Positions 1 to 64,000 of a DNA stretch of 64,000 bases are shown piece after piece. Location: positions 160,001 through 224,000 of the forward strand of contig CAWCPV010000003.1 in assembly GCA_963797555.1 (NCBI GenBank), written 5' to 3'. Every line of letters starts with the position of its first letter. The stretch's first letter is position 1. The position numbers were made by a program, and so were the translations under genes. The stretch is from an uncultured Gammaproteobacteria bacterium. GTDB taxonomy: Bacteria; Pseudomonadota; Gammaproteobacteria; CAWCPV01. The notes under the pieces are model-generated. The model was given only the letters and a program-made list of their open reading frames with translations. It had not been told where the DNA came from and ran no database searches.

Positions 1-319
1 GCCGGTAACGCTCCGGCGTGCGCTCGATCTCGGCGTAGAGCTGTTGAGTAACGTCTTTGGTATCCGTCATCGTGATCCACGTGGGCGAAGTGTCGGGGGA
101 TAGGCAATCCACTGGCCCTAGGCTGTGAGGAGTGTAGTGTCGGCGGCGCAGAGCGGTCAAGGCGCGGGAAAGAGTGGTATCGGTCGAGAAGGCGAGGGGT
201 TGAGTGCGCGAGGCAGCACGCAGGGCGGTGCCCGCGGTGGCGATCCGCTCGCCGCCGCCGGCTGACCAACGCTAGGCCAGCCGGCTTGACGGTCTCCGGC
301 GTGAAGGTATGATATTGAG

Positions 320-601
320 CGTGAGCAGACCGGCCTTCGCCCGGTGCTTATCTTGAGTCAGGATGTCTTTAACGAGCGCTCGGGCACGGTCATCGCCATG
401 GCCATCACCAGCCAGCCGCAACGAGCAGGCTTCCCGCTGACCCACGAACTGAATACGGCGACCTTGCCAAAACGCTCCTGGGTCAAGATAAGCCAAGTTC
501 GAACCCTGGCAGTTGAGCGTATCGGTAAGCGGGTGGGAGCGGTCGCACCGGAAGAGTTAGCGCAAGTCATCGAGGGCCTTAATGAAATCATTGGAGCTTA
601 A
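320..601 (+). pseudogene. mazF: PemK/MazF-family toxin, 5'-truncated
   Basis: Frame reads REQTGLRPVLILSQDVFNERSGTVIAMAITSQ...KISQVRTLAVERIG; in-frame TGA at 302-304 removes the normal N-terminus; no antitoxin upstream. Confidence 0.8.
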
Positions 602-651
602 CCAATAAGGATTGAGGCGACCCGAAGGGTCGTTTCAATCCAGCGTTCAAG
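596..651 (+). other. attC-like palindromic site or terminator hairpin after mazF
   Basis: GCTTAAC (RYYYAAC) overlaps the mazF stop; hairpin GGATTGAGGCGACCC-GAA-GGGTCGTTTCAATCC; ends GTTCAAG (imperfect GTTRRRY). Confidence 0.4.
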
Positions 652-882
652 ACGCCTGGTGGGTGCGTTGGGTCTTTTTAACAGCAAGGGGGGATTGCTT
701 CAGCGGCGGCTTAAGCTCTTACGGCGGCGCAGGGGCCGCGCGTTGTTTCGCCCGCTGGTTGGGGCGGGCCGGTATGCGCCGGATTGGCCACCCCCCTGGG
801 ACGAGTGGATAGGGCAACGTGCCGATCCAAGTCAAACGATGAAGGTGTGCACAGGCAGAGCCTGCTTACCAGTTGAAGGTGC

Positions 883-2681
883 TTGGGTCTTCGCGGGAGA
901 GAGGCCATGCTCGACGATCTGATCCGGCGCCAACGGCTTCAAGCCCTTGCCGGCAGCACTGCATTCGAGCGCGGCGAGGCATACTTCCGCGACGGTCGGG
1001 TGGAGGTCGTAGCCGACGAGGATGACGAGCTGGCCGGGTCCGTGGAGGGCGGCGAAGTCTACGGCGTCCGGCTTCGCGCGGAACGCGGGGACCTGCGCTG
1101 GAGCTGCACCTGCCCGGCGGGCGAACGCGGGGAATTCTGCAAACACGCGGTGGCTCTTGCCCTGACACGGTTCGCCAAAGACGGGGGACACCCTGCTGCC
1201 GAGGGGGAGTCGGGCGATGAGCATTCCGAGGAGCCGCCTGCCGTAGAGCCCGCGTCGAAGAAGAAGCGGGGTGGCACAGAGGCGAAGCTGCGCGCCTTCC
1301 TGGAGGCTCAGGACGATGTCCGGCTGGTGGACTGGCTCTTGGAAGCCGCCCGCTCCGACCGGGCCTTGCGGGAGCGGCTGCTCCTCGCCGCGACTGCCGG
1401 CAGCGGTACCGCGGCGATGCGGAAAGTCGTCACCCAAGTCACCCGTACCCACGGCTTCGTGGACTATCACGAGATGCCGAGCTATGCCCAGCGCGTGGAG
1501 GAAATGATCGACGGCCTGGAGAAGCTGCTCGACAGCGGACACGCGGCCGACCTGATAGATCTCTGCGAGTATGCCGTCGACCGCCTGGAAGAGACGCTGC
1601 GGTCCTGCGACGATTCCGACGGCTACATGGGCGAGCTGCTCGGGCGGCTGCGGCGGCTGCATCTGCGGGCCTGCGAGGGGGCCCAGCCCGACCCGGTGGC
1701 ATTGGCCCGTCGCCTGTTCGGCCGGGAGACCACCGAGGAGTGGGACACCTTCATCGACATCGTGGACGATTATGGCCCGGTATTGGGAGAAGCGGGCCTC
1801 GCCGAGTACGAGCGTCTCGCCCGCGCGCAGTGGGACAAGCTGCCGGCATTGAAACCGGGCGACCAGAGTCGGGACCCCTCGGGGGCGCGTTTCGCCATCA
1901 CGGGCATCATGGAGCGGCTGGCCGCACGCTCCGGCGATCCCTTGGCCCTGGTGGAGGTGAAGAAGAAGGATCTTCCAGCCCTTACCATTTTCTGGGCATC
2001 GCCGAGATCTTCCGCGAGGCCGCACGACACGACGACGCCCTGTCCTGGGCCGAGCAGGGGCTTGCCGAGTTTAAGGGCAGTCCCGACTGGCGGCTGGAGG
2101 ATTTCTTGGTCGAGGAGTACGCGCGGCGCGAACGCTGGGAAGACGCCATGAATCTCGCCTGGACGCAGTTCGCGCGGTGGCCGGACGCCGAGGGCTACAA
2201 GAAGCTGGTGGGCCGCGCCCGGCGGGCGGGATCTCTGGAGCGCTGGCGCACGAAGGCCCTGGAGGCGCTGCGCGGGACCATCGCCGAAGCCCATAGTCGT
2301 ATGCAAGCGGCTTACCGAGGCCGCACCACCCTTGCCGACCACACCGCCCTCGTCGAGATCTTCCTTTGGGAAAAGGACCTCGATGCGGCGCTGGCCGAGG
2401 CGCAGACCGGCTCCGTCCAGATCCCCTCTCTCCTGAAGCTCGCCGAATCACTGAGCCCCACCCGCCCTCTGGAGGCCGTGACTCTCTATCAGCGTGCGGT
2501 CGAGCCCATCATCGAACAGAAGAAAAATGATGCGTACCGGCAGGCAACAGCCATCATCCGCACGGTGGGGAACATTCTCAAGGCGCATGACAAGGCGCAG
2601 GAGTTCGGCGCGTGGCTGGGTCGAGTGCGGCTCGCCCACAAGCCGAAGCGCAATTTGATGAAGCTGCTGGACGGGCTCTGA
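883..2681 (+). CDS. SWIM zinc-finger domain protein, one frameshift near 1975
   Basis: FERGEAYF and WSCTCP...FCKHAVA SWIM motif in ORF 883..2151; reading continues as SSPYHFLGIAE...HKPKRNLMKLLDGL in ORF 1740..2681. Confidence 0.8.
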
Positions 2682-2817
2682 TCCGCGCAGACCCGCTGCG
2701 CAGCGTTCTTACCGCCGTAACTCAACACCAACCATTTTGACAGCCACCGGGGAGAACGCGTGGAGAACGCGGTGCTGCCCTGTTCCGACCTGACGAGGGC
2801 CTACCGGGAGGTCCTAA

Positions 2818-3953
2818 GGAGCCTGTCGGACTTAAGGTAAAAACGCGGGTGTTGCAACGCCTCAAGGGGGGAATCTTGACCATGTGGCTCGGGTATTGGT
2901 GAGAAGCTATCCTTTTTTGCTTGGTAAGACCCTTCCCGTGCCTTCTTTTTACCCGTTCAGGGGGGTGCTGGGTGATGTGCTGCTCCACGATGAGATGCGT
3001 CTCGACATCCACCCCGGCCTGCACGTTGTAAGCCTGTTCGAACCCTCCACTGGAGGTGGGCATGATGCGTGATTCTTCATCCGTCAGATTGACCGGGTCC
3101 TTGGCCTGCGGGCCGGGTGTCGGAGGAGTCGGCGCCTTGCCCCGAGCCTTCTTGCCGGTGTGTTTCTCATAGACCTCGCGCTTGGCCTGCTTCTGTTCGA
3201 ACTCCGCCTGCTCGCGCTCAAAACGCGCCTGCGCCCGGGTCCGGATCTCCTCTTTCGCCCGGGCAATCGCCGCCAGTCGCTCTTCGCGACGCTTGAGCTC
3301 GGCGGGAATATCCATCTCCTCCGCCAGTGAGCTCCGGTCGGCCTGCTCGGCAAGGCGCATCAGGGCTTGCACTTCCTCCTGAAGCTGCGCCTCGAGCCGG
3401 TTCGCGTACTCCCAACTCAGCGCCTTATGCTTGCTGGCGTTTGCTTTGACCTTGCTCCCATCCAGCGCAATCGTGCCCAGCTTCACCAGCCCCATCTCTG
3501 CCGCCACCAGCAGAATCTCGACAAACAGCCCCTCCAGCTCCTTCAGAAACCGCCTGCGGAATTGCGCGATGGTGTCATGGTCCGGGTGCGTGTTGGCACA
3601 GATATACCGAAACGCGACCGAATCATGGGTCGCCTTCTCCAGCTTGCGACTGGAAAACACCCCCGTGGCATAGCCGTAGAACAGCAACACCACTACCATC
3701 GCCGGGTGGTCGGGCTTCGACCCCTTGCCCCCGTACACCGCCGACAGATGCCTCAGGTCCAACTGCTCCACAACCTCGACCACAAATCGAGCCAAATGCC
3801 CTTCCGGTAGATAGTCCTGCACGCAAGGCGGGAAAATATACGGGGTATCGCGGTCTATCGGGATGAATTCAACAACCATCTTGCTCCCCAGGCGGTGGCC
3901 TTCTACAGTGCGCCTATTCTACCCCCGAGTTGGCTCCAAGTCCGACAGCCTCC
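2818..3953 (-). mobile_element. IS1182-family element with internal deletion
   Basis: Terminal inverted repeats GGAGCCTGTCGGACTT (2818-2833) and AAGTCCGACAGCCTCC (3938-3953), 15/16 match; encloses a transposase fragment. Confidence 0.85.
2960..3879 (-). pseudogene. IS1182-family transposase, C-terminal part missing
   Basis: LPEGHLARFV, FSSRKLE, HPDHDTIAQFRRRF, IALDGSKVKANASKHK, VNLTDEESRIM, QAYNVQ; recognisable similarity stops after EQHITQHP. Confidence 0.85.
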
Positions 3954-4213
3954 TAGCGTGGGCAATGGCGAGCCGGTTGCGATCCATCTGAAGGCCGACG
4001 CCGAGATTCGGAAGAGGTTGGTCCGCTCTTGGAGAGCCAGTTCGAGACGCTCGAAGAGCCAGAGGACGCCATGGCCGTTCCGGCCGGGTGGCGCCCCCAG
4101 ACCAGGTAGTCAAGTTAATGCGCACCTCTTGGCGGGCATGAAAGGCTGGATGCCCAAAACAACCCGCTGCAGCCGACCCGGCTGTGGCCCGAAGGCGGTG
4201 GCGTGTCCGGCCT

Positions 4214-4969
4214 TCAGTCCGCGACGAGCCGGCGCGACTTCTTCAGATACAGAGCGGTTCCCCAGAGAATCGTCGCGGCGGCCACGATGGTGATGAACAT
4301 GCACACGTAGGGACCATCGCCGACCCACGTGCGGTCCTGCGCCCACAGGTTCCAGGTCCCAAGCACGGAGATGCCGGAGATCCAGCCGAACGGGGTGCCG
4401 TACTCCTTCACGATCAATCGCTTCCAGCGCAAGCTCATGCCGCCGATGGGCTTGCGCATGCCGCCGAGCCGAGGCAGCCACCGGGGCACGTCGCGGCAGT
4501 AGGCGGCAAACGCCGTGCCGAACTTGCCGCGCAGATAGTGCTCCTCGGCCGCGATGATCGCGACGTAGATGAACGTGAACAGGGGCACGGCCACTGTCAC
4601 GCAGTCCCACGAGTTCGAGGTGATCGCCACGCCGAGCAGGATCAGCAGGTTCCCGACGTAAAGTGGGTTGCGTGAATGGCGGTACAGGCCGTCGGTGACC
4701 AAGTCCTTGGCGTAGACGCGCCGGTTCCGGCCACCGCGACTCACGTACTTGAACCCAAAGCCAATCGTCGCGCCGCGAACGAGTTGGCCCAGCCCCGCGA
4801 CGGAGAAGCCGAGTAGCGCGGCCGCTAGCGTCGAGGCGAAAAGCCGCGGCCCCGGCAGGAGCGCGAGCGAGAACATAAGGGGGAACAGAAAGTTCCGCCA
4901 GTGGAACCAGAAGTTGCCGACGGCAACAAGCGGTCCGGGGCGGGTCGCCGTCGCGGGGGAGGCATTCAT
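4214..4969 (-). CDS. isoprenylcysteine carboxyl methyltransferase (ICMT/PEMT) family membrane protein
   Basis: LVTDGLYRHSRNPLYVG and EEHYLRGKFGTAFAAYCRDVPRW motifs; several hydrophobic helices. Confidence 0.85.
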   Translation of the reverse strand: MNASPATATRPGPLVAVGNFWFHWRNFLFPLMFSLALLPGPRLFASTLAAALLGFSVAGLGQLVRGATIGFGFKYVSRGGRNRRVYAKDLVTDGLYRHSRNPLYVGNLLILLGVAITSNSWDCVTVAVPLFTFIYVAIIAAEEHYLRGKFGTAFAAYCRDVPRWLPRLGGMRKPIGGMSLRWKRLIVKEYGTPFGWISGISVLGTWNLWAQDRTWVGDGPYVCMFITIVAAATILWGTALYLKKSRRLVAD

Positions 4970-4985
4970 GGAGTTGGGGCTCGCG

Positions 4986-5685
4986 TCACTTGATCGCGAC
5001 GATGCCGCAGAAGTTGTACCACTTGAAGAACGCTGCGATATACCGAAAGCCGGTCCGGAGCAGCAGTTCGCGGTTCTCAAGGAGTTTGTACGGGATCAGC
5101 ACATTCTCGAGTGCCTCGCGCTTCTGGACGATCTCCATCTCCGTATATCCGTTGCGGCGTTTCATGTCATAGTAGTACTTGATGAACAGTCGGTTGAAGT
5201 GCGAGTCCTCGCCGAGCACCTTCTCGACGAGGATCAGCGCGCCGTTGGCGCGCAGCCCGCCGAAGATATCCGCGAGCAGTCACCATGAGTGCTAACGACG
5301 CGTTCTCGATCTTCATGCCCTGGTTGAGGTCGAGGTACTGGATCTCGATCGGGCGCTTGAAGCCAAACCGGTGGAGCTTCTCTCGGCACTTGACCAGCAT
5401 CTCCTCGGAATTGTCGATGCCAACGAACATCGCGTCGCGCGGAACGGCGGGGTCAAGCGCGAGCATCGTGGTTCCCGTCGAGCAGCCCAAGTCGTAGACG
5501 CATCTGCTGGGCGTGACGATGTCGGCTGCCATTTCGCCGATCATCCGCTGAATCTCCGCGTAGAACGGCACCGAGCGGGCGACCATGTCGTCGAAGACGC
5601 CGGCCACCTCGACGGTGAACCGAAAATCGGCTACCACGTCCTTCTCCTCGCGGAACACCTCGTCGCGTGGCGCCTGCTCGATCAT
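4986..5685 (-). pseudogene. cmoA: carboxy-SAM synthase CmoA, disrupted by a short deletion/frameshift near 5280
   Basis: DFRF...VFDDMVARSVPFY, YDLGCSTG, IDNSEEM in one frame; EKV...EIVQKREALENVL...FFKWYNF in another; the LQF segment is absent at the junction. Confidence 0.85.
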
Positions 5686-6266
5686 GCGTGGGTTAGAAAG
5701 CCTATTCGGAAGAAAAGCAAAACAAGCCGCTCTTTTGAGTGCGAAACTGTATCGCAGGGCCACCTAGCGGTCAATCCTGACAAGCCCAAGCTCGTAATGT
5801 CACCGATCGGGGTCGTAGGGGGTTGTGGAAACGCGGCGGTTATGGGAATCGGACTGAGATCCCCTGGAAGACCGGTGGAAAAAGCCACCGAACCCCAAGG
5901 CTGTCCGCGCGCCGCATTTCTATTCGACCGTGCACCCGACCATCGTGGTGGTAGCCCCTCTATCGATGCGGTGCGACCTGCTACAACTATAACCGCGTGT
6001 CTGTGAGCGGCAGTCAAGGCCCAAACGCCAAGGCCTCGGAATCGGTCTCCTGATAGCAGTGAGCACTCTCACAAAATCAGGTCGGACGTGTCCACTTGAT
6101 TTCGGAGCCAAGACAGCCACGATGGGTGCCCAAACGCGTTCAACAGCGCCCGACCCCGGATACGCCCCCTGTACTCCGCCTCCAAGTTTTTTTGGATTTC
6201 CTATCCTCAATGGAGACACCTGCCGCCCCCGTTTCCCGTGCGAGGAAACGGGGGCGAGGACCTCCG

Positions 6267-6878
6267 TCAAGACGATTTGGGTGCTGGAGGCCGAACGTCG
6301 ATCGCGACCGCTTCGGTATAAGTGATCACCACCTGATCGTTCACTTTAAGCCGATCGAAATGCTCGACCTGGGGGCCGGCCTTGATCCACTTGGTGGAAC
6401 CGTCCGGCCACTTCAGGAGGACCTTCCGCTGCTTCGCCTTGATCTTCAGGATCTGCGCCGAGACCTGGATCGAGTGGGCGACGATGCCGCCTGGCATCTG
6501 TCCTTTCGGTGCAACGGCCACCAGGCCGCCTCCTTCCGCGCTGGGTGTTTCTCCCGGTCCGACGACGGAAATTGCCACCGAATCCAGATAATCCACTTGA
6601 ACGATATCCCCGACCTTCACCTGGGGCAAATTGACGGCCGACTTATCGACGGTCAGGGTCACCTTGTTGCCGTTTGGTTTTTCCAGCGTGACTTTGCGGG
6701 TGGCGAGATCAACGGCCAGCACCTTGGCCTGAAGGGTAACCAGGTCCGTCACCACACCGCCAGGGATAACCACGGCGGGACTGGCTGGTGCCGTCGGGGC
6801 GGTGCCCGCAGGCTCCTCCGCGCAGGCCGGCAAAGCCGCTGCCATCAAACCAACTGCCATCCAAACTCCTACTTTCAT
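6267..6878 (-). CDS. exported hypothetical protein with two internal OB-fold-like repeats
   Basis: Signal peptide; repeats AKVLAVDLATRKVTL..VKVGDIVQVDYLDSVAISV and AQILKIKAKQRKVLL..LKVNDQVVITYTEAVAIDV; AGGAG RBS. Confidence 0.75.
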   Translation of the reverse strand: MKVGVWMAVGLMAAALPACAEEPAGTAPTAPASPAVVIPGGVVTDLVTLQAKVLAVDLATRKVTLEKPNGNKVTLTVDKSAVNLPQVKVGDIVQVDYLDSVAISVVGPGETPSAEGGGLVAVAPKGQMPGGIVAHSIQVSAQILKIKAKQRKVLLKWPDGSTKWIKAGPQVEHFDRLKVNDQVVITYTEAVAIDVRPPAPKSS

Positions 6879-7677
6879 GTGCCGCTTCTCCTTTGGTTCG
6901 TTGACTGGCCGTTGACTACACCTTCATTTCTGAAAGCCTGGTTCACTTAACCCAGTAGCATTAGATTAGATCCAGTAGCATTCTGACCTCCTGACACTAA
7001 AAGACCTCATGCGTGCGGAGCCGTTAGTGGGCTGCTCGCGAACGAGGGTGTCGCGGGGCCGCCCCTCGCCCAAGCCACATCGGGGCCCCGTCGCGCTTGT
7101 CTCGCGCCGAGTTCACCCCTGTACTCAAGCCGAGGCGGGCACACGCCCGCCGTACCGCCATGAATGCCTCTACCGCCGCCCCACACTCTACCGAGGGTAT
7201 GGCTTGGCCGGGGTTCGGAACCCTCCCGCGCGCCTGCCCGTACTGCGGGGAAAGCCGCATCATCGCCTCACGGCTAGCCCTCACGGCTAGCGGAGCCACG
7301 CGTGTTGGGGCGCAGCTTGGCTCGAATTGGAGGCGCAGTCAAGTCTGGTGTACGGGCGTTGGCTGAATGGCTGAATCAGCCGGCGATCCGGTTGGGTTCC
7401 TTGCTCGCCGCAGGCACGCCGTTTATGAGATGCACCGTGTTTGTGCCTGCAGCAACCGCCCAAGACATAGGCAACCGTGGTGAACGGCACCCCAGACCTT
7501 AGATACCATGCCCTCTGTACTCCACGTGTCATGCCCCCTATACTCTGCCACACGCTGTTCCTCGGGCAGTTGAATTCCTCCTCAATCCCCTACCCTCTCG
7601 CCGGCAGCTCTATGCGCCATGTAAGGGACGGCATGCGCAGCGGTCACGACGAGGCCCGCGACCGTCGCGGGGCCTCC

Positions 7678-8367
7678 ATGGAGCTCGTGTTGAGGGGCGA
7701 CCGACTGCCGAAGTTCGGCCTGCTCCTCGCACTGATGGTCGCCGACCTGACGCTGGCCCCTTTCATCGCCATGCTGCCGCGAGGGGCTGCTCTGGTCCAG
7801 GTGCTTACGTTGCTCGTCCTTTTGGCGGCGCTGGGCGTCGCAGGTTTGCGGCGCATCGCCGTCGTCCTGTTCGCCGTGGCACTGCTCTCGCACGTCGCGT
7901 CGAACGTGCTGGGGGGCTCGTCCCTCGCCGTCGCGTCGCCGGCGTTCCGCCTCGTGTTCCTGGCCTACGTGTTGGGGCTCGTCGTTGGACGGGTGCTGGC
8001 CGATCGTATCGTGAGTTTGGATACCATCGCGGGCGCGGCGTCCGCGTACGTGCTGCTCGGAGCCGTTTGGGGCAATCTGCTGCTGGTGGTCGAGCAACTG
8101 CAGCCGGGGTCCTTCCACGTGCCGATCGCGTGGACGCAAGGTCCCGGTCACACGCTGACAGCGGCGCTGATGTACTTCAGCTTCGCCACTCTCACCACCG
8201 TGGGATACGGGGACATCCACCCGAACAACGCCGCAGCGGGGAGCCTGTGCGCCGCCGAGGCGCTGGTCGGTCAGCTCTACCTGGCGATCATGATCGCTCG
8301 GATGGTCGGCCTGCACACGTCGGGCCACGCGACCGACGAGCGGGGCACGCCGGGGGAGGGGCCGTGA
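7678..8367 (+). CDS. potassium channel family protein (Ion_trans_2)
   Basis: YFSFATLTTVGYGDIHP selectivity filter; multiple TM helices; start codon uncertain. Confidence 0.85.
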   Translation: MELVLRGDRLPKFGLLLALMVADLTLAPFIAMLPRGAALVQVLTLLVLLAALGVAGLRRIAVVLFAVALLSHVASNVLGGSSLAVASPAFRLVFLAYVLGLVVGRVLADRIVSLDTIAGAASAYVLLGAVWGNLLLVVEQLQPGSFHVPIAWTQGPGHTLTAALMYFSFATLTTVGYGDIHPNNAAAGSLCAAEALVGQLYLAIMIARMVGLHTSGHATDERGTPGEGP

Positions 8368-8553
8368 CCGCAGGCCTTGGGGAACCCGGCCCTCGGGGAA
8401 CCAGCGAAGCAGTCCGTCGTCGCGGCAGGAGATGACTCCGGAGCGTTCCGCGCAGTTGCATCCAGACTCGGCCATCCATGCCTTACTCGCCACGACCAAC
8501 GCTGCGCCTCCCTGATACCCACTGAGAATCCTTGCATCGAACGGCTCCGTCGC

Positions 8554-9147
8554 TCAGCGGCGCGTGCCTGCTGAGGCGCGGATCGCGGCGGCGATGTCGG
8601 CGCTCACCTTCGCCAGCGCGCGGCTGTGCGCGGCGGCGAGCGCGTCGAAGCCTTCGCCCTGCACGGCCTCGCGGGCGATCGTGCGGCCCGAGCGCGTGTT
8701 CCCGCCCGCCGTCTTGCGCACCGCCCACACCGCATCGACGAGCACCGACCTCGCCCTGGACCGACTCGAAGCGCTGGACGTTGATCGTGACCCGGTAGGC
8801 CGGATTGAAGTTCGCGAGCGGCGCTGCCGCCACGTCCGGCGTTCCGAGCAGCACCGCGAGGTCGCCGGCGACGGCGCGCGCGATGCCGTCGTTCAGCGGC
8901 GCGGCCCAGCGGTTGAACTCGTCGATGTCGACGCGGTTCGGCGCGACCTGGACCACGAACTCCGGCCGGTCGACCGATGCGGGGACGGACACCGGCCCGA
9001 CGAGGACGGCGTAGCGCGCCGCCGGCGCGTCGCCCGCCGTCGCCGTGGAATCGAGGGTGTAGAACCGCGACGGCGCCGTGGCGCAACCGGCTGCTGCCAG
9101 CCGCGACGAACGCGATCGAGAATCAGATGCGTGAGACGGCTCGCCAT
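8554..9147 (-). CDS. pqiC: PqiC-family lipoprotein, frameshifted
   Basis: AAGCATAPSRFYTL lipobox, GPVSVPASVDRPEFV, RWAAPLNDGI split over frames; ATG overlaps the pqiB stop. Confidence 0.75.
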
Positions 9148-10769
9148 CACTTCGCCTCCCCGGTCTTGCCGCGAATGAGCGCCTCGGGATGGCGCTCGAG
9201 ATAGTCCGCGAGCACGCGCAGACCCGCGGGCCGCGCGGCTCACCTCCTGGAGCGTGTTGCCCAGCTCCGCGCCCAGCACGGAGTTCGGCTCGACGAGCTT
9301 GTCGGCGTTGTTCGACGAGCGTGCGCGCGCTGTCGAGCGTGCCGCTCGCGCTCGGCGAGGGCCTGCGCGCATCGTCGCCGAGCGCCTGACGCACCTGGTC
9401 GAGCTTGAGGAGGCTCTGCATCGTCGCCGATCGCCTTGTACGGCACCTCGTCGAGCTTCTTGATGATACTGGCGACGCTCGCCTCGATCGCCTGGAGCTC
9501 GCCCGGAATGGTCGGCAACTGCACCGGCTTCTGCGACCAATCCACCGTCACCGGGGGCGCGTCGGGAAAGAAGTCGAACGCCACGAACAGTGCCCCGGTC
9601 AGCAGGTTCCCCGATCCGCAGCTGCGCCCGCACTCCGTGCGCCACCAAGGTGTCGATCAACTTCCTGCGGATGGCCGCGAATCCTGCGCCGGGCTCCAGG
9701 TCGACGATCTTGACCCCGAGCCGCGTCGCGTCCAAGCCGGATGGTCACCGGCGCCGAGAACTCGAAGGTCTTCGCGTCGACTTGTGCGCTGACATCGACG
9801 ACCTCGCCGACTGGAATGCCGCGGAACTCGACCGGCGCGCCGGGCGCCAGCCCGCGCACCGAATTGCTTGAAGACCAGCACGATAGGTCTGCGGATCGCG
9901 GGCGGGCAGCTTGAAGGCCTCGGCCCGGTCGCTGAACAGGGTGAAGACCGTGTCCGCCTCGGCCGCCGGCAGGACCGGGCCGGTCGCGGGCGTCTCGAAG
10001 GCGATGCCGCCGACCAGGATGGACAGCAGCGACTGGGTCTGCACCGTGAGGCCGCTCGCGGAGAGCGACACGTCGATCCCGCTCGCGTGCCAGAAGCGCG
10101 TGTTCGGCGTGACGTACTGGTCGTAGGGCGCCTTCACGAACACCTTGACGGTCGAGGCCTGGCCGTCCTTGTCGAGCTCGTACGACGCGACCTTCCCGAC
10201 CTGCAGCCGCCGGAAGTAGATCGGCGTGCCGCTGTCGAGCGAACCCAGGTTCGGGGCCTTCAGCAGGAAGAAGCGGCCGGGAGTATCGCCGGTGACCACC
10301 GGCGGCGTGTTCGAGCGCCACGAAGTCGCGCTTCTTCTCCTTCGAGTGGCCGATCTCCATGCCGATGTAGGCGCCGGAGATGAGGGTGCCCAAGCCCGTC
10401 ACGTTGGCGCCCGAGATGCGCGGGCGCACCACCCAGAACTTCGTATCGTCGACGAGGAAGCCTTCCGTCTTGGGGGCCATCTGCGCGGTGGTGATCACGA
10501 CGCTGGTGATCATCCGAGAGCCGGATCGTCGTGAGGGTGCCGACGTCGACGCCGTTGTAGTGGATCTTGGTCTTGCCGGCCTCGAGTCCCTCGGCCGACT
10601 GGAAGACGATGGTGATCTCGGGCCCCTCGCCGAGGATGCTCGTCACGGCGACCCAGGCGCCGACGATCGCCGCGACGATCGGGATGATCCAGACGAGGGA
10701 GAGCCGCGTGCGCTTCTTGGGGATGGCTCTCGACTCGGGGACTCGGGCGGGTCTGTCGCTCTCAGGCAT
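9147..10769 (-). CDS. pqiB: PqiB / MlaD (MCE) multidomain protein, several frameshifts
   Basis: LSLVWIIPIVA, AEGLEAGKTKIHYNGVDVG, TKFWVVRPRI, GSLDSGTPIYFRRLQVGKV in ORFs 10260..10769, 9599..10513, 9745..10299, 9240..9584. Confidence 0.85.
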
Positions 10770-11404
10770 GTCGAACCTCTTTCGAGCTGGCGGAATCCCA
10801 GATCAGCCGCGGGTCGAAGGACTCGACCGCGAGCATCGTCAGCACCACCACCGCCGCGAAGAAGAACAAGCCGGGCCCCGGCTCCACCGACATGAGCGGC
10901 TGGAGCTGCACCAGGGCGGCGGTGAAGGTGTCGACGAACACGTCGACCATCGACCAGCGTCCGATGAACTCGACCATCCGGTAGAGCCGGCCGCGCTGCT
11001 CGTTGCTCTCGACCGAGCCCCGCTGCACGCTGATGAGCAGGTAAGCCAGCGCCAGGATCTTCGCGCTCGGGATCATGATGCTGGCGACGAGCACGATGAG
11101 CGAGAGCGGCCATCCGGTCGGCGACCAGAGGAGCACGACGCCTTGCAGGATGGTGTCGGACTCGGCGCCCGCGGGCGTGGTCGTCGTCAGCACCGGGAGG
11201 ACGTTGGCCGGGACGTAGCAGATCGCCGCGGCGATCAAGAAGGCCCAGGTGCGCTGGAGGCTGTCCGTGCTTGCGGAAGACGAGCGCCTCGTCGCAGCGC
11301 GGGCAGCGCCCTTCGTCCTCGCCGGCTGCGGGACGCGAGAGCAGGCCGCAGGCCTCGCAGCTCTGCAGGCCCTGCTGCATCGCGGTCACGGCGGCCGCGC
11401 TCAC
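10762..11404 (-). CDS. pqiA: paraquat-inducible protein A, second gene, frameshifted
   Basis: CEACGLL..RCPRCD, YVPANVLPV, EFIGRWSMVDVFV, SFDPRLIWD. Confidence 0.85.
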
Positions 11405-12078
11405 GACGTCGCCCCGGCCATCCGGTCCCCGGCGGTCGCGCTGTCGCGCACCCGCCTCCGCCCACTCGATCCGCTCCCACACCTCCCGCGGATCGAAGCT
11501 CGCCTGCATCGCGGCGAGCACGAAGACCAGCCCCCCGAGCGCGAACAGCGCCACCCCCGGGATCACCGTCGCGTAGCTCCGCGATCTTGATGAGGGCGAC
11601 CAGCACGCCGAGCATCATGACCTCGATCATGCTCCAGGTGCGGGTGGTCGGGTGATGGCGCAGCAGCGTCCCGACCCATCGCGGCGCGCGTTCGCGTGCG
11701 CGCCCCGAGCACGATCGCCAGCATGAAGCCGATCTGCAGCGCCGGCGCGATGACGACGGTGAAGAGCACCAGCGCGGCGACGATCTCCTGCCCGTCCTCC
11801 CAGAGCTGCTCGGCGCCTCCGAGCACCGTCGTGAAGGCCTCGCGCCCGACGGCCGTGAGCCCGAGCATGGGAACCGAGTTCGCGAGCACGTAGAGCAGCG
11901 CGGCCGCGAGCGTCAGCGCCAGCGTCCGGTTGAGCGAGTCCTCACGCCGGCGCCAGAGCTCCTCGTCGCAGCGCGGGCAGCGTGCCGACGCGCCCGGCGC
12001 GAGATCCGGCAGGCGCTGCAGCAGGTCGCAGTGCGGGCAGGCGATCAGCGAGGGATCAGGTAGGGGCTGATTATACAA
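11401..12078 (-). CDS. pqiA: paraquat-inducible protein A, first gene, frameshifted
   Basis: IACPHCDLL..ARCPRCD, WSMIEVMMLGVLVALIKIAE, SFDPREVWERI spread over three frames. Confidence 0.85.
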
Positions 12079-12513
12079 GCGCTGAGGGAACGCGCCGGGC
12101 GATCCAATCGCTCGACGCAGTTAGAGAAGCGCAAGACGCGCCGTACGGACGCTATGGTAGTCTGGGGGGAGGGCGTTAGCAAGCACGCCCCTTGGGCCAA
12201 CGCTCGGGCTCGGGGAAGGCCGAGAGTCCGTTGACGAGCCAATGGCGTCAAACCAATGCGCTTGGGCGCCTCACCGCTGCCGGTGCCGGCACTGACCAGG
12301 CCGTCCAGCAGGGCAGGTGCAAAGCTTCGTCGGCGTGACAGCGGCATAGCGGATCTGGCGAGAATCGCCATCACCTGTTAACATACGGCGGCGCACGCCG
12401 CTCCGCGGCGATCGCGACGGACCGGGCGCGATGCAGCCCGAACTGAGGTGAACACAGTCGGCGGGGCGCGGTCGGATGGCGTGACTTCCGCGCATCCCCG
12501 AAGGAGCGAAACA

Positions 12514-13152
12514 ATGAAGAAGTCATTGCGGTCATCGTTGATCCTTGCGCTTTCCTTGGCATCGACCTCTATCTACGCCCAGGGTATGTACAGTCAGGGA
12601 CCTGGTCTCGGAAACGGGCAAACCGGTTTCAAGGTCGATTACTTCAGCTTTACCAACAATGCCTTTCAGAATAACAACTTGGGCGACGGCGTGTACATCG
12701 GATACGAAGCATACGGTGCCGTGATGCCGAACTTCTATCTGGGAGGGGAAGTGGGTTGGACAGGCCCATCGAAGGACGAGACCTTCGTGTTTCCCAGGGA
12801 AACCATCGACATCCATACCGATCTGACCTACGTTCCGATCGAGGTGAATTTCAAGTATGCGGCCGAAGTATCCCCCCAATTGGTTTGGGACCTGGGCGCC
12901 GGTTTTTCATATAACTACTTTAACGCCAATGTCCATTCGGGCGGCCTGTCTGCAAATCAGAGTGACTGGGTGTGGGGCGGACAGCTCTTCGGGGATCTGA
13001 CGTATAAGCTGGGCAACCAATGGTATGTGGGCCTCAATGCCAAGTACCAGGTCGCCCAGGATATTACGCTTCACGTCAGCGGCACGGACGTGGTGACAAA
13101 TACGGCCGCTACCAATTGGAGAATAGGGGGTCAAATTGGCATGAACTTCTAA
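12514..13152 (+). CDS. outer-membrane beta-barrel protein (OmpA/OmpW-like, 8-stranded)
   Basis: AAGGAG RBS, signal peptide, alternating aromatic strands, C-terminal Phe (GQIGMNF). Confidence 0.8.
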   Translation: MKKSLRSSLILALSLASTSIYAQGMYSQGPGLGNGQTGFKVDYFSFTNNAFQNNNLGDGVYIGYEAYGAVMPNFYLGGEVGWTGPSKDETFVFPRETIDIHTDLTYVPIEVNFKYAAEVSPQLVWDLGAGFSYNYFNANVHSGGLSANQSDWVWGGQLFGDLTYKLGNQWYVGLNAKYQVAQDITLHVSGTDVVTNTAATNWRIGGQIGMNF

Positions 13153-13171
13153 TTCCAGAGGTGCACCCAAA

Positions 13172-16100
13172 TCAATCCTGTTCATCCTCCCCGGCCGACT
13201 GGCCAGGCGAGTGACAACTGCGCGGTCGGCGGCGAGCGCCCGTGCGCGAGCCGCCGCCCAGGTGCCGGCCAGCGTAAGGACCGGCCTCTCCGGTCCGTTG
13301 CTCGAACTCCGTTGCATTCATGGGTCGGAAGAAACACCTTCGGGTCCGGCGCGCGTTGGGCATCCGCGGCGGCGCGGTTTTCCACAGAAGAGCGATGTCT
13401 TCGTCGGTGAGTCCGTATGCCTGGTTGATGAGGTCCGACAGGCGGTGCTCCAGGCTCTGGATCTCCGCGGCGCGCTGGCGTTCGGGGACGGCATAGCCCT
13501 GGTGGGTCTTCATGAGCTCGGCGATGGCCGCCGGGGTCAGGTGCGAGGCGCCATTGGGGCGCCGTTCGCGGACCTCGGCGACGAAGTCGTCTGCGGTTAG
13601 CTCGGCGAAAGCTTCCAGCTTCTGGCCCGGTTTCTCGACGCCGAGATCGAAGCGCAGCCAATCGAGCAGCTCGCGGCTATGTTCCTGGGCCTCGCGGGTC
13701 AGCTGGATCAACGCGGGTGACGCGCTCCTCGACCTCGCGGCGGATCGCCGGTATCGGTTCTGCGATCGGTAAAGACTCGGTGAAGGAGTTGAATAGGCGC
13801 AGTGCCTCGTCTTTTCCGTGCTGGGCATTGCGCCACATGAATGCCCACAGGAGCGGCGAGTTCATGGCCGCGAGCGCAAAAAGGTCCTGCGTCATCCACA
13901 GGTAGCACGTGTTTACGAAATAGAGCGGCTCCCGGCACAGCGCAAACTGTGGGCGCCAAGCGATGTCCGTGTGCACAATCTTCGGCCGCTCGAAGGCGTC
14001 GTAGTAATCGCACGAGCGCAGCTCCCACCAAAACCGGCCCTGGTCCTGCCGCTCGATGAGACGGGCCTCGAACTGTTTCAGGTGCCGGTGCAGGCTCGGG
14101 AAGGTCCGACCGAATACCGCTTCCGCATCCTGTCCCGAGGCGCTCCAAGGCCAGTCGTAGTCGCCGCTCGACTTCAGCACGATCATCCAGAGTCGCTGCC
14201 ACGCCGGCACCCAGCGCTTGATGTCCTGCCCCCGCAGATACGGCTTGATGATCCCGGCACAGCCCGGGTCGTCGCGGATCAGGTCGAGGCGGGTCGCGTC
14301 GTCGATCAGGAATGCCTCGTTGAGGCCGGTCTTGATGCCATACATCGGCTTGGCGCCGACGAACTGCGTGAGAGGAACGCCGCGATCGCGGAGCTTCGCC
14401 ATCAGCGTATCCACCGCGGGTGGTTCCAGGCTCCAGGGTCTCGCGTCGTAACGGTTCCAGGGGACGGGATAGCCGTGCTCCTCGACGTACTGGTCCAGCG
14501 AGAGCGCGGTGGGCCGATCGCGCGGGACCCGACAGACGCGGACCTGCGCCCCGTCCGACTCGTCCGCCGCGGCGGGTGGCCGCGGTGGGCGACGATGATG
14601 CAGGGGAAGGTGTCGGCGTCCTGGAAGATCGGCGCGTGACCGAAGTCGGTGATCTCCTCGAATTCCGCGCGCTCGCTGAACAGCCTGCGCAGCGGCTCCC
14701 CGTAGCCGGCCCGCAGCCACTTGTTGCTGACGATGTAGCTGAGCTTCCCGTCGGGCGCGAGCAGCTCGAGACCGCGCTCGTAGAAGTAGACGTAAAGGTC
14801 GGCGACGCCGTGGTAGCTCGCGTAGCGCTGCGCGAAGTAGGGCTTGAAGGGCCCAAGGCTCTCTTGCCGCACATAGGGCGGGTTGCCAACGACCACATCG
14901 AAGCCGCCGCGGCCGAACACCTCGGGAAACGCCTCCCGCCAGTCGAAGGGGCGCGTGTCGGGCGGCAGCGCGGCGAAAGCCACGGCCAGCTCCGGCCGGG
15001 CCTCGGCCCGCGGCGGCTCGATCAACGAGTTGCCGCAGCGGATGTTGTGATCCAGGTTGCTGAGCGGCTTGTCGCGGCGGGCAGTCTTCAGCCACAGACT
15101 GAGCTTGGTGATCTCGACGGACTCGCGGTTCAGGTCCACGCCGTAGAGATTCTCTTGCAGGATCTGGCGGTCGAGGTCGAACAGACCCATCTGCCCCGGC
15201 TGACCGGTGAGCTCGGCGATGTTGCGGTTGACGCGCCCATACTCCCCGAGCAGGTAGTCGAAGACGGCGACCAGGAAGGCACCGGAGCCGCAGGCAAGGT
15301 CTAGCACCTTGATGCCGCGCAGCACCTCCAGGTAGTCCAGCCACACCTTGAGGCGCGTCTCTTTCGCCATCGGCCCCGGTTTGCCCGTGCGGCGTCTGGC
15401 TTCGAGATCGGTGAAGCGCTCCTCGAGCCAGCCGCCGAGGGTGCGGGCGACCATGAAGCGGGTGATGAACTCGGGCGTGTAGAAGATTCCTTCCCGCCTG
15501 CGCCGCGAGCGCTGCTGGTCGGCGACCCCGCCGCGGATCTCGGCGCGAATGCCCTCCAAGTCGCTGATGGACTGCTCGAAGATGTGGCCGAGAATGTTGA
15601 CGTTCAGGTCTGTCTCGAAGTCGTACCCGGCCAGCGCCAGGACGCCTTCCAGGCTTTCGTCACTGACCAACAACGCGTCGAGCGCCTCGTCCTTGGCGAA
15701 CAGGCCGCCGTCGTAGCCGTGGATCTGCATGGGCGGATATCCGCGGTCCACGGCGTCGAACAGTCCGCGGAGCTGCTGCCAGCGCGTGACCTCCACGAAC
15801 CCCTCGGTCTTCGCCGTCAACGCCCGGCTCAGAACCCGCGCCGGGAGGAGTCCCGTGTCCTCGCAGAAACAGATGAACAGCACCCGATCGAGAATCTTCT
15901 GGGCGTGCTCCAGCAGCCGCCCCTCGTGAAGCTCGGTAGCCTCGCCCCCGCGCGGCGGGTTGTCGCGACGAAGCTGATAGAACAGGTCGAGGCGCAGGTC
16001 GCGGTAGAAGACATAGAACGCCTTGGTGATCCGCTCCTCTTCCACATGGGTGTGGCCGGCGAGCCGATCGACCGGGCTTTCGGCATCCGGCGTCGGGCCG

Positions 16101-16702
16101 AGGAGGGTCTCGCGGCCCAGCAGGAAGACGAACTCCTGGAGCCTGTTGTCGTTCGCGAGGTCCGCAAGGCCGAAGCTCTGGCAATACCCCTGTCCCCGGT
16201 CGGTGCGGTAGATGCGCAGGCTCGTGAAGTTGCTGAGGATCACCCAGCGGCAGCCGTCCACCTTGGCGGCATAGCCGAATGCCTGCTCGACCGGCGTCAG
16301 ATTGCCGTAGCTCGCGCCCTGCTTGGCATCCAGGTCGGCGCCGGGCGCCTTGAGTTCCAGCACGGCCCGGGTGCGGTCGAGCTTTTCCGAGAACCAGCCC
16401 AGACGCGCATCGGGCGGCCGGTAGCCCTTCACCTGCGTGGAGCTGGTCTCCGGCTCCATGAAGTGTGTGCCATCGGAGCCGACAAGCTGCCGGTAGCCGA
16501 GGAGGCGATCGAAGATCTCGCTCAGGAACTGGCCCTGAAGGGGCTTCTCCTTCTGTCCAAGCAGCGCGCCGGCGGCGGCACTGGCGGCCCAGCCCGCAGC
16601 GAGCTTATTCTGCTCCTCGTCGATCTCCGGCGGCATAGCGCGCAGCGCCTCTGCGAGTAGCCGCTGGTTGAACAGGGGCTTGAGGTGATCGGTAGCGCTC
16701 AC
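13172..16702 (-). CDS. type IIG (Eco57I-like) restriction-modification enzyme with N6-adenine methyltransferase, frameshifts near 14570 and 13715
   Basis: N-terminal PD..ELK nuclease motif, GIFYTPEFIT, VLDLACGSGAFL, FDVVVGNPPYVRQE, TaqI-C-like GIKTGLNEAF..KPYLRGQDIKRW, C-terminal YGLTDEDIALL; 3' end uncertain. Confidence 0.85.
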
Positions 16703-16881
16703 ATGGTTCCCGTCGCCGCGCGTATCGCAAGTCGCTGGCGGCGCGGCACCGCCTCGGAGGCTATCCTAGCCCGAGGGCGAGTCCGGGGACAGCCGTTGTT
16801 CGGGTGAGATCTGATAGGAAAAGCATGCTATAAGCTGTCGTCCGTCCCCGGGTTACCGTGCGATCCAACCATACAGGCCGA

Positions 16882-19401
16882 ATGACCTTGAAGAAACTCG
16901 ACAGATTGCGACGCACTGCGCAGGGCGCGCTGGCCATCGCCCTGGCTGTCGCCTCGTTCCTGGCGGCACCCCCCGGCGAAGCGACAGGTCCATCGACGCC
17001 GGAACCCGTGCAGTCCCCGGCGCCTCCGCCCGCAACGGCCATCCCGCAGGCGGAGGTCGCAAGCCGAGCCGTGGAGGTATCGGATCTGCTCCGCACCTTG
17101 ACCACGAATTCGGCGCCCAGCCCCGAGATCGAGACGATCCAAAAGTCGCTTGCGGAGGTCAGCGGCCAGATCGACCGGGAATTCGCGCGGACCAGGAACG
17201 CCCTCCGGGGGCAGCCGACTTTCGAGACGCTCCAGGCACAGCAGCAGGCGTGGCACCGGAGGCAGTTGCAGGCGACCGGCTGGCTGAACCAGATTACGAA
17301 GCGTGCCACCGACCTGCGGGAGGCGCTGAGCCACTTGGCGAGCCTGCAGACCACGTGGACCCGTACCCGTGACGCCGCGCAGGCGGCGCAGGCGCCGGGG
17401 CCGATCCTCCAGCAGATCGAAACGGTGCTGGCCGCGATTGGGGCGGCGCAGGCGCCTCTGCGAGCACAGCAGGATGCGGCGCTCGGCCTCGAGAGCAGCG
17501 TCGCCAGCGAAGTGGCCCGGTGCGGTGACGCGTTATCGCAGATCGCCCAGGCCCAGCGCAGGGCCGTAGGCGGGCTGCTGACGCGCGAAAGCCGGCCGAT
17601 CTGGAGCGTCGAGCTGTGGGTGAGGTCACGCACCGAGGGACCTGCCCGGCTCCGCCAAAGCGCCGCCGACCAGTGGGCGGACATCGAGCAGTACGTACGC
17701 GATCCGTCTCAGGGAATGCCGCTGTACGTCGGGCTTTTCGTGGCGCTGGCGATGCTGTTGGGCGCGGCGCGACGACGGGTCCGGCGGTGGGCAGCGGCCG
17801 GCGAGGGCCTCTCCTTCACCACCGCAGTGTTCGATCACCCCTACGCGGCGGCGTTCACTGCCACCCTGCTCGTCGTGTCCACTCCCAGCTTGCCCATGCC
17901 TCCGGTGGTGCGTCACCTTTTTGTCGTGCTGGGACTCGTGCCGATGATCCGGCTCACCCGGCCGGTGGTCGCCCCCCTTCTGATTCCCGGACTCTACGCC
18001 CTGGGGGTCCTGTACGTCCTCGATGCGGTCCGGCAGGCCTTAGGCGGCATACCGCTGCTGGAACAGGCGCTCCTGCTGGTGGAAACGCTCGCCGGGATGG
18101 CGGTGCTGGGGTGGTCGCTGGCCTTCGGAAGCCTGCGGCGCTCCTCTGCTTCAGTAACAGGGTCGGCGCGGTCAGGGGTGCTCCGGGTGGGCGCCGCCGT
18201 CATTCTCGTGGCCCTGGCCGCCGGGCTGGTGGCTGGAGTCCTGGGATACTTGCGCCTGGCGCGACTCCTGGTATCCACCGTTCTCGGCGGCGGTGTCCTG
18301 GCGCTGGTACTGTCCGTCTCCGTCCAGGTGCTGGGCGCCGTGCTGGCGTTCGCCCTCCGCGTGCATCCGTTACGGCGCCTGCAGTTGGTCCAGCACCATC
18401 GTGACCTGCTGGAACGCCGCGCTTATCGCGTGCTGATCTGGCTGGCCATCGGCGGCTGGTTGGCCCGCTGGCTGGACTACCTCGGATTGTTCCACCCGGC
18501 GCTGTCCTTCCTGGCAGCGATACTGGCGGCCAGGTTCGAGCGGGGCTCGGTCAGCCTCTCCCTGGGCGACGTCGTCGCCTTCGTGCTCACCGTGTGGGTG
18601 GCGTACCTGCTGTCCGCCTTCATCCGCTTTGTGCTGCAAGAGGACGTGTACCCCAAGAAAGGGATCCCGCGCGGCGCGTCCTATGCCTTCTCCAGCCTAC
18701 TTCATTACAGCATTCTCGCCCTCGGGTTCGTGGTGGGGCTGGGGGTGCTGGGCGTGGACTTCACCAAGGTGAGCGTCCTGGTCGGTGCGTTCGGCGTGGG
18801 CCTCGGCTTCGGGCTGCAGAGCGTGGTGAACAACTTTGTCTCCGGACTGATCCTGCTGTTCGAGCGGCCGGTCCACGTGGGCGACATCATCGAGGTGGGC
18901 GACCTGCAGGGCGAAGTGCGCCGCATCGGTATCCGCGCCAGCACGGTGCGCACGTGGCACGGGGCCGACATCATCGTGCCCAATGCGCAGTTCATCACGG
19001 CCAATGTGACCAACTGGACGCTCAGCGATCGGTTGCGGCGTATCGATCTGCCGGTGGGGGTCAGCTACGGAGCCGCGCCGAGGCAGGTGATTGAATTGCT
19101 GGAGACAGTGGCGCGCGCCAACCCGCGAGTGTTGCGGGATCCGCCGCCCCGGGGTCTTTTCATAGGCTACGGGGACAGCTCGATCGACTTCGAGTTGCGG
19201 GCGTGGACGGACCAGTTCGCCAACTGGCAGCAAATCCGGAGCGAGCTGGCCTCAGCCGTGTATGATGCGGTGTACGCGTCGGGGCTGTCGTTCCCCTTTC
19301 CCCAGCGCGAGGTGCGCCTGCTGCGCGACTCCAAGGCCGGGGCCTCACGATCCATCCACCCGGAGAATGACACGGCACCGCCGGGCGGCAATGAGGGGTA
19401 G
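16882..19401 (+). CDS. large MscS-family mechanosensitive channel (MscK-like)
   Basis: Periplasmic coiled region, many TMs, GVGLGFGLQSVVNNFVSGLILLFERPVHVGD, IIVPN, VTNWT, SFPFPQREV. Confidence 0.9.
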   Translation: MTLKKLDRLRRTAQGALAIALAVASFLAAPPGEATGPSTPEPVQSPAPPPATAIPQAEVASRAVEVSDLLRTLTTNSAPSPEIETIQKSLAEVSGQIDREFARTRNALRGQPTFETLQAQQQAWHRRQLQATGWLNQITKRATDLREALSHLASLQTTWTRTRDAAQAAQAPGPILQQIETVLAAIGAAQAPLRAQQDAALGLESSVASEVARCGDALSQIAQAQRRAVGGLLTRESRPIWSVELWVRSRTEGPARLRQSAADQWADIEQYVRDPSQGMPLYVGLFVALAMLLGAARRRVRRWAAAGEGLSFTTAVFDHPYAAAFTATLLVVSTPSLPMPPVVRHLFVVLGLVPMIRLTRPVVAPLLIPGLYALGVLYVLDAVRQALGGIPLLEQALLLVETLAGMAVLGWSLAFGSLRRSSASVTGSARSGVLRVGAAVILVALAAGLVAGVLGYLRLARLLVSTVLGGGVLALVLSVSVQVLGAVLAFALRVHPLRRLQLVQHHRDLLERRAYRVLIWLAIGGWLARWLDYLGLFHPALSFLAAILAARFERGSVSLSLGDVVAFVLTVWVAYLLSAFIRFVLQEDVYPKKGIPRGASYAFSSLLHYSILALGFVVGLGVLGVDFTKVSVLVGAFGVGLGFGLQSVVNNFVSGLILLFERPVHVGDIIEVGDLQGEVRRIGIRASTVRTWHGADIIVPNAQFITANVTNWTLSDRLRRIDLPVGVSYGAAPRQVIELLETVARANPRVLRDPPPRGLFIGYGDSSIDFELRAWTDQFANWQQIRSELASAVYDAVYASGLSFPFPQREVRLLRDSKAGASRSIHPENDTAPPGGNEG

Positions 19402-19467
19402 GCGGGAGGGCCGGAGGTTTCCCAGGAGGCACGCAAACCAGGAAAAGGAAGTGACGCTTAACCGGGG

Positions 19468-19680
19468 GGCTCTTCGTGAATCGTGCGGGTAGCAGGGGTT
19501 CTGTGGGTTGCTCGCCTGAGGCTGCGACCGCAAGATCATGTGTTTGCGGACAAGCACCACAGAGGAGTTTCGAATGTCGATGGACCATGCCTGTTCACCG
19601 CCGCCATGGGGCTGTCCGCCCCTTGGGAAGTGGTGGACGTCCGGTTTGATCTCCAGACGAACCCGATCGATTGGGAGGCA
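19468..19680 (+). mobile_element. ISL3-family left-end remnant
   Basis: GGCTCTTCG end motif at 19468, AGAGGAG RBS, then LFTAAMGLSAPWEVVDVRFD, resembling ISL3 transposase N-termini. Confidence 0.55.
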
Positions 19681-19914
19681 TGGCGGCAAGCACGCTCGCA
19701 AGCAGCAGAGCGAGCAGCCGCCCCACTGCCCTTGTATTCACACGTCTTCTCCATGACGGAAACGAATAAACGGCCAGTCCCGAGCGGGACTCGCCATGGG
19801 TAGCCATGGTCTTCGTTACTCGCTCACGGGGTTGTTCCGCTGGCCTTCCTGTCCTGCGTAACGAGCCTCTCCTCTCCGGTTGGCGACGAGGTTATCGTGG
19901 CCTATGTTCGCTGT

Positions 19915-20397
19915 ACTCCATCCTCGAGGATGTGGAAATTCGTTCCCCCTCCCTGCGGGAGGGGGACAGGGGAGGGCGATCAATACGATGGCGCGCAGCA
20001 CGATTTCCAAGCACCTGCGAAAGAACATGACCGACGCCGAGCGTATGCTCTGGGAACGGCTGAGGCGCAAGCAGATGAAAGGCTACAAGTTCCGACGTCA
20101 GTGCGCCATCGGCCGTTACGTCGTTGACTTTGTCTGCCTGGAAAAAGGGTTGGTGATCGAGGTCGATGGTGGCCAACACGCCGTGCAGCGCGAGGGGATG
20201 GGGCACGCAGCGCGTGGCTGGCCACGCACGGCTACCAGGTTCTTCGCTTTTGGAATCACGAAGTGCTGCGTGAAACTGAAGCGGTGTTGGAAACCATACA
20301 GGGTCACCTTCTGTAGCCTTTTAGATCGCCCTCCCCCCACCCCTCCCGTCGGGAGGGGAGCGGTTCCAGTGCCATGCTCTGAATGGTGGGACGAAGT
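19915..20397 (+). repeat. DUF559 cassette copy 1 (direct repeat of 63512-63997) with ~35-bp hairpin-containing inverted repeats
   Basis: Near-identical to 63512-63997; arms CCCCTCCCTGCGGGAGGGGGACAGGGGAGGGCGATC and GATCGCCCTCCCCCCACCCTCCCGTCGGGAGGGG. Confidence 0.9.
19988..20316 (+). pseudogene. DUF559 / Vsr-like endonuclease, frameshift near 20195
   Basis: LRKNMTDAERMLW, KFRRQ, YVVDF, IEVDGGQH, then GYQVLRFWNHEV in a shifted frame. Confidence 0.85.
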
Positions 20398-20522
20398 TGT
20401 GAATCGCCCTTGCCATAGACTGGGAGAAGCCCATGCGGGCGGGCTTCGCCGTAGTCTTCATCAGCCGTTGACCGCAGTGCATTCAAGGCATATGCTTTGA
20501 CATATGCTATGCACCTGAGGAT

Positions 20523-20771
20523 ATGAGGATGGGTGAGATCGAACGTCATGTCCGTTTGTTCCGCAACGGCCGCAACCAGGCCCTGCGCATTCCACGCGAG
20601 CTCGACCTCGAGGGAGATGAGGCGATTCTACGTAAAGAAGGCGACCGCCTGATAGTGGAGCCCGTCCGCCGGGGGCGGCTACTTGCGCTGCTCAGCACTC
20701 TCGAACCCCTGGACGAGCCCTTTCCGGACGTGAACGAGGATTTCGCGCCGCTGGACGATGTGGACCTCTGA
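20523..20771 (+). CDS. vapB: VapB/VagC (AbrB-type) antitoxin
   Basis: LFRNGRNQALRIPRE..LRKEGDRLIVEP; directly upstream of a PIN toxin. Confidence 0.9.
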   Translation: MRMGEIERHVRLFRNGRNQALRIPRELDLEGDEAILRKEGDRLIVEPVRRGRLLALLSTLEPLDEPFPDVNEDFAPLDDVDL

Positions 20772-20773
20772 AC

Positions 20774-21181
20774 GTGCCACTGCGTTACCTGCTGGACACC
20801 GACATCCTCTCGGATCTCATCCGACATCCACAGGGAATGGTGGCCAGCCGGCTTGCCTCAGCAGGCGAGGACACAGTCTGCACCAGCATCGTCGTGGCGG
20901 CGGAGCTTCGCTTCGGAGCCCAGAAGTCAGGCTCTCGGAAACTCGCGGACCGGATTGACCTGATTCTCTCGGCGTTGGACGTCCTGCCGCTCGAACCGCC
21001 CGCCGACCGTCACTACGCAGAGATCCGCCAAGCGTTGGCGCGTGAGGGCATACCCATCGGTCCCAATGACCTCTTGATCGCAGCGCACGCTCTCGCGCTG
21101 GGTCTGACGGTGGTGACGGCGAATATGCGGGAGTTCTCCCGAGTACCCGGCCTCCAGGTGGAAGGCTGGCTCGGCAAGTGA
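20774..21181 (+). CDS. vapC: VapC PIN-domain toxin
   Basis: YLLDTDILS, AELRFGA, IGPNDLLIAAHA, VTANMREFSRVPGL. Confidence 0.92.
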   Translation: MPLRYLLDTDILSDLIRHPQGMVASRLASAGEDTVCTSIVVAAELRFGAQKSGSRKLADRIDLILSALDVLPLEPPADRHYAEIRQALAREGIPIGPNDLLIAAHALALGLTVVTANMREFSRVPGLQVEGWLGK

Positions 21182-21393
21182 GCCTGGGGTCCAGTCACCC
21201 GACGACCACATCTCAAAACGTCGCTCCCAATCTCACGCCAGCCCCTCGGGGCCGGGTCTTTCCTTCGTCGTCCCCTGACATCCGCCTCAACGCACGGCAA
21301 GACCGCTCCGCCTGGAACTCGGCGGTGCACTCGCCTAGCATACTTCGGCCTTCACGACTCCCGCTTCACAAGACTGCGACTAAGGAGCCAACA

Positions 21394-22485
21394 ATGAAAC
21401 TCGCAACATCCGCAGGCCGCCTGCTGGCCGTGCTGACCGTTGCCTGCCTTGCGTCCGCCGGCTGCGCGGCGCTCGGGCCCACTGCCATCAGGAGCGGGCG
21501 CGCGGCGTACAACGACGCCATTATCGCCACCAACAACCAGCAGGTGCTGGCGATGATCGTTCGGATGCGCTATGGGGAGCCCACCGACTTGCTGGCGGTC
21601 TCCAGCGTGACCGCCAACCTGCACGTTCAGACGAGCGCTCTCGCGCAGTTCGGCATCGGGCCGGAGAGCAACTTCGAGGGCAACCTGACTCCGCTCAGCG
21701 CTGGCATCACCTACGAAGAGAATCCCACAATCTCGTACACGCCGGTGCAGGGCGAGAAATACCTCCGCCAACTGCTGTCCCCGCTGCCCATCGATCTGAC
21801 GGTGCTCCTGCTCGGTGCCGTGGGAAATTCGCCCCAGGCCGTGACGCTCCTCTTCAGGAGCATCAACGGGATCCAGAACCCCGATTTCCTGGCGGACGCG
21901 TCGGTTCAACCCGACCCTCGATTCGCGCGCATCGCCGAGCTGCTCGCCGATCTGAGCCGCCGCGGTCAGGCCATCTGGGCGCAAGAACCGAGTGAACCCC
22001 AGTCGTATGTCCTGGCTCTGAGGGGCGAAGGGGATGCATACGCGCAGCAGGTGCGTGAGCTGTACGGATTGCTGGGTTTCGCTGCCCCGCGCCATCTCGC
22101 TGGAGTCATCACGCTGCCCATTCGGCTCGGGTTCGGCAAACCTGCAAAGGCAGCGATCCAGGTGAGGACCCGATCACTCTACGATCTCTTCGGCATCGCA
22201 GCGGCTTCCGTGGAAGTGCCCGAGGAGCAGATCCAGTCGGGGGTGGCCCCGCGGCTGCCCCCGACGGGAGCGGCCGGACAGAGCATGCGCATTCGAAGCT
22301 CGAAAGAGCGCCCCGAGCAGGCGATGATCGCAGTCAAGCGTCACGGATGGTGGTACTTCATCGACGCCACGGATACGGGAAGCAAGATGACGTTTCGCCT
22401 CCTCGATGCCCTGATATCGGTGCGGATAGCCGAAGCCGCGGAGCGGAAGGCCACACCGGTCCTGACCGTCCCGGTGTCGCGGTAG
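21394..22485 (+). CDS. conserved hypothetical lipoprotein
   Basis: TAAGGAG RBS, lipobox ASAGC, YEENPTISYTPVQGE and WWYFIDATDTGSKMTF motifs. Confidence 0.75.
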   Translation: MKLATSAGRLLAVLTVACLASAGCAALGPTAIRSGRAAYNDAIIATNNQQVLAMIVRMRYGEPTDLLAVSSVTANLHVQTSALAQFGIGPESNFEGNLTPLSAGITYEENPTISYTPVQGEKYLRQLLSPLPIDLTVLLLGAVGNSPQAVTLLFRSINGIQNPDFLADASVQPDPRFARIAELLADLSRRGQAIWAQEPSEPQSYVLALRGEGDAYAQQVRELYGLLGFAAPRHLAGVITLPIRLGFGKPAKAAIQVRTRSLYDLFGIAAASVEVPEEQIQSGVAPRLPPTGAAGQSMRIRSSKERPEQAMIAVKRHGWWYFIDATDTGSKMTFRLLDALISVRIAEAAERKATPVLTVPVSR

Positions 22486-22724
22486 TGCGATCCACCCCTG
22501 CCGCAGGCGCGCGGGAGAGGTCGGCCGCACGGTCCACTTTTTGCCGCTGTCGGCCTTCGAGTTGACCGTGATGGCCGGAACACCGTCGACGTAGGTCTCG
22601 CCCTCGCTGGCTGCGGTACGAACCGCCAATGGGGTCTCTGGTGTACACGAGCCAATCGGGTGGCGCCCTGCGGCGTCGAGTATTAACATACGCACCACTT
22701 CGCAACACACCGAAGGAAATACTC

Positions 22725-25559
22725 ATGCATACGAAGATGCCGAGGCTCGCGGCGATAGCCATCACCGTGGTCATTTCGATGGGAGCCAGGCCAGGCATGG
22801 CTCAGGAGAAGCCCGCCATCGGCGAGATCAGGGCGATCGCCGAGGAGGCATATCTCTATGGCTTCCCGATGATTGTCGGGTACGACGTCCTGTACAAGTA
22901 TTTCATCGACCGCGACTCGGGGCAGTTCAAGGCGCCGATCAATCAGATCCACAACGAGGCGCGCGTATTCACGCCCAAGGACACGGGGATCAGCACACCC
23001 AACAGCGACACGCCCTATTCGATGGCGCTGCTGGACCTGCGCCCCGAGCCCATGGTGCTGTGCATGCCCGAGATCGAGAAGGCGCGCTACTACGACGTGC
23101 AGCTCGTCGATCTCTATACCAACAACTACGGGTACATGGGCAGCCGCACCACCGGCAACGGTGCCGGCTGCTACCTGGTCTCCGGTCCCGACTGGCAAGG
23201 GGAAGCGCCGAAGGGCATCTCCAAGTCCTTCCGCAGCGAGACCCAGTTCAGCCTGGTGATCTACCGTACCCAGCTCTTCGACCCGGCCGACATGGACAAC
23301 GTCAGGAAGGTCCAGGCCGGCTACAAGATCGAGCCCCTGTCGGCCTTCCTGGGCCAGCCCGCGCTCCCCGCCGCGCCGGCCATCGATTGGCCGAAGTTCG
23401 AGCAGTCGGCCTTCACCACCCGCTTCCCCGAGTATCTGGACTTTCTGCTGCAGTTCTGTCCGCCCGTCGGCACCGCCAAGGTGGAGAAGCCGCTGCGGGA
23501 GCGATTCGCCAAGATCGGCATCGGCCCGGGCGAGAAGGCCCCGCACAAGGCGCTGCCGCCCGAGGTGAAGGCGGCGCTCGGGGCGGGGGTGAAGGCGGCG
23601 TTCGCGAGGATCGGGAAGACGGCCGAGAGCGTCGGCACCAACGTCAACGGCTGGCACATCGGCGCCGCCGCGGGGAGCCGCGATTTCTACAAGGGCGACT
23701 GGGCGCTGCGTGCCGCCGCCGCGAAGCTCGGGATCTACGGCAACAGCGAGGCCGAGGCCGTCTATCCCTTCACCCGTCATGATGCGAACGGCATCGTGCT
23801 CGACGGAGCCAAGCACACCTACCAGATGACCTTCCCAGCCGGACAGCTCCCCCCGGTGAACGCCTTCTGGTCGATCACCATGTACGACGGACGCACCCAG
23901 CTTCTCGTCGAGAACCCGATCCACCGCTATCTCATCAACTCGCCCATGCGGCCGGAGCTGAAAAAGAACGCCGACGGCTCGCTCACCGTTTACATCCAGA
24001 AAGACTCGCCCGGCAAGGACAAGGAATCCAACTGGCTGCCGGCGCCGGACGGCCCGATGTTCATCGTCATGCGCCTCTACTGGCCGAAGACGGAGCCGCC
24101 CTCGGTCTACCCGCTCGGCAAGGGGACCTGGAAACCGCCCGCCCTGGTGCCGGTGCGCAACCTCAATGCCCTGGACGTGAAGCGCTTCGGTGACAAGTCG
24201 CTCGAGAACTTCATCCGCACCGATACGCGCTATGGCCACGACGGCCTGTTCCAGGGCCCGCGCGGCTGGGGCTACTGGAACTATCTCGAGTATCCGAGGC
24301 CGATCCAGAACCCCAACCTCTGGCCGGACATGCAGTCGACCTACTTCATCGGCGCCCTAGCGCTGCCGGCCGGGAGCACTCTGACGTTCAACTATACCTA
24401 TCCGCGCGCCCGCTACCTCCAGTTCGCGCTCTACAAAGCCGAGCATGGCACCTTCGTTTCCGTCGGCGAGGCGTTGGAGGGGCCGGACTTCGAGCCGGAC
24501 CCGGGCTCGACCAACCCCTTCCGGGTCGGCGCCGACCGGCTCACCGACAAGCGCAACTTCACGCTCCGCATCGTGGCCCAGAACGCGCCGGCGGACCCGA
24601 AACGCCGCGAGCCAAACACGCTCTACGCGGGGAGCGACGGCGGCGAGCTGATGTTCGTCAACCGCGAGTACCTCTCCGACCAGGGCAGCGACGGCGCCGG
24701 CTGGGGCCCGGCGTCCTCGCCGTCCGAGGGGCCGGGACTGCCGACCTACACGGGCACGCTCGCCGACGGGACGAAGCTCTCGGCGGAGGAAGTGGTCACG
24801 CGGTTCGGCCGGCCCATGCCGGCGCCCAAACCGCCCGTCACCGCCGAGCAGTGGGAAATGATCGTGCACGCGAAGGACAACGATCCCACGCTCGACCCTG
24901 CCACGACGCCCGCGCGCAAGGATCCCAAGTGGGAGAAGTATTGGAACATCAAGTATTCCATCCTCGGCGCGTTCAAGACGCCGGAGGAACGCGCGAAGAT
25001 TCCGTACGCTACAGCCATGGATGGCGGCGGCGATCCGGAGACGCAGTACATGCGCCTCTTTCTCTCGCGCAAGTTCGGCCCCGTGTACGTCATGCACGGC
25101 AAGATGCCGACCTTCCCCAACACCTACGCCGGCACGGGCGGCAAGGGCCTGGAGATCATGCCCGCGGCCCAGACTCAGTACTGGTCATTGGTGAGCTGCG
25201 AGGCCATGCCCTCCGGGCAGATCGTCGATGCGCTCAACGACATGCAGGTGCCGCTCGACAAGGACGGCAACTACACGATCGTGTACACCCGCAAGGAGGA
25301 CCGGCCGAAGAACGCGACCGACGAGAACGGCATCGCCTGGATCGAGTGGTCGCCGCGCGGCGAAGGCATTGACGGTCCTAAGAACCGACCCGACTTCGGC
25401 ATGCTCATCCTCCGCATCATGGCCAACAACCCAACGTGGAAGGAACGCCCCGACAACGTGATCAAGCCCGGCATGGAGGAGGCCGTCATGGGTCCCTATT
25501 ACCCGCGCGGCTACTACACCACCAAGGCGGAATTCGAGGCGGAAGGGCCACAAATGTAG
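22725..25559 (+). CDS. exported DUF1254/DUF1214 protein fused to an extra ~450-aa C-terminal domain
   Basis: AEEAYLYGFP, TPNSDTPYS, PPVNAFWSITMYD, SNWLPAP, MRLYWP; uninterrupted frame continues through a domain paralogous to 35900-36872. Confidence 0.85.
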   Translation: MHTKMPRLAAIAITVVISMGARPGMAQEKPAIGEIRAIAEEAYLYGFPMIVGYDVLYKYFIDRDSGQFKAPINQIHNEARVFTPKDTGISTPNSDTPYSMALLDLRPEPMVLCMPEIEKARYYDVQLVDLYTNNYGYMGSRTTGNGAGCYLVSGPDWQGEAPKGISKSFRSETQFSLVIYRTQLFDPADMDNVRKVQAGYKIEPLSAFLGQPALPAAPAIDWPKFEQSAFTTRFPEYLDFLLQFCPPVGTAKVEKPLRERFAKIGIGPGEKAPHKALPPEVKAALGAGVKAAFARIGKTAESVGTNVNGWHIGAAAGSRDFYKGDWALRAAAAKLGIYGNSEAEAVYPFTRHDANGIVLDGAKHTYQMTFPAGQLPPVNAFWSITMYDGRTQLLVENPIHRYLINSPMRPELKKNADGSLTVYIQKDSPGKDKESNWLPAPDGPMFIVMRLYWPKTEPPSVYPLGKGTWKPPALVPVRNLNALDVKRFGDKSLENFIRTDTRYGHDGLFQGPRGWGYWNYLEYPRPIQNPNLWPDMQSTYFIGALALPAGSTLTFNYTYPRARYLQFALYKAEHGTFVSVGEALEGPDFEPDPGSTNPFRVGADRLTDKRNFTLRIVAQNAPADPKRREPNTLYAGSDGGELMFVNREYLSDQGSDGAGWGPASSPSEGPGLPTYTGTLADGTKLSAEEVVTRFGRPMPAPKPPVTAEQWEMIVHAKDNDPTLDPATTPARKDPKWEKYWNIKYSILGAFKTPEERAKIPYATAMDGGGDPETQYMRLFLSRKFGPVYVMHGKMPTFPNTYAGTGGKGLEIMPAAQTQYWSLVSCEAMPSGQIVDALNDMQVPLDKDGNYTIVYTRKEDRPKNATDENGIAWIEWSPRGEGIDGPKNRPDFGMLILRIMANNPTWKERPDNVIKPGMEEAVMGPYYPRGYYTTKAEFEAEGPQM

Positions 25560-25561
25560 CT

Positions 25562-25631
25562 GTAGGATGCGGTGAGGAACGAACCGCATCGGTCGCGAAA
25601 GATGCGGTTCGCTGCGCTCACCACCTCCTAC
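25562..25631. repeat. GTAG-type REP doublet (REPIN-like)
   Basis: GTAGGATGCGGTGAGGAACGAACCGCATC and inverted partner GATGCGGTTCGCTGCGCTCACCACCTCCTAC, 10 bp apart. Confidence 0.75.
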
Positions 25632-25737
25632 CGCTCTACACAACAAAGGCGGAGCCCGGGGCGATCGGCCGGATCCCGAGGGCGCACCAGCCGTTCAACG
25701 CCAACAACTTTCTTGCGAGCACGAGAGGAGTAAGGAC

Positions 25738-27363
25738 ATGAAAAAATCCACAGTCATTACGGCGGTGGCGGGGGCGGTGGTCTTCATCGCACTGATCGTT
25801 GCGTATCGCCTGCTCGGGCCGCTCATCGGGGCCAAGGTCGAGGAGCAGGTTGCCAAGATCGGCCTGACGCCGAACCAGGTTGCCGCACACGGCCCGCTAC
25901 CGGGTGATGTGAGCCTCTACGCGAAGGAGCTGGCCTGCCAGCGGAAGATCCCGACGCCAGGCTACTACTCCTCGATCAACGGCGCCGAGCTCGCTGACGG
26001 GGAACGCAGTGGCGTCTATCCGTGTGCAACCTTCACGGGCTCGTTCGACGGCCCCAATCAAGTCTATGCCTGGCGCAGCCAGGACGACTTTCATGGGACA
26101 TCGTTCATCAACAACCGCGCGCCTGGGGAGCTTTACCTAACGGGGGGCGATCTGCCCCCGATCAGCGGCCCCGTCCCGCCCGGGCCCTACGTCGCCAAGG
26201 CCGACGCGACAAGCGGCAAGGAGATCTGGCGCACGTATCTCGACAATGCCAACGCTTCCGGCCATTGGATCGCCGTGCTGAACCTCAACATCCTTCCCAA
26301 CGGCAACGTCGTCGTCGCCTGGGCCAACCGGGTCGCGCTGCTGAACGGCGATACAGGAGTGATCCTGGCGGCCAATACCCTGCCGACGGGTGATGCGCCC
26401 ATCGCGAACACGAGCTTCAAGCACGTGACCGTTGCGCCAGACGGCACGATCTTCCTGAAAGATCAGACGCGGCCCATCGGTGAGACCGGACAGGGAAGCT
26501 TCGCGATGATCAGGGGTCTGCAAAATGGATTGAAGCAACCCAGCTCGATCATCGTTGCTGTCGACCCCAATACGCTTCAAGTACTCGACAGTATCGAGAT
26601 GCCGGAGCCGTCGAGCGTGCCGCACAGCATCACGATGTTCGAGGGCAAGATCGCAATCTATCCGGTCGCCCACGTCCACGCATTCCGCTACTTCTGGGAT
26701 CCGACGACCAAGAAGCTGTCACAGGACAAGTCATGGGTCGTCTCCTACCTGCGTCCCGGCCAAAGCGACGGCACCGCGCCGAGCATCATGGGTGACTGGA
26801 TCGTGATCCAGAACAACGGCGCAGGCAGCAAGGTCACGGCATCCAGTGTCGTCGCGATCAACCAGAAGGATCCCACAAGGATCACGACAGTCCTGCCATT
26901 CGGCCCCCTCAAGAAAGGTGAATGGAGCTTCGCGCCGCCCAAGAATGGCAGCGACGCGGAGAATAATATGGTCTATTCGCAAGACATGGGGACCGGCAAG
27001 GTCGCCGGCATCAAGCTGGATCCGGTGACCGGCCAGATGAAGACCGTGTTTGTCGTGAACGACAAGACCACCTGCCTCGTTGCGCTCATCGGACCGAAGG
27101 ACAAGCGCGTGATGCTGACCTCGAACATGCACCATGATCTTCCCCTCGAACCAGACATGCTGGCGCTGGGGACAGGCTCGTATAAGGAGCAGGTCCGGTG
27201 GCGCGATGCCGCGACCGGACGACTCATCGCCGAGTCGGACCTGTTCGAGCCAATGGCAGTCAACTCCCTTGTCACGCCCGGCTTCGGCGGCCGGGTCTAC
27301 TTTCCGACCGTGAAGGGCTTCTACGTGCTGCAGGCGCTGCCGAAGCCCGCAGCAGGCAAGTAG
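25738..27363 (+). CDS. uncharacterised membrane-anchored protein, probable beta-propeller, tandem paralogue 1
   Basis: 541-aa ORF, RBS, N-terminal hydrophobic anchor, DATSGKEIWRT and WRDAATGRLIA blade-like motifs; collinear with the next two genes. Confidence 0.85.
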   Translation: MKKSTVITAVAGAVVFIALIVAYRLLGPLIGAKVEEQVAKIGLTPNQVAAHGPLPGDVSLYAKELACQRKIPTPGYYSSINGAELADGERSGVYPCATFTGSFDGPNQVYAWRSQDDFHGTSFINNRAPGELYLTGGDLPPISGPVPPGPYVAKADATSGKEIWRTYLDNANASGHWIAVLNLNILPNGNVVVAWANRVALLNGDTGVILAANTLPTGDAPIANTSFKHVTVAPDGTIFLKDQTRPIGETGQGSFAMIRGLQNGLKQPSSIIVAVDPNTLQVLDSIEMPEPSSVPHSITMFEGKIAIYPVAHVHAFRYFWDPTTKKLSQDKSWVVSYLRPGQSDGTAPSIMGDWIVIQNNGAGSKVTASSVVAINQKDPTRITTVLPFGPLKKGEWSFAPPKNGSDAENNMVYSQDMGTGKVAGIKLDPVTGQMKTVFVVNDKTTCLVALIGPKDKRVMLTSNMHHDLPLEPDMLALGTGSYKEQVRWRDAATGRLIAESDLFEPMAVNSLVTPGFGGRVYFPTVKGFYVLQALPKPAAGK

Positions 27364-27396
27364 CCGCGCGATCAAGGCAACGCATGGAGGAATGAC

Positions 27397-29031
27397 ATGA
27401 AGAAATCGTCGGTCTTCGCGTGGATAGGGCTTGCTCTCGTCGTCGTGCTGGCGGTCATCGTCTACCGCCTCGGCGGCACCTTGATCGGTGGAAAGGTCGA
27501 GCAGCACGTCGCGAAGATCGGCCTGACGCCGAACCAGGTCGCCGCCCACGGCCCGCTGCCCGGCGAGGTGAGCCTCTACGCGACGGAGCTCGCCTGCCAG
27601 CACAAGATCCCGACGCCGGGCTACTACTCGTCGCTGAACGGCGCGGAAATCTCCGACAGCGAGCGGAGCGGCGTGTTCCCCTGTGCCACGTTCCTCGGCT
27701 CGATGGACGGCCCCAACCAGGTGTACGCCTGGCGGAGCCGCGACGACTACCAGGGCATCTCGTACATCAACAACCGCAAGCCGGGCGAGCTCTACATCGT
27801 CGGCGGCGAGTACCCGACCCTGGACGATCCCGTTCCCGCGGGGCCGTATATCGCCAAGGCGGACGCGACCACCGGCAGGCAGATCTGGCGCACCTACCTC
27901 GACAACGCGAACGCATCGGGCTGGCTGATTGGTAACACCAACCTCAACATCCTCGACAACGGCAACCTCGCGCTCGCCTGGTCGAACCAGATCGTGCTCA
28001 TAGACGGCGACACGGGCCTCATCCTGAAGCACAACACGCTGCCCGGCGGCGAGGCGCCCACCTACACGGTGAACTTCAAGCACCTCACGATCGCGCCCGA
28101 CCGGACCTTGATCCTCAAGGACCAGACGCGTCCGGTCGGCTGCACGGAGCAGGGCACGATCGGCATCATCAAGTGCATCGAAAAGGGCTTGCAGCAGCCG
28201 AACTCGGTACTGGTGGCGGTCAACCCCGATACGCTCGAGGTGCTGGATATGTTCCAACTGCCCGAGCCGGCATCGTCGCCGCACGTCGTTGCGATGTACC
28301 AGGGGCGGATCGCGATCTACGTCGGCATGAACGAGAGCGCCCGACGCTACTTCTGGGATCCGGCGACGAAGAAGCTGTCGGCCGACGAGTCGTGGGTGAT
28401 CTACCCGATGCAGAAGGGCCAGACCACCGCCACCGCGCCGACGATGATGGGCGACTGGGTCGCGTTCCAGCTCAACGGCGCCGGCAGCAGCGTCAAGGCG
28501 TCGAGCATCCTCGTCGCCGACACGCGCGACGCCAAGCGCATGAAGGTGGTGTTCCCCTTCGGCGAGCTCAAGCCCGGCGAGTGGAGCTTCGCGCCGCCGA
28601 AGTGCGGCGGCGATCCGGAGAACCACATGATCTACTCGGCCGACATGGGCGTCGGCAAGGTGGCCGGCATCAGGCTCGACCCGGACAGCGGCGAGCTGAA
28701 GACGATGTTCGTGGTCGACGACGCGACCACCACCTTCCAGCCGCTGATCGGCCCGAAGGACAAGCGCGTGCTGCTGCTGACGAACATGAAGCAGAACGTC
28801 GAGAAGGAACCGAGCAGGCTGGCGCTGTTCACCGGGAACTACAAGGAACAGCTCACCTGGCGCGACGCCGCCACCGGCAAGATCATCGCCGAATCCGACT
28901 TCTTCGAGGCGCTCACCATCAATTCGCTCACCCCGCCGGGCTTCGGCGGCCGGATCTACTTCCCGTCCGCGACAGGCAAGGGCTTCTACGTATTGCAGGT
29001 TCTCCCGAAGCCTGCTGCGGCCGGCAAGTAG
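27397..29031 (+). CDS. uncharacterised membrane-anchored protein, tandem paralogue 2
   Basis: 544-aa ORF, GGAGG RBS, shares GLTPNQVAAHGPLPG..ELACQ.KIPTPGYYSS and PGFGGR.YFP with its neighbours. Confidence 0.85.
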   Translation: MKKSSVFAWIGLALVVVLAVIVYRLGGTLIGGKVEQHVAKIGLTPNQVAAHGPLPGEVSLYATELACQHKIPTPGYYSSLNGAEISDSERSGVFPCATFLGSMDGPNQVYAWRSRDDYQGISYINNRKPGELYIVGGEYPTLDDPVPAGPYIAKADATTGRQIWRTYLDNANASGWLIGNTNLNILDNGNLALAWSNQIVLIDGDTGLILKHNTLPGGEAPTYTVNFKHLTIAPDRTLILKDQTRPVGCTEQGTIGIIKCIEKGLQQPNSVLVAVNPDTLEVLDMFQLPEPASSPHVVAMYQGRIAIYVGMNESARRYFWDPATKKLSADESWVIYPMQKGQTTATAPTMMGDWVAFQLNGAGSSVKASSILVADTRDAKRMKVVFPFGELKPGEWSFAPPKCGGDPENHMIYSADMGVGKVAGIRLDPDSGELKTMFVVDDATTTFQPLIGPKDKRVLLLTNMKQNVEKEPSRLALFTGNYKEQLTWRDAATGKIIAESDFFEALTINSLTPPGFGGRIYFPSATGKGFYVLQVLPKPAAAGK

Positions 29032-29064
29032 TCGCGCGATCCACTGAACCGAACAGGGAGTGAC

Positions 29065-30704
29065 ATGAAGAAATCCTCGATTCTCAAATGGGTAGGGTTG
29101 GCAATCGTCGTCGTGATCGCGATCGTCGTCTACCGCCTGCTGGGCGGGGTCATCGGCGCGAAGGTCGAGCAGCAGGTCGCCAAGGTCGGCCTGACCCCGA
29201 ACCAGGTCGCCGCCCACGGCCCGCTGCCCGGCGAGGTCGGTCTCTACGCGAAGGAGCTCGCCTGCCAGCAGAAGATCCCCACGCCGGGCTACTACTCCTC
29301 GCTCAACGGCGCGGAGATCTCCGACAGCCGAGCGCAGCGGGCTCTTCCCCTGCGCAACCTTCACCGGATCGATGGACGGCCCCAACAAGGTGCTACGCCT
29401 GGCGTAGCGCCGACGACTATCCGGGCATCTCCTACATGAACAACCGCAAGCCGGGCGAGCTCTACATCGTCGGCGGCGAGTATCCGACGCTCGAGGACCC
29501 GAACATGGTCGGGCCGTTCGTCGCCAAGGCCGACGCGACCACCGGCAAGCAGATCTGGCGCACTTACATCGACAACCTGAACGCCTCGGGCCACTGGATC
29601 GGCAACGCCAACCTCAACATCCTCGACAATGGCAACATCGCCTTCGCCTGGTCGAACCAGATCGTGCTCATCGACGGCGACACGGGCCTGATCCTGAAGC
29701 ACAACACCTTGCCTACCGGCGAAGCGCCCGCCGCCGACGTGAACTTCAAGCACCTCACGATCGCGCCGGACCGCACGCTCATCCTCAAGGACCAGACGCG
29801 GCCGACCGGCTGCAACCTGCAGGGCACGATGGCGATCGTCGTGTGCGCCGAAAAGGGCATGCCGCAGCCGAACTCGGTGCTGGTCGCGGTGAATCCCGAC
29901 ACGCTGGAGATCCTCGACCAGCTTGCGTTGCCCGAACCGTCGACCGTCCCGCACGCCATCACCATGTTCGAGGGCAAGATTGCCATCTACATCGGCATGA
30001 ACGAGAGCGCGCGGCGCGCTTTCTGGGACCCGGCGACGAAGAAGCTGTCGATGGACGAAACCTGGGTCCTTCACCCGATGCAGAAAGGCCAGACCAGCGC
30101 CACCGCGCCGAGCATCATCGGCGACTGGGTCGGCTTCCAGCTCAACGGCATCGGCAGCGAGACGATCTCGTCCAGCATCGTGGTCGCGAGCCAGAAGGAC
30201 GCGACGAAGATGAAGATCGTCTTCCCGTTCGGCGAGATCAAGAAGGGCGAATGGAGCTTCGCGCCGCCGAAGGCCGGTGCCGACCCCGAGAACAGCATGA
30301 TCTACTCGGCCGACGCGGGCCTGGGCAAAGTGGCCGGCATCAAGATCGACCAGGCCACCGGGGATCTCAAGGTGATGTTCGTGCTCGACGACGCCAGCAC
30401 CACCTTCCAGCCGCTGATCGGGCCGCCGGACAAGCGCGTGCTGCTGTTGACCAACATGAAGCAGAACGTCGAGAAGGAGCCGGCCAAGGCGGCGCTGTTC
30501 ACCGCCAACTACAAGGAGCAGCTCACCTGGCGCGACGCCGCTACAGGCAAGATCATCGCCCAGTCGGACTTCTTCGAGCCGCTGTCGATCAACGGCCTGA
30601 CGCCGCCGGGCTTCGGCGGCCGGATCTACTTCCCGACCGCGGTCGGCAAGGGCTTCTACGTGCTGCAGGTCCTGCCGAAGCCTTCGGCGGCGCCGGGCAA
30701 GTAG
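29065..30704 (+). CDS. uncharacterised membrane-anchored protein, tandem paralogue 3, frameshifts near 29330 and 29390
   Basis: N-terminus in ORF 29065..29439, remainder in ORF 29088..30704; aligns with paralogue 2. Confidence 0.8.
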
Positions 30705-30727
30705 CCGGGCGAACGATTCGCAGGAAC

Positions 30728-30883
30728 ATGGAAAGGCGCACCACCGAGTCCGACTTCTTCGATCCGATGACCTTCGGCTCGCTGCTCACACCGGGTTACG
30801 GCAACCGTGTGCACTTCTCGACCGGCAAGGGGTTCATCGTGCTGCAGATCAGGCCGAACCCTTCGTCGTTGTCAAGCAAGTAG
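30728..30883 (+). pseudogene. C-terminal relic of a fourth, more divergent paralogue
   Basis: ESDFFDPMTFGSLLTPGYGNRVHFSTGKGFIVLQ matches ESDFFEALTINSLTPPGFGGRIYFPSATGKGFYVLQ. Confidence 0.75.
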
Positions 30884-31080
30884 CGGAACGGCCCCGACTC
30901 AAGGCGAACTCACCACGTGTCACCCATGAGGATCGATCGTGCTCGACTCGCCGGAGGGGCGAGCGACTCGTCAAGAGGCCAACGCGCGCCGGTACACGGG
31001 CGCCTGGCGCCGTGATGCGTCGAGCGCAAAACCGCGCCAAACGTCGGCGAAGTCGGAATGTATGCATACGCGAGCGAGAA

Positions 31081-32025
31081 ATGCTGATCGTGGGTGGGGG
31101 CACTAGATCGGCCTTGGCCTGCGCCCGCCGACTGCTCATCGGATTGGCCTTGGTGCTCGGCTCAGCGAGCGCTGCCGCGCAGGATCTCGAGCCAAGGCAA
31201 TACTCGAACACACCGATCGGCCTCAACTTCCTGCTCGGGGGTTACACCTACACGGAAGGCGGCGTGGCCGTCGATCCGACGGTGCCCCTGACGAACGCTC
31301 ACGTCGAGGTGAACGGCGCGACGCTCGCCTACGCGCGCTCGCTGGACATATTGGGCAAGTCCGCCAAATTCAACGTCGTGCTGCCCTATGCCTGGCTCTC
31401 GGGCAGCGCGGAGTTTGCCGGTCAACCTCACCAACGCGAGATTTCGGGGCTGGCTGACCCGAGATTTCACTTTTCCGTCAATTTCTATGGCGCCCCGGCA
31501 CTTTCGCTGAAAGACTACGCGGAATATCGACAGGACCTCATCCTCGGCGCGAGCGTGTACGTGTGGGCTCCGTGGGGCCAATATGACCCCAGCAAGCTCG
31601 TCAACCTCGGCACCAACCGCTGGGCGTTCAAGTCAGATCTCGGGCTGTCCAAGGCATTAGGCGCATGGAGGCTGGAGCTTGTCCCGGCCGCCACCTTTTT
31701 CTCCGACAACACGAATTTCCTCGATGGCCACACCCGCACGCAGGATCCGATCTACTCGGTGCAGGGCCACGTCATTTACGGCTTCCGATCCGGCGTGTGG
31801 GTCGCGCTCGACGGCACCTATTTTATGGGCGGACGCACGAGCGTCGATGGCGTACTCGATGACGACCGGGAGTCGAATTCGCGGGGTGGCCTGACTGTCG
31901 CCCTGCCGGTAGACCGCAGCAACTCGATCAAGCTTTACGCCAGCACTGGCGTATCGACGCGTACCGGCAGCAACTTCAATACCTTCGGCATCGCCTGGCA
32001 GTACCGTTGGGGCGGCGGGTATTGA
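31081..32025 (+). CDS. outer-membrane beta-barrel transporter (Phenol_MetA_deg-like)
   Basis: Signal peptide, QDLEPRQYSNTPIGLNF, GQYDPSKLVNLGTNRW, C-terminal WQYRWGGGY. Confidence 0.8.
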   Translation: MLIVGGGTRSALACARRLLIGLALVLGSASAAAQDLEPRQYSNTPIGLNFLLGGYTYTEGGVAVDPTVPLTNAHVEVNGATLAYARSLDILGKSAKFNVVLPYAWLSGSAEFAGQPHQREISGLADPRFHFSVNFYGAPALSLKDYAEYRQDLILGASVYVWAPWGQYDPSKLVNLGTNRWAFKSDLGLSKALGAWRLELVPAATFFSDNTNFLDGHTRTQDPIYSVQGHVIYGFRSGVWVALDGTYFMGGRTSVDGVLDDDRESNSRGGLTVALPVDRSNSIKLYASTGVSTRTGSNFNTFGIAWQYRWGGGY

Positions 32026-32067
32026 CTGCGAGACTCCATGAGCAAAATGCGTATACAGAACCGGAGG

Positions 32068-32345
32068 TGGACGCGACGCCTTCCAGCCGCTGATCGGGCC
32101 AAAGGACAAGCGCGTGCTGCTCCTCGCGAACGCCAAAAAGAATGTGCAGAAGGAACCGATCAAGCTCGCCCTCTCCGCCCAACCCCGGCGCGATCAGCGA
32201 CCTGGGTGCCAGAGGTTCGAAGAAGTCCGACTCCGCACTGGTCCGGCCGGTTGCCGCGTCGCATCAGGTCACCTGATCTTCATAGTTAGCGGTGTATACT
32301 TCCCGGCCGGCGAGGGCATCATCGTGCGTCAAGTCGTGCGAAGCC
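32068..32345 (+). pseudogene. degraded relic of a fifth paralogue of the tandem family
   Basis: FQPLIGPKDKRVLLLANAKKNVQKEPIKLAL and VYFPAGEGIIVRQV match paralogue C-termini. Confidence 0.7.
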
Positions 32346-32370
32346 TTCGCCGGAGGTCGCTCATGACACG

Positions 32371-32588
32371 ATGGAGCGCACGATACCGATGACCCTGCAG
32401 TGGGACGGGAACCTCGATTTCGGTGCCGACACCGGGACCCCCGTGGACGACAAGGACGACTATCAAGTGCCCTTCCGCATCACCGGCAAACTCGATGAAG
32501 CTGGCTCTGACTGTCGACCGGCCCAAGCTGGTCCCAGAGGACGAGCGGCGGCTGATGGAGGCGGAGCGAAACGTCAGGACCACGTAGT
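32371..32588 (+). pseudogene. arylsulfatase C-terminal relic
   Basis: MERTIPMTLQWDGNLDFGADTGTPVDDKDDYQVPFRITGKL resembles the C-termini of the two neighbouring sulfatases. Confidence 0.7.
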
Positions 32589-32710
32589 GACTTTTGAGAC
32601 TGACCGATACCCGCGTGGTGGCCGCCACAGGCTATAAAGAACCTCGAGATGGCCCTCAGCAACAACAAGCCCTGCGAGTCGCAGGCCAAGTGAACCGGAA
32701 GGAGAACCCG

Positions 32711-35230
32711 ATGAGAGCAGCACCAAAGCCAGTCATAACCTCGGCGCTCTGGGGGGCCGCGCTCGTATGCGCGGCCGCCTCGTGCCCCGCGACGGAGATA
32801 CAAACCACCGGGGTCCTGGGTTCGCCCAGCGCCACCACCACCATCAGCGGGAAACAACTTCCGCCGCCCGATCCGAAATTCGGCGGGGTGATCAAGGAGA
32901 AGGCCTCCGAGTCGAAGCCGTGGTGGCCGCCGCGCGTCGTGCCGCCAAAGGGCGCGCCCAACGTGCTGCTCATCATGACCGACGATTGCGGGTTCGGCGC
33001 GCCGAGCACGTTCGGCGGCGTCGTCCCGACGCCGGCCCTGGATCGCATCGCGAAAGACGGGCTGCGCTACACGCAGTTTCACTCCACGTCGCTCTGCTCA
33101 CCGACGCGGGCCGCGCTGATCACCGGACGCAATCATCACGTCGGCCGGCTTTGGGGTCGTGGGCGAAGCGGCGACGGGGTTCCCGGGTTACGACTCCATC
33201 ATCCGGAAGGATGCCGGCACGATCGGCACCATCCTCAAGGAGAACGGGTACGCGACCTCGTGGTTCGGCAAGGACCACAACACGCCCTTCTACCAGGCGA
33301 GCCAGGCCGGACCGTTCGATCAATGGCCCACCGGGATGGGCTTCGATTATTTCTACGGCTTCGTCGGCGGCGACACCAGCCAGTGGGCAGCCGAACCTGT
33401 TCCGCAATACGACCGCCATCTATCCCTTCCAGGGAAATCCCGGCTGGAATCTGACCACGGCCATGGCCGACGACGCGATCCAGTACATGAAGCAGCTCAA
33501 GGAGGTCGCGCCCGACAAGCCGTTCTTCGTCTATTACGTGCCGGGCGGCACCCACGCGCCGCATCATCCGACGCCGGAGTGGATCAAGAAGATCAGCGAC
33601 CATGCACCTGTTCGACGAGCGGCTGGAACAAGACTGCGCGAGACCATCTTCGCCAACCAGAAGCGGCTCGGCATCATGCCCGCCGATGCCAAGCTGACGC
33701 CGTGGCCGAAGGAACTGCCGGAGTGGGATTCGCTCAGCTGGGACGAGAAGAAGCTCTTCATCAAGCAGGCCGACGTCTTCGGGGCCTACCTCGCGTACAC
33801 CGACCACGAGATCGGCCGGGTCATCCAGGCCGTCGAAGACATGGGCGAGCTCGACAACACCTTGATCATCTACATCAGCGGCGACAACGGCGCGAGCGCG
33901 GAGGGCATGCTCAACGGGACGCCGAACGAGTTCACCACCTTCAACGGCGTTACCGTGCCGGTCAAGGATCAGTTTCTCTGGTACGAGTTCTGGGGATCGG
34001 AACGGACCTTTCCGCACTATGCGGCCGGTTGGGCCTGGGCGATGGACACGCCGTTCAAGTGGATGAAGCAGGTGGCGTCGCACTTCGGCGGGACGGCCCA
34101 GGGCATGTGCATGTCGTGGCCCGGCCACATCAAGGACGTGGGCGGCATCCGCCGCCAGTTCCACCACGTCATCGACATCGTGCCGACCATCCTCGAAGCG
34201 ACCGGCATCTCGGCGCCCGATACGATCAATGGCATCAAGCAGCGCCCGATCGAAGGCGTGAGCATGGTGTACACGTGGGACAAGGCGAACGCCGACGCGC
34301 CCACCCGGCACACCACGCAATACTTCGAGATGCTCGGCAACCGCGCCATCTATCACGACGGCTGGGTGGCGGCGACGACCCCGGTGACCCTCCCGTGGGA
34401 GCTGAACACCGCCCCGCCGCCGGACGTGATCACCGGGTACAAGTGGGAGCTCTACAACATCAACGAGGATGTCACCGAGTCCAACGACCTCGCCGCCAAG
34501 ATGCCGGACAAGCTCAAGGAGATGCAGGACGTCTTCTACGCCGAGGCGAAGAAGTACGACGTGCTGCCGCTCGACAACTCGACGCTCGCGCGCTTCCTCA
34601 CGCCGCGTCCGAGCGCCACGGCGGGACGGAACAGTCTTCACGTATTCGGGCGAGTTGACCGGCGTGCCGGCCAGCGCCGCCCCGAACATCCTGGCAGAAG
34701 GTCTTACACCATCAGGCGGAGGTCGAGATTCCCGAGGGCGGCGCGGAAGGCATGATCGTCACCGAGGGCGGGCGCTTCGGCGGCTACGGCCTGTTCCTGA
34801 GCAAAGGCGAGTTCGGAGTCGGCCGGGGCAAGGTGGTGTTTCTCTACAACCTGCTCGATCTCAAGCGCACGATCTGGGAAGGGCCGGAGCTGAGCGCCGG
34901 CAAGCACACCATCGTGTTCGACTTCAAGTTCGACGGCCCCGGTTTCGGCAAGGGCGGCACGGGCGTGCTCTCCGTGGACGGCAAGGAAGTGGCCAAGAAG
35001 TCCATGGACCACACCACCCCCATCATGTTCCCCGAAGACGAAGACTTCGACGTCGGGCATGGACACCCGCACCCCCGTTGCGCTCATCGAGTATCGCTAC
35101 GATTGCCCGTTCAAGTTCACGGGCAAGATCGACAAGCTGACCTTCAACCTCGGTCCGGTCGCAGTACACGGAAGCGGAGCGCAAGCAGCTTCCGGCCATT
35201 GCCGACCGGGTCGCCCGCGCGAAGGACTAG
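32711..35230 (+). CDS. arylsulfatase (Cys-type), about six frameshifts
   Basis: [70 protein letters not shown] spread over several frames. Confidence 0.85.
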
Positions 35231-35235
35231 CTCGC

Positions 35236-35607
35236 GTGACGGCCACCACGAAGAAACTCCTCGCCCTGGCCGCCGTAGCGGAGGCGGCCACGGGCCTGGC
35301 CTTGCTGGTCTATCCGCCAATTGTCGCCCACCTGTTGCTGGGCGTCGCCAACCTCGTCGGTATCGGCGTGGTGATCGCCCGCGTGACCGGCATCGCCTTG
35401 ATCGGGTTGGGCGTGAGCTGCTGGCCCGGCAGCACCGCGCTCGCTGGGATGTTGACCTACGGCGTGCTGTTGACCCTGTACCTGGTGCGCCTCGGTCTTG
35501 GCGGCATATTCGTGGGGGTTCTGCTGTGGCCGGCCGTGGCGTTGCACGTCGTCCTGACCGCGTCGCTGGCGTGGGCCTGGTTCCGCGACCGCCCAAGTGC
35601 CAGTTGA
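35236..35607 (+). CDS. small hypothetical membrane protein (about 4 TM)
   Basis: Hydrophobic ORF KKLLALAAVAEAATGLALLVYP... starting 5 bp after the sulfatase stop. Confidence 0.65.
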   Translation: MTATTKKLLALAAVAEAATGLALLVYPPIVAHLLLGVANLVGIGVVIARVTGIALIGLGVSCWPGSTALAGMLTYGVLLTLYLVRLGLGGIFVGVLLWPAVALHVVLTASLAWAWFRDRPSAS

Positions 35608-35683
35608 TTCTCACCATACCGGAGATCTTGCATGAGAAGGCTATCGGTGTTCCGTGGTGTCGTCGCGATCCTGGCGCCTCATC

Positions 35684-35900
35684 TTAAGCCGACTGTGGAC
35701 ACCTTGTGGCCCGCCAACTCCTGGAAGATCTGTCCAGGTGGCGGCGCAGCGCCCCGAAGATCTGCTTCTTCCTGCGCTTCGGGATGAATACCACATGGTA
35801 CTTGCAGTCCCACTTCGTGTGGCTCGGACTCTGGTGCTCTTTCATGGTGAATCCCCTTCTCTTGGCGGAGATTGGAGATTCACGACGACCGTCGTATAGG
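35684..35900 (-). mobile_element. tnpA: IS200/IS605 tnpA 5' remnant
   Basis: MKEHQSPSHTKWDCKYHVVFIPKRRKKQIFG from ATG at 35845; HUH motif region missing. Confidence 0.85.
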
Positions 35901-36872
35901 TCAAACCTCGGTGAGTCCCGTGCGAAGAACACCGTCTACATCGGCAAGGAAGGCATGACGATTTTCGGCGGCTTCCGCATGTATGTCTCGGACAAAGGCT
36001 ACGACGGTGCGGGTTGGGGGCCTGCGGATGGACCGTCTTCCGACGGCCCTGGCGTCACCTACGAAGCCAGGCTTGCCGACGGCACTCAGCTTTCGCAAGA
36101 GGAAGTCGCCAAGCGCTTCGGCAAGCTGATGGCGGATGCGCCGCCACCGGTCAGCGCCGACCAGTGGTACAAGCTGGTCGACAACCCGGCCAACAAACCC
36201 TGTATGACACCGGCCACCGCGCCGGCCTGCCCGAATTCGCAGTTCTTCCTGTTCACAGGCATGAAGGACGCTATCGAGGGCGCCTTCATGAAGCCCGAGG
36301 AGCGGGCGAACCTGCCTAAGCCGAAAAGTGTGGGCGGCGGCGCCAATGCCTCGACCGCGTACCTGGTGAACTATACGTCGCGCAAGTTCGGCCCCCTCTA
36401 CGTGTTCCGGGCGAAGTTGCCGACCTTCCCGAACACCTGGGCCAACGCCAAGATCATGCCCGACGGGGAGGTGCAATACTGGTCGGTCGCGACCATGGCG
36501 TCGTTCACCAACGGCAGTCTGTGGGACGGCGTCTTTGACATGCAGGTGCCGGTGGACAAGGACGGCTACTACACCATCGTCGTCAGCCTGCCCGAAGACC
36601 GGCCGAAGAACGCGACCGCCGAGAACGGCGTGGCCTGGATCGACTGGGGTCCTAGCGAAGGCTTGGGGGACCCGCGAAACCGCAAGGATTGGGGCGCGCT
36701 CCTGATGCGCTTCATGGTCCCGCAAAAGGACTGGCAGTACAGCCCGCTGAAGGCGCGCAATCCGGGTAAGCTGGCCTCTGTCATGGGGCCTTATTACCCA
36801 CGCGGCTATTACACCACCAAGGCGCAGTTCGAGGCCGAAGGCATAAAGAACCCAGTGCCGGGCACCAAGTAA
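35901..36872 (+). pseudogene. 5'-truncated paralogue of the C-terminal domain of 22725..25559
   Basis: YVSDKGYDGAGWGP, SRKFGPLYV, PTFPNT, DMQVPVDKDG, DRPKNATAENG, VMGPYYPRGYYTTKAQFEAEG all match; 5' end abuts the IS200 relic. Confidence 0.8.
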
Positions 36873-36911
36873 TCGAACGACATTGTGGGTAACCGTTCAC
36901 CCCTCCCCCCT

Positions 36912-37490
36912 TGTTGTATAGACCGGAGACATAATGGACACTCGTTCGGAGACATCGTGGACACTTATTGGCATGCCTTTGATTGAAGAAGAGCATGTCG
37001 TGGAGAGAAGCCAGTCTCATGTCGTTACGTCTCGAATTTGTGCAATTAGCCCGTCAAGAAGGTGCCCACGTGCGTGAACTGTGTCGCCGGTTTCGAATCA
37101 GCCCAACGACCGGCTACAAGTGGTTGCAACGCTTCCAGTCCGGCGGGGCCGATGGCTTGGCGGATCGGTCGCAACGTCCCCGAGGTTCGCCCCGACGAAC
37201 CGCGCCTACGGTGGAGCGGGCGATCCTACAAGTGCGGGACGCGCACCCGGCCTGGGGCGCCCGCAAGCTCAAGGGGAGGCTGTCGAACCAAGGCTACGAG
37301 GCTTTGCCGGACGCCAGCACGGTGCACGCCGTGTGGCGCCGGCACGACCGCCTTAACCCCTTGGAGCAAGCCGGCGTCTACGCCGTGGCAACGGTTCGAG
37401 CACGCCCACCCGAATGCCCTTTGGCAGATGGACTTCAAGGGGCATTTCGCGTTGCTCTCGGGACGCTGCCACCCGTTGACCGTACTGGAT
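36912..37490 (+). mobile_element. IS481-family remnant (left end plus truncated, frameshifted transposase)
   Basis: TGT end with repeated GGAGACAT-N-NTGGACACT motifs; LRLEFV..ELCRRFRISPTTGYKWLQR, HPAWGARKL, RFEHAHPNALWQMDFKG. Confidence 0.85.
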
Positions 37491-37563
37491 GTGGGCGTAC
37501 ATCGATACTCGATGAACTGAAACGTCACGTCCTGATTCACTGATACCCGACAGGAGCCACCCC

Positions 37564-39996
37564 GTGATCCCGAAACCGTTCAACCGCTTGCTCACCCTCG
37601 CGCTGGGCGCGAGCTTTGCGTTCCCGGCGTGGGCGCAGGAGGTCCTGCCGTTCCCGCCCAAGGCATCCGGCAGCATCGCCGGGCGGACCATGCAGGAGTC
37701 GACGTACAGTCCGCTCCCACCCGTGAGGCGTCTGCCCAAGGACGCGCCGAACATCCTCATCGTGCTTATCGACGACGTCGGCCCCGCCCAGACGGATACC
37801 TACGGCGGCGAGATCCACACACCGACGCTGAGCAAGATCGCCAAGGAGGGCATCTCCTACAATCGGTTTCACACCACCGCGATGTGCTCGCCCACGCGCG
37901 CGGCATTGCTGACCGGGCGAAACCAACATCGCGTCGCCAGCGGCCAGATCGCCGAGCTGGCGAACGACTGGGATGGGTACATGGGCACCATCCCGAAGAG
38001 CAGCGCCACAGTCGCCGAAGTGCTCAAGGATTATGGCTACAGCACCGCGGCGTGGGGGAAGTGGCACAACACGCCGGCCGAGCAAACCACCGCCGCCGGC
38101 CCGTTCGATGACTGGCCCACCGGCTACGGCTTTCAGTATTTCTACGGATTCCTCGCTGGCGAAGCGTCGCAGTGGGAACCGCAACTCGTGCGAAACACCG
38201 CCTACGTCGAACATCCCCACACCTCTGGCGGGCACGATTATTACCATCTGAGCGAAGACCTGGCCGATGACGCGATTCATTGGTTGCGACAACACCGGGC
38301 ATTCGACCCGAACAAGCCGTTCTTCATGTACTGGGCGAGCGGTGCCTCCCACGGCCCGCATCAAGTCCCGAAAGCATGGGCCGACAAGTACAAGGGCAAG
38401 TTCGACGACGGCTGGGACAAGTACCGCGAGCGTGCCTTCCTGCGCGCCAAGCAACTCGGCTGGATTCCGCAGGATGCCAAGCTGACACCGCGGCCCGCCA
38501 CGTTGCCTTCCTGGGACTCGATCCCCGATGACGAGAAACCCTTCCAGCGCCGGTTGATGGAAGTGTTCGCGGGATTCACCGAGCACGTGGACGTGCAGGT
38601 CGGCCGCATCGTCGACGAGATCGACCGGCTGGGCTACGGCGACAACACCCTGATCTTTTACATCTGGGGTGACAACGGCGCGTCTGCAGAAGGCCAGAAC
38701 GGCACGATCAGCGAACTGCTCGCGCAGAACGGCATACCGACCACCATCGCACAACAGATCCAGGCGCTCGACGCGCTCGGCGGTCTCGACGTGCTCGGAT
38801 CGCCCAAGACCGACAACATGTATCACGCGGGCTGGGCCTGGGCCGGCGGCGCGCCTTACCAATACACCAAGCTGATCGCCTCGCATTTCGGCGGGACGCG
38901 CAATCCGATGGCGGTGCGCTGGCCCGCGAAGATCAAGCCGGACGCTACGCCCCGCGCTCAGTTCCTGCACGTGAACGACATGGCGCCGACCATCTATGAC
39001 ATCGTAGGCATCACGCCGCCGCGCGTGGTCAACGGCATTCCGCAAGATCCGTTCGACGGCGTCAGCTTCGCTAGCACCTTCAACGATGCGAAAGCCAGGG
39101 AAGTCAAACGTACGCAGTATTTCGAAGTGATGGGCAGCCGCGGCATTTACCACGACGGCTGGATAGCTTCGGCGTTCGGCCCGCGCGTTCCGTGGCTTCC
39201 CGGCTTGCCGCCGGGAATCAAGGAGTGGACGCCAGACAAGGACAGGTGGGAACTCTACAACCTGAACGAGGACTGGTCGCAGGCCAACGACTTGGCTGAC
39301 ACGATGCCGGCGAAGCTGGCCGACTTGAAGGATCTGTTTCTGATCGAGTTCACCAAGAACAAAGGCTTGCCAATCGGCGGCGGCCTGTGGGTTATGGCCC
39401 TCCACCCGGAACTGCGGGTCGCGCCGCCGTACACATCGTGGACCTTCCCGGGCGCCATCACGCGCATGCCCGAATTCACGGCTCCGGCTCTAGGCAACAA
39501 GGCCAACGTTGTCACGGTGATGGCCGACGTCCCGGCCGATGCCAACGGCGTGCTCTACGCGCTGGGCGGTTTCTCCGGCGGCCTCGCCCTGTACGTGAAA
39601 GACGGCATGCTGTCGTACGAATACAACCTGTTCGAGATCCAGCGCACCCACATCAAGGCGAAGGACAAGCTCCCGACCGGCAAGCTGAAGATCGAGGTCG
39701 AGACATCCTATGTGGAGCCCAAGCCCGCAGGACCGCTCAAGGTGGTTCTGAAAGTCGACGGCGAGGAAGTCGCCTCGGGCGTGGTGCCGGTCAGCGCCCC
39801 GCTTGCGTTCACCGCCAACGACTGCCTGGACTTCGGCATCGACCTCGGCTCGCCGGTGGGGATCGAGTACTACGACCAGGCGCCGTTCAAGTTCAACGGC
39901 ACGATCGAAGGCGCGCGCGTGGAATACCTCGGCACCGCCGCTCAGTTGCAGGAAGAGAAACTGCAAACGGACGGACCGATTCCGGTGACGGACTGA
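37564..39996 (+). CDS. arylsulfatase (Cys-type), intact, with signal peptide
   Basis: [52 protein letters not shown]; AGGAG RBS. Confidence 0.93.
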   Translation: MIPKPFNRLLTLALGASFAFPAWAQEVLPFPPKASGSIAGRTMQESTYSPLPPVRRLPKDAPNILIVLIDDVGPAQTDTYGGEIHTPTLSKIAKEGISYNRFHTTAMCSPTRAALLTGRNQHRVASGQIAELANDWDGYMGTIPKSSATVAEVLKDYGYSTAAWGKWHNTPAEQTTAAGPFDDWPTGYGFQYFYGFLAGEASQWEPQLVRNTAYVEHPHTSGGHDYYHLSEDLADDAIHWLRQHRAFDPNKPFFMYWASGASHGPHQVPKAWADKYKGKFDDGWDKYRERAFLRAKQLGWIPQDAKLTPRPATLPSWDSIPDDEKPFQRRLMEVFAGFTEHVDVQVGRIVDEIDRLGYGDNTLIFYIWGDNGASAEGQNGTISELLAQNGIPTTIAQQIQALDALGGLDVLGSPKTDNMYHAGWAWAGGAPYQYTKLIASHFGGTRNPMAVRWPAKIKPDATPRAQFLHVNDMAPTIYDIVGITPPRVVNGIPQDPFDGVSFASTFNDAKAREVKRTQYFEVMGSRGIYHDGWIASAFGPRVPWLPGLPPGIKEWTPDKDRWELYNLNEDWSQANDLADTMPAKLADLKDLFLIEFTKNKGLPIGGGLWVMALHPELRVAPPYTSWTFPGAITRMPEFTAPALGNKANVVTVMADVPADANGVLYALGGFSGGLALYVKDGMLSYEYNLFEIQRTHIKAKDKLPTGKLKIEVETSYVEPKPAGPLKVVLKVDGEEVASGVVPVSAPLAFTANDCLDFGIDLGSPVGIEYYDQAPFKFNGTIEGARVEYLGTAAQLQEEKLQTDGPIPVTD

Positions 39997-40179
39997 ACCG
40001 GTGCGGTCGTACGTCGAGCGGGCGATACGGGCGAGGGACACCAAAGGGAAAGACGCAAAGCGGCAATAAGAGCGAGCATCGAACATTGCGGACGACGCGC
40101 CCGGCGTTGGGCTTGGGCCCTGATCGGCGTGGCACTCCTCCGCCCCGCCCGCCGAGGTACCAGTCGCCGCGGGCATACA

Positions 40180-40513
40180 AGGACACGACAGTTCACGGCA
40201 AGTCCAAGCAGGGATACGTGAAGAGTCAGACCGTCTTCATTCTCGACGACCCGAGCGTCAAGCCGTGGGTCATGCAGGCGTCCTCGCGCACTCGCGCATC
40301 ATGGACAAGAACCTGACCTACGACGACCTCAAGACGCTGGACAGGAAGCTCAAGCTCCCGCCGGGCTGGAAGTACCGCGTCAAGGTGCTCGACCAGGATG
40401 TCGGGATCGGCGCGATCAACGGCATTGCGCACGTCACGCAGGACGATCTGGAGAACACCTACAACGCGTGCTTCGAGGCCGACGGCCAGAAGAACTGCAC
40501 TTACCAGCCGTAG
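40180..40513 (+). pseudogene. C-terminal relic of a hypothetical protein
   Basis: Coding-like VFILDDPSVKPWVMQA then DKNLTYDDLKTLDRKLKLPPGWKYRV..VTQDDLENTY in a shifted frame; no clear 5' end. Confidence 0.5.
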
Positions 40514-40892
40514 CCGGGAGGTCGCCGCGCCGAGAGGCGCGGCGATTGACTGAGTAAAGGTGGTGCGCTCACGAGCCGAGTGGCGGCAATCCTGCCGGGG
40601 ATTGCCGCCCGCCACAGCCGCCAGACGTCGGCGCAGTAAACGATCGGGAGACGGGCTATGAACTCTCAGTGATCGGAACGAGCATAGAAACCCCTTGCAC
40701 CCGGTGCGTTTTCGGCCGGGTATCTGGTGAAGACGGCGAAGGCAGCGCTCCGTTAGCGACTGGACCCTGAGCTGACATATAATTCGCTCGCGATACGCGA
40801 CAGCGAGTCGAAGCTGGTGCCGGTAAGCCCGGAGGGAACGGAGACGCTCACAGCCGCAAGACCGCTCGGCCAAAGTCCAAAGGCCGGCTCGG

Positions 40893-42314
40893 ATGTTTCC
40901 AGCGACAAATCGAACCACGGCGGGGACCATTGAAATGATAAGACCCACAGAACGAAACGTTGGCTCTAGGCTCACCGAGGCCATCAGGAGAGCAAAACGC
41001 GTCCCAATCCCCGGGCGGCGGCGCCCGCTCACCCTCGTCGCGATATGCGCCGGCGCTCTCGCTGCCGGACAGGCCAGCGCCGGCGGCGTGATCGCCTACG
41101 AGGTCGGCACCGCCAACGTCGGATTGGCCTCCGCGGGCTACAACGCGCGCGCCCAGGACGCCTCGACCGTGTTCACCAACCCCGCAGGCATGACACGCCT
41201 TCCGGGCACGCAGATCCTGGGCTCGGGGCAGGTACTCTGGGCCAACACCCAGTTCTCCATCGACTCGGGAACCTCACCTCGCCTGGGCAGCAACGACGGC
41301 GGCCACGTGACCGGGTCGAACGGATGGTTCCTGGGCGGCGGCGGCTTCTTGAGCTACAGCATGTCGCCCGACCTCAAGCTCGGGTTCGCGCTCACCGGCA
41401 ACTTCGGCGCCCCCCTGGAGTACGACTACAACTGGGTGGGGCGCTACTACGTCCAGGAAACGACACTGCTCGGGATCTCGTTGCTGCCCTCCATCGCCTA
41501 CAAGGTCAACGACAAGCTCTCCCTGGGGGCGAGCCTGAACGCCATGTACGGCAAGTACACCAACCAGGTGGCGATAAACAACGTCGACCCGAGGTTCGGC
41601 GACGGTCGGCTGAAACTCGACGACAACACCTGGGGCTGGGGCGGCAACCTGGGTCTGCTCTACGAGATCGACGACCGCACTCGGCTCGGCCTCACCTGGA
41701 ACTCGCAGGTCAACCTCGACTTCAATGCGCCGGCCCAGTTCTCGAACCTCGCGCCGGGTCTCAGCGCGCTCCTGAACAGCCGCGGGCTGCTGAATTCCAA
41801 CCTAAAGGTCGGGATCAAAGTTCCGCAGCAGGTAATGGCCAGCACGTTCGCACAGGTGAACGACCGCTGGGCGGTGCTCGGCAGCGTCGGCTGGCAACAG
41901 TGGTCGAAGTTCGGCCAGGTCGAGATCGGCATCGACAACTCCACCAACCCCACCAGCACCAGCACCAACCTGAACTTCAAGGACACCTGGCACCTCGCGG
42001 CCGGCGCCCAGTACCGCCTGAGCGACCCGTGGCTCCTCAACTTCGGCATCGCCTACGACTCGGCATTCCAGTCGGGTAACGTCTCCCCGCTGCTGCCGGT
42101 GAACTCGGCGTGGCGTTTCGGGGTGGGCGGCGAGAACCACGCCAGCAAGACCTTCGACTGGGGCGCCGTGTTCGAGTATCTGTACGGCGGAACACTCGAC
42201 ACCAACTTGCACAGCACGCTGCCGGTCGCGCTCGGCGGGCGCGGCAACGTCGTCGGCTCGTACAACACCACCGGGACCTTGTTCCTCGGCGTTTACGGCA
42301 ACTGGAAGTTCTAG
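40893..42314 (+). CDS. OmpP1/FadL/TodX family outer-membrane transporter
   Basis: GLASAG..AQDASTVFTNPAGMTRL hatch motif, PSIAYKVNDKLSLG, FKDTWH, terminal WKF; start uncertain. Confidence 0.9.
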   Translation: MFPATNRTTAGTIEMIRPTERNVGSRLTEAIRRAKRVPIPGRRRPLTLVAICAGALAAGQASAGGVIAYEVGTANVGLASAGYNARAQDASTVFTNPAGMTRLPGTQILGSGQVLWANTQFSIDSGTSPRLGSNDGGHVTGSNGWFLGGGGFLSYSMSPDLKLGFALTGNFGAPLEYDYNWVGRYYVQETTLLGISLLPSIAYKVNDKLSLGASLNAMYGKYTNQVAINNVDPRFGDGRLKLDDNTWGWGGNLGLLYEIDDRTRLGLTWNSQVNLDFNAPAQFSNLAPGLSALLNSRGLLNSNLKVGIKVPQQVMASTFAQVNDRWAVLGSVGWQQWSKFGQVEIGIDNSTNPTSTSTNLNFKDTWHLAAGAQYRLSDPWLLNFGIAYDSAFQSGNVSPLLPVNSAWRFGVGGENHASKTFDWGAVFEYLYGGTLDTNLHSTLPVALGGRGNVVGSYNTTGTLFLGVYGNWKF

Positions 42315-42414
42315 GGGTGCGTCCGGTCGGTGAGTCTCAGGGCTTGTGAATTTTGTTTCGATAGCGACGTAAGGCGAGGGCTACCGCAGGGCTGAGATCG
42401 CCAGCTTGTGGGGG

Positions 42415-43111
42415 ATCGGGTCGAGGTGACGGGATTGCGCCCGTCACCCCTCCCACACCACCGGACAAGCGGTTTTCCGCATCCGGCGGTTGGACTTGGC
42501 GGCCATCAGGCGGCCGCGAGATCCGATGGAACCAGGAGACTACCCGTTCCATCAAGCTCTCATTCAGCGCTTTCATTCATTCTCCTTCCGCCACGGTTTC
42601 CTTGCCGCCTCCAGTCTCGCGTCCGATAGCTCCACTATCTTTCGCTCCACCGCCCAAGGGATGGCTGCCGCAGTTGCAACGGCCCTCGGTTTCAGACGAC
42701 TTCGCGGTCACCACAGCGTCTGCTCGGACTAGCCTGTCTCTCGGTCCTTCGGCCCTTCGCTCCACCCGCCATTACAGCGGGTCTTCTTCGCTACATATGG
42801 CCTCTGCTGACTTCTCCCGTGCTCTCACGCCGGAGATCTCCCCGGGTAAGGTGCCATGAACTCTCGGCCCGTGCCGCCAGGCTCTACCTGATGCGTCTTT
42901 CGGTGACCGTTGGATTTCGCGTTCCCTAGCACGCTCATCGCCCGCACCCGGCCTCACTGCCTGTTCGTGTTCCTACGGTCGTGCCTTTGCTCCGCGCTTC
43001 TTTCGGCTGAGCCCTCGCGGCTACCCGCCTTGCGCTTCACTACGGTTGTTGTCACTCTCTCCGGTCATCTCCTTTCATATGTCACAAGTTCATGGCCCAT
43101 GCCGGGCACAC
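42415..43111 (-). mobile_element. group IIC intron with deleted RT ORF (697 nt)
   Basis: 5' end GTGTGCCCGGCATGG; domain V AACCGCCGGATGCGGAAAACCGCTTGTCCGGTGGT with CGC triad; domain VI ending ACCCGAT; only the relic MKALNESLMERV.. remains of the ORF. Confidence 0.88.
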
Positions 43112-43132
43112 TAGGAGCGGCTTTAGCCGCGA
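43112..43132. repeat. GTAG-type REP forming the intron 5' exon
   Basis: TAGGAGCGGCTTTAGCCGCGA; the missing first G is supplied by base 42414 on the other side of the intron. Confidence 0.75.
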
Positions 43133-43520
43133 ACGGAGTTTCTTCGCAAGCGCTGAATGTCGAACAGGGCGGGCGGTAGGAATGGATCGCCTGCTCCCGC
43201 TCACTGCGTGCCGATCTCAGGCGTGGGGCGAAGAGGACGCTGTGGGCTGAAGCCGAGCAGAAGCGGTCGGAACGTGGAGACGTTCGGACTGCTTCAGCTC
43301 AACCCGTCATGGCGCGTTTGCCGCCTCGAAGCACGAAAACGGTTGCGGCGCCGAGACGGGCTCCCTGCTTCTCGCGCAAGCGGGAGAGGAGATTTTGCGG
43401 CGCCTTCGGGGCTTCCCCGCGTGCCCGATTGAGTCGTCCTCCTTCCCGCGGCCCGGCAGCGGGAATGCCGCCGGGCTGTTTCAGACAACCTCTTTCGTCG
43501 TCTCCTGCTCCAAGAAGCTC

Positions 43521-44274
43521 TCAGGGCGCGGCGACGACCGTGTAGGAAACGCCATTCGCGCCATACGAGGGCAGGAACCAGGTGTTGCCGCACAGGTCAT
43601 ACGTCTGGCCCCCGACGGTGGGCGTGGCGCATCCCGATGGGATGGTCGCATAAATCGCGCCCATGGCATATCCTGCTGCTACGCCCGCATTGTATGCCTG
43701 CGACATCGCGGCGGCGGTGTTGGATGCCGATGCTGCCGAGGCCGACTGCAGCGCCGACCACCGCGCCGGCGGCCGCGGCGCCCGCGACCTGCCAGCCACC
43801 GCAGTTGTAGCAGCCCGAGCCGTAGTAGTTGACGGTGGTCGGTGGATGATACACGTAGGCGCCAGACGCCGGCGGATGGTACGCCGTGGCGCCATAGGTA
43901 TCGGTGTGAGTGACGCCCGCACCGTACGCACCGGACGTGCTGCCGCCGTAGACGTTGGTATGCTCGGTGCCACCGCCATAGGCGTGCTCCGTGCTGCCCC
44001 CGTACATGTTGGTGTGTTCGCTGCCCTCGCCATAGGCGTGCTCGGAGCTGCCCCCGTAGGCGTTAGTGTGTTCGGTGCCTTCACCATAGGAGTGGGAGGT
44101 GCTGCCCCCCCAGGGGTTGCTGTGACTGGTCGATCCCCAGCTATGCGACGTGCTGCCGCCGAAATCACCCCCGCGCGAGAAGCCGCCGCCCCCGCCTCTC
44201 CACGCGGCGGCCGGATCGGCATGCAGTGCCGTGATCAACAGACCGGCGACACCAATGACAATAGTTTTCCTCAT
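43521..44274 (-). CDS. exported Gly/His/Tyr-rich repeat protein, frameshift near 43745
   Basis: AGGAGG RBS, signal peptide, about 4.5 copies of an 18-aa repeat EHTNxYGGSxEHAYGxGx, C-terminal IPSGC..YDLCGNTWFLPSYGANGVSYTVV in another frame. Confidence 0.75.
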
Positions 44275-44290
44275 GTGCAGCCCTCCTTTT

Positions 44291-45241
44291 TCACTTGATC
44301 GCGGACGCCTTCGACGGCCTTAGCGCGCCCGCTGCCGCCTTCTGCGGTGCGGCGAACGCAATCCGCCGCGCCGCCATTGCGACACTGGGTGCGGCGAAAA
44401 CGTCTGCGGCGATCGGCGAGTCCAGTTGCCAGTCGGAAAGGTCCTCGTCGTGCCGGAGCCGCAACGGATCCTTGCGGTACACCGCCCGCGCCCGGCGCGG
44501 CAACTTGTCCTCGGCCCCGATCCAGACCTGGATGAACACATCATCGTACACCAACCCTAACATGTCCGTCGTGGTCCCGCCGACGACGCGGGACTGGCCG
44601 ATATAGAAGGCGGCCAGGAGATTCCTGGTCAGCTCCTTGTACGGGTCGGCGACAACGAGATCGGTGAACGGATAGAAGATCTGCGCGGTGTCGTACGCCT
44701 TTTGCAGCATGGCGCCGATCGTGGGCGGGGCCTCCGCCACCGCCACCAGCTTCTCCGCCGGTGAAAATGCGACCATCGACTTCCCGTCGTAATAAAAGTC
44801 GCTCGCAGGGCCGTCGCCCGGCGAGAGCACACGCAGCTTGTCGGGCCGCTGCATCGCAACGTCGTCACGCGTGGTGTAGACCAGCGCCGGCCCGAAGCGG
44901 CTCGGACTCTCGTAGCTCACCACCGCCGTGAACCTCATGGTGTGCGCCGCGGCCAACCGGTCACACGCGGCCTTCAGGACCGCCATGGCCTTGGGCTCCA
45001 GCTCCAGCCGCGGCCCCGGCACCGCGGTTTCGGGTGCCGGTTTGGCGGGCTTCGAGACAGCCGGTGCCGCGGCCTCACTCGCCGACGCGGCGGGCTTCGG
45101 CGCTGGCTGTGCTTGCTGCGCGCTTGCGCTCGCTACCAGCGACATGCCCACCCCGAACACCAGTGCGCAACCGACGTTCCGGCCCAGTCTCGCTCGCGAT
45201 GAGCGGCGCGATCCGCATCCTCCTCGTCCGGCGGCGCTCAT
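44291..45241 (-). CDS. DUF2092 domain periplasmic protein
   Basis: LEPKAMAVLKAACDRL, QRPDKLRV, FYYDGK, QVWIGAEDKLPRR; ATGA overlap with the upstream gene. Confidence 0.8.
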   Translation of the reverse strand: MSAAGRGGCGSRRSSRARLGRNVGCALVFGVGMSLVASASAQQAQPAPKPAASASEAAAPAVSKPAKPAPETAVPGPRLELEPKAMAVLKAACDRLAAAHTMRFTAVVSYESPSRFGPALVYTTRDDVAMQRPDKLRVLSPGDGPASDFYYDGKSMVAFSPAEKLVAVAEAPPTIGAMLQKAYDTAQIFYPFTDLVVADPYKELTRNLLAAFYIGQSRVVGGTTTDMLGLVYDDVFIQVWIGAEDKLPRRARAVYRKDPLRLRHDEDLSDWQLDSPIAADVFAAPSVAMAARRIAFAAPQKAAAGALRPSKASAIK

Positions 45242-45528
45242 GGAATCATCCCGCACTCGAACATCTTGTTGGCGATCGGCGCCGCGACCTTGTTGATGAA
45301 CACGGTACGCATCTGCGGATCGCTGCGCAGGAACCCGACAACCCGCTGCTCCTCTGCGGACTTTGGCTTCCCCTTCCGCTGCCACAACTGCTCACAGCTA
45401 GACTGCTGGTACTTCTGGATGACCTTGTTGGCGACCCTGTCCAGTATTGGATACTGAGCACGGGCCACCCCGGCGAAAAGCAGGAGCGGCAGCAGGGCGC
45501 ATAGGAACAGGTAGGCACGTTTGGTCAC
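45238..45528 (-). CDS. small exported hypothetical protein
   Basis: AAGGAGG RBS, GTG start, signal peptide ending ARA, two Cys (SSCEQLW, MFECGMIP). Confidence 0.75.
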   Translation of the reverse strand: MTKRAYLFLCALLPLLLFAGVARAQYPILDRVANKVIQKYQQSSCEQLWQRKGKPKSAEEQRVVGFLRSDPQMRTVFINKVAAPIANKMFECGMIP

Positions 45529-45952
45529 GGCTCTTCCTCCTTGCCTCAAGGGGCGGTAGCTACGAAATCGACTTCGGCGGTCCCCGGCGACGAACCGTCG
45601 AGTTGCGAAGGGATAAGGCGTGGGAACATGCTCTCAGCGGCCCCCGCCGAGGAGCCGTCAGCCGTCGGCGCATGTAGCGAAGCCCGTCTCGTCAGAACTC
45701 CAACTCTAACTGACCTCACCGCTGCTTCCCACCCGGGCTGGCTGTCGCCAGCCGGTTCAAGCGCCCATGTCTTGAACGCACAGCAATTGCGTGCGCAGCC
45801 CGCGGAGAGCGAGCAAACGGTACGCCCATCGCTCGTATGTGTCAAGCGACAGGCGCCACGATCACCGTCCTGTCAAGCTGACGTTCAGCCTACCGTCTCT
45901 TCCGCACAGAACGTGATAGAGCTTAGAATTTGTTAAGCCGACTAAAAATGCG

Positions 45953-46287
45953 ATGAACTTTGTCCTAAAGGAAAGTGAGATCCAGATCTGGCCATCCGTT
46001 CACTCAAAGCTGCCGGCGCCACGGTATGGATCTTTGATTCATGAGCACGAGGTGCACACAGGCCCCCCTTACGATATTGACAATGGACGCCGGGAATACC
46101 TGCCTTCTGTCTGTCTTTCTTTCTGCTTAAACATTAAGTCGGATCTTGCAGATCAAGACCGCCTTATGTCGTCGATCTCGTCGCTGAATCGGAATTGGCC
46201 GAAAGCCATCGAAATGGAATTCTCAAGGAACGGGTGTTGCTCGTGGGGACTTGCCCAAACAATGGTCTTCTCGGCGCCGGGCTTTAA
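45953..46287 (+). pseudogene. lower-GC hypothetical ORF interrupted by a MITE
   Basis: ATG-started ORF in an AT-richer segment runs into the TTAA insertion site; no family recognised. Confidence 0.35.
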
Positions 46288-46428
46288 CAGGGTGTTGAAA
46301 AAGTCCGGCCGCAGGCTGCTTTTCGTGTCCGGTGGCCGAGCGCGGCCACATAAGTCGTTGATTCTTCAATCTTGAGTCACCATTGACTCGCCCCGATTCA
46401 ATGTCCGCAGGAGTTTTTCAACAGCCTG
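46288..46428. mobile_element. 141-bp MITE with TTAA target duplication
   Basis: TTAA-CAGGGTGTTGAAAAAGTCC ... GGAGTTTTTCAACAGCCTG-TTAA; 17/19 inverted repeat; no ORF. Confidence 0.85.
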
Positions 46429-46924
46429 TTAAATCGGAGAATCGCGACTCTTCCGCCCCCAGATACCGGTCAAGGTCCTCTGGCAGTTACACCTTGTGGA
46501 TCGAGCTCTGAGCATGTGGCCGCGGGCCGACAAAGAATCCAAACCAAGTTTGCCGTTATCTACCTCCATGGCTTCTCGGCGACCCGCCAAGATACGGCAC
46601 CCCGCAACTGGCAGCCGCTGGGCGAGGTCTGGCTCAACCGGCTCAACCAGGCTCAACCCCCAAGCGGACCGTCCCCAGGTGGACCGTCCACTGACCAAAG
46701 CAGCGTAACTCAACACGACAACTATCTTGACAGCTACCGACCGCCAGCCATGATGGGACTGCGGCCTCGCCCATCATCGCCCGCTGCTCCAGGGCCAATC
46801 GTCCGGCGTCCCCACCATCCCGGCACGCACCGGGGCACGGTGACCGCCTGGAAAACCGGTCTGGACAGCCGGGGCACTGTCGGGTTGAAATGGCCCGTGG
46901 CGAAGGACCGAGAGGAGGCACGAC

Positions 46925-47605
46925 TTGGCACGCAAATGTTCCGCCTGCGGCTACCGGCGTCGCCCCAAGGACGACGCCCTCTTTCCAGACTGGCAGTGTC
47001 CCCAATGCAAACGGGCGTACTCGAAGGTGGAACTGCGCGACCTACGCGAGCGATTCGCTCGGGAAGACGAACTCCCTTCTTCGCCGGGTACGAGCCGCTC
47101 TCGCGATCGGTTCGTGACTGCCCAAGGCGGTGGGGCGGTGCGCGAGGCCGAGGGACCGGGAATCTTGTTGCTGCTGATACCGGTGTCGGCTGCAAGCCTC
47201 CCGTGGTACTGGATGCTCAGTGCCACCCTGATCGAAGGGGCCGCCTGGAAGTTGGCCAGCCTGACGGCGGTCATGATCCTCGCCACATCCGTTGTGACCG
47301 CCTTCGACGCAACGCGGCTGACGATCGGCTCCAAGCACGACGTGACCGCCGACGGCCGCAAGCGGCCCGGCCCGGTTTTCTGGTCCCTGGTCGTTCTGTT
47401 GTTCTGGGCCGTGGCCTACCCGACGTACCTTTACTGGCGCAGCCGCTACGGCGCCCGAAATCTGGCGGCGGTGGGCGTCGCCATCGTTCTAGGGTTCTCG
47501 GCGACGGTCGCGATCCTGGGGAAGGAGATCCGGCAGGCTTCGGAGTCAGGCGGCCTGCGCTCCGAGGGCCCGTGGTCGCTCTGCTGTCCCCTGCGCGCCT
47601 CCTGA
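46925..47605 (+). CDS. hypothetical membrane protein with N-terminal zinc ribbon
   Basis: GGAGG RBS, CSACGY...WQCPQCK, three to four TM helices; 3' end uncertain. Confidence 0.6.
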   Translation: MARKCSACGYRRRPKDDALFPDWQCPQCKRAYSKVELRDLRERFAREDELPSSPGTSRSRDRFVTAQGGGAVREAEGPGILLLLIPVSAASLPWYWMLSATLIEGAAWKLASLTAVMILATSVVTAFDATRLTIGSKHDVTADGRKRPGPVFWSLVVLLFWAVAYPTYLYWRSRYGARNLAAVGVAIVLGFSATVAILGKEIRQASESGGLRSEGPWSLCCPLRAS

Positions 47606-47661
47606 ATGGAAGCGCAAGCCCGCAGGCGGAAGGCGATAGCGGTTCCGCCGAACGAGTCATC

Positions 47662-47693
47662 CGGCGGATCGCCCTCACGGGCATCCGCCCTAC
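47662..47693 (-). repeat. GTAG-type REP
   Basis: Minus strand GTAGGGCGGATGCCCGTGAGGGCGATCCGCCG. Confidence 0.6.
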
Positions 47694-48357
47694 ACGCGCT
47701 AACAGTGTGAGTAGACGGACGTTTGCCGTGTCTTAAACATGGACTTTGTCCGATATTCCCAGCTCTCGCGTTCGCCCGGCGCCTCTCGAGCATGCCGTGC
47801 GGAACGCGGTCCGCGTACGCCACTAGAGCATTAGAATGGAAGCCTTGGCCGACAAGCTCGGATAGGCCGAGATGTCCACCTTTGGTAACGCCTGAGCAGG
47901 AGGCGCGCCTCAGCGCCGTCAAAGAACTGCTCCAGGCTTCCTCGCTGAGGGATGCCGTACCCCGCATGAGTAGTGTGATGCTGATCGTCGGGCGGGAGCT
48001 TGCCAGCGGCAAGCATCTTTACCTCGGCGAGCGCCCCCGAGACGGCGGAACGCTTGGTGTGGTGCCCGATCTCGAAGCGGTCGGGGCGGTGGCGCTGGCT
48101 GGTCGCCCGCCCGCACCCTTGGCGCCGGCAGCTCTGGGTAAAGGGGCGCAAGCTCCTGGCCGCACAAGTCTCGTCGGACATGCGTGGTCGGACATGCGTG
48201 CCAACCAACTGACGAGGGAGCAGGTCTCCCTCCACCGAACGCCCGCCCTCCGGTGGGGATAGGAACCGATTGTAACGGGATGATCCCGCGTGATCGAACT
48301 CGACCGCGGCGCGCTCGGCTCTCCACCGAGCGCTCGGGTGTCACGGAATCACCCGGC

Positions 48358-50199
48358 TCAGTCGATGATGTGGTGCTGGGGAAGCTTCTCCATGTGCCAC
48401 TCGCCCGTCTTCGGATCGTACGTGGACCCGGTGAAGCAGTGCCATTGGTCGTCGTCGAGCTTCGGATGGTCAGCACGATAGTAGTAGCCCGGCCAGCGGG
48501 TCTCCTCGCGGTACAGGGTATGCCGGGTCACCGACTCCGAGGTCCAGACGCGGTGGTTGAGCTCCCAGGCGCGCTGGAGCTGGTGCAGGTCCTCGGCACC
48601 GATACGGTTGAGATCCTCCTTCAGCATCTCCAGCAGTTCCAGGCCGCGGTTCAGCATCTTTTCGTTGGTCACGTAGAAGGTGCTGATGCCGCCCGCGTAC
48701 TCATCCATGATCTTCTCGAGCCGCTGCAGGCCCAGGTACGGGGAGATGTAACCGGGGGCCACGGTGCCGGCGACGATCTCATTGCGGCCCACGGCGTAGT
48801 TGTTTAGGGGTTTGAAGACCTCCTCCTTGAGGCGCTCGATCTCGTTCTGGTCCAGCTCGGGCATGGCGCCGCGCGTATCCTGGACGTACTCGATGGCCGC
48901 CTTGCCGGCCAGACGACCCTCCGTATAGGAACCTGAAGAGAACTTGTGGGCCGTGCCGCCGATGGTGTCACCGGCGCCGAACAGCCCCTTGATGTTCATC
49001 ATCCGGTTGTAACCCCAGAAGTAATCGTCCGGGGAGATGTCCCTCGGGCCGCTCGCCCACGCGCCGGAGCACGTGGCGTGGGAGCCCATGACGTAGGGCT
49101 CGGAGGTGATCAGCTCGGACGGCTTCTCCCTGGGGTCGATGTTCTGCGACGCCCACACGACCGCCTGGCCGATGGTCATGTCGAGGAAGTCCTCCCAGCC
49201 AATCTCCTCCTTCTCCTTGGTGTCGAGCACGTGCTCCGTTCTCATGTAGATGGGTCCGCGACCGGCCTTGATCTCCTGCAGCATGGCGTGGTTGCGCAGG
49301 CAGGTCGGGAACGGCTGGCTCTCCGCATACTTGCCGACCATGCCCTTGATCTCGTCGAACCACCTTGCCTCGTATTTCTCTCCGTAGGCGTTCTCGGTAT
49401 GCGACTTGAGGAGCAGGAACCAGGCGCCGACCGGCCCGTAGCCGTCCTTGAAGCGGGCCAGCACGATCTTGTTCTCCATCTGCGTCATCTTGACGCCAAT
49501 GGGTATGAGCAACCCGTAGGCCGAGGCGCTGCTCCACGGGGCGTACCAGGTTCTTCCGAGGCCTTCGGCGACCGACCGTGCCCGATAGATGTGCGAGGCA
49601 CCGCCCGCGGCCACGATGACCGTCTTCCCGCGGAAGACGTAGAACTTCCCGTCCCGGACCCCGAAGCCGACCGCGCCGGCGATGCGCCCGGGATCGTGCT
49701 TGTCCTTGACCAAATGGGTCACCATGATCCGGTTGTATACCTCGGTGGCGGCCTTCCGGGCCGCCTCGGCGATGATCGGCTTGTAGCTCTCACCGTGGAT
49801 CATGATCTGCCACTTGCCTTCCCGGAGGTACCTGCCGGTCTCCTCATTCTTCATGATCGGCAGGCCCCACTCCTCGAACTTGTGCACGGTGGAGTCCACG
49901 TGCCGGGCGATGTCGTAGCCCAGATCCTCCCGTGTTAGCCCCAGCAGGTCGCCGCGGGCATAGCGGACGTGATCCTCGGGCCGGTTCTCGTTCCAGCGCA
50001 TGCCCATGTAGCAGTTGATCGCCGACAGGCCATGAGCAACCGCGCCGCTGCGTTCGATATTGGCCTTCTCGACGAGGACGATCTTGGCGTTGCGCCCCCA
50101 GTAGCGGGATTCGTAGGCCGCGCCGCAGCCGCCGAAACCGCCGCCCAGGATGAGGACGTCCGAGTCCACGAAAACGGTTTTTCTTGGATATCTGGCCAT
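48358..50199 (-). CDS. aprA: adenylylsulfate (APS) reductase alpha subunit
   Basis: LGGGFGGCGAAYE, ERSGAVAHGLSAIN, GKWQIMIHGESYKPI, RFKDGYGPVGAWFL, HKFSSGSYTEGR, REETRWPGYYYR. Confidence 0.97.
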   Translation of the reverse strand: MARYPRKTVFVDSDVLILGGGFGGCGAAYESRYWGRNAKIVLVEKANIERSGAVAHGLSAINCYMGMRWNENRPEDHVRYARGDLLGLTREDLGYDIARHVDSTVHKFEEWGLPIMKNEETGRYLREGKWQIMIHGESYKPIIAEAARKAATEVYNRIMVTHLVKDKHDPGRIAGAVGFGVRDGKFYVFRGKTVIVAAGGASHIYRARSVAEGLGRTWYAPWSSASAYGLLIPIGVKMTQMENKIVLARFKDGYGPVGAWFLLLKSHTENAYGEKYEARWFDEIKGMVGKYAESQPFPTCLRNHAMLQEIKAGRGPIYMRTEHVLDTKEKEEIGWEDFLDMTIGQAVVWASQNIDPREKPSELITSEPYVMGSHATCSGAWASGPRDISPDDYFWGYNRMMNIKGLFGAGDTIGGTAHKFSSGSYTEGRLAGKAAIEYVQDTRGAMPELDQNEIERLKEEVFKPLNNYAVGRNEIVAGTVAPGYISPYLGLQRLEKIMDEYAGGISTFYVTNEKMLNRGLELLEMLKEDLNRIGAEDLHQLQRAWELNHRVWTSESVTRHTLYREETRWPGYYYRADHPKLDDDQWHCFTGSTYDPKTGEWHMEKLPQHHIID

Positions 50200-50202
50200 C
50201 GG

Positions 50203-50655
50203 TCAACCTCGTTTCTGCACGTCTTCCAGGGTCGGGAGCGAGCCGATCTTGAGCTCCTCCGGCTCGTGCGCGAGCATGGGCGACTTCAGCGCGTCGCCGC
50301 TCGGCGCCTCGTACGCCTGGGGCGGCCTGATCGAGCCCCATGGCGTGGTGCGGATGGGAAACGCGAAGTCCTTCTCGCGACCGTCCCGATACACGATGTG
50401 CCAGTAGACCATCCCGCCTTCTTCGTCGCGGTGAACCCGGACCTTGTGGCCCAGCGGGGCAAAGTCGGCGTAGCCGCGTACGTCAATGGCGTGCTGCGGG
50501 CACGACTTCACACAGGAGTAGCACTCCCAGCAGAAGTTGGGCTCGATGTTGTATGCCCGCCGGTAGTGACGGTCGATATGCATGATGTCGGAGGGACAAA
50601 TGTCCACGCACTGTCCGCAGCCGTCGCACTTGGTCATGTCGACAAACGTGGGCAT
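50203..50655 (-). CDS. aprB: adenylylsulfate reductase beta subunit
   Basis: MPTFV..CDGCGQCVDICPSDIM, NIEPNFCWECYSCVKSCPQHAI, FPIRTTPWGSI. Confidence 0.97.
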   Translation of the reverse strand: MPTFVDMTKCDGCGQCVDICPSDIMHIDRHYRRAYNIEPNFCWECYSCVKSCPQHAIDVRGYADFAPLGHKVRVHRDEEGGMVYWHIVYRDGREKDFAFPIRTTPWGSIRPPQAYEAPSGDALKSPMLAHEPEELKIGSLPTLEDVQKRG

Positions 50656-50660
50656 CCCGA

Positions 50661-51449
50661 TCACCTCCTGACGCTATACGTGCGAGTGGGTGACGCCACC
50701 TGTTTCTGGCCGCGCGCTTCCCGCGGCAGGTTGTTCGTCTCGGTGGCCTCTTCGACCCGTTTCTGGTAGGCCGCCGTGGGCTTGTAGAACATATGGGCGA
50801 ATTTCGACCAGGGTACGGTCACGAAGAGCACCGTGGTGAAGAAGAGGTAGATGCCGAAGAATATCTGGGTCGCGGCGAGGTTGCCGCCCGCCTGCACGAT
50901 CTCCCAGATGAGAGCGGACAGCGCGCTCAGGAGGAGGCTGCCGACGAACAGATCCGCCGGGATGATCCGGTAGGGAGGATCTTGCTCATAAGCGACGTTC
51001 ACCCGGAGGAAGAAGAAGAACCAGCCGCCGCCGATGAGGATCATGACGGCCCCGAGGTTCCACAGGAACCGCCAGATGCCCGGCGTCGGCGCGGCCGGCG
51101 TCGGATAGCCGTACACCATCACCAGGGTCGAGAGGATGTAGGACAGAAACCCGTAGAACAGCAGGAGGTGGGAGATCCTTCGCTGCACGTTGCAGAACTC
51201 GCCGGAGGTCAGCACCTCCTTGCCGAGCGTCTTGAGCATCAGCGAGAACTTCTCCCCGCCGCTGAGCCGGCGCTTGGCTCGGGCCTCCGCATCCTTGCGG
51301 CGCAGCATGAAGTACTCGAAGCTGCGCTTGTGGAACATGTCGAAGACCGTCCCGATGGCGACCGCGAGGATCATCAGAACGATGTAGACCTGCATGAACG
51401 CCGGCGACAGAAACTCCGTGAGGTCGGCGAAGGGATTGCCTGTAGACAT
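50661..51449 (-). CDS. aprM: APS reductase membrane anchor AprM
   Basis: NPFADL..MQVYIVLM, TSGEFCNVQRRISHLL, VPWSKFAHMFYKP; about five TMs; immediately upstream of aprB. Confidence 0.88.
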   Translation of the reverse strand: MSTGNPFADLTEFLSPAFMQVYIVLMILAVAIGTVFDMFHKRSFEYFMLRRKDAEARAKRRLSGGEKFSLMLKTLGKEVLTSGEFCNVQRRISHLLLFYGFLSYILSTLVMVYGYPTPAAPTPGIWRFLWNLGAVMILIGGGWFFFFLRVNVAYEQDPPYRIIPADLFVGSLLLSALSALIWEIVQAGGNLAATQIFFGIYLFFTTVLFVTVPWSKFAHMFYKPTAAYQKRVEEATETNNLPREARGQKQVASPTRTYSVRR

Positions 51450-51666
51450 TAGCTTACCCCTATATTTGAGAATTCTTATATGGAACGTGGGCAACGACGG
51501 TGTGACGATCTGGGGTACCGGCGACCGGTGCAAAAATGCGCATGAGACACATCGACCTTGGAAGTTGCTTGCCAAGCATAAAGCGAAACATAGAAAATTC
51601 AACCCTATTTGGGGTAGGGGAAGCCTAGTCCTGTGGCGGGCAGCGGTCAAGGTTCAGGGGAGGTTC

Positions 51667-53127
51667 TGTAGCGCCAAAGTCGTAATGTCCCCTTTGACCA
51701 AAGTAGAAATGTCCCCTTTTGGTACTCGAAGGGGGACGTATGGAAGAAGGGGTGATCACGATGAGCCGGCGAGAGTTGGAGCGGTTGGAGGTGATGCAGC
51801 GGGTGGCGGGCAGGCGGATCAAACAGGGCGATGCGGCCCGCATGCTGGGGCTATCGGTTCGGCAGGTGAAGCGCCTAGTGTGTGCGTACCGGCAGGAGGG
51901 GGCAGCGGGCTTGGTGAGCAAGCGCCGGGGTCGCCGGTCCCATCAGCGCATCCCGGAGGCGGAGAAGGCGCGTTGTCTTGCCATCGTCCAGTCTCAGTAC
52001 CCCGACTTCGGCCCAACGCTTGGGGCTGAGTATCTGGCCCAGGCGCACGGGTTTCCCTACTCGGTGGAGACCCTGCGCGGCTGGATGTCTGAGGCCGGGC
52101 TGTGGCAACGAGGCCAAGCCAAGGCGAGCCGTCCCCATCCCCCGCGTGAGCGACGCCCCCGGCTGGGGGAGCTGATCCCGATCGAGGGCAGCCCGCACGA
52201 CTGGTTCGAGGGCCGGGGGCCGCGCGTGAGCCTCATCGGCTTCATCGACGATGCCACCAGCCGGGTAATGGCCGCCCGTTTCGTGCCAGTGGAGTCGAGC
52301 CGGGCTTACCTCAGTGTGCTCGCGGCGTATGTGCGCCGTCATGGGTGCCCGGTGGCCTTCTATAGCGCGCCGCCACTCCATCTTCACCAAACACGACCCG
52401 CAAGACCCCGAGCCCACCCAGTTCGAGCGCGCGCTGGGGAGCCTCGACATCGCCTCCATCCAGGCCCTCTCCCCGCAGGCCAAGGGGCGGGTGGAGCGGC
52501 TGTTCCAGACCCTTCAGGACCGCTTGGTCAAAGCCTTACGGATGGCACACATCCAAGACATCGACGCCGCCAACGTCTTGCTCGACACTTACCTCGAGCG
52601 GCACAACGCGCGCTTCGCCGTCGCGCCCGCACCCCCGCAGGATACCCACCGGCCCTGGAGCGGCTCGGTCGCCGAGCTCTCCCACCTCTGCTCGCTGCAG
52701 CACGCGCGCACCCTCTCCAAGAACCTGGTGGTCAGCTTCAGGGGTCAGCGTTACATCCTCCAGACCCCGGCCCACGCCCCGCGCTATGGCCTGCGGGGAC
52801 GGCGCATCACCGTATGCGAGCACCCCGACGGCACCATCGAACTGCTCAACGGCACCGAGGTCCTGCCGTACAGAGTCTTCGATGAGCGCCGCGACGGGCC
52901 CGCCGACCGCAGCGTCGATGACAAGACGCTCAACCAACGGGTCGACCAAGCCATCGCCCGCCTCGCCCCGAAAACGCCCCGGAAGCCCCCGGCAGATCAC
53001 CCTTGGCGGCGACCCTTGCACTCCCATCCCAGACCAACCGCCACCAGCAAGAACTGCCCCTAACTCTCGCCTCAAGGGGACATCTCTACTTTGCAGAAAA
53101 AGGGGACATTTCTACTTTGGGTTGACA
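51667..53127 (+). mobile_element. ISNCY / IS1202-like insertion sequence (1461 bp)
   Basis: TGT...ACA ends with two subterminal CAAAGTAGAAATGTCCCCTT-like motifs at each end in inverted orientation. Confidence 0.88.
51740..53063 (+). pseudogene. ISNCY/IS1202-type DDE transposase, frameshift near 52370
   Basis: LSVRQVKRL, YPDFGPTL, IEGSPHDWFEGRG, IDDATSR, SPQAKGRVERLFQTLQDRL, KPPADHPWR. Confidence 0.88.
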
Positions 53128-53640
53128 GGCGCCCCGGAAGGAGGGGGAGTAGGTCGGACTGATTCTTCCCCTCAGAGATGCGATTTTTCACTCATGGCCC
53201 TGCGATTTCAATAAACTACGGCTACATCCTGCGGCGTTGGCGTAGCCATGTCCTGAATCCGCAACCTCGCCCACGAAATGGTCGTAACACACTAACGGTC
53301 TGGAGTGAGCGTGGGGGAGATCTTCGCCCGACCGGTGTGCCCTCACGCTCGGCATACAGCTTCGGGGTGCTTGGCAACGCCGCGCTGCGCGCCCCCCGAG
53401 AGCAGAACCCGGCCCCGACCTCACCACCGGCGAACACCCTCGTGTCCTTTCCACATCCCTGACTACCCGCCTTTGCGACGGCGTAGGCTTCCTATTCGCA
53501 AAGGCCTTCCACGGGTTCAAGCCCGCCGAACCCCTTGCCCCGATCGCATGGAGTTCAACGAAGAGGGGATCCTCGGGACCCTCGCGTATGGACGGAAACG
53601 GTCGCCCGGCCAGTCGCGGAGCGGGACGGAATCGGAGAAC

Positions 53641-54400
53641 TCACCGAGACGCAACGGCGGCAGCCGCACATAGCTGCTGACCGAGGAACTCTGCACAAGC
53701 TCGTGCGCATCGTGCGACATCGTCGCCCGTTCGCGGGACGACGACCGGAGCCTTGCGGAGACTCAGCAGGATGGCCCCGTCGTCGGACCTGCGCGCGGCG
53801 AAGTACAAGACAGGTGTCCGCGTGAGTCTGGCCAGGTGAAACACCGCGTGGGACACATAACGCACGCACGGCCCGAAGCCGAAACGAGTTCCATCGGCCG
53901 TGGCTACAGGCGAATCGACATCGAGGACCAGGACCCGGCCGGACCGCATCTCGCCCCTCGCACGAAGGAGCACGCTGGCAGAGCTTGGCAGATGCCGGAC
54001 GGAGTGTCGGGTGCCCCAGGCCCAGCTCCCCGGGAAACGCGCGTCAATCGGCATGGGGCCGGTGATGATCGTCGAACCCAGCCCACGGTCCTCCAGCACC
54101 CGGAGCATGACGCGATTCAGGGGGTAGTGGGCACTGCAAAGGATAGCTCGCCCGTGTACGGCGTAGTATTCCGTCAGCAGCTCGATGCCGTCGAGGCGCA
54201 CCCTGGGAGTGAAACGAGCCCCGAAATAAGTGAGGGCAGTGAGCAAATTCCTCAGGGCCAACCCTTCGAGGTCATCGGGAGGCAGCCAAGTGGACGACAC
54301 GCCCAATCCGACTCTCTTCAAGCCGCGAGCCGCCAAGGCGAGCGCTCTGCTCAGCCGCACCGCGAGCGGGTACAGCGATCCGACGGTACTGTGGAAGCCA
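53641..54400 (-). CDS. putative lysophospholipid/lipid A acyltransferase-like protein
   Basis: VRLDGIELL..GRAILCSAHYPLN, VLVLDVD, FHLARLTRTPVL resemble LPLAT blocks; start uncertain. Confidence 0.45.
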
Positions 54401-54879
54401 GGGACCAGGCAAGTGCGGCCAGCGCTCCAGTCTGAAGCCGTCTTGGGAAGTCGGCCGCACGCATTCAGCGCTGGGCGCTCGGTAAACTCATCTTCCCCCA
54501 CGGGCCTGGCGGAATGCCCGCCAAGCCGCAGCCCCGGTGTTCCGCTCCACCGGCCGTCCACTGGGCGGATACGAGCAGCGTGCTAGCGAACACGTCCATC
54601 AGTACGCTTTCAGTGACTATCTTGTGTTCCTGCCACGGCGAAACAGTGGTTTCCGTTCGCGAACGACACTGCTCGCTCCAGCCATCTGACGGGGCTACGC
54701 AGAGCTTTGACGTGTCGCGTGCTGAGCCGCTTCAGCGGCAGCCGCGGCACCCGCCCGGTCCTCAATGCGCGGGGCGCAGACGCGCGTCGACCGCGCAGCA
54801 GATTTCCTGGGGCACGACCCCCTCCCGCCGCTCGTTCCAGGGGCGTGTGGCGTTCACCCCGGGCGCCGTGGCGAGCATG

Positions 54880-55098
54880 ACCGGGACCTTCGGTGAGGCG
54901 GCTCGAGTCCTGACCGGAAATGTCCGCGCCCGCTTCCTCCATGACGGCGATGGCTCGGGCGTTCTTGCCGTCGGCCTCGATGCCGGCCGAGTCCACCGCC
55001 AGCCAGTCGGGCGCGAGCCGCCTGGCCCACCCCTGGGCCATCTGGGAACGGCAGGAGTTGCCGGTGCAGAGGAACAGCAGCCGCGTCGTCGTGCTCCC
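54880..55098 (-). pseudogene. arsC: arsenate reductase ArsC (LMW-PTP type), truncated
   Basis: [45 protein letters not shown]; no start codon and C-terminal half absent. Confidence 0.8.
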
Positions 55099-55346
55099 TC
55101 AGCGGGCGCAGTGCGGCGGCATGTCGGCGCCGCAGCATGCGGCGCGTGCCGCATCCTGCGACGCATCGCCGTAACCCGGGGCGGGTGCCAGGGTATGAAA
55201 GGCTTCCCAAACGATGCCCTGGGGATCTATACGCATGAAAGCGAATATATGGAGATCCAGACGTGCGGTCAACGCGCGAGCGACCGCGGGAGGCTGCCGG
55301 AGCGCCTAAGCCCGGCCCTGCTGGGCACAGCACCTTGCGGGTCGAA

Positions 55347-55379
55347 GCGCACTGAGTTCGCGGTCAGAACCGCAGTGTC
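55347..55379 (+). repeat. imperfect direct repeat, copy 1 (copy 2 at 56934-56967)
   Basis: GCGCACT..GAGT..CGGTCAGAACCGCAGTGTC; 19-bp exact core at 55361-55379 and 56949-56967. Confidence 0.7.
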
Positions 55380-55436
55380 GCCTTCAGCCACTCGGGGTAT
55401 AGAGAACGCGCGGGGGCCGAGGCGAGCTGAAGGGTC

Positions 55437-56177
55437 TCACCGAGCCGCAAGGTAGCGCTTGAGGGCTGCGGCATTGCGCACCGCATGCCCGCCTAGGTCG
55501 TTGTTGAAGTGTGCAAATACGTCGAGGCCGCGCCGTAAGTAGTCCCGTATGCGTGCCGCCTGGGCGGTGAGGAACTGCGGCGAATAGCTGCCGCCGTACC
55601 GGTCCCCGTGGAACCGCAGGTAAGTCCAGTCCGCTGTAATGCGCCTGGGGTGTTCCGCAAGCATGTCGTGGATGCAGAGTGCCGCATTGTGCTCCTCCAG
55701 AATGGCGAATACCTCGTCGATCAGCCAACTCGGGTCGCGAAGCTCGATGCTCCATCGAAATTCTCTATGCGCCGAGTTCAGGAAGCCGGCTAGCCGCTCG
55801 GTGCTCACCTTCCAGCGCGGCGGCAACTGCACGAGGATCGGACCGAGGAAGTTCGCCAGTCCCCGCGCCCGATCGAGAAAGCTGTCGACGAGTCGCCCGG
55901 CGTCCTTCAGGCGTTTGATGTGCGTCCCGTAGCGGCTGAACTTGAGGGCGTAACAAAAGCCTGCCGGCGCCTGATTCCTCCACACCTCGAACGTGGAGGC
56001 CGCGGGCAGATGGTAGAAGGTGGTGTTGATCTCGACCGTGTCGAACTCCCTGGCATAGTGCTCGAACCAGCGCTGCCTTGGGAGATCCTCGGGATAGAAC
56101 AGGCCCTTCCAATGGTCGTACTGATAGCCGGACGTACCGATGCGCAGTCCGCCGAGGCTCGGTCCGCGGTCACTCAT
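55437..56177 (-). CDS. DUF72 (YecE-like) protein
   Basis: IGTSGYQYDHWKGLFYP, FDTVEINTTFY, LVQLPP, ELRDPSW, YLRFHG, FNND. Confidence 0.92.
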   Translation of the reverse strand: MSDRGPSLGGLRIGTSGYQYDHWKGLFYPEDLPRQRWFEHYAREFDTVEINTTFYHLPAASTFEVWRNQAPAGFCYALKFSRYGTHIKRLKDAGRLVDSFLDRARGLANFLGPILVQLPPRWKVSTERLAGFLNSAHREFRWSIELRDPSWLIDEVFAILEEHNAALCIHDMLAEHPRRITADWTYLRFHGDRYGGSYSPQFLTAQAARIRDYLRRGLDVFAHFNNDLGGHAVRNAAALKRYLAAR

Positions 56178-56549
56178 GGCGGTGGCCATGGGTCTCGCTC
56201 GGGGTCGCACGGCCCTGCACGCCGAGAGGGCGGGATGAGTGCTCTTCATTGCCATGCTCAAGACCACGGCATGCGCCTACGGGGCACGGCTGGGGCGTGG
56301 GTGTCCGACCCACAGGTTTGGCTCGCCCTCCTGTGGGAATTACGGTGGAGTCCTGGGCACCTCTGCGAGCCTGTCCTGACCCTCCAGTCCCTGCTTCACG
56401 CGGCCAGGCGGATTTGCGACATCCGGTGCCTTACAGCTCGAAGCACTGGCACCGGGCACCTCGGGCCAAACGGGCCAGCAGGCAAACCGCGGAGAGGTGG
56501 CTACAGGGTTGACATTCTAAGTCCGAGGCGAAGCCGGAGGGTGACAATT

Positions 56550-56906
56550 ATGCCAGTCGGTCTCAAGAGGGCCTACGACAAGCCGGCTCGGAATGACGGG
56601 TTCCGAGTGTTGGTGGACCGCGTCTGGCCCCGCGGAATACGCAAGGACCAGGCGCACGTGGATGCCTGGATGAAGGACGTTGCGCCCAGCAGCGACCTGC
56701 GCAAGTGGTTCGCCCACGATCCCGCGAAATGGCAGGAGTTCAAGAACAGGTATTTCGCGGAGCTCGACCGTCTGCCCGGGTCGTTGGCGGAGGTGGTCGA
56801 GAAGGCTCGTCAGGCTCGCGTGACCTTGATCTTCGGCGCCAAGGAGAAGCGCTACAACAATGCCGTGGCGCTGAAAGAGTACCTCGAACAGCGGTTCGGG
56901 CTCTGA
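56550..56906 (+). CDS. DUF488 (YeaO-like) protein
   Basis: KRAYD..DGFRVLVDRVWPRG, KDVAPSSDLRKWF, NNAVALKEYL; GGAGG RBS. Confidence 0.92.
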   Translation: MPVGLKRAYDKPARNDGFRVLVDRVWPRGIRKDQAHVDAWMKDVAPSSDLRKWFAHDPAKWQEFKNRYFAELDRLPGSLAEVVEKARQARVTLIFGAKEKRYNNAVALKEYLEQRFGL

Positions 56907-57065
56907 CTCCGCCGTGCAGCCCTTCGGGGGGAGGCGCACTCGAGTATTCGGTCAGAACCGCAGTGTCACACGGCGCTCCCGACAATCGAGGCGTGCAGCA
57001 TGCGCCGGTCGTTGTTGCCGTTGCCAAGCGCCACGACGGCTTCGGCTGCCCGCGCAGCGGAAATC

Positions 57066-57094
57066 GTAGGATGGGCTGAGGCACGAAGCCCATC
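57066..57094 (+). repeat. GTAG-type REP
   Basis: GTAGGATGGGCTGAGGCACGAAGCCCATC; same architecture as the REP at 25562. Confidence 0.7.
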
Positions 57095-57257
57095 GACAAT
57101 TGCGCGGAGGCTGATTAGCGGCTCACGTCGAACCCGGGCGAGCGGACTGCGGCTCACCCATCCGCCAGGCCCGTCCGATTCCGAGCCTGTTGTCCGATTC
57201 CGCAAGCGGACCCAGAATGGCCGGTATTCCAGTCAACCAATATTCGCTGGAGCACCT

Positions 57258-57515
57258 ATGAAGACGCTTTGTCTGTCCGAGGCCAAGATGAAACTGAGCG
57301 CGCTGGTCGATGAGGTCAGCAGCACGGATGAGGAGGTGGTCATCACCAAGAACGGAGTCCCTGCGGCCGTGCTGGTGAGTCCAGACGAATTCGACAGTCG
57401 GCGCGAGACCATAGCGATCCGTTTCGATACGGACAGCATGCAAGAGATCCGAGAGGAGCTTAGGGCTCTCAAGGAAGGCCGGGCGTCCATCTACACGCTG
57501 GAGGAGCTGTTCTGA
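57258..57515 (+). CDS. Phd/YefM-family antitoxin, no adjacent toxin
   Basis: LSEAKMKLSALVDEV..EEVVITKNGVPAAVLVS; GGAG RBS. Confidence 0.88.
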   Translation: MKTLCLSEAKMKLSALVDEVSSTDEEVVITKNGVPAAVLVSPDEFDSRRETIAIRFDTDSMQEIREELRALKEGRASIYTLEELF

Positions 57516-57642
57516 AGATTAGCCCGCTCAAGAGCAGTGAGCCACGGTCTCCGCATCCCGACTGAGTGGGTTATAGTGTAATGCCCTTGCGCGGGCACGG
57601 GCGCCCGCGACCAGGCCAGAACGATAACGGAGGGGTCCGGCG

Positions 57643-60096
57643 TTGCCGCTCACGCTGCAGCAGCTCGAACGCCATCTGTTCGCCGCGGCGGACATCCTGC
57701 GCGGCAAGATGGATGCCTCGGAGTTCAAGGAGTACATCTTCGGGATGCTGTTCCTGAAGCGGTGCTCGGATGTCTTCGAGGGACGCTACTGGCAGATCCT
57801 GGAGCGGGAGCTCAAGAGAGGCCGCGCCGGCGAGGAGGCCGAGAAGCGCGCCGACCACCCGAGCTTTTACGCCGATACCTTCTTCGTGCCGCCCGAGGCG
57901 CGCTGGGAGCATCTGCGCGACGAGCTGCACCATAACGTCGGTGACGGTCTGAACAAGGCCCTGGCGGCCCTCGAAGAGGCGAACACGAGCCTGGAGGGGG
58001 TGCTCACCCACATCGACTTCAACCGCCGCGTCGGCCAGAGCCGCATCCCGGACCAGCGGCTGCGGGACCTCATCCGCCATTTCTCGAAGTACCGGCTGCG
58101 CAATGAGGACTTCGAGTTCCCCGACCTGCTCGGCGCCGCCTACGAGTATCTGATCCGGGACTTCGCCGACTCGGCCGGCAAGAAGGGCGGCGAGTTCTAT
58201 ACCCCGCGCCCGGTGGTGCGCATGATGGTGCGCATCGCGAAGCCCGCCGAGGGCATGCGCATCTACGATCCCTGCTCGGGCTCCGGCGGCATGCTGGTGC
58301 TCTCCAAGGAGTACCTGGACGAGCACCGCCTGAACTCCCGCAACATCCGCCTTTTCGGACAGGAGTCGAACGGCGGCGTGTGGTCCATTTCCAAGATGAA
58401 CATGCTGCTCCACGGCATCCCCGATGCCGACATCCGCAACGAGGACACCCTGGCCCGCCCCGAGCACGTCGAGGGCGGGGAGCTGATGCGCTTCGACCGG
58501 GTGATCACCAATCCGCCCTTCAGCCAGAACTACGCCCGCGAGGGCATGCTGTTCCCCGAGCGCTTCCGCTACGGTTTCTGCCCCGAGAGCGGCAAGAAGG
58601 CGGACCTGATGTTCGTCCAGCACATGCTCGCGGTGCTGCGCCCCGGCGGCATGGTGGTCACGGTCATGCCCCACGGGGTGCTGTTCCGCGGCGGGGTGGA
58701 GAAGCAAATCCGCTCCGCCTTCCTCGACGACGACCTCCTCGATGCGGTCATCGGGCTCGGGCCGAACCTGTTCTACGGCACTGGCATTCCCGCCTGCATC
58801 CTGGTGCTTCGCGCCCCGGGGGCCAAGCCTCCCGAGCGCCGGGGCAAGGTGCTCTTCATCAATGCCGACCGCGAATACCACGAGGGCCGGGCGCAGAACT
58901 ACCTGTACCCCGAGCACATCCAGAAGATCGTGTCGAGCTACGAAGCCTTCGAAGACATCCCGACCTTCGCCCGCATCGTGACCCGCGAGGACCTGTCCGA
59001 GAACGACGACAACCTCAACATCCGCCGCCATGCCGACAACGCCCCGCCGCCCGAGCCCCACGACGTGCGGGCGCACCTGTTCGGAGGCATCCCGAGGGCG
59101 GAGGTGGAGGCCAAGGCCGAGCTGTACGCCGCCCACGGGCTGGACCCCGGAGCGCTGCTGCGCCCGCACGGCAATTCGGGCTCCGGAGTCGCGGAGGCGC
59201 CGGTCCGATACGCGGCGGCCATCGATGAGCGCTACGTCGAGTTCGCCGAGAACCTCGAGGAGAAAGGCGAGATCAAGCGCCGCATCGAGTCCGACCCGGG
59301 CGTGCTCGCCAAGGAGCGGGCGCTGGCCGAGGCAGTCGAACGCTGGTGGCGCGAGAGCCAATCCGGAATCGCCCGGCTCCCCGACACCCAGACGCTGATG
59401 ACGCTGCGGGCCGAGCTTCTCGACACCTTCGAGGCCGCCCTGCGCCCGGTGGGACTGCTCGACCGCTTCAAGGTCTCGGGTGTCATCGCGTCCTGGTGGG
59501 GCCAGGAGCAGAACGACCTGCGCACGCTCGCTGCGCGCGGCTTCGAGGGGCTCATCGACGCCTGGATGACCAGCATTCTCACAGCCCTCGAAGAGAACGG
59601 GTCCAAGGCCGATCCCCTCGACCACAAGCTGGTCAAGCGGCTGCTGCCGGAATACCTGGACGAGATTGCCGAGCTGGAAGCCAAGAAGGCCGAGCTGGAT
59701 GCGACCCTTAAAGGGGCTTCTGCGGCCGAAGACGAGGAGGAAGACGGCAGCGAGTCGGAGGACGAAATCTCCGAGGAGGAGCTGAAGGCTCTCAAGAACG
59801 AGCTGAGGGAGGTGAAGCAAAGCCTCAAGACCAAGCAACGGAACTTCGTCGGGCGAGTGAAGGAGGCCCGTGCCGAGATAGACGAAGCCGGCGCCAAAGA
59901 CCTCGTGCTCGGAATCCTGCGCAGCGACCTGGACGAGATCCTCGGACGCTACGTGGCCGAGCATCGGAACCAGGTGATCGCGGCATTCGAGACTTGGTGG
60001 GACAAGTACCGGGTGCCGCTTGCGAGTATCGAGGGGGAGCGGGATGCGGCGGCGGAGAGGTTACGGAGGTTTCTTGCGGGCCTGAGGTATGCGTGA
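57643..60096 (+). CDS. hsdM: type I restriction-modification methyltransferase subunit M, long form
   Basis: [57 protein letters not shown]; C-terminal coiled/acidic extension. Confidence 0.95.
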
Positions 60097-61411
60097 CGGT
60101 CATGATTCGGGGCTTTTGACGCTGAGGGACGTAGCCGGTCCCGACCCGAACTCGTTCGTGGATAGCCCCTTCGGCTCCAACTTGCGCTCGACCGAGTACA
60201 GTGAATTCGGCGTGCGGCTGGTGCAGCTCCAGAACATCGGTGATGGCTACTGGATTAACGACAATCAGAAATATATATCCGCCGCAAAGTTCCGGGCTCT
60301 TAGGCGCCATGGCGCTCTGCCTGGCGACATCGCCATCGCCAAGATGGCAGACCCCGTAGCGAGAGCATGCCTTCTGCCGAAAGTCGCTGAGCAATTCTTG
60401 GTTGTTGCTGACTGCATGAAGCTGACACCGGACAGTAAGCGCTTCGACCCGCGCTATCTGGTCCATGCTATCAATTCTCATCACACTCGACGGGAGGCCG
60501 AACGCAAGAGTACGGGGACGACGCGTCTTCGCATCAACCTGAGTGTCCTCAAAACTGTCCACATATGGGCACCTTCCTTAGGCGAACAACGCCTCATCGC
60601 CGAGATCCTTGACACCCTGGACGAGGCCATCCGTAAGACGGAGCAGATCATCGCCAAGCTCAAGCAGATCAAGGAGGGACTGCTCCACGACCTGCTCACC
60701 CGTGGGATCGACGAGAACGGCGAGCTGCGCGATCCCGAGCAGCACCCGGAGCAGTTCAAGGACTCGCCGCTGGGGCGGATTCCTGAGGCGTGGCAAGCTC
60801 TGAAGCTCGGCGAGATCACGACCTGGTTGTCTGGCGGCACGCCCTCCAAGGCCCTGCCCGCCTTTTGGGGCGGACGTATTCCGTGGGTGAGCCCCAAGGA
60901 CATAAAGGTGTTCCGTATCGGGAGCGCGCAGGACACGGTTACGGAAGCGGGTATAGCTGCGGGTTCGCGCATTGCCCCTGAAAAATCAGTTCTTTTAGTT
61001 GTGCGGGGCATGATTCTCGCGCACACCTTCCCAGTGTGCCTCACAACCAAGCCAGTTGCTTTCAATCAGGACGTGAAGGCCGTGATGCCCCGCCCTGATG
61101 TGGACAGCCGCTACCTAGGGCACTGGTTCGTCGGGAACTCCCAGCGGATGCTGGGTCTCGTAACCGACGCAACGCATGGCACGAAACGGATCGATCTCAA
61201 CGACCTTAAAGGCTTCAAGCTCGCACTTCCGCCCATCGCAGAGCAGCAATGCATTGCCAACATCCTTGACGCGCATGGCGAGTGTGTTTATCGAGAGAAG
61301 CAGAATGCGGAGAAACTGCACACGCTCAAACAGGGTCTCATGGACGACCTCCTCACCGGCCGCGTCCGCGTCACCCCACTCCTCGAAAAGACCTCGGAGG
61401 CCGTCGCATGA
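60089..61411 (+). CDS. hsdS: type I restriction-modification specificity subunit S
   Basis: Two TRDs separated by [26 protein letters not shown]; ends [28 protein letters not shown]; overlaps the hsdM stop. Confidence 0.95.
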
Positions 61412-63391
61412 AGATCTCGACCATCCTCGACAACATCGATATCGGCGCGATGGCGCTCCCCGAGTTCCAGCGAGGCTATGTCTGGAACCGGGATCAGGTG
61501 CGCAACCTGATGGACTCTCTCTACCGCCGGCACCCGGTGGGCAGCCTGCTCGTCTGGGTGACCGAGTCCAAGGGGGCCGAGACGCGTGGTGATGGCGCGC
61601 TTGCGCCTGGCGTGGTCAAGCTCCTCTTGGACGGCCAGCAGCGGATGACCTCTCTGTATGGGATTGTCAGGGGAAAGCCGCCGCAGTTCTTCGACGGCAA
61701 CGACCAAGCCTTCACCGGCCTGCGCTTTCACGTGGAGAACCAGGAATTCGCCTTCTACCAGCCCATCAAGATGAAGGACGACCGGCTCTGGATCGATGTC
61801 TCGGAGCTGATGCAGGCAGGCACCGACGGCCTCGGCGCCTACCTTGCGCAGTTCGCCGCGGCCCCCGCCCTGACGCCGAAGGTCGGCAGCTATGCGGGCC
61901 GGCTGAGCCAGCTCCTCGGCATCCGCGAGATCGATCTCCACGTCGAGGAGGTGACCGGCGCGGACAAGAGCGTCGATGTGGTGGTGGACATCTTCAACCG
62001 GGTCAACAGCGGGGGCACGAAGCTCTCGAAGGGCGATTTCGCGCTGGCCAAGATCTGCGCGGAGTGGGCGGCGGCCCGAGACACCATGAAGGCGGCGCTC
62101 GCCAGGTGGCGGGCGGTAGACTTCCACTTCAGCCTCGACTGGCTGCTCCGCAACGTCAACACGGTCACGACCGGCGAGGCCCTGTTCGGCGCGCTTCACG
62201 ACGTCCCGGCCGAAAGGTTCCAGGAAGGGCTGAAGCGCGGCGAGAAGGCCGTGGACTACCTTCTCAACGTGGTGTCCGGGCGGCTCGGCCTGGACCATGA
62301 CCGGGTACTGTTCGGGCGCTATGCCTTCCCGGTCATGGCCCGCTATGTGGACCGGCGGGGCGGCAGGCTCGGAGACGCCAGGGAACAGGACCGCCTGCTG
62401 TTCTGGTATCTGCACAGCGCCCTGTGGGGCCGGTTCTCGGGCTCCACCGAGACCGTCATCAACCAGGACCTGAAGGTGCTGGAGGACTTGGAGGGCGGCA
62501 TCGACCGGCTGATCCAGGAACTGCGGCTGTGGTGCGGCGATCTCACCATCCGGCCGGCCCATTTCGGCGGCTGGAGCCTGGGGGCTCGGTTCTACCCCAT
62601 GCTGTATCTGCTGACGCGCGTCGGCGAGGCGCGGGACTGGGGGACGGGGTTGCCGCTGAAGAGCGGGCTGCTCGGCAAGCTCAACCGGCTCGAGGTCCAC
62701 CACATCTTCCCCCGCGCCCTCCTCTACAAGCGCGGCTACGCTCGGCCCCAGGTCAACGCCGTGGCCAATTTCTGCTTCCTCACGCAAGGGACCAACCTCT
62801 CCATCCGCGACACGGCCCCCGAGGTGTACTTCGAGAAGCGAGACCGACCATCCGGGGGCGCTCGCCAGCCAGTGGATTCCCTTGGACCGGAACCTGTGGC
62901 GCGTGGAGCACTATCCCGACTTCCTGGAGGCCCGCAGGGTCCTTCTGGCGGAGGCCGCGAATGCCCTCTTGGAGGAGCTGTACCACGCGCCCGTCGAGAT
63001 GCCGGCCGCCGAGGTGCCGGAGTTCGTCGCGCCAGCCCCTGGGGCGCCTGCCGCCGTCGAGCAGGTGCCGGGGGCCGTTGCCGGCGGGGTGGAAAGCGAG
63101 GAGGAAGAACGGCTGCTCTTGGACCTGCGGGACTGGGTCGTGGAGCAGGGCCTTCCCGAAGGCGAGTACGAGTACGAATTGGCCGACCCCGAGACCGGGG
63201 AGGCGATGGCGATCCTCGACCTCGCCTGGCCGAACGGCCTGCAGGAGGGTCTCAGCGAGCCCGTCGCGCTGCTGTTGGGCGAGGCGCCGGAGACCCTCGC
63301 CACCGCCAATCAGGCGGGATACCGGTACTTCACCGACATCGGCTCGTTCAAGCGCTACGTGCAGCGGGAATTGCTGACTTTGGAGAGCTGA
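61408..63391 (+). CDS. DUF262 (ParB-like) plus HNH-type GmrSD-like protein, frameshift near 62840
   Basis: LPEFQRGYVW, LLDGQQRMTSL, IFNRVNSGGTKLS, LEVHHIFPR..ANFCFL; C-terminus in ORF 62882..63391; ATGA overlap with hsdS. Confidence 0.88.
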
Positions 63392-63511
63392 GGAGTCGTG
63401 AACAAATCGCTCCCTCGCCCCCCGTGGGGAGCGGGCGCGAGGTGAGGCGAATGACTCTGGGCAGCACTCGTCACGTAGGGTGGGTCAACGGCTCATCGTT
63501 ATACGCAAGTG

Positions 63512-63997
63512 ACTCCATTCTCGAGGGTGTGGAAATTCGTTTCCCCTCCCTGCGGGAGGGGGACAGGGGAGGGCGATCAAGACAATGGCGCGCAGCACGG
63601 TTGCCGAGTATCTGCGAAAGAACATGACCGACGCCGAGCGTTTGCTCTGGTAACGGCTGAGGCGCAAGCAGATGAAAGGCTACAAGTTCCGACGTCAGTG
63701 CGCCATCGGCCGTTACGTCGTTGACTTTGTCTGCCTGGAAAAAGGCTTGGTGATCGAGGTCGATGGTGGCCAACACGCCGTGCAGCGCGAGGCGGATGCG
63801 GCACGCAGCGCGTGGCTGGCCACGCATGGGTACCAGGTTCTTCGCTTTTGGAATCACGAAGTGCTGCGTGAGACTGAAGCGGTGTTGGAAACCATACGGG
63901 GTCACCTTCTGTAGCCCTTTAGATCGCCCTCCCCCCACCCCCTCCCGTCGGGAGGGGCAGCGGTTCCAGTGCCACGCTCCGAATGGCGGGACGAAGT
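63512..63997 (+). repeat. DUF559 cassette copy 2
   Basis: Near-identical to 19915-20397, including both inverted-repeat arms. Confidence 0.9.
63585..63914 (+). pseudogene. DUF559 / Vsr-like endonuclease with premature stop
   Basis: In-frame TAA at 63651-63653 where copy 1 has GAA; the rest is open to GYQVLRFWNHEV..GHLL. Confidence 0.85.
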
Positions 63998-64000
63998 GCG

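What the first reader, a model, noticed from the sequence alone, without database searches (positions are those of the whole stretch)
25738..30883. Tandem expansion of an unrecognised membrane-anchored beta-propeller-like family (three genes plus two relics)
Seen: three collinear ~540-aa paralogues separated by 33-bp spacers that both contain CGCGCGATC and end TGAC, plus C-terminal relics at 30728-30883 and 32068-32345. The post-anchor segment (GLTPNQVAAHGPLPG..ELACQ.KIPTPGYYSS) is almost invariant while internal loops vary: GETGQGSFAMIRGL vs GCTEQGTIGIIKCI vs GCNLQGTMAIVVCA, so paralogue 1 lacks a Cys pair. Inference: birth-and-death diversification of a periplasm-facing enzyme or binding protein with a conserved assembly stalk and variable specificity. 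I cannot assign it to a characterised family.
Basis: partly seen in the sequence, partly recalled or inferred. Interest (0 to 1): 0.75.

Follow-up and report, generated by a model that had tools for sequence, protein, structure and literature searches.

The report
Unnamed periplasmic beta-propeller gene array
A row of related genes for a well-conserved but unstudied propeller-shaped envelope protein always sits beside the same equally unstudied partner gene in bacteria from many phyla, so it marks a two-gene module of unknown function rather than a local oddity.

Summary
The array is real, but it holds two intact genes (25738-27363, 27397-29031). The third copy (29065-30704) needs two +1 frameshifts to be read. 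There are also two C-terminal relics, one with an inverted 120-bp piece.

An AlphaFold2 model (pLDDT 90.9) shows a beta-propeller, eight-bladed by my count. It resembles PQQ-dehydrogenase and BamB-type propellers only in fold (10-13% identity). Pfam, NCBIfam and PDB sequence searches assign no family.

The family is large (553 clusters at 50% identity) and spans about eight phyla.

The main new result concerns the neighbour. In 44 of 51 loci from other genomes, a ~950-aa gene lies directly upstream. It encodes DUF1254-DUF1214 plus a second half whose fold also matches DUF1254/DUF1214 structures. Two natural fusion proteins join each kind of half to a propeller.

The window's copies are old, distinct lineages. 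An AU test rejects copies 2 and 3 as sisters (p = 4e-7). Copy 1 belongs to a conserved subtype that lacks one Cys pair. Only the first ~110 codons look homogenised between copies.

The transmembrane anchor and stalk helix are the most variable part, not a conserved stalk.

Function is unknown. My best guess is a periplasmic two-protein complex acting on an imported or envelope amphiphile. The link to sulfatases is weak (8 of 51 loci).

The parts
22629..25559 (+). Partner gene (976-aa ORF; a likely signal peptide starts at Met33, by eye). Its N-half is DUF1254 plus DUF1214. Its C-half (residues ~490-976) is a second, divergent DUF1254/DUF1214-like fold.
   Evidence: Pfam gives DUF1254 at 6.7e-44 and DUF1214 at 2.1e-38. 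The PDB sequence match is 3u07 at 4e-37. The C-half model has pLDDT 71.2, and its best Foldseek matches are 6ans, 3u07, 2p3y and 3vb9. The gene lies directly upstream of a propeller gene in 44 of 51 loci.
25738..27363 (+). Paralogue 1, intact, 541 aa. It is the Cys-less-loop subtype (GETGQGSFAMIRG; TTCLVALIGP).
   Evidence: In the tree its propeller body sits on a long branch (0.41-0.44), while its first 110 residues resemble the local copies.
27364..27396 (+). 33-bp spacer 1 with CGCGCGATC and a GGAGGAATGAC ribosome-binding stretch.
27397..29031 (+). Paralogue 2, intact, 544 aa, Cys-loop subtype. This is the copy that was modelled.
   Evidence: It is 86% identical to a Candidatus Competibacter gene, L004_10001.
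29032..29064 (+). 33-bp spacer 2 with CGCGCGATC.
29065..30704 (+). Paralogue 3, Cys-loop subtype, interrupted by two +1 frameshifts near 29329 and 29393.
   Evidence: Read through with X at the breaks, it is 89% identical to L011_14019, and its end branch (0.052) is shorter than its sister's (0.093).
30728..30883 (+). Relic A: a 51-codon ORF holding only the last ~47 residues of a propeller copy.
31012..32025 (+). Outer-membrane channel gene of the MetA-pathway/phenol-degradation type, lying between the two relics.
   Evidence: Pfam Phenol_MetA_deg at 1.9e-18.
32021..32338 (+). Relic B: a C-terminal piece of another copy with stop codons. Its middle, 32175-32294, is inverted in place.
32948..35687 (+). 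Large sulfatase gene broken into at least five frame pieces.
   Evidence: ORF 34752-35687 matches the C-terminal part of a sulfatase region in L004 and L023.
35913..36842 (+). Truncated second copy of the partner's C-half, 49.5% identical to residues 658-973 of the partner. It has no DUF1254/DUF1214 N-half.
37564..39996 (+). Intact 810-aa sulfatase.
   Evidence: Pfam Sulfatase at 1.1e-57.
40893..42314 (+). FadL/TodX-type outer-membrane transporter for hydrophobic compounds.
   Evidence: Pfam Toluene_X at 1e-59.

Best explanation
Shown:
- The region is a decaying tandem array: two intact genes, one frameshifted copy and two relics.
- The genes encode a periplasm-facing beta-propeller (eight blades by my count) that belongs to a large family with no name.
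- That family is the constant genomic partner of one upstream gene, a protein made of two DUF1254/DUF1214-type halves.
- The window's copies are old, separate lineages (Cys-loop and Cys-less types). They are not fresh duplicates. Their first ~110 codons, and possibly the spacers, appear to have been homogenised within this genome.

Inferred mechanism:
- The partner protein is exported to the periplasm. The propeller is held at the outer face of the inner membrane by an uncleaved anchor in this window, or is soluble in relatives that have cleavable signal peptides.
- The two proteins form a complex (my odds about 0.7).
- One face of the propeller carries family-wide invariant charged residues: E84, D87 and R90 in the N-terminal cap segment, and K241, R245, R317, D330, N360, D406, D416 and R457 in the blades. 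This face binds or converts a small amphiphilic or hydrophobic molecule. My odds are about 0.45 for an enzyme rather than a scaffold, and about 0.35 for an amphiphilic substrate.
- The substrate would reach the periplasm through FadL- or MetA-type channels, or through Pqi or LolA-like carriers, under AraC-type control.
- Extra paralogues would be alternative propeller subunits for the same partner.
For: Fold:
- AlphaFold2 on a 49-row alignment gives pLDDT 90.9 and pTM 0.86.
- All listed Foldseek PDB matches are propellers (PQQ dehydrogenases, BamB, Rv3035, tetrathionate hydrolase, YncE, designed Cake proteins) with TM-score by query 0.39-0.53 and 10-14% identity.
- A profile search of PDB sequences gives only a weak match to sorbose dehydrogenase (E = 1.1e-4 over about 80 residues).

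Family size and spread:
- 646 proteins with E <= 1e-3 among 7998 scored candidates (capped). The 120 listed are all at least 71% identical and almost all are called hypothetical.
- 553 clusters at 50% identity with E <= 1e-3.
- 51 genome loci from eight labelled phyla.

Partner:
- The DUF1254-DUF1214-plus-C-half gene ends less than 700 bp upstream of a propeller gene in 44 of 51 loci.
- The other seven loci are: L024, L043 and L051, cut by a contig end; L041, with 487 bp upstream; L046, with 1.9 kb upstream and no match; L048, with a 48%-identical C-half directly upstream; and L009, with a sulfatase gene in between.
- In L049 the partner's stop overlaps the propeller's GTG start.
- P0265 (886 aa) is a DUF1254-DUF1214-propeller fusion.
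- P0238 (917 aa) is a C-half-like domain fused to a propeller, with no transmembrane segment between them.

Periplasmic location:
- Positions 249/260 are both Cys in 48 rows and both non-Cys in 16 of 64 rows, never mixed.
- Positions 67/96 are both Cys in 53 rows and both non-Cys in 11 of 64 rows.

Old lineages and selection:
- Tree, and an AU test with p = 4.2e-7 against copies 2 and 3 as sisters over residues 111 to the end.
- dN/dS against the nearest genes is 0.19-0.20.

5' homogenisation:
- Over codons 1-110, copies 2 and 3 differ by dN 0.114 and dS 0.404. The values against their nearest genes are 0.183/0.87 and 0.19/0.528.
- Over the rest of the gene the order is reversed: 0.154/0.461 between copies against 0.063/0.338 and 0.04/0.307.
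- The 110-column tree does not reject the window copies as one clade (p = 0.31 and 0.54).

Neighbours within 10 kb, out of 51 loci: AraC 15, FadL 14, MscS-type 13, DUF2092 11, sulfatase 8, PqiA/PqiB 7, MetA-type channel 5.
Against: - No experiment and no cofactor or active-site motif supports catalysis.
- I could not read model coordinates. That the invariant residues lie on one face is inferred from strand order only.
- No neighbour other than the partner is found in more than 15 of 51 loci, so the substrate guess is weak.
- Contexts in cultured carriers are varied and include mobile-element genes.
- Codon-level identity gives only a faint signal of recent gene conversion. The share of identical codons among identical residues is 0.69-0.71 in codons 31-90 against 0.60 overall for copies 1 and 2. 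The 5' similarity could therefore reflect shared constraint rather than conversion.
- The two fusion proteins are metagenomic predictions whose DNA I could not inspect.
- Most loci (35 of 51, hand count) hold a single propeller copy, so multiple subunits are not required.
Confidence: 0.5

Rival explanations
1. The propeller is a pure scaffold, like BamB in the BAM machine or Rv3035 with FecB in mycobacteria. It has no catalysis. It tethers or organises the DUF1254/DUF1214 protein, and perhaps other envelope proteins, at the inner membrane.
For: - BamB chains and Rv3035 are among the best structural matches, with TM-score by target 0.62-0.70.
- Atlas feature neighbours are clusters named as BamB family.
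- The anchor plus a soluble partner fits a tethering role.
- For Rv3035 I saw only the abstract in a search listing: Rv3035 and FecB form a periplasmic complex needed for envelope integrity (PMC13041763).
Against: - Many relatives have cleavable signal peptides instead of an anchor, so tethering is not general (judged by eye).
- Single-chain fusions already join the two proteins without any anchor.
- Identity is very high for a scaffold, 50-75% across phyla, and about a dozen charged residues stay invariant down to about 27% identity.
Confidence: 0.3
2. It is a divergent PQQ-dependent (quinoprotein) dehydrogenase, and the paralogues are isoenzymes.
For: - The top Foldseek matches are PQQ alcohol and sorbose dehydrogenases.
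- A profile search matches sorbose dehydrogenase at E = 1.1e-4.
- Pfam PQQ_2 gives weak matches (E 0.014-0.066).
- One public record calls a relative 'Pyrrolo-quinoline quinone'.
Against: - PQQ_2 scores 13.3-15.5 bits against a cut-off of 27.6 for all three window copies, and PF01011 is not listed for any of them at E <= 0.1.
- Only 2 of 41 distant relatives reach the PQQ_2 cut-off.
- TM-scores against quinoproteins are 0.39-0.53 at 10-13% identity, no better than against non-enzymes.
- No adjacent Cys-Cys pair is present (that this pair is a hallmark is recalled, not tested).
- My ORF and Pfam screens of the flanks turned up no cytochrome c or PQQ-synthesis gene. These screens covered selected ORFs only.
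Confidence: 0.08
3. This is the first reader's reading: a local birth-and-death expansion giving variable specificity for sulfate esters, working with the neighbouring sulfatases.
For: - Relics and a broken copy show gene death.
- Copy number varies from 1 to 3 among loci.
- Sulfatase genes are interleaved with propeller genes in L009 and L011 and are present in the window.
Against: - The copies are old lineages shared with other genomes.
- Sulfatase is found within 10 kb in only 8 of 51 loci.
- One of the window's two sulfatases is itself broken.
- There is no match to arylsulfotransferase or sulfatase families.
Confidence: 0.1

Closest known systems
BamB (lipoprotein of the beta-barrel assembly machine)
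   Same: A propeller of the PQQ_2 type located in the periplasm. Structural matches have TM-score by target 0.62-0.70.
   Different: BamB is about 390 aa with a lipobox (recalled). These proteins are about 540 aa and have no Cys in the first 60 residues. They carry an extra conserved 65-residue N-terminal segment and stay below the PQQ_2 cut-off. Their genomic partner is a DUF1254/DUF1214 protein, not BamA.
Rv3035 propeller with FecB (mycobacterial periplasmic complex)
   Same: A periplasmic propeller that works through a stable complex with one soluble partner. TM-score is 0.51-0.53 by query and 0.68-0.70 by target. I saw only the abstract in a listing.
   Different: Identity is 10% and the partner is unrelated. 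No sequence-level match was found.
PQQ-dependent alcohol and sorbose dehydrogenases
   Same: These give the best Foldseek E-values (2e-13 to 1e-11) and a weak profile match over one or two blades.
   Different: The family models are not matched at their cut-offs. No Cys-Cys pair is present. No cytochrome or PQQ-synthesis context turned up in the ORFs I screened.
Tetrathionate hydrolase of Acidithiobacillus
   Same: A propeller enzyme without a cofactor. TM-score is 0.45-0.48 by query. That it is periplasmic and eight-bladed is recalled.
   Different: Identity is 13%, with no sequence match. There is no sulfur-oxidation context.
DUF1254/DUF1214 proteins (PDB 3u07, 2p3y, 3vb9) - the partner, not the propeller
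   Same: The window's upstream gene matches both Pfam models. Its C-half matches the same fold.
   Different: The solved proteins are single modules of about 440-490 aa with no known function. Here two modules are fused into about 950 aa and paired with a propeller. A glycoside-hydrolase-like jelly-roll was only proposed by modelling in Malassezia (PMC4634964, passages seen).

Membership tests
PQQ-dependent dehydrogenases / PQQ repeat propellers (Pfam PF01011, PF13360) | Match to the family's profile models at the curated cut-off | tested here: not met
   PQQ_2 scores 13.3, 15.5 and 13.7 bits against a cut-off of 27.6. PF01011 is not listed at E <= 0.1. Only 2 of 41 distant relatives reach the cut-off.
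PQQ-dependent dehydrogenases / PQQ repeat propellers (Pfam PF01011, PF13360) | Eight-bladed propeller fold | tested here: met
   The model has pLDDT 90.9 and matches propellers. The blade count of eight is my reading of the strand list and of seven xxDxxTGxxxW-like hairpins plus a closure, not a measured count.
PQQ-dependent dehydrogenases / PQQ repeat propellers (Pfam PF01011, PF13360) | Adjacent Cys-Cys disulfide and PQQ/metal ligands (features recalled from memory) | tested here: inconclusive
   No adjacent Cys pair occurs in copies 1 or 2. The ligand residues cannot be aligned at 10-13% identity, and no coordinates were available.
BamB | Lipoprotein signal with lipobox Cys (recalled) | tested here: not met
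   There is no Cys in the first 60 residues. A hydrophobic helix at residues 3-25 runs on into a longer helix to residue 40.
BamB | Part of the BamA machine | not testable with these tools
   No bamA or other bam gene appeared in my ORF and Pfam screens of the flanks, but these covered selected ORFs only. The interaction itself cannot be tested here.
Arylsulfotransferase propellers (considered because of the sulfatase neighbours; recalled) | Match to the Pfam arylsulfotransferase models | tested here: not met
   No such family is listed at E <= 0.1 for any copy.
Unnamed family defined here: propeller partner of DUF1254/DUF1214 proteins | Gene directly downstream of a DUF1254-DUF1214-plus-C-half gene | tested here: met
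   In the window the partner ends at 25559 and copy 1 starts at 25738. The same order holds in 44 of 51 loci.
Unnamed family defined here: propeller partner of DUF1254/DUF1214 proteins | Conserved N-terminal segment (GPLPG ... TPGY ... AE..D..RSG..PCA.F) before the blades, and family-wide invariant W164, Y308, R317, D330, D406, R457 | tested here: met
   These features are present in copies 1 and 2 and in the read-through of copy 3.
Unnamed family defined here: propeller partner of DUF1254/DUF1214 proteins | Physical complex with the partner | not testable with these tools
   The only support is genomic: adjacency and fusions.

The most novel reading that the evidence does not exclude
The propeller and the double DUF1254/DUF1214 protein together form a previously undescribed, horizontally mobile periplasmic enzyme system. 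It is found from methanotrophs and polyphosphate- or glycogen-accumulating sludge bacteria to Planctomycetota and Acidobacteriota. The propeller's conserved polar face is the active site, and paralogous propellers (Cys-loop and Cys-less) retune one shared partner to different amphiphilic substrates. This would give the first function to the DUF1254 and DUF1214 families.
Probability: 0.3. Interest if true: 0.65.

Novelty: new variant of a known kind. Interest (0 to 1): 0.45.

Why it matters
DUF1254 and DUF1214 are widespread families. Structures were solved years ago, but no function is known. Here they gain a constant partner, two natural fusions and a defined cellular compartment, which makes the pair directly testable. 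Cultured carriers exist: Methylomonas lenta, Methylomicrobium sp. wino1, Stappia indica, Bauldia litoralis, Falsiroseomonas oryzae and Maioricimonas sp.. The propeller family has no model in Pfam or NCBIfam, so it is currently annotated only as hypothetical. For this window alone the biology is modest: an old paralogue set that is partly decaying.

Tried and rejected
- **Complex prediction.** I folded the partner's C-half (487 aa) with the propeller (residues 41-544). The result was no verdict (score 0.00 against a mark of 0.32). This is not evidence either way.
- **PDB sequence search with one sequence.** Nothing scored below E = 0.57.
- **NCBIfam.** No family for any copy or for the partner.
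- **Atlas feature searches.** These gave only unnamed clusters or generic PQQ_2/BamB clusters.
- **Plasmid collection (tblastn).** No match.
- **Promoter and terminator scans of 22000-32600.** One promoter-like site against 1.5 expected, and eight terminator-like sites against 7.9 expected.
- **Literature.**
  - 'DUF1254' or 'DUF1214' found 12 papers, 10 of them listed.
  - 'VPA0735', 'VPA0106', 'PF06742', 'PF06863', 'IPR010621' or 'IPR010679' found 8 papers.
  - From the titles, and from the passages I read in PMC4634964, PMC6710368 and PMC11840546, none describes the propeller or the gene pair. The other listed papers I judged by title only.
  - I ran no literature search aimed at the propeller itself.
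- **Recent gene conversion at the 5' end.** Codon identity gives only a weak signal. I therefore keep 'homogenised' as an inference resting.
- **Whole partner fused to the propeller in L049.** Rejected: the long ORF is an alternative frame, and the two genes overlap by GTGA.
- **Greedy longest-ORF annotation of high-GC loci.** This picked antisense ORFs, so I used only four lower-GC loci for Pfam.
- **Automatic copy count.** It merged adjacent copies, so the counts I report were made by hand.
- **AU test for all three window copies as one clade over the propeller body.** It did not finish.


Full report
**1. What is in the sequence**

ORF listing and translation confirm two intact paralogues on the + strand: 25738-27363 (541 aa) and 27397-29031 (544 aa).

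The third copy is not one open gene.
- The frame that starts at 29065 gives a normal N-terminus up to '...NGAEISDS' and then derails.
- The long ORF 29088-30704 gives nonsense for its first ~100 residues and family sequence afterwards.
- tblastn with copy 2 splits copy 3 into three pieces: frame 1 (29065-29385), frame 2 (29327-29392) and frame 3 (29382-30692).
- Reading the DNA places one extra base near 29329 and another near 29393.

Both spacers are 33 bp, share CGCGCGATC and end in TGAC before ATG. The 9-mer occurs nowhere else on the + strand of the window.

Relic A (30728-30883) keeps only the last ~47 residues of a copy.

Relic B (32021-32338) keeps residues ~448-536 with stop codons. 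At the DNA level its middle 120 bp (32175-32294) lies inverted in place.

Both relics cover residues 495-536. They therefore come from two different former copies, so the genome once held at least five.

**2. Caution on broken genes**

Other genes in the window are also split between frames:
- the sulfatase at 32948-35133, in at least five pieces;
- PqiA and PqiB on the - strand at 9156-12048, in four and five pieces;
- probably an MmeI-like restriction-modification gene at 13677-16702, seen as two overlapping ORFs.

By contrast, the partner gene, copies 1 and 2, the 810-aa sulfatase, FadL and the MscS-type gene are open.

Several loci from other assemblies also show split propeller copies: L013, L023, L027, L035, L042 and L048.

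I cannot tell real pseudogenes from assembly errors. Copy 3 shows no sign of relaxed constraint. Its end branch is 0.052 against 0.093 for its sister. Its dN/dS against that sister is 0.19 overall and 0.13 after residue 110.

**3. Fold and family**

Pfam gives only sub-threshold PQQ_2 matches (13.3-15.5 bits, cut-off 27.6). NCBIfam gives nothing. A single-sequence search of PDB sequences gives nothing below E = 0.57.

AlphaFold2 on a 49-row alignment gives a confident model with pLDDT 90.9 and pTM 0.86. Its parts are:
- a helix at residues 3-40, made of the hydrophobic anchor and a stalk helix;
- short helices at 45-69;
- about 30 strands.

I read the strands as eight blades closed by N- and C-terminal strands.

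Foldseek against the PDB returns only propellers: PQQ dehydrogenases, BamB, Rv3035, tetrathionate hydrolase, YncE and designed Cake proteins. TM-scores by query are 0.39-0.53 at 10-14% identity.

A profile search of PDB sequences reaches sorbose dehydrogenase at E = 1.1e-4 over about 80 residues. Atlas feature neighbours are unnamed clusters or PQQ_2/BamB clusters.

It meets the criteria of none of its named families.

**4. Size and spread of the family**

- The word-indexed search found 646 proteins with E <= 1e-3 among 7998 scored candidates (capped). The 120 listed are at least 71% identical, and nearly all are named 'hypothetical protein'.
- The exhaustive search of 50%-identity representatives found 553 clusters at E <= 1e-3, 341 at <= 1e-10 and 115 at <= 1e-30. 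These include full-length relatives at about 26-37% identity.
- A scan of one genome per species returned 51 loci. By the submitters' titles, the tree rows are labelled Pseudomonadota, Acidobacteriota, Verrucomicrobiota, Planctomycetota, Gemmatimonadota, Myxococcota, Ignavibacteriota and Nitrospirota.
- The tree does not follow these labels: Acidobacteriota needs 5 changes for 5 rows. This fits horizontal spread, although mis-binned contigs could contribute.

**5. The constant partner**

The upstream gene 22629-25559 carries DUF1254 and DUF1214 in residues 104-487, followed by about 490 further residues.

In 44 of 51 loci a close homologue of this whole gene ends less than 700 bp before a propeller gene. 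The seven exceptions are:
- L024, L043 and L051, cut by the contig end;
- L041, with 487 bp upstream;
- L046, with 1.9 kb upstream and no match;
- L048, where a 48%-identical C-half lies directly upstream;
- L009, where a sulfatase gene lies in between.

In L049 the partner's stop and the propeller's start overlap (GTGA).

I modelled the C-terminal half (pLDDT 71.2, pTM 0.69). Its best PDB matches are an uncharacterised Burkholderia protein (6ans) and the DUF1254/DUF1214 structures 3u07, 2p3y and 3vb9, with E from 2e-10 to 5e-6. The partner is therefore a tandem of two DUF1254/DUF1214-type modules.

Two distant relatives are single-chain fusions, each with a signal peptide and no internal transmembrane segment:
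- P0265 (886 aa): DUF1254-DUF1214 followed by a propeller.
- P0238 (917 aa): a C-half-like domain (E = 1.5e-18 against partner residues 583-973) followed directly by a propeller.

I could not inspect their DNA.

**6. Other neighbours**

No other neighbour is general. Within 10 kb, out of 51 loci, I found:

| Neighbour | Loci (of 51) |
|---|---|
| AraC-type regulator | 15 |
| FadL | 14 |
| MscS/MscK-type channel | 13 |
| Unnamed ~190-aa secreted protein | 12 |
| DUF2092 | 11 |
| Sulfatase | 8 |
| PqiA and PqiB | 7 each |
| MetA-type channel | 5 |

These counts come, with names confirmed by Pfam. In 14 loci the AraC gene forms one cluster lying a few kb upstream of the propeller gene.

In four carriers with lower-GC DNA (three cultured strains and one complete genome) the wider context is varied and includes transposase, integrase and relaxase genes.

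The recurring theme is traffic of hydrophobic or amphiphilic molecules across the envelope. It is only a theme, not a rule.

**7. Are the paralogues a local expansion?**

No. I built a 64-row tree, leaving out:
- split and partial copies;
- two rows (L045_4818, L048_1599) spoiled by my ORF extension.

Copy 3 was read through with X at the breaks. In this tree:
- copy 2 is sister to a Candidatus Competibacter gene (86% identity, support 99);
- copy 3 is sister to a betaproteobacterial gene (89% identity, support 98);
- copy 1 sits on a long branch (0.41) near a Cys-less group.

Over residues 111 to the end, the tree that holds copies 2 and 3 together is worse by 214.6 log-likelihood units, with p-AU = 4.2e-7.

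A search with copy 1 shows it belongs to a conserved subtype. One protein is 88% identical, and about 13 more clusters are 70-76% identical over about 90% of the length. These share the loop G-x-x-G-Q/E-G-[SA]-[FA]-A-x-x-K/R-G without Cys, and TTCLVALIGP.

Across the 64 rows the two Cys pairs covary without exception:
- 249/260: 48 rows both Cys, 16 rows both not;
- 67/96: 53 rows both Cys, 11 rows both not.

This argues for two disulfides and hence a periplasmic location. The Cys-less state is the only copy found in the fetched stretch in Planctomycetota and Nitrospirota loci. It is therefore an alternative form, not a defect.

Copy number by hand:
- three copies in 5 loci (L009, L010, L013, L015, L035);
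- two copies in 11 loci;
- one copy in the remaining 35, some of which are cut by contig ends.

**8. The 'invariant post-anchor segment'**

Three-way identity is 0.80 for residues 41-106 against 0.44-0.63 for the blades.

Family-wide, however, this segment (entropy 0.85) is no more conserved than blades 1, 2 and 8 (0.69-0.85). The true anchor and stalk helix are the most variable parts (entropy 2.04 and 2.09).

The extra similarity inside the window seems to come from mosaic evolution.
- Over codons 1-110, copies 2 and 3 are closer to each other (dN 0.114, dS 0.404) than to their nearest genes elsewhere (0.183/0.87 and 0.19/0.528). Over the rest of the gene the reverse is true.
- In a tree of the first 110 columns, copy 1 has a short branch (0.11) next to gammaproteobacterial Cys-type genes. 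A clade of the window copies is not rejected (p = 0.31 for all three; p = 0.54 for copies 2 and 3, with a higher likelihood when held together).
- That tree has few columns and little resolution.
- Codon identity gives only a faint signal. I therefore call this old homogenisation or shared constraint, not recent conversion.

Most relatives of copy 1 begin with what looks like a cleavable signal peptide rather than an anchor (by eye). The membrane anchor is therefore not a family trait.

**9. Where variation falls**

The most variable propeller stretches are 141-148, 217-224, 258-265, 297-304, 309-316, 329-336, 376-383 and 468-475.

By strand order, roughly half of these are loops on the face that also carries the invariant K241/R245, N360 and D416. 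This is my inference from topology.

Entropy is 0.87 in strands and 1.06 in loops.

**10. Mechanism, with odds**

Shown:
- fold;
- likely compartment;
- partner gene;
- fusions;
- old paralogy;
- purifying selection (dN/dS 0.13-0.34).

Inferred:
- The two proteins form a periplasmic complex (about 0.7).
- The propeller's conserved polar face is a ligand or active site rather than a docking surface only (about 0.45).
- The ligand is an amphiphile that arrives through FadL- or MetA-type channels or through Pqi or LolA-like carriers (about 0.35).
- Extra propellers are alternative subunits.
- A link to sulfate esters is possible but weak (about 0.1).

**11. Novelty**

The fold is known. The family has no model in Pfam or NCBIfam, and I found no description of it in the searches named under 'tried and rejected'. 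Its fixed pairing with a double DUF1254/DUF1214 protein is, as far as those searches go, not in print.

I rate it a new variant of a known kind. It is of moderate interest as a well-defined target for finding a function, and of low interest as a peculiarity of this window.

Noticed in passing
window 32175-32294 (inside relic B, 32021-32338): A 120-bp piece of the relic lies inverted exactly in place. The flanking forward piece matches copy 2 nt 1337-1430, and the inverted piece matches nt 1553-1434. No inverted repeats at the breakpoints were looked for.
   Followed up: partly
window 9156-12048 (-), 13677-16702 (-), 32948-35133 (+), 29329 and 29393 (+): Frameshifts cluster in particular genes: PqiA, PqiB, an MmeI-like restriction-modification gene, one sulfatase and propeller copy 3. 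Neighbouring long genes are open. This means either many real pseudogenes or locally poor consensus. The stretch 8001-12000 has 70% G+C.
   Followed up: partly
window 35913-36842 (+), inside ORF 35706-36872: A truncated second copy of the partner's C-half (49.5% identity to partner residues 658-973) with no N-half. It lies between a broken and an intact sulfatase. The order resembles the L009 layout (sulfatase, partner, sulfatase, propellers), so it may be the remains of a second module.
   Followed up: partly
window 25562-25631 (+): A long nested hairpin lies directly after the partner gene's stop codon, with no T-tract. The 178-nt spacer folds at -69.3 kcal/mol, z = -2.0. It could be a transcript-stabilising or REP-like element.
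   Followed up: no
partner protein residues ~490-570 (window 24096-24335): The linker between the two halves of the partner is almost invariant across 25 sequences, yet it is modelled with pLDDT below 50 when the C-half is folded alone. It may fold only against another domain or protein.
   Followed up: no
L004 12117-13478, L006 5162-6433, L010 7840-9105, L042 8539-9132: Some loci carry an additional, divergent DUF1254/DUF1214 gene (29-37% identical to the N-half). In L004, L010 and L042 it lies between propeller copies.
   Followed up: no
proteins P0215 (986 aa), P0190 (618 aa), P0236 (614 aa), P0266 (693 aa): Distant propeller relatives carry other N-terminal extensions of 165-530 residues that match neither the partner nor, for the two scanned in that region, any Pfam family. 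P0190 begins with several hydrophobic segments.
   Followed up: no
window 21178-22485 (+): An unassigned 435-aa ORF with a lipoprotein-like signal (…LASAGC, by eye) lies just upstream of the partner gene. Homologues lie upstream of the module in L011 and L021 only.
   Followed up: no
L011 20078-21007 and 11 other loci: An unnamed secreted protein family of about 190 aa with no Pfam match recurs near the module in 12 of 51 loci. I found no copy in the window.
   Followed up: partly

Follow-up and report, generated by a model that had tools for sequence, protein, structure and literature searches.

An RT-less group IIC intron in a REP-like palindrome of a gammaproteobacterium, and the hairpin and repeat targets of its lineage

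Class IIC introns are 'terminator homers'. The locus described here raises the question of how an intron of this class can come to lie inside a REP, and how it can have reached that place when it carries no reverse transcriptase (RT) of its own. The intron is found in the window, a stretch of 64,000 nt of contig C3 in the genome of an uncultured gammaproteobacterium. The first-pass annotation had read it as an ORF-less group IIC intron inserted precisely inside a REP, had proposed that its lineage uses REP hairpins as targets, and had supposed that it persists as a non-autonomous mini-intron relying on an RT in trans.

Structure and boundaries of the intron

The RT-less group IIC intron is 697 nt long and lies on the minus strand of the window at 43111..42415 (C3:202415-203111), with the ends GUGUG...GAU. 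Read on the minus strand, positions 43132-42414 give TCGCGGCTAAAGCCGCTCCTA / GTGTGCCCGG ... CGACCCGAT / C, with the exon/intron borders at the slashes. The 5' exon ends ..TTCGCGGCTAAAGCCGCTCCTA, the intron begins GTGTGCCCGG and finishes CGACCCGAT, and the first base past it (42414) is C on the minus strand. The 5' GUGYG and 3' AY ends are present in this copy, in all other copies of the genome and in the relatives described below. An Rfam scan matched three group II models from end to end: RF02001 (D1-D4-3; 88.8 bits, E 1.7e-16, 43024-42853, model positions 1-170 of 170), RF01998 (D1-D4-1; 40.5 bits, 42849-42752, positions 1-84 of 84) and RF00029, which covers domains V and VI (40.0 bits, exactly the gathering score of 40; 42491-42415, positions 1-77 of 77). 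The RF00029 match finishes at the predicted final intron base (42415). The length, the strand and the following C given in the first-pass annotation were borne out by the sequence together with these matches.

On the minus strand, the core of domain I occupies 42853..43024 (RF02001), where it is also supported by covariation, and the end of domain I is followed by domains II and III at 42752..42849 (RF01998). Domain IV, minus its ORF, takes up 42492..42751. In domain V (42458..42489), as placed by the RF00029 alignment, a 9-bp helix that includes the catalytic triad CGC and a G-U pair is separated by a 2-nt UU bulge from a 4-bp helix capped with AAAA; the domain is identical across all four copies of the genome. 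A CGC triad in domain V is typical of class IIC. Domain VI follows (42418..42453; sequence and RF00029 alignment); its A at 42421, 7 nt from the 3' end, is unpaired and a candidate branch point. Both domains look intact, as had been noted.

Domains I to III can also fold. From 17 members of the lineage, RNAalifold predicted 86 pairs for D1-D3, 47 of them with compensatory double changes. The window copy keeps 79 of the 86 consensus pairs, its sister copies keep 85 and 86, and relatives keep 77-84. With 7 of the 86 pairs broken, the window copy is the most eroded of the four.

Domain IV holds a leader of ~170 nt, followed by the remnants of an RT ORF. The start codon lies at intron nt 536, and ~13-14 N-terminal codons (MKALNESLMERVV) are joined out of frame to ~10 C-terminal codons (..LLVPSDLAAA, stop). 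The N-terminal remnant (42535..42576, minus strand) consists of ATG plus ~13 codons (MKALNESLMERVVS), for which the beginnings of the relatives' ORFs, M..NLMEEVVS or M..ELMEQVVG, serve as reference; the C-terminal remnant (42506..42538, minus strand), in a different frame and closing with TGA, can be aligned to the final 46 nt of the ORF in the relative L112. In full-length relatives, an ORF of 416-428 codons starts at nt 526-543 and ends ~10 nt ahead of domain V. Because these ORFs lie between the same landmarks, we conclude that ~1.17 kb of the RT ORF was removed and that ~25-30 codons remain, in agreement with the ~30 codons reported at first. This single deletion architecture of domain IV is common to all four copies in the genome.

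Copies and insertion sites in this genome

Blastn against the genome returned four copies of the intron: the window copy (C3:202415-203111), C4:57947-58637 (95% identical), C12:28473-29128 (90%) and C20:121339-121994 (90%). There were also two fragments, a 3' piece at C5:288168-288334 (87%) and a 5' piece at C5:225780-225873 (82%). The four copies are 89-100% identical to one another and have precise GTGTG...CCCGAT ends. Those on C12 and C20 are without 34 nt at the D3/D4 border, and the C20 copy repeats the C12 flanks; we counted these two as one site, which gives four copies at three sites. The fragment at C5:288168, in which the ORF-less junction is present and the 5' part is missing, was counted as a fifth, 5'-truncated copy.

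The flanks of the C3, C4 and C12 copies are unrelated up to the exact intron ends. An identical deletion in copies whose flanks have nothing in common means that the element was still moving once its RT was gone. The 5' truncation at C5:288168 is what aborted reverse transcription would leave. If the RT had instead been lost in place and the other copies were DNA-level duplications, with no movement of the mini-intron, identical flanks such as those of C12 and C20 would be expected, and that pair is indeed a DNA duplication or an assembly duplicate. The C3, C4 and C12 copies contradict such an origin, as their deletion junction is identical and each stands behind a different hairpin + CCTA, with flanks that share nothing outside the intron; we regard it as highly improbable. 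The term 'non-autonomous' used in the first-pass annotation is supported by this history, one deletion being common to three unrelated sites and to the 5'-truncated fifth copy, and by the ratio of 25 RT-less copies to one RT-bearing copy in a related genome (G401, below).

Removal of the window intron restores a 22-nt palindrome, GTAGGAGCGGCTTTAGCCGCGA, of which one further exact copy exists in the genome. That copy is uninterrupted, lies on the minus strand at C20:113535, and is paired in inverted orientation with another one 54 nt off. In the window, the REP body occupies 43112..43160: the plus strand reads TAGGAGCGGCTTTAGCCGCGA and then a conserved tail, and the minus strand is the 5' exon, with the hairpin GCGGC-TAAA-GCCGC and then TCCTA. 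The intron splits the leading G (42414, plus strand) off the REP head GTAGG; on the minus strand this base is the C that opens the 3' exon, at the IBS3 position. The insertion falls precisely between G and TAGG of the head, and the first-pass annotation was right in this as in the class of the intron and the absence of an ORF.

An nhmmer profile built from the matches found 11 copies of the palindrome in 5.35 Mb and no more. The GTAGG head is present in 8 of the 11, the stems vary with compensation (GGC/GCC, GAT/ATC, GAC/GTC, GCC/GGC), and a tail of ~25 nt is common to five copies. The family is REP-like and genuine but small, its copy number being low for a REP family, and presumably it resembles the REPs of Pseudomonas. 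The hairpin is therefore a repeated one in this genome, and excision does restore a REP, as had been proposed. An association of these REPs with a RAYT was not found: none of the 30 Y1_Tnp matches genome-wide lies within ~15 kb of any of the 11 REPs.

The window copy sits between convergent genes. A FadL-type outer-membrane gene on the plus strand ends at 42314; on the minus-strand side there is a DUF2092 gene and then a glycine-rich ORF, which ends at 43597 and whose start resembles a signal peptide. As the DUF2092 gene and the glycine-rich ORF are on the minus strand, the intron has the orientation of its upstream genes. No terminator-like site was found between 42200 and 44400 of the window, and the hairpin of the 5' exon is followed by TCCTAC CCCCAC, with no T-run.

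The other two sites are of a different kind. The C4 copy, better preserved than that of the window, lies in sense orientation and in frame within a PIN-domain gene, whose upstream part reads MIVVLDTDVIVAAVVSSDGASRFL and whose downstream part has 119 residues (PF13470, E 4e-9). At C12 and C20, the hairpin is antisense in a queC-like fragment, queC being named from its translation alone. The 5' exons end ..CCGACGGGGCATCCCGTTTCCTA at C4 and ..GTCGGCGGTCAACGCCGACCCTA at C12 and C20, and all three distinct sites have the form hairpin + CCTA / intron / C. Each of the three folds as a hairpin at -5 kcal/mol or better, and the first downstream base is C in 4 of 4 copies. The intron occupies 1 of the ~11 REPs, and a REP is one of its three sites. 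The working target rule in this genome is any hairpin followed by CCUA/C, not a REP as such. The proposal that REP hairpins are the targets of the lineage does not hold for this genome taken alone, with non-REP hairpins (PIN gene, queC fragment) at two of the three sites; among relatives it fared better.

Target recognition and RT loss among relatives

The exact domain V motif was found in at least 120 stretches in a search with one genome per species; among the matches listed, the hosts are Acidobacteriota (mainly Bryobacterales), Verrucomicrobiota and Gammaproteobacteria. As for close kin, the GTDB family consists of this genome alone, and a 400-genome sample of the class gave only domain V/VI-sized matches; three genomes of that sample (G307, G039, G140) are unpublished, and nothing concluded here depends on the one G307 locus that was aligned. 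At 23 loci both intron ends were in reach: 14 introns are full length (1866-1904 nt), eight are RT-less (668-705 nt) and one measures 1107 nt. The RT of the full-length relatives contains RVT_1 and GIIM and no further domain. Among solved structures, the GsI-IIC RT (6ar1, E 1.1e-107) and other IIC RTs match it best, and LtrA far less well.

In the window copy, EBS1 is the tetramer UAGG in the loop GC-UAGG-GAA (42925..42928, minus strand), which pairs with the CCUA that closes the 5' exon. Across ~9 target types this tetramer covaries with the last four exon bases, which it tracks in 19 of 23 relatives: UAGG occurs with the exon end CCTA, UGGC with GCCA, GACA with TGTC, GACC with GGTC, UGGG with CCCA, UAGC with GCTA, GAGC with GCTC and GCC(A) with (A)GGC. 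Only three of the four EBS1 positions pair in L122, L116, L109 and L059, and L075 and L086 have one mismatch each, adjoining the splice site. The covariation of the EBS1 loop with the exon end fixes the 5' boundary and shows recognition of the IIC type. No IBS2 is needed, as identical copies in G401 stand behind unrelated sequence at -5 to -12. The base at the IBS3 position is C in most relatives.

Hairpins mark the insertion sites in the lineage. The last 36 nt ahead of the intron fold at -5 kcal/mol or lower at 55 of 70 distinct insertion sites, versus 15 of 70 control windows taken 70 nt further upstream, many of the sites belonging to repeat families and hence not being independent.

The first 370 nt of the intron served as query against five host genomes, for two of which every 5' end was retrieved. 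G401, an uncultured gammaproteobacterium (3.4 Mb), has 26 copies: 25 measure 688 nt and lack an RT, and the remaining one, of 1885 nt, contains the sole RT of that genome above the family cut-off. Twelve of the 26 stand behind GTAGG-headed palindromes, TTGGG..CCCAACCTA/C or CGGGTTA..TAACCCGACCTA/C, which have 22 unoccupied copies, often as inverted pairs, and 0 control matches; two lie directly behind another intron copy, and 12 are at other sites (unique hairpins, some in genes). G402, a member of the Verrucomicrobiae (4.2 Mb), gave 14 matches, 13 of which have a 5' end; one match is partial, the 3' end of one further copy was not reached, and the 12 copies whose length could be measured are all 704-705 nt. 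All 13 follow members of two palindromic repeat families, of which 71 and 11 copies are unoccupied; the controls gave 0 matches. At least 35 copies were found in each of G403 and G404. In the former, 9 of 9 examined copies stand behind GCGGACC..GGTCCNCGCTA/C, a repeat with 30 unoccupied copies. In the latter, 10 of 10 examined are behind a GGTGCC..GGAGGC/G repeat, whose pattern has 64 matches, ~15 of them occupied sites by their coordinates, and no GTAG head.

Taken as a whole, the lineage prefers palindromic repeats that belong to its hosts, with an EBS1 suited to the head of each: UAGG for CCTA/C, UAGC for GCTA/C and GCC for GGC/G. The reverse complement of a GTAGG or GTAGC head is IBS1 + IBS3. 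To this extent the proposal that REP hairpins serve the lineage as targets stands across relatives (13 of 13 copies in G402, 9 of 9 examined in G403, 10 of 10 examined in G404, and 12 of 26 in G401).

These counts might be taken to mean that the lineage is a strict specialist which recognises REPs as such, for instance through the REP/RAYT system, with the non-REP sites being accidental. Every copy scored in G402, G403 and G404 is in a repeat, and EBS1 is tuned to the repeat head of each host; both observations favour this reading. Unique hairpins are used, however, at two of the three sites in the window genome and at 12 of 26 in G401, some within genes; the G404 repeat is without a GTAG head, no RAYT lies beside the 11 REPs here, and a short IBS1 plus any hairpin accounts for every site. 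We consider strict specialisation on REPs quite unlikely.

The RT was lost repeatedly. In a tree of the ribozyme part, L126 groups with L075, and L115, L106 and L107 group with L123 (all from one genome), L077 groups with Bryobacterales introns, and the minis of the Verrucomicrobiae and those of the window genome stand alone. As RT-less forms group with different full-length relatives, the ORF has been lost several times. The independent deletions end at similar places, ~10-14 codons into the ORF and ~45 nt ahead of domain V.

A long-range stem in domain IV was considered as a cause of this recurrent loss. Fold prediction gave an 8-bp stem (GAUGGAAC/GUUCCAUC), formed by the N- and C-terminal remnants, that spans the deletion junction of the window copy, and a 9-bp stem across the junction in L123 and its minis. 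We rejected this cause. When pairing of the first 48 nt with the last 60 nt of the ORF was compared with 100 shuffles in 10 distinct full-length relatives, it exceeded all 100 in just two of them, L123 and L075, and stayed at background level in at least four.

Source of the RT and relation to known elements

A cognate RT was not found in the assembly of the window genome, which is 84.6% complete: blastn detected no full-length relative, and tblastn with eight RTs of the lineage gave nothing above 47% identity. The RT-containing parent that the first-pass annotation had expected is missing from this assembly, in which blastn found the four copies and two fragments only. Five group II RTs of the genome are above the family cut-off, and of their introns only the one at C4:644-646 kb, a very divergent IIC intron, matches the same Rfam models as the mini-intron. 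The RT that it encodes is intact (YADD motif) and shows 43-47% identity to that of the lineage; the ribozyme is only remotely related and is not detected by blastn with the mini-intron. As judged from sequence, cross-mobilisation by this RT is possible. The missing ~15% of the assembly could also hold a helper RT.

Dependence on an RT in trans, as first proposed, would concern the past of the element, to which the deletion common to several independent sites points, and not necessarily its present, the assembly holding no cognate RT. Present activity of its copies is doubtful in view of their divergence from each other (5-10%), the 7 of 86 broken pairs and the 34-nt loss at C12 and C20. As the assembly lacks a cognate RT and the copies differ by 5-10%, we suggest, with moderate confidence, that they are stranded relics of past activity, the window copy being an old and somewhat eroded one among them. 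No public sequencing run contained the locus; of the words sampled from it, at most 16% were present in any one run. The related contigs from public runs are pieces of relatives; none spans the deletion junction or an exon junction, and those from RNA libraries cover only part of domain I.

Taken together, these findings make it probable that the intron is a non-autonomous derivative of a class IIC intron whose ancestor homed to hairpins, that it was copied by the RT of another intron, and that the REP is one of several hairpin targets in this genome. The ancestor would have reverse-spliced into single-stranded DNA just 3' of a stem-loop, choosing its site through 4-5 bp of EBS1-IBS1 pairing, UAGG(G) with (C)CCUA, plus the downstream C. 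A deletion of ~1.17 kb would then have removed the RT/maturase ORF from domain IV, keeping the ribozyme, the start region of the ORF and its last codons. The same deletion at several independent sites suggests that the DNA copies were made by the RT of another intron. On its other strand, a GTAGG-headed REP presents a hairpin followed by CCTA/C, and because of this it is a ready-made, harmless target. Relatives in several other genomes live mainly in REPs, and in this genome REPs are one hairpin target among several.

Insertion just past stem-loops agrees with what is known of the class. The accessible text of earlier studies names terminator hairpins or attC sites as the insertion points of IIC introns (PMC4424553, PMC12584367), in one case with the words 'or other inverted repeats' (PMC1702495); the first-pass annotation had stated this for terminators and attC sites. 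The terminator-homing introns B.h.I1, GsI-IIC and O.i.I1 resemble the window intron in their small ribozyme, in the short EBS1-IBS1 pairing plus one downstream base, and in a target position a few bases past the 3' side of a DNA stem-loop (PMC4424553, PMC1702495, PMC12584367). They also have an RT without endonuclease domain, as do the full-length relatives of the window intron, for which the GsI-IIC RT is the best solved match. In contrast, the hairpins used here are REP-type repeats or chance hairpins in genes and not intrinsic terminators, no T-run following them, and the window copy is without an RT. The IIC-attC introns are comparable as a IIC sublineage that shifted from terminators to other repeated imperfect palindromes; their targets are, however, the attC recombination sites of integron cassettes and not REPs (PMC4424553, PMC3001079).

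RT-less group II introns of bacteria have been called rare and usually occur alongside related RT-bearing introns, according to the accessible part of one source (PMC4424553). The RT-less introns of Thermosynechococcus and Trichodesmium are ORF-deleted copies beside RT-bearing kin whose protein can act in trans (PMC4424553, PMC12584367); G401, at 25:1, shows such a coexistence too. Those introns, however, are of type IIB/CL with long specific homing sites, whereas the window lineage is IIC with hairpin targets and its helper is missing in this genome. RT-less IIC introns with hydrolytic endonuclease activity were named HYERs by Liu et al. 2024 in Science (via 10.1101/2024.08.31.610620, PMC12990946). 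They share with the window intron a class IIC ribozyme, the absence of an ORF, a length of ~640-700 nt and a short target-recognition sequence. They differ from it in that the RT remnants and RT-bearing siblings of the window intron show a recent retroelement origin, and the likeness drawn here is one of description.

The window intron could be a stand-alone ribozyme of this kind, an RT-less IIC RNA kept for hydrolytic cutting at a hairpin + CCUAC or spreading without a dedicated RT. Such activity of RT-less IIC introns has been described, to judge from the accessible text of the two sources just given, RT-less forms arose repeatedly in the lineage, and some differences between copies preserve pairs (C3 versus C4: six kept, eight broken). 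G402 has 13-14 near-identical RT-less copies and yielded no group II RT at E <= 1e-20, which a simple model with a helper in the same genome leaves unexplained; an incomplete metagenome-assembled genome could, however, conceal an RT in G402. The minis of G401 beside one cognate RT-bearing copy are the classical pattern of parasite and helper, and the 5'-truncated copy at C5:288168 resembles aborted reverse transcription. On balance we think a stand-alone ribozyme unlikely, and prefer copying of the mini-intron by the RT of another intron.

REPs are landing sites for other mobile elements as well. IS1397, ISPpu9/10 and ISPa11 also use REPs as harmless, repeated sites (PMC1525189), as far as the accessible portion of that paper goes; most of these are DNA transposons, whereas the intron would use RNA pairing to the REP head together with hairpin recognition. 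The same paper counts two of nine copies of a group II intron of P. putida KT2440 as REP-associated, giving the count only (Tobes and Pareja 2006, PMC1525189). This table row is the only link between group II introns and REPs in the literature searched, and the other papers with both terms leave them unconnected in their accessible parts. Across the main texts searched, which include few subscription journals, there was no account of REP homing by IIC introns or of the fit of a REP head to IBS1/IBS3. Neither hairpin homing nor the RT-less IIC intron (HYER) is new in itself; what is described here is a hairpin-homing IIC lineage found largely in REP-type repeats, in which RT-less minis have arisen time and again.

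More tentatively, and with rather less confidence than doubt, we propose that a cross-phylum IIC lineage (Pseudomonadota, Acidobacteriota, Verrucomicrobiota) shifted from terminators to REP-type repeats. EBS1/EBS3 would have been retuned to the repeat head of each host, mostly GTAG(G/C), and the RT repeatedly shed, to yield MITE-like minis that outnumber or outlive the autonomous copy (25:1, 13:0 and, here, 4:0). If this is true, hosts with minis only, such as G402 and the window genome, imply an RT from outside the chromosome, an unrelated RT, or RT-free spread or function.

In these findings, IIC machinery is directed at REPs, a class of non-coding repeat that ranks with the most abundant in bacteria, and RT-less copies dominate. 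They connect REP/REPIN biology with group II retroelements and offer a reason for the connection at the level of sequence, in that the other strand of the REP head is IBS1 + IBS3. For annotation, 'intergenic' blocks of 0.7 kb within REP clusters merit a check for mini-introns. The lineage also provides natural families of compact IIC ribozymes with differing built-in target tetramers, which are relevant to tools of the HYER type.

Copies and remnants in the same genome

A sister copy of the 697-nt intron without a reverse transcriptase (RT) lies at C4:57947-58637 (contig C4; 887-1577 of locus L012), in sense orientation to its host, a gene for a PIN-domain protein (PF13470) that it interrupts. 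The two exon halves share one frame, and splicing of the intron would make the gene intact again.

A further copy occurs with identical flanks on two contigs, within C12:26973-30049 (locus L013) and C20:120418-123494 (locus L014), antisense in a queC-like fragment. The adjoining ORF contains an IHFHSPAEH motif and looks like a carbonic anhydrase. The shared stretch represents either an island that was duplicated or a duplicate created by the assembly.

At C5:188-226 kb there are at least 10 group II RT matches, most of them partial, together with one intact intron of a different Rfam type (RF01999) and, at C5:225780, a 5' fragment of the lineage of the window's intron. This cluster resembles a graveyard of introns or a set of nested insertions. 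The match to domains V and VI at C16:167275-167350 (43.3 bits; locus L010), which has neither a domain I-IV match nor an RT in its vicinity, probably represents a fragment of an intron.

Repeats and the neighbouring ORF

Thirty nucleotides downstream of the intron in the window, a GTAG-headed stretch (42330-42384, minus strand) has a tail (..AAAATTCACAAGCCCTGAGA) similar to those of the REPs, the short palindromes in one of which the intron is inserted. It was not picked up by the nhmmer search for REP copies; it could represent a second REP that is degenerate and inverted. Elsewhere in the genome, a nearly invariant stretch of ~75 nt (ACAGTCAGAAGGAATTCGGCTAGGTCTGGGAGCGCATCCTGCCGCGG...) is present more than 20 times across many contigs (for example at C3:412920, C4:11619 and C7:178158) and probably belongs to an insertion sequence.

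Also in the window, an ORF of 225 codons (43597-44274, minus strand) lies directly downstream of the DUF2092 gene. Its start resembles a signal peptide, its body is rich in glycine and serine and its GC3 is 0.77; a Pfam search gave no match.

Related introns in other genomes

The 4.2-Mb Verrucomicrobiae genome (G402; loci L170-L224) carries 13-14 near-identical group IIC copies without an RT, and a search of this genome for a group II RT returned none at E≤1e-20.

In the 3.4-Mb gammaproteobacterial genome (G401), introns are paired head-to-tail at loci L198 (local positions 1368 and 2056) and L215. The preceding copy of each pair is positioned behind a REP, and its final base (..CCCGAT) is abutted by the 688-nt second copy. 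Such pairs would result if a second intron inserted at an occupied site, where the hairpin and CCTA are still intact as a target.
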